Shown: positions 1-64,000 of the stretch, piece by piece
Position numbering within the stretch: position 1 is the stretch's first letter
Layout of the letters: the number at the start of each line of letters is the position of its first letter
Source of the DNA: Azolla caroliniana
Taxonomy: Eukaryota; Plantae; Polypodiophyta
Direction: 5' to 3'
Length of the DNA stretch: 64,000 nucleotides
Assembly (NCBI GenBank): GCA_043228905.1
Contig: JBHGNT010000013.1
Location: 2,914,001 to 2,978,000 of the forward strand
Made by a program: the position numbers and the translations under genes
Notes under the pieces: model-generated
The model's input: the letters and a program-made list of their open reading frames with translations, nothing else
What the model was told of the DNA's origin: nothing
The model's database searches: none

Positions 1-236
1 CAACCATTACAATCCCTAATCGCAAGATGCGACTTTTCTTTGCAAAACTTTGGCTTTGAACTCTTGACTTCAATTTTAAAACACAAAACTCTTTGCAAAT
101 AAACTAAGTTATTTGATTTTCTAACTTTCTCCTGATTCCTTCCTTCATAATTTCCCTTTTTCTTATAGGTTCCCCCATGCTTATGATGCATGTTAGGGTA
201 CAAGACATGCATGTAACGCATGATCGCCATTTGGCG

Positions 237-394
237 TAGAAAAGAGGTGGAGTCTTAACTACTTACTAAGTATGTGTCATAGGTCTTAACTTATATGACA
301 CATTAGTTATGATACAGAGGAGGTGGGGTGTCCACATACTTGGGTTTTCCTAAGGTGTGTTCCCACACTAGGGAAGTGAGTTTGATTCTCAACA
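237..394 (-). mobile_element. Truncated 5' LTR of copia CA (partner of the LTR at 10580-10962), inverted
   Basis: Reverse complement (TGTTGAGAATCAAACTC...CACCTCTTTTCTA) closely matches 10580-10737; preceded on the minus strand by GTAAC (plus 395-399 gttac), the same 5-mer that follows the 10962 LTR end. Confidence 0.9.
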
Positions 395-639
395 GTTACC
401 TTAACTTGTCCCCATAAATCTTTAATAATCAAATCATACGTACCCCTTGAGAATGCAAAATGCATAGGGGAACAATACATGAAGGGATCCACCGCCTCAT
501 CCTCATGAACGGAATCAGATGAGTCATTTGGCATCTCCAATTCGTCCTTAGATACAAACGATGCAATGGATGACCATAACGTATCCTCCAATTCATCGTC
601 TAACATGGAAAAGACACCATGATGCAGTGTGTTGTCCAT
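395..639 (-). pseudogene. N-terminal part of the MULE-like transposase, separated from its body at 10963+
   Basis: ORF MDNTLHH...WGQVKVT joins in frame via the GTAAC TSD to VTLEALRDVARG...VLASHGD at 10963-11100. Confidence 0.8.
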
Positions 640-659
640 AGATGGTTGTTGTCAATTAC

Positions 660-1230
660 AACGGTGATTGAAGTGATTGAATACAATGTGACTAAGAATG
701 CCAATGATTGAGGTGAATGAATTCAGTGTGAGCGAGTATGCCAATGAATCAAGTGAATGAATTCAGCTCTTAGTGAATGATCGAGAATGCGAGCTCTTAG
801 TGAATGAATTCAGCTCTTAGTGAATGATCGAGAATGCGAGCTCTTAGTGAATGATCTCAACAAGAATGCCAATGATTGAGGTGAATGAATTCAGTGTGAG
901 CGATTATGGCAATGAATGAAGTGAATGACTTTAGCTCTTAGTGAATGATCGAGAATGCGAGCTTTTAGTGCATGATCTCAGCGAGAATGCCAGTGATTGA
1001 GGTGAATGAATTTAGTGTGAGCGATTATGGCAATGAATAAAGTGAATGACTTTAGCTCTTAGTGAATGATCGAGAATGCGAGCTTTTAGTGCATGATCTC
1101 AGCGAGAATGCCAATGATTGAGGTGAATGAAATTAGTGTGGGCGATTATGCCAATGAATGAAGTGAATGTCAATGACTTTAGTGAATCAATCCAGTGTGA
1201 GCGATTATGCAACGAAAATGGTCGTTAGTA
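660..1230. repeat. Tandem array, ~121-bp period, built from GTGAATGA sub-repeats
   Basis: gaatgcc(a)atgattgaggtgaatga recurs at 696, 864, 985, 1106; lies directly upstream of the transposase start on the minus strand. Confidence 0.9.
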
Positions 1231-1277
1231 TGATCGTTGAAGCACAATGATTACACATAGTTGGGAACCTGCATATT

Positions 1278-1430
1278 AATGAGTCAGGCTCCTCATTAAT
1301 GAGTCGGGCATTATATGATGTCCAACATTTATCGATCACTACAATGAGTATAGTGAGTATAGTGAGGGAAGTCGGGCTCCTTCTTGTTTAATTATCCAGG
1401 CTCCTAATTAATGAATCGGGCTCCTTCGTA
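1278..1430. repeat. Cluster of GTCGGGCTCC-type motifs (probable transposon subterminal/internal repeats)
   Basis: gagtcaggctcc, gagtcgggc, agtcgggctcc, aatcgggctcc; same motif is arrayed at 14009-14220. Confidence 0.6.
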
Positions 1431-1835
1431 ATACAAATTTAAACATACTCAAATTTCACATTCAAAAGATAAGTTGAATATACAAATTTCATATCAAATT
1501 GAATAAGATGCACATCGTGCATACAAAAGATACCTTCAACCTATTCAAATTTCATTATACACAAAAGATACATTGAATAAGTTTCGAACATTGAATAAGA
1601 TTCACACTGAGCATACAATAGATACAACCGATTCAAAATTTCACACTATGGATACAAAACATTGTCACCACATACAAAAGATACCTTCAACCTATTCAAA
1701 TTTCATATACAAAAGATTGAATGAATTTCGAACATTGAATAAGATTCACAATGAGCATACAAAAGATTCATATTGATTCATATATAACCAAAATGAGATT
1801 CAAATATTGTTTTGATATTACAAAATTAACCATAT

Positions 1836-4800
1836 TGTGGTATTACCATGGATCCTAACCAAGGCCCCACCTAACCAGGGTCACATTGACCACACCCAAA
1901 TTAGGTCCCTACCAAGCCCCCATAATTAGAGGAGCTAATTGGAGCGGGAAAACACCCACCACGCTAAGAGTAGCCTATAAGATGTAACTTAGAACGTAAT
2001 AGAAAGGGAGCTATTTTGAGAGCATTTCACATCTTCATGGAGAAGACGGGCAAAGCAGCCCCAACTCACGACCCCAACAACACACGCCACGATGCAACAT
2101 GACAACAACAACGGCAACACAAACTCCATGAATCCAAAATTCCTACAACAACAAACTCAAGAACATCAGCCCACATTGCCAATCGACCAACTGGTTCAGG
2201 CCCTGTCCAACATTATTTTACAAGTTAACCATACTAACCAAGCCATGTTGTCATTCCTCTCAGCACAATCCAAGCCACAACAAAATCTCCCGGACCCGCG
2301 AGTTCGGCCAAAACCATTCTCCGGCCTACCATTGGAAGCCGTCGTCTCTTGGCTGGATCATTTCGAAATGGTGGCCAGTTACCACCACTAGCCACACCCC
2401 TGGAAGGCAATAGAAATGAAGACACTCCTTGAGAATATCGCAACAACATGGCTCGTACAACAACCCGAGGAGACACGCAACGACTGGGATCTGTTACGGG
2501 CAACCATGATTTGGAATTTGGCTCATCAGGACTCCCGTCATACAGCCCTACAACAACTCAAGTCAATCACCCAGCAGCCACGCGAACCCATCACCCAGTT
2601 CACGGTTCGGTTTGTGCAGATCCTACGTCGGGTTGACGACAACATGTCGGAAGACATGAAGTTGTTTTTCTTCTAGCCGCGTATACGGCACGACCTCCAT
2701 CGTCGTGTATGTGATCAAGGCCTGGAGACACTACATGAAGCCATCCTCACCGCCCAACGCATCGAAGCTGCAGACGCACACAACCTGCACACACCAGGTA
2801 ATCTCAGTCACGATCATACAAACACTACTCCAGGCGCCACTCCCATGGACATCGATGTCTAGAACGTGCAGTTACGCACTAAGCGTGCATTGCCCGAACG
2901 AGACAGCCAGGGACGCCCCAAATGTTTATACTGCAACAACTATGGCCACATCCGGCGTTACTGCAGAAAGTGGCAAAATCAACAACAAAAGCAGAACGTC
3001 CAATTAGCCAATGTTGCCTCCCTCTCTGAGCTCCCGGAAAACTAATGCACGAGGTGTCGTAGGGAGAGCCGCCCCCGCACGTCCACACCTCCACGTCATC
3101 AACTTCTCCCATTTATACCATGATCGAGCCACCCATGCACGTCCACACCTCCACGTCATCAACTTCTCCTGTTTGTACCACGATCGCCCGCCTCTAGCAC
3201 ACGACCCAAGAAGTTCTCCTCGACTCCGACAACAACATCTCTTCCATTAGTGTAGATTTAGTCACCCAATTGCAACTTCCCACGAGCCACGCACCGCCCA
3301 TTAAAATCCTCTTCGGCGACCAGCAGCGGTTGTACCACTCACATACGCAAGTCATGTGCATGCTCACCATCAGTTCTGCTCGTATCCAACATCGTTGTTC
3401 CCAATCACCTTGGGTTGCGATTGGTTCCTCCATAGTCGAGCCTGTCTCGATTTCTCCTCGTAACAGCTCGTCCTCCCCAATCACCTTTCGATCGCGCTCT
3501 TCACTAATCCGCGAGATACCACCCACATCAGCAACACACAGTACCTGGTATCACCAACAAAGCACATCCACGACATCTGATGGCTCCTAGCCACCTTTCC
3601 CTCGTTGTCTACACCACCTGCAAAGCCTCCCTCGGTCCGCTTTCCAATCCACCACACGATTCCTACAGGCAACGCCCGCCCTATCAGCGCAGCTCCCTGA
3701 CGTCGCTCCCCTCTCGACCACGAGCGCATCGAGAACGCCGTCAAAACTATGCTACAATAGGGGATTATCACGCCTTCCAACAACGAGTGGATCTCGGAGC
3801 CACACATGGTCAAAAAAGGGGATGGCTCTTACCGTTTTTGTGTCAACTTCCGACAACTGAAACATGTCACCACCCATGACCGATATCCTGTCCCTCGTAT
3901 CGACGACCTCCTTTTCCAGCTTGGCAAATCAAAGTACTTCTCCTCCCTCGATCTGGCCTCGAGATATTGGCAGATCGCTATGAATCCTGAAGATGCCCAC
4001 AAAACTGCATTCCGCACTAGGAAAGGCATTTTTGAGTTCACACGGATGCCCTTCGACCTATCCGACGTTGGGAGCACATTCCAGCGAATGGCTAACGCCA
4101 TCTTCAACGATCTCATCACCTGTCGCGTCGTCATTGTCTATCTAGACGATATTCTGATACATACAAGCACCTGGGCGGAACACCTCAAAGTTCTTAAGGA
4201 GGTCCTAACTTGTGTTCAACGCTATTGATTACAGTTGCAATGGAAGAAGTGTCGTTGGGGTAGTACGTGCCTCTGCTTCCTCAGGTACGTCATCTCCTCC
4301 GACAGAATACAGATGGACCCAGAGAAGACGGAAGCAGTCCAAAAATTCCCACACCCCACCACAGTCAAGCAACTTCAACGCTTCATCGGCCTCCTCACGT
4401 TCTCTCTCCGCTTCATCCCACAGCTAGCCGACCTGTCAGCCCCACTACGCACCCTTCCTATGGACTGACGCTTGTGAATCTAGCTTCCTACAACTCAAGA
4501 GAACACTCCAAGCCTCTGACCTCTTGGCACACCCTAATTTCATGAAGCCTTTCCATCTGCAGACGGATGCCTCCAACGTCGGCCTTGGCGCGGTCCTGCT
4601 CCAATCCGACGACAACGACCAACTACACCCGATTGCCTACATAAGCCAATCACTTACCAAAGCCGAACAAAATTACTCGACAAATGAGAAAGAGTTGCTC
4701 GCCATCGTTTGGGCATTCCATCGTTTCCACTTGTACCTACACGGATCAAACACATTGGTCGAAACCGACCATCAGCCATTGCTCTCCCTCATAAAGAAGG

Positions 4801-6452
4801 CTCACCCACCCTGTCGCTTACTCCGTTGGGCTTTGGCGTTGCAGGATTACACATTCACTCTGCACTATCGCCGCGGTCCCCAGAACATCGTCGCCGATGG
4901 ATTATCCCGCATATCCTTTCAGGTGAACCAAATCGCTTCCGGCACAATCGATTTCCCTGTATCCTCGTCCCAAATGGCCAACATGCAACAACACGACAAA
5001 AAGATCCAAGACATCTGCCACCACCTACAGGTTGAGCCCTCATCCCTCACCAAGCAATTCATGATCCAGGATAATGTCCTGCTTTTTTTCCAAGTAGGCA
5101 AGGAACCTCGGGTCTACGTGCCTGAGCAACTGCGCTTGTCTTACCTTCGTTTCTTCCACAATCACCCGTTGTCCGGCCACTTGGGTTTTCACAAGGTGCT
5201 AGACATTATCCATTGCAAATTCTATTGGTTGGGGCTACGCCACGAGGTCGCCTCCTACATCAAAGCATGCAACTCATGTCAGGCCATCAAAACACCTCAA
5301 GTGGCTCAAGGCCTCTTACATCAGATACAGGTTCAAGCTCCATTTGAAATCGTCGGATGGGACATTCTGGGCCCCTCTCCCGAGTCACAAGAAGGGAACA
5401 AATTCATCCTCGTCATAACCAAGTACTTGACGCGTTGGGCTGAGACGACCACTATCCCAGATGCGAAGGCTATGACCATCGCCACCAAATTGTTGGAGAA
5501 AATCATCTTCCCCCATGGTTGCCCACTCCAAATCTTGTCTGATCGGGGACCCCAATTCAACAACGAGCTCCTACGTCTCGTTTCTACACAATTAGGAATC
5601 CAACAATTATTCATGTCACCCTACCACCCGCAGACGAATGGATTGATAGAGTGCCTCAACCGAACCTTAAAACAACAAATCTCGGCCTACATCGATCCGC
5701 TGCACTCAACCTGGGACCGGATCTTGCCCTTCGTTACGCACGCCTATAACACAATTGTGCAAGCCTCCACCCGCATTAGCCCCTTCTTGGCCCTTTACGG
5801 CAGGGACCCGCGCTTACCTCCAGAAGTGGCAGTCCCGCAACCAACCACGCCACTCCACTTTGACGCAGTGTCCTAGTGGTCCCACCTGCAACAACTCCAG
5901 CCCCTCCTCTGCAAAGCCATCACGAGCAACCTACACCAAGCATAGCTACGCCAAAAACGCCAACACGATGCAAGCCACACCAATCATCAATACCACGCCG
6001 GTGACAAAGTCCTCGTCTATTTCCCCATCCGTCATTGCGGCCTGAGCGAGTCACTCTACCGATGGATCGGTCCCTTCGAAGTTCAAAAGCAGATATGCAA
6101 CACTACATACATGCTCTGTCACACCTCCAACAACCGCTCTACCTTCGCCCACTAGTCTCGCATGAAGCCCTTCCATCAACTACCACCGCCCACGCCGTGC
6201 CATCCCTCCGCCTAGAACCGTCGTCCACGCCCCGTCGCGCTCCGACTGTACAGTACTGTGGTATTGCCACGGATCCTAACCAAGGCCCCAACTAACCAGG
6301 GTCACATTGACCATACCCAAATTAGACCCCTACCAAGCTCCCATAATTAGAAGAGCTAATTGGAGCAGGAAAACACCCACCACGCTAAGAGTAGCCTATA
6401 AGATGTAACTTAGAATGTAATGGAAAGGGAGCTATTTTGAGAGCATTTCACA
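1836..6452 (+). mobile_element. Ty3/gypsy retrotransposon G1, full length but degenerate; 196-bp LTRs 1836-2031 and 6257-6452
   Basis: TGTGG...TTTCACA LTR pair, 4-bp TSD ATAT, gag-PR-RT-RH-IN order. Confidence 0.95.
2092..6180 (+). pseudogene. G1 gag-pol with several stops and frameshifts
   Basis: gag with CLYCNNYGHIRRYC knuckle ending GGAAAAC-TAA (3036-3045); PR VLLDSD; RT YLDD; RH TDAS...ETDH; IN HPLSGHLG...C..C, SDRGPQF; no chromodomain seen. Confidence 0.9.
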
Positions 6453-6849
6453 ATATACAAATGGCCAAGAATATACAAAAAAGGTTGGTCACCTTGATTC
6501 CAAAATACAAAAAAAGTTGGCAGCCTTGGTTTAGGATTACAAAAAAGGTTGGCAGCCTTGATTCTAATATCCAGCCACCGGGCAATATACAGAAAAGATA
6601 TACAACCTGGTCACAAAAAAACTATATACAACCAGCTTACAAAAAATATATACAAAAAAGGTTGGCAACCCACATTTGATAGTACACCGCATTTGATGTT
6701 ACAAAGTACAACTCCAAATGATTAAAATATGGGAAAGCCCACAATCCTTCGTGCCCATTTCACCATGATTTTCCCAAGGAGCTCCACGTCTTCGAATCCA
6801 AACCATTGCTCCTTACCCTACACCACAAGATGCCATCAACCTTAAGCCC

Positions 6850-7045
6850 TTACAGAAACAAATGCTCATATTCAATCCTAAGTCATAGTTACAAAATCAT
6901 TGGACTCAAATCCTTGCATGAACTCCTCGACCAACATCTGAATGGTTTGGATCACGTAATACCCACAATCTGTCCCATTAGGTTGGGTCGGACTGATCGG
7001 GAGCCTCATCTATCTCACAATCACTCAACCCGACTTCAACTACCC
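6850..7045 (-). pseudogene. ULP1/SENP-like (peptidase C48) catalytic-Cys fragment, transposon-borne
   Basis: Minus-strand translation ...MRLPISPTQPNGTDCGYYVIQTIQML... fits the Q-x-N-x-x-D-C-G motif; upstream stops; cut off by the LTR at 7046. Confidence 0.7.
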
Positions 7046-7460
7046 TGTTGGTCTTTAAAAGAATATGTGTGCGGAAGCGTATGCGTAAGAACACAAAGTA
7101 CACGGTTCGGTAGTACGATAGTTCGATAAAGCACAAAAATCACACACAGAGAGAGAGAGAGAGCAGAAAATACAAAACTATATTCAAACTAGTCCTCTAT
7201 GTACATATTTCGTGCTCAGTGAGCACCTTTTATACAAGCCCCGACCATTGGGCTGACACCAGTATTGACAGTACTTGACCGCTCATAAATGAGCCTTCTA
7301 CACTAACTCCCAAAACTATTCCTTACGAGGAATAACGTTCTAACGGCCTCACGGTTTACGCACCGCCACAACCATATTTTGCGTACGGTTTTACGCATCC
7401 AGTCTACGTATTGGGTTACGTACCCATTTATGCACCCAATGTTGAGCTTGTCTCTCAACA
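7046..7460 (-). mobile_element. Single copia-type LTR with non-matching flanks (probable recombinant LTR at an inversion breakpoint)
   Basis: TGTTGG...CTCAACA; minus-strand start TGTTGAGAGACAAGCTCAAC like other copia LTRs here; flanks TACCC vs CGGTT differ. Confidence 0.8.
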
Positions 7461-7463
7461 CGG

Positions 7464-8213
7464 TGTCGTGAAGAAAACCGGCCTTAGGCGGAATCGGTGA
7501 AAAAGGCGTGCGAACCGGCCCTTACACGCGGGCACAAGTATTGATAAGGAGTACATAATTACGAATAGGTAGGCTGATGAAAATATCCTAGGAAGATTAT
7601 TAATAGGCTAGTGAATCGAAGCGGATCTCTGTCCAAAGGGACAGAGAATAAAAGTGATGTGACCAAGGTGAGGGTGTAATGGTCCCTCCCCGGCGGCCTA
7701 TAAAAGGGAAGGGAAGAAGACTGAGAAGGTATCGCGTTTTGGGCAAGGACGCGGTGTTGTTGGACCGGGAACTGAGCTCTCTCCTCCTCTTTCATTGTTC
7801 TCTACAGGATTCTATGTTGGTTGCCTCTACTTCGAGGAAAGCCATGTGCCTTCTACTAAGGCTCTACTGTGTGTGTGCGTGGGTGTGTGATTGTCTGGGT
7901 TGGGTCTGTCGCCTGCTAGCTGGCTGTAATCTTGCAAACACTGTAATCGTTACTAATATTGTAATTGAATCTCCTGTTTTTCGTCTATCTGTGTTCCTAT
8001 GAGTCTCCCTTTTCTTTTCCTTTCCACGAGCGTGCTTCTTGTTCAGTCGGTATACGCGTTGGTGGTTCATTCGGCCAGCAAGCGTTGTCGGTTGCAACAT
8101 GCCTAACCGGCCCTGCTTGCACGCTTCCCCCTTCCTCTTCTTTCTCTTGCTTCTCGGTTCAGGGCCCCCGTGGCCCTGCCTTATTTCCCACACGAAAGCG
8201 AAACAACACGACA
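7464..8213 (+). mobile_element. Solo LTR (750 bp)
   Basis: TGTCGTG...CACGACA terminal inverted 7-mer, 4-bp TSD ACGG, TATA-like CTATAAAAGG near 7698. Confidence 0.88.
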
Positions 8214-9289
8214 ACGGTTTCCTTAGCCAATTCATGCAAAAGCCACGTGACACTCACTTGGATTGTGCTAAGCGAGTGTTAAGATACGCGAGTGGTACAA
8301 TGGATTGTGGCATCTCTCTACAAGACAACAATGCCAATTTGACACGAAGGGCACATAGATGCCGACTAGGCCAGCTACAAAGCCGATCGATCGACCTCTA
8401 GATTTGTTTTCTCCCTTGGCAGCGGAGCCATCTCCTAGAGTAGCAAGAAGCAACCAACCGTCGCTCTTTCAAGCACAAAGGCCGAATACAGGGGCGCGGC
8501 GGTGACTACATGTGAAGTCGTATGGCTCAAGAGGATTTTGAAGGATCTGGGTGTTCCCATCAAAGATCCAACTCCCCATTACTATGACACCATGAGCAGT
8601 ATTTATCTGGCTCAGAACCTGGTGTTCCACGCATGCACGAAGCATATCGACGTGCACTATCACTTCATTCGAGGGCGTGTTCAGGCTAGAGATGTTGACC
8701 TTCAACACATCAACACGAATCCACAAAAAACCGACATCTTCACCAAAGCCCTAGGAGCTGACAAGCTTTGGCAATTCATGTCAGACCTTGGATTGACAAT
8801 CCCTGACTTGCCAAGCTTGAGGGGCAGTACAAGAGAGAACCGGATACCGTCTGAACTGGGTACCAACCGAAGCGGACATCAACCGAAAGGAGCTGACCCA
8901 AGTTGAGCTTGAGGGGGCATGTTGAGAATCAAGCTCAACCTAAACTAGTGTGTGAACACACCCTTGAGAGTGTATGAACACTCAAAGGTCAAAAGTCACA
9001 CCACTACTCTCTACACATTAACTATGTGTCATAGAATCATATGAGTTTCCACATTCCCCATGATCGATGAGCTTCGGTAGGTAATGACGAAAGAGGGTGA
9101 CTATATAAAGCACCCTCCTCCTACTTTGTAATGTGTCAGTTAATCTCCTTTGTAATATACATCTTCTTGAGTATTCGATTTCTATCTATCTTGTGTCTCC
9201 CTCCTCTCCTCTTCTCAAACACACACGCACGCATGCAACACACATCTCTAACCTATTCCGCTGCACAAAATCACCATCGATTCTTTACA
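8214..9289 (+). mobile_element. 3' half of copia CB (RT end, RNase H, PPT, 3' LTR 8920-9289), nested in the RT of copia CA
   Basis: SQFMQKPRDTHLDCAKRVLRY, KHIDVHYHFIR, DIFTKAL; PPT GAGGGGGCA; LTR TGTTGAG...TTTACA. Confidence 0.9.
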
Positions 9290-10863
9290 AGTCTTAAGCA
9301 GGGACCAGGAGCACGACATTCGAAGATAACCCAATATCTTCACCAAATCGGCTTCAAAATGTCCAAGTGCACGCACCATATTAACATTAGTATGTTCGAC
9401 AATTCTCTGTTCATCCGGAGCGACTCCAAAGGACAACTATTCATCATAATTTATGTGGATGACTTGGTCATTGGAGGAGAGCACATAGGTGATATCGAAC
9501 ATACCAAGAAGCTACTCTCTAGCTTATTCAAAATGAAAGACATGAAGGAGCTACATTACTTTCTAGGGATAGAAGTAATTTGGTCTCTAAACGGTATCAT
9601 GATCTCCCAACAACACTATATCCTGAATATTCTCTTCAAGTTTGGGATGACGGAGTGTAAGCTCATCGTTACCCCGCTCAATTGAAATCTAAGGTTAGAT
9701 GTCGTTTCCAGCACAGAAGAGTGTGAGCCAACTTTCTATCGTCAGCTAGTCGAAAGCCTTATCTATCTCACCATTACTTGACCCAACCTCAACTATCCGG
9801 TCGGCCTCCTTAGCCAGTTTGACACCATGCAACATCCATCTGGACTGTGCTAAACGAGTGTTACGCTATGTAAGTGGGACGATGGATTTCGGCATCCTCT
9901 ACTGATTGGCCACACCGATTCGACTTGAAGGGTACACCGAGCTAATTGTGCTAGCAACAAAGCCGACAGATGATCAACATTGGGATTTTTCTTCTCCCTC
10001 GGTAGCGGCGCCATATCATGGAATAGTAAGAAGCAGCTGCCAGTCGCATTGTTGAGCACAGAAGCTGAATATAGGGGCGCAACCGTCGCCGCATGTGAAG
10101 CCGTTTGGCTCAAGAGAATATTAAAGGATTTGGGCGTTCCCATCAAGGATCTATTTCTCATGTATTGCCACAACATGAGCAGCATTCACTTGGCCCGCAA
10201 CCCAGTTTTCCATGCTCGGACTAAGCACATTGAGGTGCATTATCACTTCATCTGAGAATGTGTCTTGGTTGGTGATGTCGCCCTACAACACATCAGCATG
10301 AACCTACAAACGGCGACATCTTCACGAAGGCCCTAAGAGCCGACAAGCTACGGTAGTTCACGACAAACCTCGGTCTCTCGATCACCGACCAACCGAGCTT
10401 GAGGGGGAGTATGGAATAGTTAGATAAGGAACCATCTAACATGACGTCGAACGGACCAGAGTGAACTCAATTGTGAGCTGGCCATCCAAAAAAAGTCGGA
10501 GTCGAAGCCAACTCAAAGCCGACCCAAAGACCAATCCGAACCAAATTTTTGGCGACCGGAAGTTGTGTTTGAAGGGGAGTGTTGAGAATCAAACTCAACT
10601 TCCCTAGTGTGGGAACACTCCTTAGGAACACCCAAGTGTGTGGACACCCCACCTCCTTTGTATCATACTAATGTGTCATAGAAGTTAAGACCTATGACAC
10701 ATACTTAGCAAGTAGTTAAGACTCCACCTCTTTTCTATGAGGTGACTCTAATGAGAGAACTTAGAGAGAAGGTGACTACATAAGCACCTTCTCCCTCTCC
10801 TTGTAAGTGTGTTGGTTTTCTTATTCTTGTTAATACAGTTTTTTCTTGTTCTCTGTAGAAATC

Positions 10864-10896
<33 letters not shown>

Positions 10897-10962
10897 GCTA
10901 TGCACACACACATAAACACATATATCTCTTCCGCTGCACAGAATCATATCTGATTCTTTACA
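9290..10962 (+). mobile_element. 3' half of copia CA (RT YVDD, RNase H, PPT, 3' LTR 10580-10962)
   Basis: IIIYVDDLVI, ISWNSKKQ..VALLSTEAEY, RTKHIEVHYHF; PPT GAAGGGGAG; LTR followed by GTAAC. Confidence 0.92.
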
Positions 10963-13705
10963 GTAACATTAGAAGCATTACGTGATGTCGCAAGGGGTGC
11001 ACCTCTCATACTCAGGAATGAGAGTGTAATCTACCTTAAGGCATCACCTAATCTTCAAGTAATATATGTCGAGAAATGGAGGGAGGTAGTGTTAGCGTCA
11101 CATGGTGACGCATCCCATCACACATTTTCAAAGACTCTTAAAGAATTAACGCAGGGTTATGCGACTGATGTACGTGATTATGTCATCAAACCGAAGTATG
11201 TAAAAGCACTCATTAGAAGTTGTGGTTGCCGAATGGTGTTGAAGGTTGATCCGAACGACATGTTGGGAGCGAGCATGGACAAATATAAGAAGACCCTACC
11301 CATAGAAGCGATCAAGGTAGAAACCCACCAGTCCGCTGATGCGCTCACGGATTTGCAAACCAAGTTTCTCACACGCTTAAGGAAAGGAGTCTACGTGGGT
11401 ATGCGTGTGACTAGGTATAGTTGTCATCGTGCTGGGACATCTCGACTTACGTCTAATTCCACTCGACGACGTAGGTGCACACCCCGATGTGGGTGTACAT
11501 TCCATGTGGATGTTAGAATGAATGATGGGGTTAACAATGAGACACTAACCATTTCAATATATGGACCTCACAATGGCCATGTACTAGGTAGTAGGTCGGA
11601 TGTGTACCATTTGCCAACACACCTCAAATGTCATAAGTTGTTGCAAAGATGACCTATTTGATGTTTGGTGTGAAGGCATGTGGCACGAATGAGCATGCGT
11701 AAGCAAGAATATCATAGGTCCAAGGCTAGTCCATTAGAGCTTGTTAGCTATAGGTTCTTTATGATACCAAAGGTGGTCCATAACATGGCAAATAGGTTAA
11801 AAATCAGGAGTGCCATGTCAGAGGTTGATTGGTCTTTGATGATGCAAGATGCCTATGCACTCCGAGATCTTGGGAAAGTGGCTCATATTCAACCTTACCT
11901 GCCTGGTGAACCAGGATCTCCGGCCAGGCAACAATTTATCTTGATACTTCAAGATCAATGGATGTTGGAAATGTGTGAGCAATTGACCCTAAACAACTCT
12001 TGGGGAATCAACTCAACATTTTAAATAAACCAATTCAGGCTACCATTATATACAAATGTTGCCCCCAACGCCATGGGAATTGGGATGGCCTTATGGTACA
12101 TGCTTTGTAGTTCTGATAGAGGATCAAACAATGAGCAAGTCGCATTAGAAACTTGCTTGAGTCATATTTGCAAAGATGCCCATAGTGAGGCCAAATGCGA
12201 TAATGATTGATAAATGTTGCACATCATATAATGCCATAACTAATGTGGTTGCAACAGACCGTCAATATTGGATTGTTCTAAATAGGAAATGGTCGCAAAC
12301 ACACATGTCGACTTTTGTTGTGTCAGTTCACGCCAAAAAATCATGGGTGGAAAACTTGTTGCCAAAAGTAAGTGCAATTGGGAGAAACCATCTTTATCAA
12401 CGAATGTGCCAACTGATGCATTGCATTACTGAATCCGCATTCAATGTGATGTGTGTGGAGTTAAAGGTAGAATATGCAGACAAGCCCGGTGTTTGGCAAT
12501 ATATAGAAGGAGGATGGTGTGGTTTGACATGTGTGTGGAGGAAACTCTGGCCCAAGTTTGGTAGAATGTTCAACGACGAGCATGTTGACACTACCTATAT
12601 TGTGGAAAGACATTGGCAGTTTATCAAGTACACTGCCTTGAGAGGAAGAATAAATAGATCAATTACCAATCTTGTGCATGTCTTAATCGGGGACAATGAA
12701 ACTGGCACTTGCATCAGAGGAACGGTCGTAGAGTGGTACAAGCAACGACAAGAAATATGTGAGAGTGGTCGATTAGCACCCCGTGCAATTTATAGGGATC
12801 AAAGGTCCAGACTTAAAGAGGCCAAGAGAATATTGGAAAGGTATGTCGACGATACTTCCACAATGCATATTGTGGACGAGGCTTGATATTGGTTTAGAAT
12901 CTTGAGCATGGTATAATGTCTCACTCCAATGCTCATATTGTGATTGCCAAGACCTTGTGAGTAAATGCAAGCATTTACTCAGTATCTGAATGATTATAGA
13001 GAGGCACATGCCACATTTATGTGGGTTGTTGCCTTTTATAGACCACACGACCCAACTGCGAATGGACCACAATACAGAAATAGAAGTGGAGACAGAGGTA
13101 GAAGGAGTCGGGGAGACAAATCCCACAACATCAGAGATGGAATTATTGAAGTCCAAAATACAAACATTTGAGGAAGCACTTCAATGGCTCAAGCATGGGT
13201 TAGGAACCTTCGACTATGCAACTATTTTGGAATGTATACAAACATTGGAAGATATGACTGAGAACGTGTATCACATTGGTGCACCAAAATCACCTAATGA
13301 AGAAGATGACAAATCAATAAGTCGCAACCAACAAATAGGTGCCACAAGTAGCGCAACAATAGATATCTCGCAATAACTTATTGGCAACTCCCCAAACACT
13401 TCCAAATCCCACATAAGAAAACTACAAAGAGGTGCAACTCGGGCTAGGTGGCGATTGCCAATATGTGATCATGAGAAGGTTCGGTGTTTGTGTTGCGATG
13501 GATCAACCTTGACTTCAAGGGACTCGACTGTTCCAAATCCCACATAAGAAAACTACAAAGAGGTGCAAATCGGGCTAGGTGGCGATTGCCAATATGTGAT
13601 CATGAGAAGGTTCGGTGTTTGCGTTGCGATGGATCAACCTTGACTTCAAGGGACTCGACTGTTACATGTTGTAAAAATTGTGGTTGCATTTTGCCATCAG
13701 CCTGA
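10963..13705 (+). pseudogene. Mutator/MULE-like DDE transposase with N-terminal FAR1/WRKY-like finger and SWIM finger; disrupted
   Basis: YSCHRAG...RCGCTF...HNGH; WGINSTF (DSTF-like), AIMIDKC, HAKKSW, DTTYIVERHW; CDC...CKH SWIM near 12935-12980; C-terminal CxxC pairs; stops and frameshifts. Confidence 0.8.
13400..13661. repeat. 131-bp direct tandem duplication in the transposase C-terminus
   Basis: ttccaaatcccacataagaaaactac...gactcgactg at 13400 and 13531. Confidence 0.92.
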
Positions 13706-14008
13706 CATGAGCCATAATCTTAATATGTAACATGTATTCATATTTCATCTTAGGTTTTTTGGCTTGGATTATTCCTATTTTTGACATTTGACGTTTTAAT
13801 CTTTTATGTAAGACTTGTTATTTGAAACTTTAAGTTGATTTGTTATTTAGAGCTTGGAGATAGAACTTTGTGTGATTTTTACGTTTTACGTTTTAGGTTT
13901 TCAACAATTGGAAGTTTAGGTTTCTTTTGAGATATTTTATGCATCATTTTCATGGCAAGTATTTGTTGTACACTTACAATTTTTGGGAGTTTTTGATGTC
14001 TGTTTCTA

Positions 14009-14220
14009 AGTCGGGCTCTAGGTGACTAGAGGCTGTCAGATAGCGGGGCTCCTTCTAACAGGGTCGGGCTCCAGGTGACTAGAGGCTGTCAGATAGCGGG
14101 GCTCCTTCTGACAGGTTCGAGCTCCTGGTGACAAAGGTTGTCAGACAGCAGGGCTCCATTTGACAGAGTCGGGCTCTTGGTAACAACAAGGCTTCTGGTG
14201 ACAGAGTCGGGCTCTTGGTG
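14009..14220. repeat. Subterminal-type tandem array (~53-bp units with GTCGGGCTC / GGGGCTCC cores)
   Basis: gtcgggctc(t/c)aggtgactagaggctgtcagatagcggggctcc repeated, plus degenerate copies. Confidence 0.8.
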
Positions 14221-14360
14221 GTTTATGCTGTCAGCTTTTTTTTATCCACATCGGACTTTGGAGATCGCACGTGCCATCAACTGTGCAACCTGCACCGTCC
14301 GAGCTTGCGATTCCCTCACTTGCCCTGATAAATTTTTGGTAGTAGTTAGACACGAGCATG

Positions 14361-14465
14361 CCCATGTCCATCCATGTCCATGTCCATCCATGTCCATGTC
14401 CATCCATGTCCATGTCCATCCATGTCCATGTCCATGCCCATGTCCATGTCCATGCCCATGTCCAT
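14361..14465. repeat. (CCATGT)n microsatellite
   Basis: Directly visible. Confidence 0.95.
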
Positions 14466-14529
14466 ATACCTTGGGGAATGAATGGAATCCATGGGTTAGT
14501 TTAGTTTACCTTCTCCTTTTTCATACTGT

Positions 14530-14960
14530 TTTTAGGGTTAGGGAATAGCAACATTAGGGTTTTGGCTACTCCCCACCCTTCCCTCCCTACGAACTCATAA
14601 ATCCTTGAAACCCACGTTTCTATGGCATATTGGGTTGTTGGGGATCTGCTCGGGAATCCGATTGGTTGCTCATCAGCAGCAGACACATTCCTTGCTTAGA
14701 GACCCCTTCCGGAAAGCCTGCTTTCTTACTCTGGAAGCCTTGATCCTAACCATAGACTCCCAGAAAACCTAACCCTAGCCATCGCAAGAAAACGTAACCC
14801 TAGCCTCTGGAAGCATCGGAACCTAAAGCGAAGAAGTTCTGAGAAATCCCAATCCCAATCCCAATCCCAATCCCAATCGGAACCTCTCAATAAACCCAAC
14901 TCTGATTATAGCCTCGGAAAACCCTATTCCCTACCCCCAACACCTAACCTAACCCTAACG
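14530..14960 (+). promoter_or_regulatory. Probable UBA1 promoter/5' region with telo-box motifs
   Basis: TAGGGTTT at 14555, AAACCCTA at 14919, several AACCCTA(G/A), (CCCAAT)n near 14848-14877, upstream of ATG 15150. Confidence 0.5.
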
Positions 14961-15149
14961 TAGTCAAAACTGGCTCTTTCTGCCAGAATCCGCGTTTTCT
15001 GGGAGTTTCTCATCTCTACATTTTCAGGGTTTGTCCTGATCCTCTGTTAATCCTTCTTTTTCTATCATTTGAATTCTTCATTTTCTGCATTGATTGAATA
15101 GGTATGTGTTTGGCTATATGCTGTTGTTTTGGGCAGGTATTTAATCTAT

Positions 15150-15423
15150 ATGCTTCCTAAGAAGAGGGGAATCAGCGGAACAGAAGAAGAGGAATCGTCA
15201 TCAGTAAACATTTATACAAAGAAACCAATGCCTGAGGATTGTATCTCTAGAGGAAGAGAAGAAGAAATGCAAGAGGATACGGCTTCTTCTGGTCAGGGTG
15301 GAATGGACATTGACGAGAATCTTCATAGTAGGCAGTTAGCTGTCTATGGTAGAGAGACTATGCGCCGGGTCTTCGGTGCAAACGTCCTCATCTCTGGTCT
15401 TAATGGCCTTGGGGTTGAAATAG
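15150..15423 (+). CDS. UBA1: Ubiquitin-activating enzyme E1, coding exon 1 of 6
   Basis: MLPKKR...[20 protein letters not shown]...GLNGLGVEI; donor G|GTAAAG. Confidence 0.92.
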
Positions 15424-18042
15424 GTAAAGGATCTCTCCACAATAACCCACAATTGTGTTAACTAGTGTAATCAGATAATTCAAATTGTTTGAAATTTTCT
15501 CTTTTAAACCATTGTCCTGGACTCTAATTGTTTATGAAGATATAGGGAAGAATCGGCTTACAACAATTCACTATTGTGTGAACTAATGTAATTGGATCGT
15601 GTAAATTTGTTTGAGATGATATTTTTTTGAGTATTTTCTTGTATTATGATGATATAGGTAATGAAAAATGTGCTAACTAGTATAACCAGATAATGTTGAT
15701 TTGTTTATAACATTATCATTTGAAACATTGTTGTGGATTCTGTAGTGTTATGAGGGTATAGGCATGGATGTATTTCCAATTACTAATAATTGGGTCAACT
15801 AGGCTAACCAGATAGGTTCCCAAGGTAACCAAAACCAGTGACATAATTGACCATGCAAGAAATTTAGTAATGGATCTATGTCTAGTATATGACAATGTGT
15901 CAGTCATAGTCTCATGCATATCTCTTCAACTTTTCCACATTCGGGCCACACAATTGAAACTGCAAACGTAGTTTTAACTACGCATTTCAAAAGGTTTTAA
16001 AGGAATCTAAAATGGGTGGTTGTGGATGTGTTATGGACTGTAATCTCTTATAAGTATTATTGTTCACCTGTCCATGAAAGTCTGCATGACTGTCTGGATG
16101 TATGTTGTAAGTTTGAGAATGGCCATATGCTCATATAGATTGATAGATAGATTTCATTAATGTCTTTGGATGTAAAATTTGACCTATGAGGCCAAATATA
16201 TAACATTTTTCACGTGATAGTGAGTAGTGGCTTTAGATGTTCAAGAACTGTAGTAATGAATGTGTTAGATTTGTGAGCGAGAGAGAAATTTGTGCAAGGA
16301 TTTGGTTTGGTCGAAGATGGTGGAAATCATATTCCATTGAGATCAAAGGCAGAGCATTGTATCCAAATTGCGATACTCAGACTCCTGAGCTTGTGCAAAT
16401 AAGAATCCACATTGTGATTGGGAGAGAGATTTGTGCAAGGATTGGGTTCGGTTGAACATGTGTGAAAAGCATAGTTGATTGTGATCAAAGGCAGAACATT
16501 GTATGAACTAGTGATACTCAGACTCCTGAAATTGTTTAAGGCAAAGTGTGCAGAATCAACTACTCCCATTGCTTGTGCCCCAATGGCCCCATCATATATC
16601 TGCAGTGGAAGAGAAACAATTACAACTATTACAGGAAGGAGTAAAATGGTCGAATAACTTTGAATTCCATACTCAAGAGTGCTCTCTCAAGATGTGAGGA
16701 TTTGGAGCATGTTCTTCTCATACATACAGAAAGAAGAACTGGGCTTCTCTCTTCTCTTGGATCCTTACTAACGTGAGAATCTTATCTTCTAAGTTTGAAG
16801 GACGAGGTTTATGAAAAGAATGGAGTTTCATCTGGAAATGGTTAATAAAGAAAGAGATGAGACTCCAACTCATTACTCTGTGCAAGAGGATATTTTTGTA
16901 CATATTTTCTGAACTTTATTACCCATGACCGTTCGGAAATTGGGTGGGGATCCGCTGAATTTTATTTCATGTGTGAATCTGTACATGAATGAAGACAATC
17001 GGACTTGAATTGATCACTTCAAACTTGCATAACGTGCATTTTGTTGATTGAATAAAAGAGTTTCTATTATTAAACAAACTAGAAAACTTTTGGAACAAAT
17101 GATTAGCCTATTTGTATAATTATAAGAATTGGCTCTTACAACATTGAAGATCTCCAGCTTCCGGGATGTTGTGAAGAATTTCAATTCTTCTGACAATACA
17201 TAAGTACCGAGATAATTGATTTGGTTGACCTTTCTACTGTGCATAATACAAAATTATCCAAGAAGTAAGCAAGTTCGGCTTTTAGAAATGCTTGTGTATG
17301 CACATGTGAGAAAAAGGCATTTATCTTGATAATACAGTTTTCAATTGCTTTCTGGAAGCATTTTGTTCATTCTACTAGTGCATGAAAATATTGATGTACC
17401 GACTCTAGTAAGATAATGAAGATAGCTAATGTTACCTTGGAATTATTATTTCAGATTTTAGTAGTATAATGCTTTATCTTGGGGGCTTCATGCCTTGGAG
17501 TTGAAACAGATAATGATCGTAAATGATTTCAAATGCTTTCATCAAAGCATTGTCTTGGGTTATAATAACATATTATGATAGTGATGTATACTCTACTGCA
17601 TTTCCTTCTGGTTTTTGGCTTTGCTGGAAGAATAAGGTATTTATGCCCATGTGTATATGGATAGACACATCCACTTGTGAGAAGTTATTATCTTGATAGT
17701 GCAGATTTCAGATGCTCCCTATGAAGCATTCGTTTGAAACCTAGGTGTATACAATGTCTTTCATGGCCTAGGAATTTTGGATTTTTGAAGCCAAAAAAAC
17801 ACAATGCTGAACTTACCATCTTGATTTACCCAACCAGAGATGTCAAATGTCAATGGATTCCATAGTAGCTCCGTCTCTCACACCTAAATTGTTCCAAAAC
17901 CATCTCCAAAGTTATTGCACTACATGAATTATGATTATTGTCATGGATCTTTAGAAAACCTGGAGCATTTATTTTTGTTTCAATATGGATAACTTGAATT
18001 CACCCGTATTTGTAAACTCAATTTGTCTAGTAGGCTGATTTT

Positions 18043-18670
18043 GGCCTCTAATAGACATCAGTTTCTCTCTCATGCCATTGGGTCAAACCATGATATTTCT
18101 GAGCATTACATGTAAGGCGTTTGAAGCATCAAAGCAAACAGCAACAGCAAAACATGTAGATGGTCATGGTACTCACATGTGATGTGGTTCAACAACAATG
18201 GCCTCGATTTCGAGAACTTGGCTTCCTTTTGATATTGCTCACCCCTTTTTATGGCCTCTAGTAGACATTAATCTCTCTCTCTCTCTCATGCCACTGTATT
18301 TTGAACCATGCTAATTCTGAGAATTATACGTAAGGTGTTTGAAGCATCAAAGCAAACAGCAACAGCAAAACATGTAGATGGTCATGGTACTCACATGTGA
18401 TGTGGTTCAACAACAATGGCCTCGATTTCGAGAACTTGGGTTCCTTTCGATATTGCTCACCCGTTTTTATGGCCTCTAGTAGACATTAATCTCTCTCTCT
18501 CTCTCATGCCACTGTATTTTGAACCATGCTACTTCTGAGAATTATACGTAAGGTGTTTGAAGCATCAATGCAAATGACAATGACAAAACATGCAGATGGT
18601 CATGATACCCCCATGTGATGATGTGGTTCAACAACAATAGCATCAGCTTTGAGAACCCCTTTTGATATTG
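18043..18670. repeat. Three tandem copies of a ~215-bp unit in UBA1 intron 1
   Basis: ggcctcta(a/g)tagacat...catgtagatggtcatg...gatattg starting near 18043, 18254, 18471. Confidence 0.88.
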
Positions 18671-19329
18671 TTAAAGAATTGTTGAAGGAACAAGGTGTTG
18701 CAGCAAGACCTATGGCAGGGCTATACCCAAAAGACTTTGCTCACGACTACAGAGTTACTTTCTTCAAAGATGGCTTACAATGAAAGATCATTTCATGGTT
18801 TTTTTAGATGATGAACTCATACATTGACCAAGGTACATGGATGTCTCTACAATACCCCATGGTGCTTGCAAAGCAATCAGCCAACTCAAAGTTTCCTCCC
18901 ACCAAGTAGAGATCGAGGCAGGATGATCACTTCGCATACCTAGAGCTGAATTTTTTTGCGAATTATGAGGGGAGATTAAAAGCGAGAAACACTTTGTGTA
19001 GGTTCCAACTCTTAACGACGTAAGAGAGAAATATATTACTCGCTACATGGATTACACCAATATTCAACAAATGATGGAGAAGGCCGATCCACGCAATTGT
19101 ACATCAATTATTTCTTCCATAGCACCTTACCTCCATAGCAATGATCCAAGGAGTCACTATTGAGTGAGTAAAGAAATGTGATAATGGAGAGTACTAGTAC
19201 CAAGATACAAGGCATGGATCATACCAGTACCAAATCATGGAGATCATTGCTTGTGATGCCCGATTCACTTGTCAACCTTTGTAATAATGTCATTTTGTTG
19301 CACCAATCAACCTTGGATATGATGTCCAG

Positions 19330-20300
19330 TTGCCACTACTCCTATGCATAGTAGCCATGTACTTCATGATTCTAAACCATCTCAAATATCATTCCACCAT
19401 AGGCATTAAGATGGAGTTCAGGATATTTAGAAACCTAGAGATTTATTTTGGTTTCAGCATGGATGACATGAATTCGCCTTTAGATTTAATTATGCAATCT
19501 CATAGGCCGATTTTGGTCTCTATTAAATGTTAATATATCTTTTTTTCTTTCATTGGAGTGAAACAAGGATGCTACTATTCGGTCTCTATATAGATGAGGC
19601 ATCACATTATATAGAGAGATTCAATGGTTCGGGATACAAATATTACTATATGCTGATGATATTTTGCTGATCTGTGACACTTCGGGGCCACTACAAAGAC
19701 ATCTAAATGCCTTAAAATATTTTATATGCACAAAGGTTTGTCTGTAAACTTAGATAAAACTAAAGTGTGATGTTTAACACCATGCAAGCGTGGGTAACAA
19801 GATCAGAACCAAGATTCTTTTTGGGAAAGCAAAACGTGGCATACACATGATTCTAGCAGTAACGTTCAACGGTTCGGGATACAAATATTACTATATGCTG
19901 ATGATATTTTGCTGATTTGTGACACTTCGGGGCAATACAAAGCCATCGAAATGCCTTGAAAGTATTTTATACGCACAAAGGTTTGTCAGTAGATGTAGAT
20001 AAAACTAAAGTGTGATGTTAACACCATGCAAGCGTGGGTAACAAGATCACAACCAAGATTGTTCGTGGGAGAGCAAAACGTGGCATACACATGATCCTAG
20101 GAGTAACGTTCAAATGGCCTCAGTTCTCCTTATGAGAGTATTTGTGTGTGCTTTACTTTCTCGTGGATACGTAGCCCTTGGTGCTCTTGAAAGACAATAT
20201 GCACGTTTGAGTTCCAACATCTTAAAAGATGTAAATATGTCTTTCTTTCTTTCTCGCACCCCAGAACCCCACATAAAAGTATAGTATATTTTGTAAACAT
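19330..20300 (+). mobile_element. Degenerate LINE RT fragment in UBA1 intron 1, with an internal ~245-bp duplication
   Basis: IGVKQG...LFGLYIDE...QILLYADDILLI...LQRHLNAL...GLSVNLDKTKV; YADD segment appears twice (~19648, ~19893). Confidence 0.8.
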
Positions 20301-20443
20301 ATATGCGAAGTAGGATGTTCTTAACATAGAATGAACTTTCTTGGTTCACTACTGCCATGCATTAGGTGAAGTCAAGGTGATTTATTTTTTGAAAAATGCT
20401 CGTTTTCATTGTTCTGAACTTTGTGTAACAAATATGAATGCAG

Positions 20444-20661
20444 CAAAGAATGTTGTACTTGCTGGTGTCAAATCTGTTGTGCTGCATGACACGAAGTCTG
20501 TCAAGGCATTGGATCTGGGGGCAAACTTCTACTTTTCAGAGGCTGATATAGGGAAGAATAGAGCATCTGCTTGTGCTTCTAAGCTACAAGAGTTGAATAC
20601 AGCTGTTCTTGTCACAATACATACATCAGAAATAACCGAAGAGTTACTGTCTGGATTTCAG
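20444..20661 (+). CDS. UBA1: UBA1 coding exon 2
   Basis: TGCAG| AKNVVLAGVKSV...LQELN...GFQ |GT; phase matches exon 1 across a 5020-bp intron. Confidence 0.92.
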
Positions 20662-20867
20662 GTTGTACATGCTGTACTGACAGCTCCATTGTAATGTCAG
20701 AACCTGATATGCTATTGCTATACATTTATTTGGGAATCATACTATAATTGGATTGTATGCAAGCAAATACTAGGCATTTGTCTGGATACCATATAAGTTA
20801 ACATGCCTCATGATGAATGGCATTGTGATATTTATAATCCTTCCTAAAAATGGATTGTTTATTTCAG

Positions 20868-21662
20868 GTTGTTGTCTTTATGGACATCTCCCTAGAGAAA
20901 GCAATTTCTTATGATAATTTCTGTCGCCGGAAAGAATCACCAATTGCCTTCATAAAGGCTGATGTTCGTGGGCTTTTTGGGACTGTGTTCTGTGACTTCG
21001 GCCCAGAGTTCACTGTTTTTGATGTTGATGGAGAAGAACCTCATACAGGTATTATTGCATCTATTAGCAATGGTAATCCAGCTTTGGTATCATGTGTTGA
21101 TGATGAGCGCCTAGAATTCCAAGATGGAGAGATGGTCATTTTCTCTGAGATACATGGAATGAACGAGCTAAATGATGGAAAACCAAGAAGGGTGACAAAT
21201 TGCAGGCCATACTCTTTTTTCCTTGAAGAAGATACCACCCCATTTGGAGTTCATGAGAAGGGAGGAATTGTTACTCAAGTGAAACAACCTAAGCTGCTTA
21301 ATTTCAAGTCATTAGAAGAAGCTTTACAGAATCCTGGTGAATTCTTGCTGAGTGATTTTGCAAAGTTTGATCGCCCTCCATTATTACATATGGCATTCCA
21401 GGCACTTGATAAGTTTTGTGCCGAATATGGACGGTTTCCAGTGGCTGGGAGCAGTGGTGATGCCTCAAATTTTATTTATTTGGTAAAAAAGCTCAATGAA
21501 AGCAGAGAAGATGCAGGTTTGGAATCAATTGATGAAGGGATTCTCAAGCATTTTGTTAATGGTGCCCAAGCAGTTCTCAATCCCATGGCAGCCATGTTTG
21601 GAGGCATTGTTGGACAAGAAGTAGTGAAGGCATGTTCGGGCAAGTTCCATCCTCTATTCCAG
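20868..21662 (+). CDS. UBA1: UBA1 coding exon 3
   Basis: TTTCAG| VVVF...DVDGEEP...[21 protein letters not shown] |GTGAG. Confidence 0.95.
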
Positions 21663-21768
21663 GTGAGTTTATCATTTTGTTCCGCAGGAAATCCTTAAAA
21701 TTTTATGAGTGAAATCAGGCGCTGAGGCACAGATATTGTTTGGTTGATTATGCTTCACGTTCTTACAG

Positions 21769-22637
21769 TTCTTCTACTTTGACTCTTTGGAATCTCTCCC
21801 TGTCGAGCCGTTATGTGAGCAAGACCTTGTACCTTTGAACAGTAGATATGATGCACAGGTTTCTATCTTTGGACAAGAGATGCAAAAGAAGCTGCAGGAT
21901 GCAAAAGTGTTTGTAGTTGGGGCTGGTGCTCTTGGTTGTGAGTTTTTGAAGAACTTGGCGTTAATGGGTGTTGCTTGTGGTAGCAAAGGCAAACTGATTG
22001 TGACTGATGATGATGTTATTGAAAAAAGCAATCTAAGCCGACAATTCTTGTTTCGTGATTGGAACATTGGGCAAGCTAAATCGACTGTTGCTTCAGCAGC
22101 AGCAACGGCTATTAATCCCAGCTTTCGAGTTGAGGCATTACAAAATAGAGTTAGCCCAGAAACTGAGGGTGTATTTGATGATGCATTTTGGGAAAGTATT
22201 GATGTGGTTATTAATGCACTAGATAATGTCAATGCAAGACTTTATGTGGATTCACGTTGTGTTTACTTCCAGAGGCCTCTTTTAGAGTCTGGCACTTTAG
22301 GGCCAAAATGTAATACTCAGATGGTTATACCCCATTTGACTGAAAATTATGGAGCTTCTAGAGACCCTCCTGAGAAACAAGCTCCGATGTGCACAGTGCA
22401 TTCGTTTCCTCACAATATTCATCATTGTCTTACATGGGCACGATCAGAGTTTGAAGGTCTATTAGAAAAGACACCAGCAGAGGCGAATACATATCTGTCG
22501 AAGCCCAAGGAGTACAAATCGGCAATGGTGTCAGCTGGGGATGCTCAAGCTCGGAACTTATTGGAGAAGGTGGTTGAATGCTTGGTTACGGACAAGTGTA
22601 CTACATTTGAGCATTGCATATCTTGGGCCCGGAGAAG
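21769..22637 (+). CDS. UBA1: UBA1 coding exon 4 (ATP-binding motif and catalytic Cys)
   Basis: FFYFDS...VGAGALGCE...[10 protein letters not shown]...PMCTVHSFP; TACAG| ... AG|GTAC. Confidence 0.96.
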
Positions 22638-22920
22638 GTACTTGTTTTATTTCCTTTCTAGATTTGCTTTTATTTTTTCCTGCTTTGTAGAAAGGTCATG
22701 TATTAATAACAAAATTAAGAATATCATCTCATGATCTGTCAAAACATTGACACAACATGAGGCGTCAGTCCATCACTGGGTTTACTTTTTTCTTTTCAGT
22801 CTGCTGTTTATGTTTTCTCACCATGGGAATTTTTATGAGGTGATGGCTATGTTTTCTAGTAAAAAATGGGAATTCCTACGTTTTCCTTTTGGTTTAATGG
22901 TTTCAACCATGTAATGATTT

Positions 22921-23138
22921 GCACCTTTCTCTCTACCAAATCATTTCTATCATCAATTGACTTCTATCCTTTATTAACTCCTCTCTTTTCCCTCCTTTCT
23001 TGCATATATGCTCTCACTATCCTGGGCAGGCACCTTTCTCTCTACCAAATCATTTCTATCATCAATTGACTTCTATCCTTTATTAACTCCACTCTTTTCC
23101 CTCCTTTCTTGCATATATGCCCTCACTATCCTGGGCAG
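22921..23138. repeat. 109-bp tandem duplication in UBA1 intron 4
   Basis: gcacctttctctctacc...cctgggcag at 22921 and 23030. Confidence 0.92.
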
Positions 23139-23353
23139 GCATGTGAAGCTTTGTTTCACCCTGTTTCTGCTGAACTCAAAGCTTATACATAACCCTGTGA
23201 AGAAAAGCATCATTGCATTTCTAATTCTCGTCCTTTACGCATCATTTTTTTGAATGACATTTTTTTGCAGCTTCATGTGTACATGACATTCGTTTTGCAT
23301 CTCCTATCAATGCATCTTCCATTACAGTAAGAATGTTATGTGTGCGTTTTCAG

Positions 23354-23786
23354 GTTTGAGGACTACTATGTGAACCGAGTAAAACAACTTATTTATACAT
23401 TTCCAGAGAATGCTACGACAAGCACTGGTGCCCTTTTCTGGTCTGCACCAAAGAGATTCCCTAAACCCCTCGAATTTAACTCTAATGACCATTCCTGCAT
23501 TTCTTTTATAATCTCAGCAGCTATTTTGAGAGCCGAGACATATGACATCGAAATTCCTAGTTGGGCTTCAAACAGTAAGAAAATAGCAGACATCATAGAT
23601 AAAATTGAATTGCCTCAGTTTCGACCCAAACAAGGTGTGAAGATTGTCACGGACGAGAAGGCGACAAGCCTTAACGCATCTTCTTCTGATGATTCCACGG
23701 TAATAGAGCAACTTATAAAAGTCTTGGATGATGGAGCATGCAGTTTGCCTCTGGGATTCCGCATGAATCCGATACAATTCGAGAAG
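23354..23786 (+). CDS. UBA1: UBA1 coding exon 5
   Basis: TTTCAG| FEDYY...FWSAPKRFP...PIQFEK |GTATG. Confidence 0.95.
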
Positions 23787-24108
23787 GTATGTTTTGGTAT
23801 TCTAAATGAATCTCTTTTTTTCCTCATAATGGGCACATCTGAGTGATTAAAAGACCACAGTGCCACTTCAAGGACTTGAAATTCTAACCATGATTCACTA
23901 GTTAATGAAAAAATGAAAATTAAAAGGCCCATTTGCCATTTGGAAAGGGAATTAAATTCCAACCAAAGGTCAAAAGTATGATTATTCAAAGGCCCGGTAC
24001 CATCGCAGCAATACCTGGGTTTGTTCTGGGAATTGAACTTTAAACTGAGTTTCACTAGCTAAAATTGATCCAACTTATTTTTCTTCACGAGTTTTTTGGT
24101 TATTGCAG

Positions 24109-24699
24109 GATGATGACACAAATTTCCACATGGATTTCATTACTGGCCTTGCTAATCTGCGAGCAAGGAACTATGGTATCCCTGAGGTTGACAAGCTAAA
24201 AGCTAAATTTATTGCTGGCCGAATCATTCCTGCCATCGCAACCACCACAGCCTTGGCAACTGGCCTTGTATGCTTGGAGCTTTATAAGGTTCTCTTAGGT
24301 CACCAAGTGGAGAAATATCGTAACACTTTTGCTAATCTAGCATTGCCACTTTTCTCCATGGCGGAGCCTGTACCACCAAAGATTATCAAGCACAAGGAAA
24401 TATCTTGGTCTGTCTGGGATCGTTGGGTGATACCAGAGAACGTAACTCTTAATGAGTTGCTTAAATGGTTTCAAGATAAGGGTTTGACGGCGTATAGTAT
24501 ATCTTGTGGGCAGAGTTTGCTTTACAACAGTCTTTTCCCAAAGCATAGAGAAAGGTTAGACAGGAAAATGTTGGATGTTGCAAAAGAGATTGCGAAGCTT
24601 GAGATATTGCCGACCCGCCGCCACTTTGATATTGTTGTTGCATGTGAAGATGATAATGGAGACGATGTCGATGTGCCTCTTGTTTCTATTTGCTTCTGA
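24109..24699 (+). CDS. UBA1: UBA1 coding exon 6 (UFD domain, stop)
   Basis: TGCAG| [11 protein letters not shown]...[13 protein letters not shown]...VPLVSICF*; exons sum to 3180 nt = 1059 aa plus stop. Confidence 0.96.
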
Positions 24700-27600
24700 G
24701 TGCTGAAGGTTTGTGCTGCTTCAAATTGTGATTATGTTTCATGTATTCAATAAGCTTACCCATAGATGTCGAAAAGAGCAAATATTGTAACGAGATTGTT
24801 CTCATTCTTGATTCTAATGCTCCCATCTTAACCTTACGGTGACCGTCTATTTATATGCTAAACTCTCTGTTTTACTCACTTTTCCTCAATACTTATATCT
24901 CAACCACTACTTTAGTAGCTTTTACAATTCGGATATAATTGTGTTTTAAGGTTAAATTGGAAATTAAGATTAGCCAACTTTGAAATCTTTTGGCATTTCT
25001 AGAAATTTCCTGATACAAGCAGACTCTAGAATTAGGTTTCTTGAGTAGGGGTTTTTGCGTATGAGCCTAGTTTTGGTCAATGGAAGTCGCAAGTCCCATA
25101 CTATGCATGTCCTTGTAAATAATCAGTAATGTAATCAAGTTGTTTGTGAGGTCTCAAAAGCACCATCATAATATTGATTTAGCAAAGCTAAATATTTAAT
25201 GGCTCTGGAATGTTTGAATCGGTTAAAAGGCCTTTGTGAGAACATAGACAGTGATTAAATAGACTTTATAGAAAATATAGACATTGATTAAATAGACTTT
25301 ATGATGCTTCAAGAATGAAAAGGATCCCTATGGAGGCAGCTTAATGAGCAACTAATATCTATTATAGCTGGACGATAATACCCTGGCATGTGTACTTATA
25401 TAAATGGTCTTTTGGTGTGTCTGTAAAGGGAGAGGCTGTTTGTAGAATTTAGAAAAGCATGTTTTATCGACCCTTTGTGTGAGAAGATCTTGCGCTATTT
25501 CTTAAAATAATTAAGTAGGTTTTATGACAGCTCAAGAATGAGAAGGAACACTATTGAAGAGGCCCAATGTGTGTATATTCAAGGTTGAAAGGCAAGATAG
25601 TGACATGCCATGCACACGTATATAAGTTGCTTCATGACACCTTTCTAAAAGTAGAGAAATTGAAATATGAAAATGAATCACTACAGGTCTTTGTCTCATA
25701 AGATTTTGAGTGTTTCTTTGTACTTTTGCCAGTCTTCTCTCCTATTCTCTTTTATTCTTGATACTACATAGGTTGTGCACAAGAGGTGGCGAATATATCA
25801 ACTTAGAGTGGAAACATTTAGTGTAGGTTGTTTCATTTGAGTTGCCTTATCCTCCAAGGCAAGACACTAAGAGTAGAAAGAAGTGCCTTTGGCTAGTGTG
25901 GTTGTAGTATAATGTGCATGTGTTCGTAAGTGGTTTGTGGATGTTACAGAGAATGGGATAGTCATCAACAATACAAGTTAGTATTGATGGCGAAAGAAAC
26001 AAATTTCTGTTGAGGGGGAGCAAGATGGAGATGATGAGATCGAAAAAAAGAAGGTGAGGTTGCATGGGAGGATGGAGAAAGGAGAGTGAAAGAGAAAAAG
26101 AAATGGATTGAGAATAAACTAGGAGAGAATGACAAGTAAAATGAGAAAAAGAAAAGTTGTGAAAAAGGGAAAAAGAAAAAAGCGAAAAATAAAAATGAAA
26201 GAAACAATGGAAAATAAATAAATAAATAAAGGACTACCAAGGTCAAATTGAATTCAAACAAGGAATGCAACCAAGCCATGAAAATGGAAAAACTTTGTGG
26301 TGAACTTAACTTTGCCTTGTGAATGTGGAGTTGATAGTTTTACTTGGACAATGGTGGTTCTTGTTGATGTCTTGGATTTAATAGACAAAATAGAATTATA
26401 TTTGGGTTGGGACTTGGGTTTGACTATTTTGGATGGATACACATTTTATGATCCATGTTGGAATCATTTTTATATTTGAGTTGCTAGCTTGCTAGGATGT
26501 GTCTATTTTTAAACTGTGTTACATTGACAAAGTGACATGAGGGAAGTAGATTCCACTCCATTAGACCTTATTGACCAACTAATATAGAGGTAAGAGTATT
26601 CATGACTTTCAAATGAAAAAGTAGTTACATTTGGCCTTGCATGCAAATCCATCCTCGTGCATGTATAGTTTGTGTGGAAGGTATAACGTTTTGCACTTGT
26701 TGAGGTGCACTCTTGGTTATTGTTGGATGTTTTTCTGTTTGGTTCAACTAATGCCATTTTTATCACAAGTGGGATATTAGCTATAAAGTAATCTATAGTT
26801 TAGCTATCTACTTCTAATTGATATTTATAGAACAAGGGTTATGATGAAAAGCGGATATTGTCCCTAAAGCATGTGAAACCGTGACCTTATTATAAACATG
26901 TCAAAGCCTTACTATTCGGATAATCATTATAATACTTATAATAAGATATTTCACTAAATGTTGAAACTTTCTGGAATAATCTATTATTTGAGAATATTCT
27001 CCAATTCGATTCAATGCCAATCTTACGCCGCGAACCTATTCCTATCTTTTGTACTCTTACTTTTATTATAATATATTTTCAGTTTACCATATTCTCTCTT
27101 TGTCATGATCTTGATAGTTTGAACAAATTTTTCATCTTCTTATCTATCATTCCTCTAGAATTGACTTTTGTTAGCGCACAAGAATATAAATCCGTCCTTT
27201 CGAAGCTTCAATCCTTGAACGGAAAGTTCATGGCACTAGAAAAAGTAAATCAATGCCTATTAGGTGGTCTTCAAAAAATTGCCATAGACAAGCAACAACA
27301 TGAGGAATTGACATCACGAGCATGTTGAGATGCAATCTCAACATGGGTTGGATCGGCCAAACAAGATGAGAGGTGGATCTAATGAAGACCGATCAACTAG
27401 GCCTAGATCGGATCGGAAAGCTGGATCGGACCGAAGAGCTGGATCCATGAGAGCAAGTAGGTTGTTAGAGGCCTACGATTCTAGCCTAGTAGATAGGCCT
27501 ATTTTTAGGAGTTAGTATCAATCGCTCAGTTATGAGCACTGAAGTACATGTCAATACTTCTGTCGGTCCTTTTAAGGACTTGTATAAAAGTGCTCTCTTA

Positions 27601-29967
27601 GCACATTGTATATACATAGAGTGTTATTTTTTAATTGAGTTTTTAGTGTTCTGCTCTCTCTTTCTCTCCTGAGTTCTTTGCGTGTTATCTGAGTTTCCAT
27701 TAAACCTTCATTTATTTTCTGTTGCTATCCGAGTGTAACCGGTTGTCTTTTAGCGTCCTCACGCTATTCTTTTCATGGTATTAGAGCATGAGGGTTGAGA
27801 ATTCTTTGTTGCCGACAAGTGCTCAGACAACTAAAACCTAACACCCGGTAAACAACATAAAAAGAAGGAAAAAAATGGACAAAAACATGGCAAACTCGCT
27901 TCGAATGGAAAAGCTCGACAAGGGCAACTATGCATCTTGGTCTTACAAGATGCACCAATATCTTCTCGAACACAGATACTAGAGTTATGTGGAAGGAGTG
28001 AACGAAGTAGCGCCGGATTCGACACACAAGGATTTCCCAGCATGGGAACAAGGAGTGAGCAGAGTTCTCCACTGCCTTGTATCCTGTGTGCATGACCAGA
28101 TGTTGGGCTACATTCGGGACGCGAAGACGTTGAGGGAGGCTTGGGAGAATCTAAAAAATATTTTCGCCGTAAGTACCATGACCCGAAAGTTGCAGCTCCG
28201 ACAAGAGCTCAACAATATCTAACAGAAGGATATGATGGTGACCTACTACACTGAAATAAAGGAGATTTGTGATGCCTTGGGGTCCATCAATGTGACTATG
28301 GACAAAGATGAGATGGTACAGATCTGCCTCGGTGGTCTAGCACTGAGGTATGGGCCGATTCGGGCGATTATTTGCACACGGGAGAAACCACCATCATTTT
28401 TCAACCCGCAATCGATGCTTTTGGTCGAAGAAAACCACGCGAGTGCATCAAGGAGCCGGCAATGAGACAACCGGATTTTGTACACAGAGGCGGGTCAACC
28501 CCGTAGTCATGGAGGATGAGGTGGATCGGCACGCAACGTAGGTGACCGACAAGAGCAAGAAAGAAGGCACAGAGGAGGTGCCGATAGCAGTTCCAGATCC
28601 TCCACAAGCAGAGGGAGTCAAGGTGGTGCCGGAAATCGGCAAGTAAAGGCCAAAACAGAATGCTGGTACTGTGGCCGAAAAGGTCACCGGGAGAGCGAGT
28701 GCTAGAAGAAGCATGCCTATTTAGAAAAATCTAGATCGGGGAAAGACGAACACGGAAATCGACAACGATCACACTACACTAAGGGATTGGAAGGATCCGG
28801 AATTGGAAAGGGGCCAACCTTCGTGATGAAACACAAGGCAAATTCAATGAAGAAGACCGCCTCAAAATTGAATAAGGTGTGGTACGTTGACTTTGGAGCA
28901 TCAAACCATATGACGAGCCATGATGAGTGGTTCTCATACTTAGAGAAACCGGGAGTTGTTGAAACTGGTGACGATACTCTGCACCTGATCGAACATGTCA
29001 GCCATGTCCCCCACATCCATGTCGGGGAGACTCATGAACGTGTTGCACATCCTGACAATAACGAAAAACTTGGTATCAGTTGGATAGATCGTCTACCAAG
29101 GGATTGTTGGGAGCGCCTCATCTGATGGAGAACAAGATCAACACTCTTCTAGGAGAAGATCGAGAATGGATGCAAGATCATAACTTCGATGGCAACATAG
29201 ACAGAAAAACAGGAATGCAACTAGTGCGTTAGAGAGAGAGAAACAGTTAGGCACAACTCAGAATATATTGCAATAGCCACAAAGAACAACCACATAACTA
29301 GGTTACAAAGTTAGTTTATATACTGATTGACTTAGGGAAACTAACCTTCTCACTATTTATATAAATAGCCTAAACCTAGTGTGTACAAAGGAGACGGTGT
29401 GAATATGTCCATTAGAAACCCATATTCAATACTCCCCCATAATCATGGGCGTATACATCTGAAAGATGTAAACCGAAATGAATGTACAATACAGATTGAT
29501 ACAAGGTTTCCGAATAATCGAGAATTCGTTTAAGTCGGTGAACTCCGAAGAGCTGAAGGCTGCATTGGTTGAGTTCGGAGAGACTGAAGCCGAAGTTCGA
29601 ACTATCCAGGTCTATTGTCCGAGAAACATCCCGTGTGTCCTATTTAATCCAACTGATTCTTTATTACACCCATTTGATGCCGAAGGGATCGAAAACGATC
29701 TGCCAAGAGACACTTGGTCAATGTGTCTACAACATTATCGGCTGTGGGTACCTTCTCAAGGTCGATTTTCCATGAAATGATGCAGTCTAGAACAAAAAGA
29801 TATCGAACATCGATATGCTTGGAGGCGTTGTGATGAACCAGATTATTTGATAGAGCAAAAACACCCTGACTGTCATTGTAAACAATTGGAGCCAAGCCGA
29901 TTTTGGCTTGTTGAAATGTGCAGGTCAGCCAACCGAGTCATAAGGCCTCTTTTGCCGCATCAGATGC

Positions 29968-32900
29968 TGTTGGGATTACGGTCCCTCCGGATGGGATGGT
30001 CGGATGTCCGGGAATCGGGAATGAAGACCCGGTTCCGGAGCCGGATGATGAAGACCCGGTTCCGGATCCGGATGATGAAGACCCCGGCTACGGAGCCGGA
30101 TGATGAAGACCCCGGCTACAGAGCCGGATGACGAATGTACCCGGAGAGAGATCCGGATGCGGGGACATATTTGTGAATATGTTTGCCAAGGCCCCTTGAG
30201 GCTATATTTGTAAATAGCCCGAAAGTCATATGTGTATAAATATGACCTAGGGCAAATAGTTTTGTAGTTGTTGCTCATTTTTCTGTTTTCCACTTAGAGA
30301 GAGTGAGAGAGAGAGAGAGAGAAAGGAATAGGTCGACGCCTTTGTGTAATACCGCCGCCTGTGGCGAGGACAGCGAGCTCAAGGTCGTCGCCTTGCAGCT
30401 CGCCATTGTACATTCCCTGCGTATAGTGATAGTTGGAGTCTTGCACTCCCGTGGTTTTTCCCGTCTAGGGTTTTCCACGCTAAACCCTGTGCATTCGAGT
30501 CTCTCTCTGTGTTTTCGATTTACTGCTGCATTGATTCGTGTTTCCTCGGTTGTGGCCGAGAGGTGAAGGTTTTGGAAAGCGTCAATTCCTAACAATCTGG
30601 TATCAGAGCGACTGCAGTGCAGAAAATGGAAGGCGGCAGCAGCGGGCAGCTGGGGATGATGGTGCTGAATGCGCAGAACTACGCCGACTGGAAGATAAAG
30701 ATGGAGGATCTGCTCATTGTTCGGGACCTGTATGAACCGATCGACAGGTCGGAAATACCCAAGGGGGTACTTGAGACGGAATGGAGGCTTCTGAACCGGA
30801 AAGCCGTTGCAACCATTCGGCAATACGTCGACGTGAGCGTTCTACAACATGAGGCGAACGACACCAACGCATATGAGATGTGGCAGAAGCTGTCGGGCCT
30901 CTACGAGAGGAAGAATGCGTTGAACCGGACCTCCCTGATGAGGAAGATAGTGAACCTCAAGTACCGGGACGGCGAGAGTATGGTGGAACACGTAAGCACG
31001 TTCATGGGATTCGTGAACCAGCTTGCGGCGATCAAGTTCCCGTTGGAGGATGCAATGCAAGCCATCATGCTGATGTGTACATTGCTGGAAAGCTGGGAGA
31101 ACTTGGTGGTGACTCTCAGCACCTCCTGCACCGAAGATAACTTGTCCCTACAAACGGTAAAGACAAGCATTTTGAACGAAGAAGCGCGTCGGAGAGATAA
31201 AGAACCGGCCTCCGATCCGAAGATGCTGCTTACCGAATCGGATCGGGGAAGACAACGGAACCGGAGTCCGCAAAGACGGGAGAAGTCGGGGACCCGGTCG
31301 CAGTCAAGAGGAAGGCCCACATGCTTCCACTGTGGGAAGCCGGGGCACTTCCGAAAGAATTGTCGGCATTACCGAAAAGACAACGGAGCCGACGACACCG
31401 ATTCGAAGAAGTCTTCGGAACGGAACGGTGCTTACCGGGGAGCCACGGACCGGAACGGTTCGGATCGGCGAGGGCAGGACCGGAAAGGAACGACGGCACT
31501 CGCGGCAAGTGAAGAGGAGATCATGCTCATCACCGAAGAAGGTGAACTAAACATTGCCGGCGATGAGACTACCTGGGTAGTCGATTCCGGAGCGTCGTTC
31601 CACCTGGCCCCGGAAAGAAGATACTTCTCATCCTACACAGCCGGTGAGCATGGCTGTGTTCGGATGGGAAATGAAGGTACGTGCCGGATTGCCGGCATAG
31701 GAGACGTGTGGTTGACAACCTCGACCGGATGCAAAATGTTGCTGAAGGATGTCCGACACGTTCCGGAGGTTCGATTGAACCTGATTTCGGCCGGGAGGCT
31801 AAACGATGAAGGCTACACAGGTAGCATTCGGAACTGCGTAATGAAGTTCAGCAAGGGGAGCCTGATAGTGGCTCGGGCTCGGAAAGTCAACACACTATAC
31901 CTTATGAATGCCTGGTTGTGTCCGGAGGAGTTGAACGTGGCAGCCGACACTGCCGGTGAGCTGTGGCACAAGAGACTGTGCCACATGAGTGAGAAGGGGA
32001 TGAAGAGGCTTGCAGAAGACAACCTTATTCCAGTGAAGCATGTGCACCTGGAGAAGTGCACCGATTGCCTGGCCGGTAAGCAGAACCGAACCTCCTTCCA
32101 CTCAAGGCCACCGACGAGACGTAGCGCACCATTGGAGTTGGTGCACACTGACGTGTGTCAAGTAGAAACGAAGTCACATGGCGGAGCCCAGTACTTCGTG
32201 ACATTCATTGATGACCACAGCCGGAAGCTGTGGACGGCACCGTTGAAGACAAAGGACCAAGTGTTGTGTCTTCAAAGAACTCCACGCGAGAGTGGAAAGG
32301 GAATCCGGCAAGAAGCTGAAAGCGATACGAGCGGATAACGGAGGGGAATACCGGGGGCAGTTCGGGGAGTACTGTCGCTCGAAGGGAATCCGGCTCGAGT
32401 TTACTGTGCCGAAGACGCCGAAACTGAACGGGCTGGCCGAGAGGATGAACCGGACCATAATGGAGAGGGTCCGGAGTATGCTGGCGCATGCGAAATTACC
32501 CAAGGGGTTTTGGGCTGAGGCAATGTCGACGGCGACATACGTGATAAACAGATCACCCTCAGTACCTTTGGACGGAGACACGCCGCAGAGAGTGTGGACC
32601 GGTAGGGAAGTATCCTACCGGCATCTGAAGGTGTTCGGGTGTCTCGCATATGTGCATGTGGCAAAGGACCGGAGAGGAAAGCTAGATCCAAAGACCCGGC
32701 CATGCATATTCCTCGGTTACGGCGATGACGTGTTCGGCTACCGAGTATGGGACCTGGTCGACAAAAAGATATTCCGGAGTCGTGATATCATCTTCATGGA
32801 GGACAAGACACTCGCCGACTGGGAGTCGGAGAAGAAGATGAAGAGCTCCAAGTCGACCGGTGAGGATCAACTCTACGAGGAGCAGTCCCGACCGGCAAGG

Positions 32901-35140
32901 GACCGGTTAGCACTCGAGGATCCGGCCGAAGACGGTGAAGAAACAGAACCGGCCGAGGAAGATGAAACTGATACCGGAACCGGCCCCGATCCCGGAATGG
33001 ATTCGGATGAAGAGGAAATGGAAGAGCCGGTTACCGAAGCTCCGGAACGGAGATATCCTCTAAGAGAGAGAAGGGCCCCCCGGAGATTTCCGGAACCAGA
33101 GCACGTGCTGCTAACCGACGAGGGGGAGCCGGAGAGTTTTGAAGAAGCAAAGCTTGACACCCATAGCCGCAGGTGGTTAAGTGCCATGCAGGAGGAGATG
33201 GATTCCCTGCATGAGAACCACACATATGAACTTGTGGAGTTGCCGAAAGGAAAGCGGGCACTTCGAAACAAGTGGGTGTTCAAGCTGAAACCGGGAGATG
33301 CCGGAAACCCCCCGAGATACAAAGCCAGGATCGTGGTGAAGGGGTACCAGCAGAAGAAGGGCGTCGACTTCGACGAGATATTTGCCCCGGTAGTGAAGAT
33401 GACCTCCATCCGGACGGTGCTGAGCATAGCGGCAAGCATGGACCTCGAGGTACCACAAAACGCAGTCCGATCACTGTGTGTTTGTGAAGAAGTTCGAAGG
33501 AGGAGACTTTCTAATACTCCTCCTGTACGTGGACGACATGTTGATCGTCGGACGGGACCAGGTCAAGATACGGATGCTGAAGAAAGCGCTTCACCGAACC
33601 TTCTCAATGAAGGACCTGGGTCCGGAGAGGCAAATACTAGGGATGCACATCATCCGGGACCGGAAGAAGAAGCAGTTGTGGCTGTCACAGGAGAAGTACG
33701 TGACAAAGGTGCTTCACCGGTTCAACATGTCGGAAGCAAGACCGGTCGGGTCAACCCTCCCGGCAAACTGCAAGTTGTCCAGCAAGCAAAGCCCCAAGAC
33801 AAAGGCTGAGAAGGAGGACATGATGAAAGTACCATATGCCTCTGCCGTCGGAAGCTTGATGTACGCAATGGTGTGTACAAGACCGGACATAGGATATGCA
33901 GTCGGAATGGTGAGCCGGTACATGAGCAATCCCGGCAAAGAACACTGGAACGCGGCCAAGTGGATACTCCGATACCTGAAGGGCACGGCAAACGTGTGCC
34001 TCCGATTCGGCTCCGGTAAGCCCGAACTCGACGGCTTTACCGATTCGGATATGTCGGCTGATGCAGATACCAGCCGGTCCACATCAGGGTATGTGATGAC
34101 GTATGCAGGGGGAGCTGTTTCGTGGCAGTCGAGGCTGCAGAAGACGGTTGCACTGTCAACCACGGAGGCGGAGTACATGGCGGCTGTTGAAGCCGGCAAG
34201 GAAATGATATGGATGAAGGACTTCATTAGAGAGCTCGGTATCCGGCAGGAGGAGTACCGACTCTACTGCGACAGTCAGAGTGCCATCCACCTTGCGAAGA
34301 ACGCGGCCTATCACTCCCGGACGAAGCACATCCAGCGAAGATATCACTGGATCCGGGAAAGGATAGAAGACCAGGAGTTCGTGCTGACGAAGATCCACAC
34401 TGACGAGAACGGGTCAGATATGCTGACCAAAGTGCTCACACCCGACAAGCTGGAAGCGTGCCGGAAGAGGGTCGGACTGGAAAGACATCCCATGCCGAAG
34501 TGAAGGGGGAGTTTGTTGGGATTACGGTCCCTCCGGATGGGATGGTCGGATGTCCGGGAATCGGGAATGAAGACCCGGTTCCGGAGCCGGATGATGAAGA
34601 CCCGGTTCCGGATCCGGATGATGAAGACCCCGGCTACGGAGCCGGATGATGAAGACCCCGGCTACAGAGCCGGATGACGAATGTACCCGGAGAGAGATCC
34701 GGATGCGGGGACATATTTGTGAATATGTTTGCCAAGGCCCCTTGAGGCTATATTTGTAAATAGCCCGAAAGTCATATGTGTATAAATATGACCTAGGGCA
34801 AACAGTTTTGTAGTTGTTGCTCATTTTTCTGTTTTCCACTTAGAGAGAGTGAGAGAGAGAGAGAGAGAAAGGAAGAGGTCGACGCCTCTGTGTAATACCA
34901 CCGCCTGTGGCGAGGACAGCGAGCTCAAGGTCGTCGCCTTGCAGCTCGCCATTGTACATTCCCTGCGTATAGTGATAGTTGGAGTCTTGCACTCCCGTGG
35001 TTTTTCCCGTCTAGGGTTTTCCACGCTAAACCCTGTGCATTCGAGTCTCTCTCTGTGTTTTCGATTTACTGCTGCATTGATTCGTGTTTCCTCGGTTGTG
35101 GCCGAGAGGTGAAGGTTTTGGAAAGCGTCAATTCCTAACA
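29968..35140 (+). mobile_element. Young copia C3 nested in C2; 627-bp LTRs 29968-30594 and 34514-35140
   Basis: Perfect TSD GATGC; about 4 LTR mismatches seen by eye; PBS TGGTATCAGAGC at 30598; PPT GAAGGGGGAG. Confidence 0.97.
30627..34503 (+). pseudogene. C3 gag-pol: one frameshift (~32265) and an RT deletion (~33450)
   Basis: CFHCGKPGHFRKNC, WVVDSGASFH, LWHKRLCH, FIDDHSR, RADNGGEY, YVDD, RTKHI; the DVKTAFLHG...YGLKQ block is missing after MDLEV. Confidence 0.92.
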
Positions 35141-38100
35141 GATGCGGCTACCTATTCGGCCTTGGTCATTGATGTCGTGGTGCACTCTTGAAGTTTTGAT
35201 TTCCATGAGATCGCTCCATTGCCAAGTTTAAAACAATATCCGGTTGTCGATTTACGACTGTCTACGTTACCTGCAAAGTCCGGGTCGGTGTATCCGACTA
35301 CGCCTGAGATGTCGTTCGGGCTGAATAGAATACTAAGGTCTGTTGTGCCCACCAGATATCTAACCACATGCTTGATTGCGTTCTAATGCGATCGGCCAGG
35401 ATTGTGCATAAATCTGCTCATGAATCCAACGACATGAGCGATGCAGGTCGTGTTGCGACCATCGCGTACATCAGGGAGCATACTGCCAGTGCATACGGTA
35501 CCGACTTCATAATTTCACCTTTCGGACCGGATGCCGCACAGTCTCGCTGAGACAGGCGAGTACTACTGGGGAGTGGGGTTGAAGCAGATTTTGCCGATTG
35601 CATGTTGAAGCGTTCCAAGACACGTCCAATGTAGTCGGATTGAGATAAAAACAATTGTCTTCGATTCATGCCAAGAATGTGTTGAGCGGGACCAAGGTCC
35701 TTCTTGGCAAACTTCAACCGCAGTTGCTGAACAAGTTTGGCGAGTTCTCTGGCATGGTGACCTGAGATGAGCATGTCGTCCACATAGATGATGAGGAAGA
35801 TGGGTTATCCATCTTGAGTTGTTTTCGTGAAGAGACATCGGTTCTCATCACTCTGTGAGAAGCTGATCGATTGGATTAAGTCATCGAACTTCTTGTACCA
35901 CTGTTGTGGTGCCTGTTTCAGGCCGTAAAGACTCTTCCTGAATCGGCAGACTACATGTTCTTGACCGGATACCACGAAGCCTTTCGGCTGCTCCATATAA
36001 ATTTCCTCCTCAAGATCACCATGGAGGAAAGCCATTTTTACATCTAACTGAATCAGCTCCAAATTCTTGGCTGCCACTACGCCGAGCATAAAGTGAAGGG
36101 TTGTCATTTTCACCACTGGTGAAAAGATTTCGTCGAAGTCGACGCTGTATTCCTGTCGAAAACCCTTGGCTACTAATTTGGCCTTGAATTTCGGGGTGGC
36201 CAAAGCGAACGTCTCCTTAACTCGATAGAACCACTTACACGGAAGAGCACATCGATTCTTCGGTAATTCGACCAAGTCCCAAGTGTTGTTTGCACGAATG
36301 GAGTTCATTTCGGACTCCATTGCCAAATGCCAGGTGGCCGAGTCGGCTGATGCCAATGCTTCTTCGTATGACGTCGGTTCTCCGACGTCTGTAAAGAAGA
36401 TACCAAGAGAGTATCTCTCTGGGGGTTGCGACAGTCTCATGGTCAGATGGTCCAAAGCCGAGTCATTTGGCTGTGCCGGTCGGTGTTAGAGGGTGTAGCT
36501 ATCCGTGAAATTGATCGCGTGTTGTGAGCTGGGCCTTCGTGAAGGGTTGGCACATCGGAAAAAATTACCCTTCGGACTTCGATCGATTTTTCGACCAATT
36601 GATGCATGGATGACTCATTGAACACGACGTCTGAACTTCGGGCGATTTGTCTGTGTTCAAGGTCCCAGAGTCCGTATTCCATTTCGCCATCTGGTCCATA
36701 ATTGAGAAGAATACATTTCCTGGACCTTGGTTCAAGTTTGTAGCGATCATCTTTCGGGATGAGGGCATACGCCTCACATCCGAAAATCCTTAGCTTGTCG
36801 TAATTCGGCTTACTGCCGGTCCATAATTCCTGAGGGATCCGAAGTCCTAGAGGCCTACTCGGTGACATATTGATTATGTGTATTGTCGTAAGTAGGGCCT
36901 CTACCCAGAAGCCATCCGACAGTTCAAAGTGTTGGAGCATGGAAACTATCCTTTCTTGAATTGTCTGATTCATCCGCTCAACAATTCCATTCTGCTCCGG
37001 ACTATGGGGTGCCGTAAATTCATGTCTTATGCCGTGTTGTCGGAAAAATTTGACGAATTCCTCTGATTTGAACTCTCCCCTGTTATCGGTCCGAAAACAT
37101 TTCAGTTTTCGGCTGGACTGATTCTCCACCATAGTGAGCCAATCGGAGAAGATCGAGAACACTCGATCTTTTATTTTGATCGGATAAGCCCACACCTTAC
37201 GAGTCGAGTCGTCAATGAATTTGACGAAATACAAAGCACCGCCGAGAGACTGATGTGGCATAGGACCACAAACGTCCAAATGGACCAAATCAAGCAGACT
37301 GGATTCTCTCGGGGTGGATGACGGGTGTGTCGCGGCTGTCTGTTTGCCGTATTGGCAATGCTCCTAGAATTGATAATCCGAGAAGGAGAGTTTGGGGATG
37401 TATCCGGCTCTAGATAAGTGCGCAATGCCGGTCTTGCTGAGGTGTTCGAGTCATCCATGCAATAGTGATGACATTGGGATGTCAACCAGAAATAGGTCAC
37501 CCTCTCTGAGTCTGAGTGTGACATGCAAAGGATACAATGAATGTATCTTCGGTCCTCGAGCAAGCAGGAGGTTCCCCCTGTGGAGCGTCCACCCTCCTGA
37601 TGAGAAGCCAACACAGATGTCGTCTTCATCCCATTGTCTGACTGAGATAACTGGTCTTGAGAGCTCAGGTACATGTCGAACATTGCGTAGTACTAATGTA
37701 GAGCCACCCTAAGGTTGAGCTCTATCGTGCCGATTCCAATTATGTCATAGTGTTGCGAATTTCCTACTCGAATTGAGTCGGAATGTGGGGCTGTGTATTG
37801 CTGGAATTGGGATCGATGAGGAGTCACATGAAAGGACGCACCCGAATCTAAGAGACATGTGCTCAATTCTTCAGTCGTAAGCAAAACTTCTGATTCGACT
37901 GGGTTCTCAATTGATAGTATGTTCGGATCATTTGTCAATACTTTGGTTGAAGAACCCACATAGTTGATCTCCTTGCACCGGCCACTCTTCTGATCGGCTC
38001 ACTGAGCATTATCGTTTTTGGCCTTGAGTGCACAACAATCGGCTTTGATGTGTCCGGGTTTCTTACATTAATTGTACACTCGATTATCCTAGGACTTGCT

Positions 38101-41100
38101 CTGACTTCGCTGATTGTTCAGCTACAATGAAGAACCTCTTCCACAATTGTTCGATTGGTCGGTCGAACCTTGTACTACGTAAGCATTGTTGGCCGAATCG
38201 TTCGCAAATGATTTTCTCCGAGTTGCTTCAGTCAAAATTGCACTCGTGAGTGAGGAGTACTTGATGGCAGTTGTCAACGTATTGCACATGGTTGTAACAA
38301 AAGTCTCCCACGAAGGAGGGAGACTACTCATAAGCAACATTGCTTTTATTTCATCCTCGATAGTCGTCCCCTGGGCCGCAATTTAGGAGCTTAGGCTTTT
38401 GTACTCATTCAGGTGTGCCTGGACCGAGTCGAACTCTTTCGTCTGAAGGTTATAAAGGCGCCGAATCAGGTATATCTTGGTGGCGGCGACCTTCTTTTCG
38501 TAAGTGTCCTAAAGAGTCTTCCACAGTTGGAAGGCAGTCGAACACGATTGCACCGTGAAGTACACGGACTCCAATAGGTGCATCCGAATAGTCGCTTAGA
38601 CGATTCTGTCGAGCCTTTCCCATTCAAGTGGCTTGTATCCTTTTAGAGGGTCTTCATTCTCAATGGGGTCAATTTGCCCCTTGACTATTAAATAGTCCTG
38701 CATCTGCTCCTTCCAGAAGTTGAAGTTCGATCCGTCGAACTTCCTTTGACCCATTTGTGACGAGCCAGATGTTGATGCCATCTGTGTTGGTTTAATAGAC
38801 TTTGTCCAGAGTCAACCATGAACTATGGTGGAGAACAACAGCCAGGCTCACTCAATGTCGTTCTATTTGGAGTTGGACACAAGTCCCGTCGATTTGGAAT
38901 ATTGATGAATCCTGTTCGGAGTTAGTCGAATTGAACCCAGATTTGATGATTCGATTTAGAATGTCGATTTTCCGAGATTTCCCAACACTGATTATGTGCG
39001 ATTCTCTAGGCCGATCCTGTTTCGGGTAACTGCAACGATGAGAGGGATGGAACCAACTAGTCCTCCCGAACATCGTTCAGCCGAATGAAACACAGATTGG
39101 GGTTGCCCCTGGAGTCATGTTTGCTTCGAATGGTTAAAGAGAGTGAAGAGATAACGTTAGATGACTTATTTGATTTTCACCTAACCGAGTGGAGCACGGG
39201 TGTGGTCTGATCAGGAGAAAGGTCTCACTCCGAACAACGACAATCACAGAGTCGAAGTAGAGTTGAGTGACTTAATTCAAGAGTGATTTCGAACACGGGA
39301 GTGCAGACCTTCAGTTGTCTCTCTTCGTCAAATGTGATTTCAAGAGGAGTTGCCAATTGAGATCTTCAGGGTGTATAGGAGAAGAGTTGCCAATGGAGGT
39401 TAGATAGATGGTGCCGGTAGAATCAAACAAAACCACGCTCTGATACCATATGTTGGGAGCGCCATCATCTAATGCGGAACAAGATCAACACTCTTCTAGG
39501 AGAAGATCGAGAATGGATGCAAGATCATAGCTTGAATGGCAACATAGACAGAAAAATAGGAATGCAACCAACGCGCTAGAGAGAGAGAAACATTTAAGCA
39601 CAACTCAGAATATATTGCAATAGCCATAAAGAACAACCACATAACTAGGTTACAAAGTTAGTTTATATACTGACTGACTTAGGGCAACTGCCCTTCTCAC
39701 TATCTACATAAATAGCCTAAGACTAGTGTGTACAAAGGAGACAATGTGAATACATCCATTAGAAACCCGTATTCAACAAGGATGCAGGTTCGATTCACCT
39801 ACCTTAGGTGTTTCATCAAGGAAGAAGACCAAATCATCGCGCAAGGGCGCCGGGAATGGAGGATGTTCATCCTCAACACCAATGACGTTGGCACCGCTCT
39901 GTTTGCAAAAGGAAAAAAAGTCGAGTCAGATATCAACTTATGGCACAAGCGGATCGGTCATGTCAACTACAAGAGGCTTCAGGAGCTATGGTCGAAACAA
40001 GTAGTATTTGGCCTACCGAAATTCAGTGGCCGGAAGGCCCAAATTTGTGAAGCCTGCTAGCTTGGGAAGCAACAATGACTTCCATTCCCCAACGAGCATA
40101 ATCAGAGCTGCAACAAGCTCGATTTGATCCATTCGGATGTTTGGGAACCGACACAGAACATGAGCCTAGGCGGGAGTTGATACTTCGTCTCCATCATCGA
40201 CGACTATAGCTGGCACACATGGATCTATTTCGTAATCTAGAGAAGAAAAGCAAAGTCTTCGATTGTTTCTAGAACTTGAAAAGCCTTGTCGAAAGGGAAA
40301 CAGAGAGAAACATCAAGTGTTTTTGGTCAGATGGTGGAAAAGAATACTTTTCCGGCCAACTCAACTAATAACCTACAATAGATGGGAAATTGGCGAGTCT
40401 AATTCAATTGTAGATTGGAGCAGAACGACGTAGCCAAGCGGAAGAATCGGTCAGTTGTGGAAGCGGCAAGGGCAGTGTTGGAGGAGAAGAGCATGCCCAA
40501 GTTCTACTGGGCCAAAGGGATTCAGATGGCAATCTACATCTAGAATCAGATCAAAGAGAAGGTATCGGCACACGAGTTGTATTTAGGGTGAAAGCTGAAC
40601 TTGAGACACCTGAGGGTATTCGGTAGTATTGCCTATGTGGACGTGCCAGATGAGAAGAGGAAGACGTTGGATGCAAAGTCGGAGAAGTGCATATTGGTCG
40701 GCTACTCACATGAATAGAAGGGGTATAAGTGCTACAACCCCCGGACCAAACAAGTTCGAGTAAGCTGAGACGTTGTCTTCGACAAGTCAGCGTCCTAGTA
40801 TGCCCTTCCAACTCCGACCTCCCGATTTCTGAGGATGAGGCAAATGAACCCGACATGATTCGGGAAGAAGAAGAAAACTTTGGTACTCTAGGAGAGAGTT
40901 TTATTTCATTCCGACTGAGTGGCCTAAATGGAGAGCTAAGTCGAGATGACCAACCGAATAAAGAGTCGGCGAGTTAAGACTCAACCATGTTGTCCTTGCA
41001 CAAGGAAAATGAGGAGACGGTTCACGCGCAAAGAAAAGGGTAAGATTAAGATGCCGAAGTACGACACGGATAAAGGAGAGTCGGATTAGGGAGAATCTGA

Positions 41101-42040
41101 CAACACTTTGAGAGAAGGTGAACCTCAAGAGTTGAGGTCAGATGTGGCCAAGAGGGCCCTCAAATCGGCGAAGGAGAAACTCCGCTAATCGACTCGCCAC
41201 AAGAAGCTAGTGATCTAGTATGGGTATAACGAGTACATGGTGCGCCATTATCCATACATGACGAAGGTAGCTGAAGTCCGCAAGTTGGAGAGCTATGCGG
41301 AGGCATCACAAGTTGCCAAATGGCATTTGGGCATAAAGGAAGAAATGTGGGCATTTGATGCCAATGACACATGGGACTTAGTTGACCCTCCCCAGAATTG
41401 CAAACCGATCGGATGTAAGTGGGTGTATAAAGTGAAATACACCGCTGACAATTTGGTCACCCAGTATAAGGCCCAACTAGTAGCCAAGGGATACACATAG
41501 ATACACGGAATCGATTATGACAAGACTTTTGCATCGGTGGCGAAGATGACGATGGTTCATGTGGTGCTAGCGGTAGCAGAGGCAAGAGGGTGGCATCTCC
41601 ACTAGATGGACGTGAAGAACAAGTATGCATGGTCCAACCACCCAGATTTCAGTCAAAGATGAACAAGTCAATAGTACGTCGAACGAAATAGTCGCTTTAC
41701 GACCTTAACCAAGCCCCCCATGCTTGCAACTCGAAGATCACGCACTGATTGCATAAGATGGGGTTTGTAGCCCCCAAATCCGACTCGACGTTGTTTATTC
41801 GGAAAGGTCCAAAGGGTCCAGTTTGCATTCTGCTTTACATGGATGACTTGGTCATCACCGGACCCGACCTTACTGAAATCAACCAAGTCAAGTCCCAGTT
41901 GTCGGACACATTTGAGATGAAGGATCTGGGGGACCTTCACTACTTCCTCGGGACCGAAGTGATCCATACCCCTGATGGCATATTGTTGTCTCAACAACAC
42001 TATGTTTTGAATATGTTGTTCAAGTGGGCATGAAAGATTG

Positions 42041-42210
42041 GGATAACAGGCTGATCAATCCCAAGAGCTCTTATCGACAGAGTCGTTTGATTTAGTTTGG
42101 GAGAGTGGTTCCCAGAATAATGATCTCTAAGAGCAAAAGTTGAGGGTTCAAATCTCATTTTCTATTCTCTGAATTACGAGAGTGATATGAGTTGCTGTCT
42201 GCTGCTCTTG
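42041..42210 (+). other. 170-bp filler insertion in C1 RT, starting with a ~50-bp organellar (mitochondrial 26S-like) LSU rRNA fragment
   Basis: GGGATAACAGGCTGAT...CCCAAGAGCTCTTATCGAC.GAGTCGTTTG is domain V of bacterial-type LSU rRNA; interrupts the RT codons GMKDC|.SVSTPL. Confidence 0.75.
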
Positions 42211-42243
42211 CCAATCCGTCTCTACTCCCCTCAATAGGAGCGT

Positions 42244-45200
42244 TGTCGTAGTGTATTTCGTACACTATGTGAAAAATTGCATTTTTGTTCCTACGGATGA
42301 AGGAGAAATCGGCAAGGAAGAACTGGTAAGGAGGACCCAGTATGGAGAACTAGTTAGAACCGGATGAAGAAGGCCGGTGAGAAACGGTGAGAAACGGACG
42401 AAGAGGACCCGGTAAGAACCGGATGAAGCAGACCCGGCAAGAGCCGAATGAAGAAGGCCGGTGAGAGTGTCTCACCGGATAAAGAGACATATTTGTAAAT
42501 AGAAGAAAGTATAAAAATATGTATTACATGCATAGGGCAAGATTCAAACCTTGTACCTCCATGTTAATAATGTTAAGCCTTACCACTATACTAACATATT
42601 ATGAATTGTAAAGTTATACTAATCTTTATCCCATACAAATATTCTAGATATGCATGGTACAAAAAGTTATTCATGCATACATACTTGAGTTAAAAGAAAA
42701 GATGGGATAGAAATCTAATCATGCACATACAGTGTGCATGAAACTAAAGTTAGAAAAAGCATGTTAGATAAAGCATATAGTCTATAGTTAGAAAAAAAGC
42801 ATGGATTGTGAAGACTCTCTCATCATTATATAAGGATGGGAAGCACAATGTAATGGGGGGAAATACTTGGAAATTGGATATATTTCCGAAAACACCAACC
42901 AATTAATATAATCGTGGGATTCACGAAAATAATATAATCTATACTTGTGGGATTCACAAGTTTCTTATATCTTTCTTTCAATCTAAATACATATTCTTAT
43001 CTAAATACTAATTAATAAAATATATTATATTTGTGGGATTCGCAAGTTTATAATAATCTATTCATAATTAAAATCGCCTCAAATTCTTCCTCTTCCTAGT
43101 CCAAAACCCCAACGCTTCCCACCCAACTCATGCAAATGATTTGGCGCCGAAAGGCACGACAGAAGTGGTGAACCCGACGTGAAGGCTGGTGGCAAGGAGA
43201 TGGATAATCAACAAGAGGTGACGAGCATAATGATGATGATGATTGAGTGGATGCAACAAGAACAACATGCGATGTCGGAGATGAAGTCGGCGGTAGAGCG
43301 GCTTGTGCAACGAATCGGGCAATTCAATGGAAAGGATGTGTCACGTTACCTATGTGACTATAAGGCGGAGATGATGCGATGTCGGATACTGGAAGGATTG
43401 CAAGTGATATCCTTTAGTCGGGTGGCCTTGGACAAGCTGCAAGAGAGCATATACGAGATACGACAACAGAACACAATGTGGGTGTCCTTTGAGAAAGCAC
43501 TATCGGAGAAGTATGACTACAAGAGATCGATGGGATGAGATCGACGTGAGTTTGACCAGTGGGTGGCATCGGCAAAGACTCACCGAACTGCGACACTAGC
43601 ATTCTTAGAGTTTGAGTATCGTTTTGCTCAACTCTCGGAGCGGGAACAAAGATTGGTGGGGGTGGATAAAGTCCTAATGTTCGTAAGATCAATCAATTGA
43701 AAAGAAAGGATGGACATCAGGATCGAAAAGAAAGGATGATGGTGCGAATGGTCTTACCGAGGATTGGGCTGAAGTCGAAAGGGTATGCCGGAGACATGAT
43801 GAGAGGAAGAAGAGAATCTTGTCAACAACAACATGGCCTATAAGGGATGATTGATTAAGGATAGACGATGTGGCTGATATGAAGGCCGAAGTACGAGTCG
43901 ACGGTACCACGGGAGAGGGTGTGGAACAAGGCATCCTGTCGTCTTGCGAAAGAACGACGGCCAAGGATAAGGTCGATGACTTGAGAGTGGCGAACACCAC
44001 TTCAAGAATGGAAGAAGGTTTCGTAATACAAGTATCCGAAACATCGGGTGAAAAAGGGGTAAGCATAATCAATGCTTGCATGATCGAGGGAGATAAAGAG
44101 TGCGGGGCGGACTTGATTGAGGAGGTCGCCACGAAAGATGACATCGAATCGGAGGTGGCTATGGACGAATCAATGGCGGATGGCCGTATGAAGACTTTCC
44201 CACCACTAGTTCTAGAGACTTCGGCGGTTGCGTTCGAAAGGCAACGTGAGACCGAAGAGACGGAAGGTGGCAGAGAGAAAACGAAGGCCGAAGCTGATGC
44301 ATACCACGGAGAGATAGCCAAGAAGGTGGATATGCGTGAAACAACAGAGAACGATAATATCGAGGATTCCTGCCCACTAATTCTAGAGACTTCGGCGGTT
44401 GTGTTCGAGTACCAACGTGAGACCGGAGAGACGGGAGGTGGCGGCAAGAAAGGTAAAGTCGGAAGCCGGTTCAGATGGAAGATGATCCGGACGAAATTTC
44501 GATCTAAACAAAAACCAACTCGGAAAGGGACCAAATCGGTAAAAACCAATCAACCGATTCCGATTCGGTGAAATATGAATCGGAATGGAAGCCAATCTAA
44601 CCGAAAGATGATCAGACGAGACCAATCTAGAAAAGATGGTAATACTACTCAACCGAAGGTCGGAGAGATCCAGGATGATAAAGACAAGGACGAGGCCAAG
44701 CAGGTGCACTACAAAGGATGACAAGGACCAAGCGGGCCAAGCAAATTTGAAGGGTGTTACCAAGGATGAGATCTCGACAAAGGAGGGCTTTAACATGAAG
44801 ATTGTCAACTCTAACGCAAGATTATACGACAAAGGTGGATGAAGTGGAAAGCAAGTCACCTGCACAAGAAGAGCACAAGGAACCATAACAACCGATCATG
44901 GCAATTCAAAGAATGAAAGAAGAATATGGTGGATCGGATGGCAACAATGGTTCGGGTGGAAAGATTCGATGTGCTCAAAATGGAGAGACAAAGCTGACAT
45001 AACGAGAGAAGCGGAGGGTACAACAAGTAACGAAGAATTACGAGGGCTGGTAACCAGAGACTGGATAGAGCCAGCAACCGAACAGAACCAGAAATCAGGC
45101 GGAGCCGGCAACCAAAAACCGGTGGCCAAACGGGGCCGACAACCAAACACGACTGGCGACGAAACCAACCGGGTGGAGAACGGACGGACGAGACTAACAA

Positions 45201-46252
45201 TCACCGACAACTTCGGCCCATACCGGAGGATGCGTGGGTTCGGAGGGGGTGAGTGTCGTAGTATATTTCGTACACTACGTGAAAAATTGCATTTTTGTTC
45301 CTACGGATAAAGGAGAAATCGACAAGGAAGAACCGATAAGGAGGACCCGGTAAGGAGAACCGGTTAGAACCGGATGAAGACAAGAGCCGGATGAAGAAGG
45401 CCGGTGAGAGTCGGTGAGAAACGGACGAAGAGGACCGGTAAGGAGGACCCGGTAAGAACCGGATGAAGCAGACCCGGTGAGAACCGGATAAAGAAAACCG
45501 GTGAGAATCGGATGAAGCAGACCCGGCAAGAGCCGGATGAAGAAGGCCGGTGAGAGTCTCTCACCGGATAAAGAGACATATTTGTAAATAGAAGAAAGTA
45601 TAAAAATATGTATTACATGTATAGGGCAAGATTTGAACCTTGTACCTCCATGTTAATAATGTTAAGCCTTACCACTATACTAACATATTATGAATTGTAA
45701 AGTTATACTAATCTTTATCCCATACAAATATTCTAGATATGCATGGTACAAAAAGTTATTCATGCATACACACTCGAGTTAAAAGAAAAGATGGGATAGA
45801 AAGCTAATCATGCACATGCAGTGTGCATGAAAACTAAAGTTAGAAAAAGCATGTTAGATAAAACATATAGTCTATAGTTAGAGAAAAAGCATGGATTGTG
45901 AAGACTCTCTCATCATTATATAAGGATGGGGAGCACAATGTAATGGGGGGGAAATTCTTGGAAATTGGATATATTTCCGAAAACACCAACCAATAAATAT
46001 AATCGTGGGATTCACGAAAATAATATAATCTATACTTGTGGGATTCACAAGTTTCTTATATCTTTCTTTCAACCTAAATACATATTCTTATCTAAATATT
46101 GATTAATAAAATATATTATATTTGTGGGATTCGCAAGTTTATAATAATCTATTCATAATTAAAATCGCCTCAAATTCTTCCTCTTCCTAGTCCAAAACCC
46201 CAGCGGTTCCCACCCGCCTCACGCAAACGATCTAGCGCCGAAAGGCACGACA
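42244..46252 (+). mobile_element. Non-autonomous gypsy-like element G2 nested in C1; LTRs 42244-43161 and 45254-46252
   Basis: TGTCGT...ACGACA LTRs, tRNA-Trp PBS TGGTGAACCCGACGTGA, PPT GGAGGGGGTGAG, 4-bp TSD GCGT/ACGT; decayed gag-like ORF, no pol motifs. Confidence 0.9.
42528..42598 (-). promoter_or_regulatory. tRNA-like Pol III A-box/B-box module in G2 5' LTR (second copy ~45618-45688)
   Basis: rc TAGTATAGTGGTAAGG...GGTTTGAATC; 3' LTR copy has GGTTCAAATC. Confidence 0.65.
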
Positions 46253-46873
46253 ACGTGAATCTATGTCCTGACTCGAGAGCGGCATACAATGTGACCCGGT
46301 TCCGACAAATTGTCAAAAGCCTTATATATCTAACTATGACCCGACCCGACATTAGCTATTCGGTCGGGATGATTAGTCAATTAATGCAACGCTCGATAGC
46401 CGAGCATCTTTAGTGCACGCATTGACTATTGAGATATGTGAGCACACAAAGGATCGGGACTATTGTAGTGACACAGTATAGCTGAACCGTTAATCGGCTA
46501 TATGGATGCCGACTAGGCCAAAGATGCATTGGATCACTGGTCTACGTCAAGTTTCATGTTCTCCCTTGGTAGTGCGGCTGTAGCATGGAGTAGCAAGAAG
46601 CAGTTGACAGTGGCCCTATTGAGCACTAGGGTTGAGTATAAAAGAGCCACCGTCATGACCTATGAATTATATCGCTTCGGCGGCTGCTGCAGGACTTATG
46701 GATCAAGGTTCCCATTTTGATTCTGATCCATTGCAATAACATCAACATCATGCAACTAACCAAGAACCCCATCTTCCACGCTCACACAAAGCACATAGAA
46801 GTGCACTATTACTTTGTGTGCGAGCAGGTCCTCAGTGGTGAAGTCAAATCACATCGATTGGTAGGTGTCATGA

Positions 46874-46940
46874 TATGGCAAGACTCGAACCCATGAACTT
46901 ATGTTACATGGGTCGAGCTCTTGACCATTAGACTATATGT
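46874..46940 (-). promoter_or_regulatory. tRNA-like Pol III A-box/B-box module at the start of the G3 LTR (second copy ~59315-59381)
   Basis: rc TAGTCTAATGGTCAAG...GGGTTCGAGTC. Confidence 0.7.
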
Positions 46941-47295
46941 TGTAATACGAAAGATATTATTTTCATTTAGATTTTACTATAGAAAATTGATGTACATTCT
47001 AGATTTCTCTAGAACATTCTAGAAACTTCAAGAGTACTCATGAGAACACTATAAAAGATGACACAAGGCATTATTTTGAACCAAATCGGTTCAATGCCAG
47101 TCTTAAGCCTCCTAGCTACTATTGTATATTCCCTTAACATAATATATATCTTTTGTTATCCTCATTCTCTCTCTCTCTCTCTCTCTCACTCCCTCTCCTT
47201 CTCTCCAGAGTTCTACACCTCCCTTAGTACTAATTCCTTCACTATTTTAGTATTGTTCCTGACAATACTTCTCTGTCTTAGTACTGCTCCTGACA

Positions 47296-47626
47296 ATAGG
47301 TGGCCGACATCTTCCCCAAGACGCTCATATCGACCAAGTTGTAGCACTTTTCGGAGATGCGTAGTCTACAACATCTCAATGTGTCGCACTTGAGGGGGAG
47401 AACAGGTAGAGAAAAAGGGGGAGAGCAACAGGAACAAGCCAAAAATAAAGAAGATGTTGAATCGATTGAAGAAGTCGGCACATCCGGAAGAGCCAGAATA
47501 GGTGGGAAAGGTAGCAAAGTCAAGAAGGACAGAGCCGACCAGAAGAAAAAGGCCAAGACTAAGACATGGTCAGATGTGGTCAAGGGGCTGAAGACAGATG
47601 ATGAATTGGAGACAACCAATTTGATC
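47296..47626 (+). repeat. 331-bp copy of G3's downstream flank (59773-60103) placed after its 5' LTR
   Basis: (a/g)taggtggccgacatcttcc...accaatttgatc present at both sites; followed by a repeated LTR terminus at 47627-47649. Confidence 0.92.
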
Positions 47627-50600
47627 CTGTCTTAGTACTGCTTCTAACAGTTTGAACTGATTTTTTCTCTCCTTCCTTCTCTTCCTTTATCTTCTTACTT
47701 CTCCCTCCCATCATACTAATCTCATATTCCTCTTTTCTCTCATACTATGGCCATTGTTAGCACTCAAGAATATCAATCCGTTTTCTCAAAGCTGCAATGC
47801 TTGAAAGAGAAGTTCCTTGCTTTGGAACAAGAAAATCAACGGTTGTTGAGGGATCTTCAACAAATCCCCTTAGAAAAGCAGCAAACACAACAACAACATG
47901 GGGAACTAGTGGTACGCGTGCAACAACTCAAAGCAACCTTAGTAGCGATGCAACACCAAGGACCTAGTACGCAAGGGATTCATAAAGAACCCAAGATCGG
48001 CCTTCCCATGAAATTCGATGGAACGCGATCGCAGTTTAGAGGATTCCTTAATCAGGTACGATTAATCATTCAAATGCATCCTTCTCAATATCCCACCAAT
48101 GCATCACGAGTGGGACTAGTAGGCACAACTTTGGCATGGTTCCCCCCCTGTTAGAAAAAACCTCTCCCTTGTTAAATAATTTCGAAGAGTTTATTACTGA
48201 GTTTAAAGCCTGTTTTGGAGATACCGACAATGTTAGAACAACAATCAACAAAATCTGATGATTGCACCAAAGTGAGCGGCCGGCCTCAGCTTATGCTTCA
48301 GATTTCCGTCTTCTCGCCACCGATATTCTCTGGGATGACCAGACACTAATGGAGCAATTTCATTTTGGCCTACGTAATGATGTTAAAGATTTACTCTTAA
48401 CTTTCCCCGAGGAGCCAAAGTCATTGACAGAAGCAATCAGTCATGCGGTGCGATGCGATAATCGCCTCGTCGAACCACGTTCGGAACGTCAGTTCCAAAT
48501 GCCACGGACAAGATCGGAGCCCAGCTATGCTTCAATCATAGCAAAGCCTTTCCCAAGGGAGTCATTCAATATGTCTCCAACAAATACTATGGCTCTAATG
48601 GAAATCGACACCACGTCGCCGCGGACCACTATTGGAAGAAGAAAAGCATTGACGCAGGGCAAATCGATTATGTCTTTGTTGCGGTGGACCGGGGCATATT
48701 GCAGTGAATTGCCCCCATCGCCCGAAAATGCAGGTAAATCAAATAACCGCTAGAACTAATAGTACTAAACCCGAGTCTATTCCTCTAGGTGTGTCTGATA
48801 GTCCTAATAGCCCAATCCTTTCAAACAAATTTGAAATCCTTAGTCAACTAGAAGAAGAGTTAAACGATTAAGTCCAACCAAAATAGAAGCCGTTTGGTTG
48901 GACAACCTTAGATCTGTGCAACCCATTAGTGGTTCCATTTCCTCTAAGAAAGTTAGCAATGTGTTCTTAGTTCAAGTAATGGTTAGTACTAAAAGTACTC
49001 CTCTAGTACATGTCTTAGCACTCTTAGATTCCAGAGCCAACTCTTGCTTCATGGATAGGAATTTTGCCCAAGCTCATCAGATATCCCTAAAGAAACTCCC
49101 ATGTCCAGCCTCTATAGTTGTCATTGATGGTCGTCCCATTGCTTCCGTGAATATTATAGAAGAGTCAGAACCCATTAATATTGTCCTAGATAACTTAGTG
49201 TGTGTAGTATCATTTAATATAATTAGTATCCTAGAACATCCCATTGTTTTGGGATTACCATGATTCGAATTACATAACGCAACCATAGATTGGAGAACAA
49301 GAGAAATACAGTGTCGACAAACCCGAAGATCTTCTCATAAGATTGCAACCATTTCGCTACATCAGTTGCATGAGGAAGGACGCAAGGAAGAAATGTTTCT
49401 CTTTGCAATATCCGTAAACCCCTCCAATATCAATAAAGAGGAGTCCACCATTCAACTTCCAGAGAAGTATTGTCATTATGCCAATGTGTTCGATAAAGTA
49501 CGAGCTAATACGCTTCGAGCTAGAAGTCCTTCGAGTGTATATAGAGGAGAATTTGGCAAATGGTTTCATTCGACATTTGAAATCTCCAGCCAGCGCACCC
49601 ATTTTCTTCGTCAAGAAAAAGGATGGATCACTTCGTCTTGTCGTAGGTTACCATGGGTTGAATAAAGTCACCATCAGAAATAGGTATGCACTTCGTCTTA
49701 TCTCAAGTCTTTTAGAACGGATCAATGGTGCAAGGTTCTTCACAAAGATCGACTTACGAGGAGCGTATAACCTTGTACGGATCCGACCAAGAGATGAATG
49801 GAAGACTGCATTTCGCACCAGATATGAGCACTTCGAGTTTATGATCATGTCATTCGGCCTCACTAATGCGCCAACAGTCTTCTAGCACATGGCAAATGAT
49901 ATATTCCGAGATCTCTTGGATGCTTTTTTGATCATCTATTTGGATGATCTACTAGTTTATTCGAAGACCCAAGAAGAGCATGATTCTCATGTGCCGTTAG
50001 TACTAAAACGACTTCGAGAACATGGTCTTTATGCAAAATTGGAAAAATGTAGTTTCAGGTGCAACCAAGTAGAATTTTTGGGCTATGTCATTTCCTCGGA
50101 AGGCATCTCCATAGATCTAGCTAAGGTCAAAATGGTGGTAGAGTGGCAGACTCCGCGTTCATTGCGAGATGTAAAATGCTTTTTAGGCTTTGCCAGTTTT
50201 TACCGCAAGTTCATACATGATTACTCAAAGCTTGTTCTGCCTCTCACACAACTTACCAAGAAGGGAAAATCGTTCGTTTGGTCTGAAGAAGCGGACATTA
50301 CTTTTGAGATTCTTAAGAAGGCATTTACATCAGCTCCTATTTTAGCTCATGTTGATCCAGGAAAACCATTCATCATTGAAGCAAATGCGTCGGATTTCTC
50401 CTTGGGTAGCATTTTGTCTCAACAAGGCGATGATGAAAAGCTACATCCTCTGGCTTTCTATTTACGCACCTGTGGCTTTCTATTCACGCAAGTTTGACAC
50501 CGTGGAAATCAACTATGAAATTCATGATAAGGAGCTATTAGCAATAGTGGACTCTTTTACTCAATGGAGGCATTTTCTAGAGGGTTCTTCTCATCAAGTC

Positions 50601-50742
50601 ATCATATTCAGTGATCCCAAAAACCTTGCCTACTTTCAAAATGCTCGTGTTAAATCGACATCAAGCTCGGTGGGCCCACTTCCTCACTCGTTTCGACTTC
50701 AAAATCACATATCATCCGGGGAAGCAACAAGGGAAGGCAGAT

Positions 50743-53700
50743 TATTATAGATCTAAGTACTAAAGTAAGCTTAAGATAAGGATAAAGTAATAATATAGAT
50801 AGAAAGAAGAAAGAGAAAGAAGGGTGACGATCCACCCGACCACCCCCAAGCGAAGGGATCGGGATGGACTCGAGCCTCGATCGGCGTCCCATACCACCGT
50901 CGTGGCGTCGAGTCGTACCTGGTGCTGGCGCGCTCGCTACAAGAGTTGACCCACCACACGAGCAGAGTCTCGATGTAGTCAAAAGATGATCCAATGAGGG
51001 TAGCTAGGCCTCTTATTTATAGCGATACCCAAGGCCCCTAGGCAAGTTCACACTTGACCTAATGGGTTGTCTCAATCCCGAGGATTAAAAGTAATCCTCC
51101 CCTTCTCTACACTCTCGTTTAACCCTCACACTTATCCACGTGTATAGAATACTACGGTAAATTCTTACCACGGGATATTATATGGTCATGCCCGTAACAT
51201 ACTCCCCCTCTTTAAAACATTGCACTCTTGCAATGGAAAGTTAGGGAAGTTAGTTCTAAGAGTATTTTCGCGTTCCCATGTGGCATCTTTTATTGATTTA
51301 TCCATCCATTTTATTTTAAATTCTCGGATTTCTTTAGTACGTAATTTTTTTGTTTTAACATCGAGAATTCTTTTTGGTACATGTGGTTTAGAAGATATTT
51401 CTTCAGAAGTAACCAGAGTTTCAGTCGTAATTGTATTGTCGCCAGAACCTAGAAGTTCTTTTAGACGACTCACATGAAAGACTGGATGAATTCCGACACC
51501 ATCAGGAAGAGCGAGACGATAGGCTGATGACCCAATGCGTTTGAGAACTGTAAAAGGTCCACAAAACCGTGGGGCTAACTTAGCGCACTTACCCGTAGAC
51601 AATGTCTTAGAATTGTGAGGTACACATAAAAATACCTTCTGTCCAGGGTTGAATACACGAGGTTGCCTATGATGATCGACATAAAAACGCGCTCTATCTT
51701 GAGCTGTTTTTATATTATCTCGTGCAATATGCAACATATCTTGCATATCCCGAAGAAAGTTTTGCGTACTTCGCAACTCATCATGATGTATATTAACATC
51801 AATCGGGGCTCGTGGCTGAAAACCATACATCAACATAAAAGGACTATATCCCGTCGACGTATGCTTGGAGCTGTTATAAGCAAACTCCAAAATTGGGAGA
51901 TAACGTTCCCATTTTGTTGGTTTTGCACCAACGTATGCTCGAAGCATGTCCTCAATAATTTGATTTACTCGTTCTGTCTGTCCATCGGATTGAGGATGAT
52001 CCGTGGAGCTCATGCTCAACGTAGTTTCTAACTTCTTAAAGACTTGCGTCTAGAAGTCACTAGTAAACTTTGGATCTCGATCACTCACGATATCCATCGG
52101 TAACCCATAAAAACGAAACAATTCGTCAACGAATTGGTAAGCCAGTTCAGGAGCTGTTACCGTGGTTTTAGTAGCAATAAATCTGGCCATTTTAGTTAGT
52201 CGATCAACGACAACCCAGATGGCATCATGACCTTTTTGGGTGCGAGGAAGGCTAACAATAAAATCCATGGATATACTTTCCGACTTATTATTGGGAATGT
52301 CCAAGGGATGTAAAAGTCCTGCGGCTTTAAGTCGCTCGGCTTTGTTAACCTGACACTGGTGACATTTAGTCACATAGCTATGTATGTCAGGACGCATCTT
52401 AGGCCAATAAAATTGAGTGGAGATGAGAACAAGTGTACGATGTATTCCAGGGTGCCCTGTTGAGGGTGCATCATGGCATTAAAAAAGAATCCTCTTTTTG
52501 ACCTCGGGTAAATCTGGAACACAAACCTTCCCATTACGGTAGAGCAAACCGTTAGCAATGTGGAAGTATTCCTTCAAGGATGTGGTGGTGTCTGTTCCAA
52601 ACTCAACTCTTGCCCAGTATTTTGCGAAATAACTGTCATCAGGATACTTTCCTCGAAGGTGATCATAAAGATCGGATGATATTTCAGTGAAGCTAAGCGT
52701 GTTAACTTCACGGATGCGACTTAGTGCATCAACGACAATGTTCATGGAACCTTTACGATATCGTATAGAAAAATCAAAGTCCTGGATGAGATCAGCCCAT
52801 CGTGCCTTACGACCTTTCAGGTCTTGTTGGTCACAAAAATATTTCAAGGACTCGTGGTCCGTAGTTACCACAAAGTGATTTCCATAAAGATAATGGCGCC
52901 ATGTTTTGAGTGCATGTATAACTGCAAATAATTCCTTTTCTTGAACGGTATACCGACATTGAGCAGAATCAAGTTTCTTACTCTCGAACGCTATTGGTTT
53001 ACCATCTTGATATAAGACAGCACCTATAGCATAATCGCTTGCATCGGTTTCAACCTCAAAAGGTTTTGAAGGATCAGGTAAAAGAAGTGAAGGAGCCTTG
53101 CAAACTAGGTCCTTGAGTTCCTTAAAGGCGAGGTCTAGTGTACCATTCCACACAATAGGTTTTGTAGACTTACGTGTTTGACCTTTTAAAAGATCAGTAA
53201 ACGGCGTCGTCAATTGGGAGTAATTACGAAGAGACTTTCGCAAAAACCCGACAAAACCAAGGAATGATCGAACTTCTCGAATATTCCGAAGAGTGGGCCA
53301 AAGCTTGATTTTCTCAATGCGAGAAGGATCAATTTCAACTCCTCGTTCGGTTATGAGATGTCCTAGATAAGTAATTGATTTCTTGAAGAACTCACATTTT
53401 GAGATCTTTGCATAAAACTGTTTGTCACGCAATGTTTGTAAAACAAAGCGGACATGTCTAGCATGTTCTTGTAATGTACGGCTATAAACTAAAATATCAT
53501 CCAAGAAAATAACGACAAATTTTCCAAGTTGTTCTCGGAAAATGTCATTCATTTCTTGTTGAAAAGTAGCTGGAGCATTGGTCAAACCAAAAGGCATAAC
53601 CAAAAACTCGTAATGGCCATAGCACGTACGAAATGCCGTTTTAGGAACATCGTCCTCACTTATTCGTATTTGATGGTAGCCAGTACGGAGATCAAGTTTC

Positions 53701-56700
53701 GTAAAATACCGAGCTCCTTGGAGACGGTCAATTAGATCGTCAGCCCGGGGCAATGGGTACGAATTCTTGATCGTCACTTTATTCAAGCGTCGGTAATTAA
53801 TACACATACGCCATGTGCCCTCTTTCTTTTTAACCAAGAGAACTGGTGCACCCCATGGAGATTTACTATAACGTATATAACCCATTCGTAAATAGTCCTT
53901 GAGTTGCTTAGATACCTCATCTTCTTCGGATCGACTTAAGCGATACGGAGGTATACTTATTGGTGCAACACCAGGTACAATATCTATACGATGGTCTATA
54001 TTACGTTTAGGAGGTAACCCATCAGGTAGTTCACTTGGAAAAACATCATGAAAATCATTTAAGATTTCATCAAGTTGTTGTTGTTCAAAATATGATAATT
54101 GAACCGGGACATTATCGATATTGTAAACGTGAATGTCCGGATCAAGTACACAATAAAAAAACGTAGAACAAGACAACTCAGATATTGATGGACACGAGGA
54201 AACAATCGAGAGGGATTGTTTTTTTACACATTGAATAAATTGCGTACAATCGTTCAGTACAAAAGAAATGGAATGGCGAACCCAATCAATAAATAAAGAA
54301 GAGTTTTTATTATAAAACCAGGGATAACCCAGTATTACATCAGTGGTACAAAGATTCATTACATGGAAGTCTACTTCCTCTATATAAGTATCAATAGAAA
54401 TTCCTAATGAATGAATCGCCCCGTTGATGTATTGTACTCTTCCATCAGCCAAGTGCACCGTGTAGGTGTGATCACTTACGGTGGGTTGGATTCCCCATAT
54501 CTGAACCAAACGATCATTCACAAAATTGTGTGAGCTTCCCGAATCAAATAAAAATTGTACGGGAGATCCATTGATATACCCGTTTGCACGTAGTAAATCA
54601 TTGGGACCCAATACATAGTGAGGGAAAGAACATTGACAATTACTTAAATGATGTGTATAGACCTGAAGGACATTAGGAATCTGACCTTTATGGTCTGCAG
54701 CTTTAGCTTTGTTGTCGTGCTCTTTCCGTTGGAGCTTTCAACATTGATCTTTTGTATGACCCTTCTTTTTGTAGAATACACAAAAAGGATGTTGTCGCTT
54801 ACAATCGCGATCCAGGAATTCGTTGGGTGTCTTGCGTTTCCCAACAAATTGCGACTGCTTAGTCCCGGGCGCTTCGTTGGGTTTGTTATGGTCCTTCTTC
54901 GAAGTGCATTGATAGCGAAGAACTATTTCAACGGCCTCTTCGAAGGATTTTGGATCCTTATCGTGCATTATCCAGTGATAGTCCGAATTGGGGATGCCAT
55001 TGACAAAACAAGCTATCAACCAATTGTCCCCTTCTAGACCCGATTTTTGGATTTGGGTTCTAGCATGGTGAACATAGTCTTCTAGCGAGGAAAATTTCCT
55101 GCTAGAGAGGTTCATTAAAGCTTGTGCTGCCTCGGTTCGAGAGGGAGGTTGCAGAAATTGGCCCTTAAAAACCGTGACAAAATCTATCCAGGTATCGGGC
55201 AATTTCCCCATAGTACGGAGCCCACGCCACCAGGCGGCGGCCTTACCCCCGAGTTCTCGGCCGACATATGCAATCTTCGTACTATCTGGCGTGGGATAGA
55301 GCTCAAAATGAGACTCCCATCGTCCCAGCCATGTGCAGATTGCTTCTTCGGTTCTTTCCTTTTTGTCTCCCGTAAATGGCTTAACAACAAATGATGGTTC
55401 ACCTTGTCGCTCATCAGGTCTATTAGTCTCACGTTGTAGACTTATGACACGTGCCTCAAGAGCACTCTGAGATTGCCGAAGTTCGGTCATCTGTTGAGCG
55501 GTGAAACTGAGGTATTGGGTTATTTGTGCCAAATACATCTCAGTGGACATTTGTCCAGGAGGATTCCCTTGAGTTCCTTCCGCTTGAGCGGATGACATGG
55601 GGTCGTTAATTTGAGCCATTAAAGATTATTTCTGGAAAAGAAATAGGACAAGGTCAGAAATATAGTTATAACATCATGTCGTGATGTAAACATATCATGG
55701 GCGAGCATTAATCGATATCATTATCTCACGTCAATACCCCTCTAGACGTATGAGATGAGGTTCAAGATCAGGTTACTATGGTAACACAAAGGTGTTTTAA
55801 AAACCATGGGGGTGACAAATAAATGTCTTTCCCTGATCTCTATATCGATTTTTTCATGGTGGCTCCCCGAGGCTCAACCATGTATGTTCGCGTCATGAAT
55901 TGTTTATACACGAAAAAAATGTTAATAATAAACTATATTTCGGTGCCCACATATGTGGTTTCGGCTCTTTATTAAGTCCTATTACGAGGACCCCGAGGTG
56001 CACTTAGACCTTAAGTCTAAACATGTGTTACAGTCATATGTATCAAGGATATTGTATGGTCTTGGTCATATTTGAACTCGAGACCTCGAGAACAAATACA
56101 TTAAACACTTGAGGCAACCAAGTAAGTTGCTCTTCTCGAATGCTTAATGTTTGATGCGTATAAGAGATATGCGAGGCAATTGATCATATATGTTTTTTTT
56201 TTAAAAGAACATATATGTCAAGGGTCCTTATTTCGCCCTCATTTACCAAAACTATGTTGGTACGTTACCTAACCTCAAGTCTCGTAATTACGATGGCATA
56301 CGCCAAAGTGCAACCTAATGGTCAAGCCAAATGAGCCCTCATTTCGTAGTAGGCTCACGTGGGCCATCACATGGTCACGTCATTACGAATGCCTCTCGTA
56401 AGAACGAGCTCATGGTGGCATCGTATCCATGTAACGAGGGAGGGATGTTGGATACGTGCGTCATTGGAGCGACCTCACTTGAAGTGGGTCAAGCCCTACG
56501 TACTCAACATCATTTTGGCTATTGGCGTTTCTTTACGTAACGAAATCGAGGTCGTCAACGGTGTTATCAACAATAAAAAAATGTTGAAAAAGGGATGGTG
56601 ACAACGCCATTCTCACAAAAATGTGAGGACGGCCACCAACATCCTTTTCCCGACAAGGACAACTTTCGATATAATCACGTAATAACGAATATACACATAT

Positions 56701-57755
56701 GTTTACTTATCACATATATACGATCAAATACGTATATATGTGACCACATATGCCTATATTAAACATATCGTTATATTAAATAGCCACAAATGATGTGATC
56801 GAGATACGTAATCGAGGTATATACCTCTACGCACACGAAACATCCACAAATAAGAGATCATCGTAATACGCAATTGAGGTATTGACCTCTTACGCATACG
56901 AGACCAACCGCATATCGTTTACTACAAATCAACAACTCATACGCAAACGTAACATATGTTCGTGAATGTAATTGAGGTATTAACCTCGTACGCATACGAC
57001 ACTCATCACATATTATTAATATGTCAAACGAGGTATTGAGCTCGTGCACATATGTAAACGTTTTAGATAATCAATTAAAGACCACTACAACATCATTGAC
57101 TTAATGAAAAAAAATGACATATAAACTAAACACATGATTAGATGGGAGAAGAGAGAATAGAAAAAAAATTCTGGAAAGAGTTACCGAAGTTCTTTGTTGA
57201 TCGTTGTCTGGATCAAGGCCGACCGCATATCGATCGATCAACATCAATCAAAAGACAAATGAAAAACAAAGAAACATTAGTACATAAATCTGATACCAAA
57301 TATTATAGATCTAAGTACTAAAGTAAGCTTAAGATAAGGATAAAGTAATAATAGATAGAAAGAAGAAAGAGAAAGAAGGGTGACGATCCACCCGACCACC
57401 CCCGAGCGAAGGGATCGAGACGGACTCGAGCCTCGATCGGCGTCCCATACCACCGTCGTGGCGTCGAGTCGTACCTGGTGCTGGTGCGCTCGCTACAAGA
57501 GTTGACCCACCACACGAGCAGAGTCTCGATGTAGTCAAAAGATGATCCAATGAGGGTAGCTAGGCCTCTTATTTATAGCGATACCCAAGGCCCCCAGGCA
57601 AGTTCATACTTGACCTAATGGGTTGTCTCAATCCCGAGGATTAAAAGTAATCCTCCCCTTCTCTACACTCTCGTTTAACCCTCACACTTATCCACGTGTA
57701 TAGAATACTACGGTAAATTCTTACCACGAGATATTATATGGTCATGCCCGTAACA
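50743..57755 (-). mobile_element. Chromoviral gypsy G4 nested in G3; LTRs 57301-57755 (5') and 50743-51199 (3')
   Basis: Perfect TSD CAGAT; highly similar LTRs; Met-type PBS TGGTATCAGA; PPT AAAAGAGGGGGAG. Confidence 0.96.
51186..55619 (-). pseudogene. G4 gag, PR-RT-RH, IN and chromodomain with few lesions
   Basis: gag ORF 55619-54738; [21 protein letters not shown] (54611-52479); SMDFI, SDRDPKF, GQTERVNQ; RILD...IKW...ATWE; frameshift near 52480 and stop at 52050. Confidence 0.92.
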
Positions 57756-59601
57756 CAGATGCATTATCACGGCGTTCATATCTAGCACTACGTCTCGGCG
57801 AGCCGGCTTTCGATAACCAAAAGTTAGTAATCTTGGGACCGGCACGACTGCAAGCAACACATGTCTTCGGTATGCCCTTGGATTCCCACGTTATCAATAC
57901 CATACATGAGAACTTGAAGACAAATGATTTCGCTCAAGCCATTCTAGCACAAATTGATCCCTCTTGAGCATCTTATTCACAATCGCAACAACCAAGTACG
58001 GACTATCGACAATTCAAATGTCATGCTGGATTACTATTCTTTAAGAAACTCTTGTATGTTCCTAATGGTACTTATCGCCGTCAAGTAGTCCAAAACTATC
58101 ATGACACATATACAGTTGGGCATTTTGGTAGTACTAAAACACAAGATTTAGTACAACAATCCTTCTGGTGGCCCCATATGCGACAATTTGTCAAAGATTT
58201 TGTTTGGACTTCTGATACATGTTGCAGAGAAAAAATGCCAAGGCATCATCCATATGGTTTATTAGAAGCATTACCAATTCCAAGCAATCCATGGCAATCC
58301 ATTGCCCTAGATTTCATCACAGATCTTTCGGTCTCTAAGGGATTCGATGCGATCTTAACAATAGTAGATCAATATACGAAGATGGCCCATTTCCTGCCAT
58401 GTACTAAGGAAATCCCTAGTGAACAAACCGCCGAAATTGTCATGCATGAAGTATGTCGGTATCATGGCCTTCCCAATAGTATCATCAACAGTCGTGGATC
58501 CCAGTTCGTCTCAAAGTTCTAGAAGCAGCTCTTTAAAATGCTTAAGGTCACTTGTAACCTCTCCTTTAGCTACCACCCACAAACAAACGGCCAAACAAAA
58601 CGAACAAATCAAACGCTGGAGCAGTATCTTCGGTGCTTTTTAAGCTATCATCAAGATGATTGGGTGGATATTCTTCACTTTGTTGAATTTGCGTATAATA
58701 ACTCTGTCCATTCATCGACAAAGGTGACACCATTTTATGCTTACACGGGCTGTCACCCCCGGTGGTGTGTATTTGAAATCCCAGAGTTACCCACAAATCC
58801 TTGTGCAGAGGATTGTTTGGAGCATCTATGTAAGATAGAAGCAGATTTATCTACTCATCTACAACAAGCTCAACAAATACACAAGGTTTATGCGGATCGT
58901 CATTTGCTTCCATCTAGTTTTCACATTGGAGATTGGGTGTGGCTACTATGACGACACATCAAGACTACTCGCCCATGCGAGAAGTTGGATTATCGTCGAT
59001 TAGGTCCGTTCTGTGTATTATCGGAAAAATTAATGATGTCCCTTTTCGTCTCGATCTACGTCCTCAACTTCGGATACATCCTGAGTACGAGGTTGTCGCC
59101 ATCGTCGATTCCAAGATTGTTCGCAACAAGCTCTACTATTTAGTCGATTGGCTAGGATATAGTCCCAGCGAGCATACTTGGGAACCAATAGATAATGTCA
59201 CCAATGCTGGTGCTCTTCTTGAAGACCTCCATCGTCAATATCCAGACAAACCGGGTCCTCAATCCAAAAACGACTCGTGACACTCGTCATTTTAAAAAGG
59301 GGATAGTGTCATGATATGGAAAGACTCGAAACCATGACCTTATGTTACATGGGTCGAGCTCTTGACCATTAGACTATATGTTGTAATACGAAAGATATTA
59401 TTTTCATTTAGATTCTACTATAGAAAATTGATGTATATTCCAGATTTCTCTAGAACATTCTAGAAACTTCAGGAGTACTCCTGAGAACACTATAAAAGGT
59501 GACACAAGGCATTATTTCGAACCAAATCGGTTAAACCCCAGTCTTAAGCCTCCTAGCTACTATTTTATATTCCCTTAACATAATATATATTTTTTGTTAT
59601 C

Positions 59602-59642
<41 letters not shown>

Positions 59643-61409
59643 ACTCACTCTCTCCTTCTCTCGAGAGTTCTACACCTTCCTTAGTACTAATCCTCATCTT
59701 TTAGTACTAATTCCTTCTCTGTTTTAGTATTATTGTTAATAGTACTTCTCTGTCTTAGTATTGCTCCTGACAGTAGGTGGCCGACATCTTCCCCAAGGCG
59801 CTCAGATCGTCCAAGTTGTAGCACTTTTCGGAGATGTGTAGTCTACAACATCTCAATGTGTCGCACTTGAGGGGGAGAACAGGTAGAGAAAAAGGGGGAG
59901 AGCAACAGGAACAAGCCGAAACTGAACAATATGCCGAATCAATTGAAGAAGTCGGCACATCTAGAAGAGCTGGAACAGGTGGGAAAGGTAGCAAAGTCAA
60001 GAAGGATAGAGCCGACCAAGAGAAAAAGGCCAGGACCAAGACATGGTCGGATGTGGTCAAGGGGCTGAAGACAGATGATGAATTGGAGACAACCAATTTG
60101 ATCAAGTGGTTGGATTCGGACGAGCCAAATCCAAAGAAGGTCAAGCAGACAAGAGGGAAATCGAAGCCAACACCGAAACGAAGGATTCAACAAGTCAAGG
60201 AGCGTTGATACCACAACAACAAGGGAGCTAAGAAGGACCTTAAGAGTAGACAAGATGCGCGGAGTTGGATGGGTTAAGAAGCGCTAGACCGGAGGGGGTG
60301 TAGAATGCGGAACCAGACTGGTGGAGGAGCGCAATCAAGGCGTGAGGATGATAGGAAGAGCCAGAAGATGGAGCCGACAGATGAGATGAAACCTCAAGTT
60401 GAGCTTGCGAGGGAGTGTTGAGATGGAAGCTCAACATGGGCCGGATTGGCTAAAGAAGCCAAGAGACAAATCAGATCGAAAAGTCGAATCGGAGAGGTGG
60501 ATCCACGAGAGCTAGTAGGCCATTAGAGGCCTACGATCCTAGCCTAGTAGATAGGCATATTTTTAGGAGTTAGTGTCAGTCACTCAGTTATGAGCATTGA
60601 AGTACATGTTAGTACTTCTATCAATCCTTTAAGGACTTGAATAAAAGTGCTCTTTGAGCACATTGTATGTACATAGAGTGTTATTTTTTAATTGAGTTTT
60701 AAGTGTTATGGTCCCTCTGTCTCTCCCAAGTTCTCTGCGTGTTATCTGAGTTTCCATTAATCCTTCATTTATTTTCTGTTGCTATCCGAATGTAACCGGT
60801 TTTGTCTTTTAGCTTCCGCGCGCTATTCTTTCATAGCACAACCATTAGAAGCAACAATTGTGTCTCGACAATAACAAGGAACGAGAACTCAAGGACTCCT
60901 TAAGGAACCAAAAATCAGTTTTTCCATTAAATTTGATGGAACATGATCACAATCTAGAGGGTTTCTCAACCCAGTATGTTTAATAATCAAAATGCATCCT
61001 TCTCGATATCCAACCGACTCATCACAAATGGTATTAGTAGACACATTACTAACCGGTATAACATTAGCCTGGTTTACACCCTTGTTGAAAAAGGATCTCC
61101 TTTGTTAAATAAATCAAGGAATTCACTAACCAAAGGATGTGTAGGAGATACTGATAGTGTTAGAATAGCAATGGACAAAATTTGAAGGCTACGAGAAAGG
61201 AATCATCTTGCCTCAGCCTATGCAACTGATTTTTGTCTACTGGCAACCGATATTCCATGGGACGACGAAATTCACTCACGTGGCCAATTAGTCAATCAGT
61301 ACCATGCGATAACTAGCTTTTCAAGCAAAGTTCATAACGACGACAACAAATGGCAAGGACAAGGTCATAGCCCACATATGCATCAATTGTAGCAAAATGC
61401 TCCCCACGG

Positions 61410-61720
61410 TAATCATACAATACATCATCTACAAATGCGCCAACACCAATGGAAATCAATGGAACACATCATCATGAACCATTGTCCGAAGAGAGAAAAC
61501 AATGGCATCGAGAAAACCCTACCCAAGGGAATCATACAATACATCATCTACAAATGCTCCAACACCAATGGAAAATCGATGCAACACATCGTCACTATCC
61601 ATTGTAAGATGAGGAAATGCAATGACATCAAGCAAACCCTCCCTAACAGAATCATACAATGCATCATTTATAAATGCTCCAATACGAATGGAAATCAATG
61701 CAATATGTCATCATGAACCA
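61410..61720. repeat. ~120-bp unit repeated about three times in G0 gag
   Basis: aatcatacaat(a/g)catcat(c/t)ta(c/t)aaatg at ~61410, 61530, 61650. Confidence 0.8.
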
Positions 61721-63042
61721 TTGTCAGAAGAGGAAAAGCAAAAACGAGCAAACCGCCTATGTATATATTTTGGTGGCCTAGTGCATCTTGTAGTGAATTG
61801 TCCCTATAGGCCCAAATGTGGGTAAACCAAGTTGCTACTATTGACAAACCTAAGTCTATTTCATTAAGGGTATCTAACAATATTGGTGGACCAAGCTTAT
61901 CAAATAAATTTGAGGTTATAAGTCAACTAGATGTTGAGTTAAACGATTAAGTCTAGGCAAAATAGGAGTTGTTTGGTTGGGCAGTCTTGGATTTGTGGAA
62001 TCCATCAATGGTTCCATTTCTTCTAAACAAGTTAACAACGTATTCTTAGGTAAAGTGGAAGTTAGTATAACAACAAATCACTAAGTTCATTTTCTAATAC
62101 TCCTAGATACCGGGAAATTATTGCTTCATGGATAGAGATTTTGCTCGACTTCATCAGGTAACTCTAACAAAACTTCCCAGCCCAACTTTTGTAGTAGTTA
62201 TTGATGTTGCCCTTTTGTTTTCAGAAATATAGTAGAGGAGTCTAAGCCAATTTATGTTGTGCTAGATAATTTAGCATGTGTAAATCCTTTAACATAATTA
62301 GCAGCCCTAGACATCCAATTGTTTCGGGTGTCGTGGTTTGAACTAGATAACCCCAAAATTGAGTTGACAAAGCGACAAATCAAGTATTGTTAACAAAATA
62401 ATTTGAAACCCCAAGCATTTACTATTATAGAACTCAATCTCATAGGATTTCAACTATTTCACTATTACAATTACGTCGAGAAGGACGAAAAGAATGAATG
62501 TTCTTAATATTTGTAATATCAATAAAGTTTTCCAATATCATTGAAGTAAAATTAGAAATCTAACTTCAGACTAAAAAAGTATCAAGATTATGCAGATGTT
62601 TTTGACAAGGTAAAAGCTAATACACTTGTAAAACATCAAGTATATGTTTGTCCCATTGATTTACAACCAGGAAAGGAGCTACCATGGGAACCAATCTACA
62701 ATTTTTCACCAAACTAGCTTGAGGTTCTTCAAACATATACATTGCGCAAAACTTGGTAAATGGATTCATGTGATACTCAAAATCTCCAACTGGTGCACCC
62801 ATTGTCTATATGAAGAAGAAATAGTGTTCACTTTATCTAGTAGTGTATTACCAATGTTTGAATAAAATTACTATTAGTAATAGCTATGCAGTCCCCTTGA
62901 TTCTAGTCTCTTAGAATGAATTTGTGGAGTAAAATATTTTACAAGTATTGATTTACGAGATGCATAGTTTTGTCTGGGAGACAAGTGAGAGACAATTTTC
63001 TGCATTCGATATGTCATTTTGAGCATACAGAGATGTCGTTAG

Positions 63043-63396
63043 TGTTGAAAATAATAATAATTATAAATTGTTATTAATCTTAGGAATACGGAAGAACTGT
63101 AACTGTATCGGTGATGGGATTATAAAGCCACCACCAATGATGTAATAATTAGGGCGTAATAATATAACTATTTTTTTTTCTCTCTGTCTCTCTTTATCGT
63201 AATTAGCTTACCCTAATGGTAAGTCGATAACACTACAAGCATTGTGTCTTGGGTTCGAAACCGAATTTCTTCACCTCTCTATTATATACTTCATATATAT
63301 CTCTATTTCACTAGATGCCACTGTGGAATGTAGGGGTTGAACCCATGACCACTTGGTCTCCATTGGGCAACCTTACCAACTGAGCTACATCCATTT

Positions 63397-63450
<54 letters not shown>

Positions 63451-64000
63451 TTTCCCTACATGGTATCAGAGCCAAACAACCTAAAAGCCTTATAGTCTAT
63501 GCCTTTCTTAAATCACAAAACACATGCCCTTATCATAATTTAACTTTTATGCCCATACAAAAATAATCATATTCATAGTGTCCAAGATCGTCAATTAACG
63601 AAAGACAATTTTGTGTTTGCCGTGCGCTGATCCGGACAGCCCTCTGCAATAATGGCACAATCTATGTCGTCATCGCAACTCAACATGCGAAAATTCACGA
63701 TCGAGAAATTATCGGACACAAATTATCGAATTTGGAAGGCAAGATTAGAATTACTTTTTAAATATAATAAAGTATGGGACATAATTTCAGGATCGTCGAC
63801 AAAACCTGAAAAAGGCGAAGAACTTGTAGAGTATGAGGAAAAAGACCTATGTGCAAGAATGGAAATTCTAATGCATGCAGGTGATGGCACTGGAGAAATA
63901 TTGCGAAAAATGGAGACGGCTCATGAAATGTGGAAGCACTTACAAACTATCTACGAGCCGAAAAACAATGCCCAACAAGCGCATACACTTCAAGCGCTTC
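63043..64000 (+). mobile_element. 5' end of copia C4 inserted in G0 RT: LTR 63043-63460, PBS, gag from 63652 running off the window
   Basis: TGTTG...CTACA followed by TGGTATCAGAGC; IEKLSDTNYRIWKARLELL...TAHEMWKHLQTIYE. Confidence 0.9.
63323..63393 (-). promoter_or_regulatory. tRNA(Ala)-like sequence inside the C4 LTR
   Basis: rc TGGATGTAGCTCAGTTGGTAAGG...GGGTTCAACCCCTACATTCCA with A-box, B-box and partial acceptor stem. Confidence 0.7.

What the first reader, a model, noticed from the sequence alone, without database searches (positions are those of the whole stretch)
237..11100. Inversion shown by a split transposase and a TSD whose two copies lie on opposite strands
Seen: copia CA's 5' LTR with its GTAAC TSD is on the minus strand (394 down to 237), while its 3' LTR and GTAAC are on plus (10580-10967). 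Removing the copia joins ...WGQVKVT to LEALRDV... in frame into the 11089 ORF. Inference: the DNA from left of the window up to ~7046 was inverted after the copia inserted, a rearrangement ending ~8 kb upstream of UBA1.
Basis: partly seen in the sequence, partly recalled or inferred. Interest (0 to 1): 0.7.

Follow-up and report, generated by a model that had tools for sequence, protein, structure and literature searches.

The report
Inversion inside a dead transposon nest
A block of at least 6.7 kb inside a dead plant transposon, already broken by nested retrotransposons, lies flipped, likely through ordinary repair of DNA breaks; the one breakpoint found touches no host gene, so this is a well-supported but ordinary rearrangement.

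Summary
Intact relatives show that 639→395 (−) and 10963→13693 (+) are two halves of one MULE transposase, and 7 of 36 family loci carry a single GTAAC at the join, so GTAAC is the copia's target-site duplication, now on opposite strands. The block 237–6991 is collinear, in reverse, with intact Ulp1-carrying MULEs. Two corrections. (1) The right breakpoint is 6991|6992, not ~7046: a blunt join, without microhomology, filler, LTR or TIR, between the MULE's Ulp1 gene (−) and the reverse transcriptase of the nested copia CB (+). Contigs from two samples of two studies carry the join (28–83 letters a side, short of the tool's 31-letter rule). (2) The minus-strand LTR stops after 158 of 383 bases at an unrelated stretch (1–236), so the left end is unresolved: a later insertion, or a second breakpoint with deletion. 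Likely mechanism: two double-strand breaks rejoined by end-joining. The 8.2 kb upstream of UBA1 is not inverted. Real, neatly diagnosed, ordinary; interest 0.2.

The parts
1..236 (.). Unidentified stretch, likely a repeat, that cuts off the inverted CA LTR; either a later insertion or the far side of the left breakpoint
   Evidence: No match in the window or in 36 family loci; no Pfam hit; no protein homologue (weak search); join 236|237 bridged by contigs 106-292 (X2) and 134-292 (X3); a high-depth contig covers position 169 in X5
237..394 (-). First 158 nt of the 5' LTR of copia CA
   Evidence: 93% to 10580-10737; K2P 0.040 +/- 0.015 over 156 sites
395..399 (-). Target-site duplication GTAAC, left copy
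   Evidence: single GTAAC in 7 of 36 family loci
395..639 (-). N-terminus of the MULE transposase
   Evidence: tblastn P0001 1-77, E 2e-28; 83-84% DNA identity to L001-L003 and L019
640..1835 (-). Spacer between Ulp1 and transposase, with 121-nt tandem repeats and GGAGCCCGA-type motifs; 1307-1341 is a 35-nt piece of transposase coding sequence absent at this place in L019
1836..6452 (+). Gypsy element G (LTRs 1836-2031 and 6257-6452, 4-bp TSD ATAT) inserted in the MULE spacer
   Evidence: RVT_1, RNase H, integrase Pfam hits; family contigs skip 1832 to 6455; LTR K2P 0.060
6453..6991 (-). 3' end of the MULE's Ulp1-like protease gene (QPNGTDCG motif; coding about 6991 to 6875) and its 3' flank
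   Evidence: Peptidase_C48 E 3.9e-5; 86% to L019 7258-7609, ending exactly at 6991
6991..6992 (.). Right breakpoint: blunt join of Ulp1 (-) to copia RT (+)
   Evidence: Ulp1-family contigs end at 6991 and copia-family contigs start at 6992; junction contigs X1 6962-7019 (0 differences, depth 45.5) and X3 6909-7019 (2 differences, depth 9.4)
6992..7053 (+). Short piece of copia CB reverse transcriptase
   Evidence: 79% to CA RT 9755-9807; family contigs jump 7031 to 8220 in all four runs
7054..7460 (-). Solo copia-type LTR X inserted in CB RT; degenerate 5-bp TSD TGGTC / CGGTT (inferred)
   Evidence: 70-74% to LTRs at 27407 and 60470; flanks read
7464..8213 (+). Solo LTR Y, 4-bp TSD ACGG, inserted at the X / RT boundary
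   Evidence: Ends and flanks read; right end bridged by X2 8123-8525 and X5 8180-8386
8214..9289 (+). 3' part of copia CB: RT/RNase H end, purine tract, 3' LTR 8920-9289
   Evidence: 72% to CA 9841-10411; translation and ends
9290..10962 (+). 3' part of copia CA: RT/RNase H, purine tract, 3' LTR 10580-10962
   Evidence: RVT_2 E 4e-23
10963..10967 (+). Target-site duplication GTAAC, right copy
10963..13696 (+). Rest of the MULE transposase, a pseudogene with stops, frameshifts, a 12-residue deletion near 11006 and a 136-nt tandem duplication at 13400-13666
   Evidence: tblastn P0001 74-958; 89% to L001
14234..14360 (+). 3' terminal inverted repeat of the MULE
   Evidence: 82% inverse match to the left end of L019 (3842-3948) and direct match to the right ends of L001-L004
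15150..15422 (+). First coding exon of a UBA1-like gene (context only; not rearranged)
   Evidence: phmmer against PDB sequences, E 9e-9 to E1 ubiquitin-activating enzyme

Best explanation
A block of at least 6.7 kb (237–6991) inside one decayed Ulp1-carrying MULE lies reversed relative to the rest of the element, likely because two double-strand breaks, one in the Ulp1 gene and one in the nested copia CB, were rejoined the wrong way round by non-homologous end-joining. Order of events: the MULE inserts; copia CA inserts in its transposase (shown: TSD GTAAC and empty sites); CB inserts in CA's RT (shown for its right end only); solo LTRs X and Y sit in CB's RT (X's TSD inferred); then breaks in Ulp1 and in CB's RT are joined blunt (junction shown; repair pathway inferred). 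The partner junction, Ulp1 5' part to CB RT 5' part, is predicted to lie some 7–8 kb or more left of the window, with 1–236 a later insertion in the CA LTR (my odds 60%), or it is 236|237 itself with loss of the intervening DNA (40%).
For: Split transposase and single-GTAAC empty sites. The reversed block keeps the intact order Ulp1, spacer, transposase seen in L019 and L010. Homology to Ulp1 relatives ends at 6991 and homology to copia RT begins at 6992, with no shared and no extra base. No junction-spanning word of 5–10 nt recurs within 80 nt on either strand. No LTR or TIR lies at the join: the nearest LTR end is 62 nt away and has its own RT flanks, and the TIRs are 3.4 kb (in L019) and 7.2 kb away. 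The junction is present in contigs of two samples from two studies. End-joining is the main break-repair route in plants and can leave blunt junctions (PMC7156093, passages read).
Against: Only one of the two junctions is identified, and the expected continuation of the CA LTR left of 237 is absent. The 3.4-kb 5' part of the MULE is not in the window apart from the TIR match. No laid piece spans the whole region. A blunt join does not name the pathway: the wheat paper reads one blunt junction as more likely synthesis-dependent microhomology joining, and 1–2 bases of microhomology could have mutated since.
Confidence: 0.75

Rival explanations
1. Deletion-inversion with both junctions in the window: the piece 237-6991 was cut out and put back reversed, and the rest of CA's 5' half, CB's 5' half and the MULE's 5' part were lost. 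This is a variant of the best explanation and shares its probability.
For: The CA LTR stops abruptly at 237 with no TG start or other clear element terminus; the join 236|237 is real DNA in two runs of two studies.
Against: 1-236 matches no MULE 5' sequence in 36 loci; it looks repetitive (depth 1027.6 at position 169 in X5); the locus has taken at least five other insertions.
Confidence: 0.3
2. Inverted copy by template switching: 237-6991 was copied in reverse from a sister, homologue or duplicate of this locus during repair, rather than flipped in place.
For: A contig across the transposase/LTR join differs from the window at 5 of 132 letters (X1, 366-497), and contigs across 236|237 differ at 3-4 letters, so a second version of the region exists. 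A 35-nt templated insert at 1307-1341 shows that copying repair has acted here.
Against: No microhomology at 6991|6992; the variant contigs are as easily a second allele; each part of the nest occurs once in the window.
Confidence: 0.1
3. Ectopic recombination between two oppositely oriented LTRs, with X or Y as the hybrid LTR.
For: Two solo LTRs lie within 62-1200 nt of the break, and X's flanking 5-mers differ at 2 of 5 places. This is the commonest documented route (PMC3615480, PMC10447253, passages read).
Against: Both flanks of X are consecutive RT sequence with a 5-nt overlap, and Y has a perfect ACGG duplication. Family contigs join 7031 to 8220. The strand switch is 62 nt left of X, in non-LTR sequence.
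Confidence: 0.04
4. Aberrant transposition by the MULE transposase (alternative-ends type).
For: The break lies inside a MULE; alternative transposition is known to make inversions in maize (PMC8225341, listing and start of abstract only).
Against: Such breaks fall at element ends (established knowledge); this one is 3.4 kb from the left TIR position and 7.2 kb from the right TIR.
Confidence: 0.04
5. Assembly artefact.
For: Repeat-dense DNA; no long read seen; the best run holds only 0.40 of the sampled words and one run may be the assembly's own source.
Against: Junction-spanning contigs in X1 (0 differences, depth 45.5, like other locus-specific contigs at 28-45) and in X3, a different sample and study. 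The join is in unique chimeric sequence, not in an inverted repeat where a contig could be flipped.
Confidence: 0.05

Closest known systems
Inversions in TE-rich plant genomes: Oryza brachyantha vs rice (PMC3615480; passages read)
   Same: Inversions are common (214 between the two genomes); about one third have no flanking inverted repeats, as at this junction.
   Different: Those were defined by gene order between species; this one lies within one transposon nest and is read from a single sequence.
TSD-diagnosed rearrangements among RLG_Cereba elements in einkorn centromeres (PMC10447253; passages and figure legends read)
   Same: Same logic: 5-bp target-site duplications serve as diagnostic marks of a rearrangement, and later deletions hide some marks.
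   Different: Those events are modelled as recombination between homologous retrotransposons; here the join is between unrelated sequences with no homology.
End-joining junctions in wheat indels (PMC7156093; passages read)
   Same: Breakpoints within TE DNA, blunt or filler-bearing junctions assigned to C-NHEJ or SD-MMEJ.
   Different: Mostly deletions; no nearby template for SD-MMEJ was found here.
Ulp1-carrying MULEs: KAONASHI in Arabidopsis, TIR-MULEs of melon, rice and grapevine (PMC2528002; passages read)
   Same: MULE transposase plus a Ulp1 (Peptidase_C48) domain within one element; both orientations are reported.
   Different: This family has TIRs and Ulp1 upstream of the transposase on the same strand (L019); KAONASHI is non-TIR with Ulp1 reversed; in grapevine Ulp1 lies downstream.

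Membership tests
Intrachromosomal inversion | A segment lies reversed relative to the ancestral arrangement | tested here: met
   395-6991 is collinear in reverse with L019 and L010, while 10963-14360 is collinear forward
Intrachromosomal inversion | Two reciprocal junctions | tested here: inconclusive
   One junction mapped; the partner is not identified; no genome held
Intrachromosomal inversion | Junction exists in DNA, not only in the assembly | tested here: met
Intrachromosomal inversion | Copy number unchanged (balanced) | not testable with these tools
   Contig depth is no copy number; no genome held
End-joining (C-NHEJ-type) junction | No long homology, 0-2 nt microhomology, no or short filler | tested here: met
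   0 shared and 0 extra bases against family sequences; no local template
Inversion by LTR-LTR ectopic recombination | A hybrid LTR with unmatched flanks at the breakpoint | tested here: not met
   Break is 62 nt from the nearest LTR; X and Y both have matching flanks
Alternative transposition | Breakpoint at a transposon terminus | tested here: not met
   No TIR at 6991|6992; 236|237 shows no match to this family's TIR
MULE (Mutator superfamily) | MULE transposase domain | tested here: met
   PF10551 above cut-off in P0001-P0003; the window's copy is 74-82% identical to P0001 but its own pieces did not reach the Pfam cut-off
MULE (Mutator superfamily) | Long terminal inverted repeats | tested here: met
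   14246-14353 matches the left end of L019 in inverse, 82%
MULE (Mutator superfamily) | 9-11 bp target-site duplication | not testable with these tools
   The element's left end is not in the window
Ty1/copia (CA) | RVT_2-type RT, TG...CA LTRs, purine tract, 5-bp TSD | tested here: met
   primer-binding site and gag-integrase half are not in the window

The most novel reading that the evidence does not exclude
The join at 6991|6992 is one end of a large chromosomal inversion, made by blunt end-joining and still polymorphic or fixed between the related plant lineages that share this locus, so that the UBA1 gene 8 kb away now borders a different chromosomal neighbourhood and marks the edge of a recombination-suppressed block.
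Probability: 0.07. Interest if true: 0.5.

Novelty: new member of a known kind. Interest (0 to 1): 0.2.

Why it matters
Little for biology as it stands: both sides of the mapped break are dead transposon DNA and no host gene is cut. It is a clean example of an inversion read to the base from one sequence, using a split transposase and a target-site duplication, and it shows that solo LTRs beside a breakpoint need not be its cause. The junction would serve as a PCR marker for comparing accessions. It would matter more only if the partner junction proved distant, or the inversion differed between lineages.

Tried and rejected
Own genome: none held, so the partner junction and the 5' halves of CA and CB could not be sought. 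First idea, that LTR X is a hybrid from ectopic recombination: rejected when 6992-7053 proved to be copia RT continuous with 8215 onward. Identity of 1-236: no match in the window or in 36 loci by blastn (best E 0.03) and tblastx (best E 0.085); no Pfam hit for its 83-residue minus frame; no exact match of a 35-letter pattern in metagenome contigs; no protein homologue for the plus frame read with X at its stops (weak search). Earlier scan notes: four look-ups returned nothing. No cover at 7060-7075 is an edge effect of the short stretch and not counted. No listed contig bridges 7053|7054, 7460-7464, 9289|9290 or 10962|10963, but both tables were cut (35062 and 1016 pieces not shown). Dating: LTR distances (CA 0.040, G 0.060, overlapping errors) do not order G against the inversion, and no rate is known for this lineage. 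Four paper searches were for general precedent; I did not search for a description of this locus and make no claim that it is absent from print.
Full report
What was checked. The stretch 394→237 on the minus strand matches the start of the LTR at 10580–10962 (93% over 167 nt; alignment). GTAAC stands at 399→395 before the minus LTR and at 10963–10967 after the plus LTR. A homologue search with the plus-strand frame gave three long proteins, all with the MULE domain above Pfam's cut-off. P0001 residues 1–77 map to 627→388 (−) and residues 74–958 to 10963→13693 (+), and the protein reads through the join unbroken. A scan of metagenome contigs gave 36 family loci; 7 of 36 hold both flanks side by side with one GTAAC between them. 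These contigs are short assemblies of a repeat and probably not independent, but one empty site is enough to show that GTAAC was duplicated by the copia.

Anatomy. The fullest relative, L019, runs: terminal inverted repeat, 3.4 kb, Ulp1-like protease, spacer, transposase, all on one strand. The window holds the same order in reverse from 6991 down to 395 (Ulp1 3' end, flank, gypsy G with TSD ATAT, spacer, transposase start) and forward from 10963 to the right TIR at about 14234–14360. Family contigs skip G exactly (joint 1832→6455 in 2 of 4 runs), so the DNA on both sides of G belongs to one element. Between 6992 and 10962 lie the 3' halves of two nested copias on plus: CB (to 9289) inside CA (to 10962). 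Their 5' halves are not in the window.

Where the break is. But 6992–7053 on plus is copia RT, 79% identical to CA's RT at 9755–9807, and it continues at 8215 with a 5-nt overlap (TGGTC / CGGTT, two transitions). So 7054–7460 is a solo LTR (X) inserted in CB's RT, and 7464–8213 a second solo LTR (Y) with a perfect ACGG duplication. Family contigs jump from 7031 to 8220 in 4 of 4 runs. The strand switch is at 6991|6992. Ulp1 relatives match up to 6991 and then diverge (L019, L020, L012, L013), and in each of four runs Ulp1-family contigs have loose ends behind 6988–6991 and copia-family contigs loose ends before 6992. No base is shared and none is extra, and no junction-spanning word of 5–10 nt recurs within 80 nt.

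Is it real DNA? Fourteen runs of six studies hold part of the region; five hold 0.22–0.40 of the words. In X1 a 58-nt contig, 6962–7019, matches with no difference at depth 45.5, similar to other identical contigs of that run (28–38); every 31-mer in it crosses the join. In X3, another sample and study, a 111-nt contig, 6909–7019, matches with two differences at depth 9.4. Among the eight pieces listed per run, none bridged the join in X4 or X5, and 1016 pieces were not shown. No piece spans the whole region, so phasing across X and Y rests on the internal logic of the nest, which is strong: matching transposase halves and matching RT halves.

The left end. A simple inversion predicts the remaining 225 nt of the CA LTR left of 237. 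They are not there: 1–236 is unrelated. The join 236|237 is bridged by contigs in X2 and X3, so it is real too. The stretch matches nothing I could search, including the 5' parts of the MULE relatives; a high-depth contig covers it in X5, which suggests a repeat. It may be one more insertion in a locus that has taken at least five, or the far side of the left break with several kb lost. With no genome held this stays open; my odds are 60:40 for insertion.

Mechanism. Shown: the reversed block, the order MULE, then CA, then CB, then the break (the break cuts CB), and a blunt join between unrelated sequences. Inferred: two breaks rejoined crosswise by end-joining. Recombination between LTRs fails because no hybrid LTR sits at the join; aberrant MULE transposition fails because no TIR does. 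An inverted copy by template switching is not excluded, since contigs show a second version of the region differing by 2–4%, though a second allele explains that as well. A 35-nt piece of transposase coding sequence at 1307–1341, identical to L001–L003 and absent at that place in L019, suggests that repair with templated filler has also acted here.

Comparison with what is known. Inversions are frequent in plant genomes, and about a third of 214 rice / O. brachyantha inversions lack flanking inverted repeats (PMC3615480, passages). TSDs were used as diagnostic marks of rearrangements in einkorn (PMC10447253, passages and legends). End-joining is the main repair route in plants and leaves blunt or filler junctions in wheat TE DNA (PMC7156093, passages). 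Ulp1-carrying MULEs are known from Arabidopsis, melon, rice and grapevine (PMC2528002, passages). I read no supplements; none bears on the claims made here.

Verdict. A real inversion, correctly spotted, with the right breakpoint corrected to 6991|6992 and the left end unresolved. It lies in dead transposon DNA; the 8158 nt up to the UBA1-like start codon at 15150 keep their orientation. New member of a known kind; interest 0.2.

Noticed in passing
window 1307-1341 (-): 35-nt piece of transposase coding sequence in the spacer upstream of the transposase, identical to L001-L003 but only 91% to this copy's own 12201-12235; absent at that place in L019. Likely templated filler from break repair.
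   Followed up: partly
window 1836-6452 and 7464-8213: Two LTR elements with 4-bp rather than 5-bp target-site duplications (ATAT, ACGG).
   Followed up: no
L019 3842-9382; also L006, L007, L010, L012, L013, L020: A TIR-bearing MULE family with a Ulp1-like protease gene upstream of the transposase on the same strand, and GGAGCCCGA-type motifs near both ends and in the spacer. L019 5832 onward holds a further open frame of 190 residues with several Cys and His residues, not identified.
   Followed up: partly
window 14234-15150: The MULE's right TIR ends about 790 nt upstream of the UBA1-like start codon, so the dead element abuts that gene's promoter region.
   Followed up: no
window 15150-24700: The UBA1-like gene continues in long plus-strand frames at 20335-24696, after a first intron region of about 5 kb with several tandem duplications (16271, 18039, 19620).
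   Followed up: no
window 106-292 and 366-497: Contigs across the 236|237 and 394|395 joins differ from the window by 2-4%, pointing to a second allele or copy that shares these joins.
   Followed up: partly
window 29105-39776, 46865-60103: Further nests: LTR pair 29968/34514 (K2P 0.006, recent) inside pair 29105/39451 (0.089); pair 50743/57301 (0.016) inside pair 46865/59306 (0.072).
   Followed up: no
L014, L036, L006, L016: Several family loci hold MULE pieces or TIRs in both orientations within a few kb, i.e. copies inserted in or beside each other.
   Followed up: no

What the first reader, a model, noticed from the sequence alone, without database searches (positions are those of the whole stretch)
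42528..63393. tRNA-like Pol III promoter modules in the LTRs of several unrelated retrotransposon families
Seen: A-box/B-box pairs at tRNA-like spacing occur antisense in both LTRs of G2 (42528, 45618) and of G3 (46874, 59315), twice in the copia C4 LTR (63203 plus, 63323 minus), and in decayed form in the G0 LTR (~26868-26922). The G2, G3 and C4 LTRs show no other similarity to each other. Presence in both LTR copies means the module replicates with the element. Known: Cassandra TRIMs carry 5S Pol III promoters in their LTRs, and TFIIIC-bound B-boxes act as chromatin barriers in yeasts and mammals. Inference: repeated capture of tRNA-type promoters may give Pol III transcription, insulation from silencing, or antisense RNA. 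I do not know of this being described as a general LTR feature.
Basis: partly seen in the sequence, partly recalled or inferred. Interest (0 to 1): 0.8.

Follow-up and report, generated by a model that had tools for sequence, protein, structure and literature searches.

The report
tRNA promoters fixed in retrotransposon LTRs
Several jumping-gene families in a likely fern genome keep a tRNA-gene-style promoter, mostly facing outward in their end repeats, after the rest of the repeat has diverged, so it is likely bound by the tRNA transcription machinery and would help shield the element's own promoter from silencing.

Summary
The A/B-box modules are real. A profile trained without window sequence ranks five of the seven first (28-35 bits; shuffle maxima 11-20); C4-minus scores 18, and G0 (14) is within noise. 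They keep tRNA length and the variable-loop motif but no cloverleaf. In the G3 lineage (Tcn1-like, self-priming chromoviruses with long intact pol frames), eight families at 56-76% integrase identity hold an antisense module at the outer edge of U3. Box identity is 0.61-0.82 against 0.33-0.37 in spacer and flanks, which points to selection. It is not a general LTR feature: 4 of 13 LTR stretches in the window have it, a sister clade has it in 0 of 6, and G0 is a G3 relative. The C4 cassette is far more abundant than its own U3 and lacks terminators. Best reading: a TFIIIC/Pol III element beside the Pol II promoter, likely a barrier; binding, transcription and benefit are untested. Precedent: Helenus TRIMs, which are non-autonomous. 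This scan earlier noted sense modules in chromovirus LTRs of another, fungus-like genome; two such appear here too. New variant; interest 0.55.

The parts
46881..46935 (-). G3 module (A box, 33-nt gap, variable-loop motif, B box) at the outer edge of U3, 117 nt from the TATA box, facing away from it
59322..59376 (-). G3 module in the 3' LTR; one extra B-box mismatch; a T5 run follows 24 nt later, in the complement of the PPT
46866..47296 (+). G3 5' LTR (TATA near 47052). A copia-end fragment (47297-47627) and a second LTR end (to 47649) follow
47650..47661 (+). G3 self-primer site, complementary to the sequence about 30 nt after the TATA box
   Evidence: compensatory change in L002
47750..59280 (+). 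G3 broken gag-pol (protease, RT, RNase H, integrase, chromodomain), interrupted by a chromovirus on the minus strand (50743-57755)
59307..59775 (+). G3 3' LTR after the PPT
42540..42593 (-). G2 module in U3, 234 nt from the TATA box, TATAA 25 nt upstream, T5 23 nt downstream; B-box CpG decayed
45629..45682 (-). G2 module in the 3' LTR; same CpG decayed on the other strand
42244..46252 (+). G2 element: LTRs 42244-43161 and 45254-46252, tRNA-type PBS, 2.1 kb interior with no Pfam match (non-autonomous; superfamily not established)
63209..63262 (+). C4 plus module, downstream of a TATA-like box (likely R/U5); no T4 run within 70 nt
63333..63387 (-). C4 minus module, perfect consensus match, convergent with the plus module; (GA)n upstream; no T4 run within 70 nt
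63043..63460 (+). C4 copia 5' LTR, followed by a PBS of the initiator-tRNA type (recalled) and copia gag
26869..26922 (-). G0 decayed module near the 5' end of a G3-lineage LTR (about 26838-27116); T4 19 nt downstream

Best explanation
The modules are tRNA-derived A-box/B-box pairs that several retrotransposon lineages of this likely fern have kept in their LTRs, likely as DNA binding sites for TFIIIC, and in the G3 lineage and G2 they would act as an outward-facing Pol III unit that shields the neighbouring Pol II promoter from silencing. Shown: sequence, spacing, position, orientation, family-wide presence, box conservation, loss of the cloverleaf. Inferred step 1 (about 0.75): the boxes are kept by selection for TFIIIC binding. 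Inferred step 2 (about 0.55): in G3-lineage and G2 LTRs, TFIIIB is loaded on the AT-rich DNA between module and TATA box and Pol III makes a short RNA of about 90-100 nt, antisense to U3. Inferred step 3 (about 0.45): the benefit is a chromatin barrier or open-chromatin anchor for an element whose chromodomain would place it in heterochromatin. The module cannot make the genomic RNA: it points away from the element in the 5' LTR, and a TATA box and start-site self-primer are conserved. The C4 cassette may be binding-only or a separate repeat.
For: Position-defined test: 8 of 8 testable rows (6 families) in the starred 12-row integrase clade, plus L017 and L033 in the next clade, have the antisense module within about 100 nt of the LTR start. 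Mean pairwise identity over 8 families: B core 0.82, variable loop 0.66, A box 0.61; spacer 0.37, flanks 0.35 and 0.33. The gap is 32 or 33 nt in all 14 aligned modules while the T-stem letters differ between families. Cloverleaf pairs: 48% against 46.8% shuffled; RNAalifold finds 0 pairs. Seven module-bearing contigs hold stop-free pol frames of 1115-1235 aa. Contigs of three DNA runs cover the G3 module at least as deeply as most of its LTR; the G2 module bin is 2-4 times its neighbours in X1 and X2, and 37,452 against about 160 at 45719-45824 in relative X9. In the C4 cassette 0 of 45 box positions vary at 15% or more, against 13 of 146 others (Fisher p 0.027). A T>=4 run starts within 25 nt of the B box in 6 of 12 modules against a background of 0.116 (p 0.0012; distance chosen after viewing; A4 control 1 of 12). 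Upstream DNA is 74-97% AT in 11 of 12 (pool 64%), with TATAA/TATATA in 6 of 12; plant tRNA genes have an upstream TATA (PMC3082873, abstract). TFIIIB/TFIIIC limit silencing in yeast (PMC9540200, passage).
Against: No ChIP, stranded RNA or reporter data. In the G2 copies the B-box CpG has decayed in both LTRs (2 of 25 LTR-LTR differences), so that copy was likely methylated and not protected. G10 of the A box is kept in only 3 of 8 families. TATA positions scatter from -18 to -42 and no CAA motif is conserved. L001, L002, L017 and both C4 modules have no nearby terminator. A sister clade with 6 testable LTRs has no module. The passages I read of the plant barrier review give no plant case of a tRNA barrier. 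All outside antisense modules come from one series of assemblies, so host and lineage are confounded. Six of the 8 families were first noticed by a box scan, and the alignment is anchored on the modules.
Confidence: 0.45

Rival explanations
1. The product matters, not the binding: Pol III makes a short RNA antisense to U3 from thousands of LTRs, and it regulates the element (self-limiting dsRNA/siRNA, or a decoy).
For: Fixed antisense orientation in the G3 lineage and G2; excess of T runs at terminator distance; U3 is part of the genomic RNA's 3' end.
Against: The spacer is unconstrained and has no fold, though an antisense RNA needs none. C4 has both orientations and L029 and L040 are sense. 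Four chromovirus rows lack a terminator inside the LTR.
Confidence: 0.18
2. Neutral relics: an abundant host tRNA-SINE head inserted into LTRs several times and hitch-hiked without function.
For: The C4 cassette is about 10-100 times deeper than the C4 U3 and shows tandem joints, as a separate repeat would. Modules also sit in a pol linker (L002, L031) and at window 52-106. Kojima proposes SINE insertion as the origin of Helenus.
Against: Boxes are kept while spacer and flanks fell to near background across families of 56-76% integrase identity. No poly(A) tail or TSD is seen beside any module. It fits the origin, and perhaps C4, but not retention in the G3 lineage.
Confidence: 0.15
3. Integration role: the modules are mobile Pol III landing pads, or recruit the integration complex, as Ty3 targets Pol III start sites.
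For: Earlier scan notes report pile-ups upstream of LTR-borne modules in a fungus-like genome (e1-10420520, e1-10420559; unchecked). L031 has a G3-lineage gag-pol next to an array of tRNA-Tyr-like genes.
Against: No insertion lies within 60 nt upstream of any of the 7 window modules or the 10 outside ones printed. The L031 junction has no LTR.
Confidence: 0.1
4. RNA-level tRNA pairing: antisense D-loop and T-loop sequence in U3 of the genomic RNA pairs with a host tRNA, as in the bipartite PBS of Ty3.
For: Ty3 U3 pairs with the T and D arms of tRNA-iMet (PMC5371799, passage); the orientation in G0, G2 and G3 fits.
Against: G3-lineage elements self-prime, with a compensatory change in L002. T-stem letters differ between families, so no one tRNA fits. 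Plus-strand copies exist (C4+, L029, L040).
Confidence: 0.07

Closest known systems
Helenus TRIMs (TRIMp3), Kojima 2024, PMC10886601 (read parts 1-4 of 6; figures and supplements not seen)
   Same: tRNA-like sequence in both LTRs; boxes A and B conserved; mostly no functional tRNA; SINE insertion proposed as origin. The paper also says 'not a few LTRs' in Repbase hold part of a tRNA.
   Different: Helenus are short non-coding elements (311-1263 bp) proposed to be transcribed from the Pol III promoter, and the paper argues that autonomous partners must use Pol II. Here the hosts include coding chromovirus families with a TATA box, and the module faces away from the element. The only plant Helenus is in Selaginella.
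Cassandra and Ajax TRIMs (as described in PMC10886601)
   Same: A Pol III internal promoter carried in the LTR.
   Different: 5S-type boxes, non-autonomous; in Cassandra the promoter drives the element's own RNA.
Tcn1 clade chromoviruses (PMC6317226 and PMC2864245, passages)
   Same: Chromodomain, no tRNA PBS, self-priming predicted, non-seed plant host.
   Different: Neither paper's main text contains 'polymerase III'; the described SM-Tcn1 LTR is noted only for TATA and CAAT boxes.
tRNA-gene and TFIIIC chromatin barriers of yeasts and animals (PMC9540200 passages; PMC3395662 abstract start)
   Same: B-box DNA elements that would bind TFIIIC beside a Pol II unit.
   Different: Those are host loci; here the candidate barrier is carried by a mobile element, and barrier action is untested.
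cqgypsy_1 of Culex (PMC3286476, passages)
   Same: tRNA-like sequence inside a gypsy LTR region.
   Different: A single Twin-like insertion with folded tRNAs and a 26-nt duplication; no lineage-wide retention reported in the passages read.

Membership tests
Helenus / TRIMp3 | tRNA-like sequence with A and B boxes in the LTRs | tested here: met
Helenus / TRIMp3 | Short non-coding element (about 0.3-1.3 kb) | tested here: not met
   G3 and C4 are coding; relatives have 1115-1235 aa pol frames; G2 is 4 kb
Helenus / TRIMp3 | Pol III promoter able to transcribe the element's RNA | tested here: not met
   G0, G2 and G3 modules point away from the interior in the 5' LTR; C4+ is sense, but the element is a long copia
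Type 2 Pol III promoter | A box and B box at tRNA spacing | tested here: met
   32-33 nt in 14 of 14 aligned modules; A box partly degenerate
Type 2 Pol III promoter | Upstream TATA (plants) and downstream oligo-T | tested here: inconclusive
   TATA-like in 6 of 12 at scattered positions; T>=4 in 6 of 12; neither at a fitting place for C4
Type 2 Pol III promoter | TFIIIC binding and Pol III transcription | not testable with these tools
   no ChIP data or stranded raw reads available
Functional tRNA gene | Cloverleaf | tested here: not met
tRNA-derived SINE | Tail and TSD, free-standing copies | tested here: inconclusive
   no tail or TSD beside the window modules; G3 depth follows the LTR; the C4 cassette is much deeper than its U3; flanks of other copies not readable
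Tcn1 chromovirus (G3, G0) | Gypsy domain order with chromodomain | tested here: met
   (G3); G0 by gag homology only
Tcn1 chromovirus (G3, G0) | Self-priming site in place of a tRNA PBS | tested here: met
Tcn1 chromovirus (G3, G0) | RT/IN tree placement with named Tcn1 references | not tested
   no named references held; the tree uses unnamed loci

The most novel reading that the evidence does not exclude
Autonomous LTR retrotransposons of unrelated lineages in one plant group have convergently domesticated tRNA promoters as portable chromatin barriers, so that thousands of LTRs seed TFIIIC sites across the genome; fungal chromoviruses did the same independently in the opposite orientation. 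This would be transposon-encoded anti-silencing by a cis element and a first plant case of a tRNA-type insulator.
Probability: 0.3. Interest if true: 0.8.

Novelty: new variant of a known kind. Interest (0 to 1): 0.55.

Why it matters
Pol III promoters in LTRs are described for tiny non-coding TRIMs, where they are thought to drive the element's RNA. Here coding chromovirus families keep one where it cannot do that job, so it needs another function. If it is a barrier, it would explain how elements with heterochromatin-reading chromodomains stay active, and it gives a ready test of whether tRNA/TFIIIC insulators work in plants. It would also mean that a very abundant repeat adds many TFIIIC sites to the genome.

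Tried and rejected
No whole genome is held, so genome-wide family scans were not possible. ARAGORN and Rfam found no tRNA in the modules. A G3 LTR pattern found nothing in metagenome contigs; C4 patterns found nothing in genome or viral contigs; the G3 chromodomain found nothing in viral contigs. No RNA holder is listed on record. Run X4 (RNA is a guess) has low-depth contigs over the G2 and G3 modules; contigs give no strand or start, so this is not used. The protein atlas was unavailable for the G2 gag-like frame, and tblastx of the G2 interior against the rest of the window and L001 gave no hit, so G2's superfamily is open. A hairpin over the B box seen by eye in G3 and L008 is not shared. 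Priming of reverse transcription by the antisense RNA was rejected on logic: it would lose the R-U5 template. A module-like stretch in the G4 pol linker (about 62400) was rejected: its 'A box' is conserved coding sequence. The per-base variant table for G2/G3 was cut at 40 of 300 rows, so it gives no conservation test. Literature: searches found no report of conserved antisense A/B modules in autonomous plant LTRs; the library lacks most subscription papers and Repbase Reports, and the Helenus supplements were not read. One search used a guessed fern genus and gave nothing relevant; the host genus is not established. Look-ups of earlier notes by sequence were empty; same-genome notes concern another feature.
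Full report
Setting. The window is plant DNA: a UBA1 gene (about 15.1-24.7 kb) among nested LTR retrotransposons. One UBA1 exon groups with fern sequences in a 30-row tree (support 89/82, not starred), so the host is likely a fern. No genome is held.

The observation. All seven modules are in the sequence. At loose settings the excess nearly vanishes (74 vs 58). A profile trained on 7 outside modules, without any window row or L001, ranked G3, G3, G2, G2 and C4+ first (28-35.5 bits), then a new hit at 52-106 (23.6) and C4- (18.4). G0 scored 13.8, within the shuffle maxima of 11.5-20.5. No module is a tRNA: ARAGORN and Rfam are blank, cloverleaf pairing is 48% against 46.8% shuffled (one of five measures, pairs changed on both sides, reached 7 of 500), and RNAalifold finds no pairs. 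Ancestry from a tRNA head is still plain: class I length, a 32-33 nt gap in 14 of 14 aligned modules, and the variable-loop motif before the B box.

The host elements. G3 is a chromodomain gypsy element with a self-primer site complementary to its start region, as described for Tcn1 (PMC6317226, passages). G0 is a decayed relative of G3. G2 is a 4-kb element with a tRNA-type PBS and no Pfam match; its superfamily is open. C4 is a copia. So there are three lineages, not four. In G0, G2 and G3 the module is in U3, antisense, and in G2 and G3 it lies 234 and 117 nt from the TATA box. In C4 two convergent modules lie downstream of a TATA-like box. Nine other LTR stretches in the window scored 14.3 or less, so 4 of 13 carry the module.

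Family level. Contigs of three DNA runs lie on the G3 module (421,000 summed depth in X1) as deeply as on the rest of the LTR (200,000-340,000), against 12-27 for the single listed contigs. The tool warns that this is no copy number, but the family is clearly very large and carries the module. The G2 module bin is deeper than its neighbours, like the TATA region and the LTR end; in relative X9 it is 37,452 against about 160 at 45719-45824. For C4, U3 reaches 2,000 while C4+ reaches 16,000-43,000 and C4- 175,000-240,000 in X1, with tandem joints and diverged spacers as loose ends. The cassette is therefore shared with many more loci than this U3; whether these are other copia LTRs or a free repeat is unresolved. 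All 13 sites varying at 15% or more lie outside the boxes (0 of 45 vs 13 of 146, p 0.027); this count is depth-weighted and limited to contigs at 80% likeness or more.

Lineage level. A pol alignment fetched 78 metagenome loci and one viral locus. I examined the 3' LTR start in 67 of them and built an integrase tree from 45 of the 76 rows with a match, leaving out mostly near-duplicates of the distant 40-43% group. In the starred 12-row clade with G3, all 8 rows with enough LTR carry the antisense module within about 100 nt of the LTR start (6 families); 4 rows lack the sequence. L017 and L033 in the next clade carry decayed versions, found by eye at the same place. Their sister clade has none in 6 of 6 testable LTRs (best score 8.4). 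Across 8 families, identity is 0.82 in the B core, 0.66 in the variable loop and 0.61 in the A box, against 0.37 in the spacer and 0.33-0.35 in the flanks; beyond the module most LTR pairs align little above shuffles. Seven of these contigs have stop-free pol frames of 1115-1235 aa, and L001, L002, L005 and L009 show TATA and self-primer sites. High-coverage contigs are likely collapsed family averages. All outside antisense modules come from one series of assemblies, and L017/L033 are closer to the module-free clade than to G3, so the trait follows the host as much as the tree (2 changes). L029 and L040, AT-rich and on a separate branch, have sense modules near the LTR start, in line with an earlier unchecked note on a fungus-like genome.

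Mechanism. Conservation of the protein-contact letters with free stems, in both orientations, fits DNA binding by TFIIIC better than RNA structure or tRNA pairing. Retention of the A box and gap, AT-rich upstream DNA and an excess of T runs at terminator distance (6 of 12, p 0.0012, distance chosen after viewing) suggest a full short Pol III unit in the G3 lineage and G2, but not in C4. It cannot make the genomic RNA. TFIIIB would sit between the module and the Pol II TATA box, with the unit at the border to host chromatin. I commit to a barrier or open-chromatin role at 0.45, by analogy with yeast (PMC9540200, passages); that chromodomains steer these elements to heterochromatin is recalled, not tested here. 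Against it: the CpG in the G2 B box decayed in both LTRs, and a sister clade does without the module. Rivals are an antisense RNA function (0.18), neutral SINE relics (0.15, mostly for C4), landing pads (0.10) and Ty3-like tRNA pairing (0.07; PMC5371799, passages).

Relation to what is known. Helenus TRIMs carry tRNA-type boxes in LTRs, and that paper notes in passing that many Repbase LTRs hold tRNA parts. It works like a TRIMp3 promoter in sequence, but these elements fail Helenus membership on size, coding capacity and orientation. Searches found no report of the autonomous, antisense, lineage-conserved arrangement; PMC2864245 and PMC13570524 (passages) do not describe it. Supplements and Repbase entries that I did not see could. 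Verdict: real, likely selected, restricted in distribution, function untested; new variant of a known kind; interest 0.55.

Noticed in passing
L002:1010-1062(-) and L031:10329-10381(-): An antisense A/B module lies in frame inside the protease-RT linker of pol in two families, making the linker longer than in P0001.
   Followed up: partly
window 52-106 (-): An eighth module-like hit (23.6 bits); the nearby 216-238 matches a motif in the L005/L006/L009 LTRs. Context unresolved.
   Followed up: partly
window 42030-42243: A non-copia piece just left of G2 that resembles organellar large-subunit rRNA (recalled) followed by an A/B-like pair at 42098-42155; Rfam gave no such hit.
   Followed up: partly
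L031:470-8250: Tandem array of about 11 intron-bearing tRNA-Tyr-like genes (identity recalled), next to a G3-lineage gag-pol that lacks an LTR at the junction.
   Followed up: partly
window 47085-47097 and 59525-59539: The self-primer sequence at the G3 start site itself resembles a B-box core on the plus strand, also in L001, L005 and L009.
   Followed up: no
window 45436-45590 vs 30016-30179: The G2 LTR shares a tandem-repeat block (70%) with the LTR of a young copia (LTRs 99.4% alike), suggesting U3 exchange between lineages.
   Followed up: no
window 47297-47626 and 59776-60103: Both G3 LTRs are followed by the same copia 3'-end fragment; after the longer right-hand copy a second G3-like interior starts at about 60840.
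   Followed up: no
L029:5321-5375(+), L040:2309-2362(+): Sense modules with T5-T6 runs in LTRs of AT-rich chromoviruses on a separate branch.
   Followed up: partly
window 6200-6260: The gypsy element at 1833-6452 shows no purine tract before its 3' LTR; same-genome notes discuss such elements.
   Followed up: no
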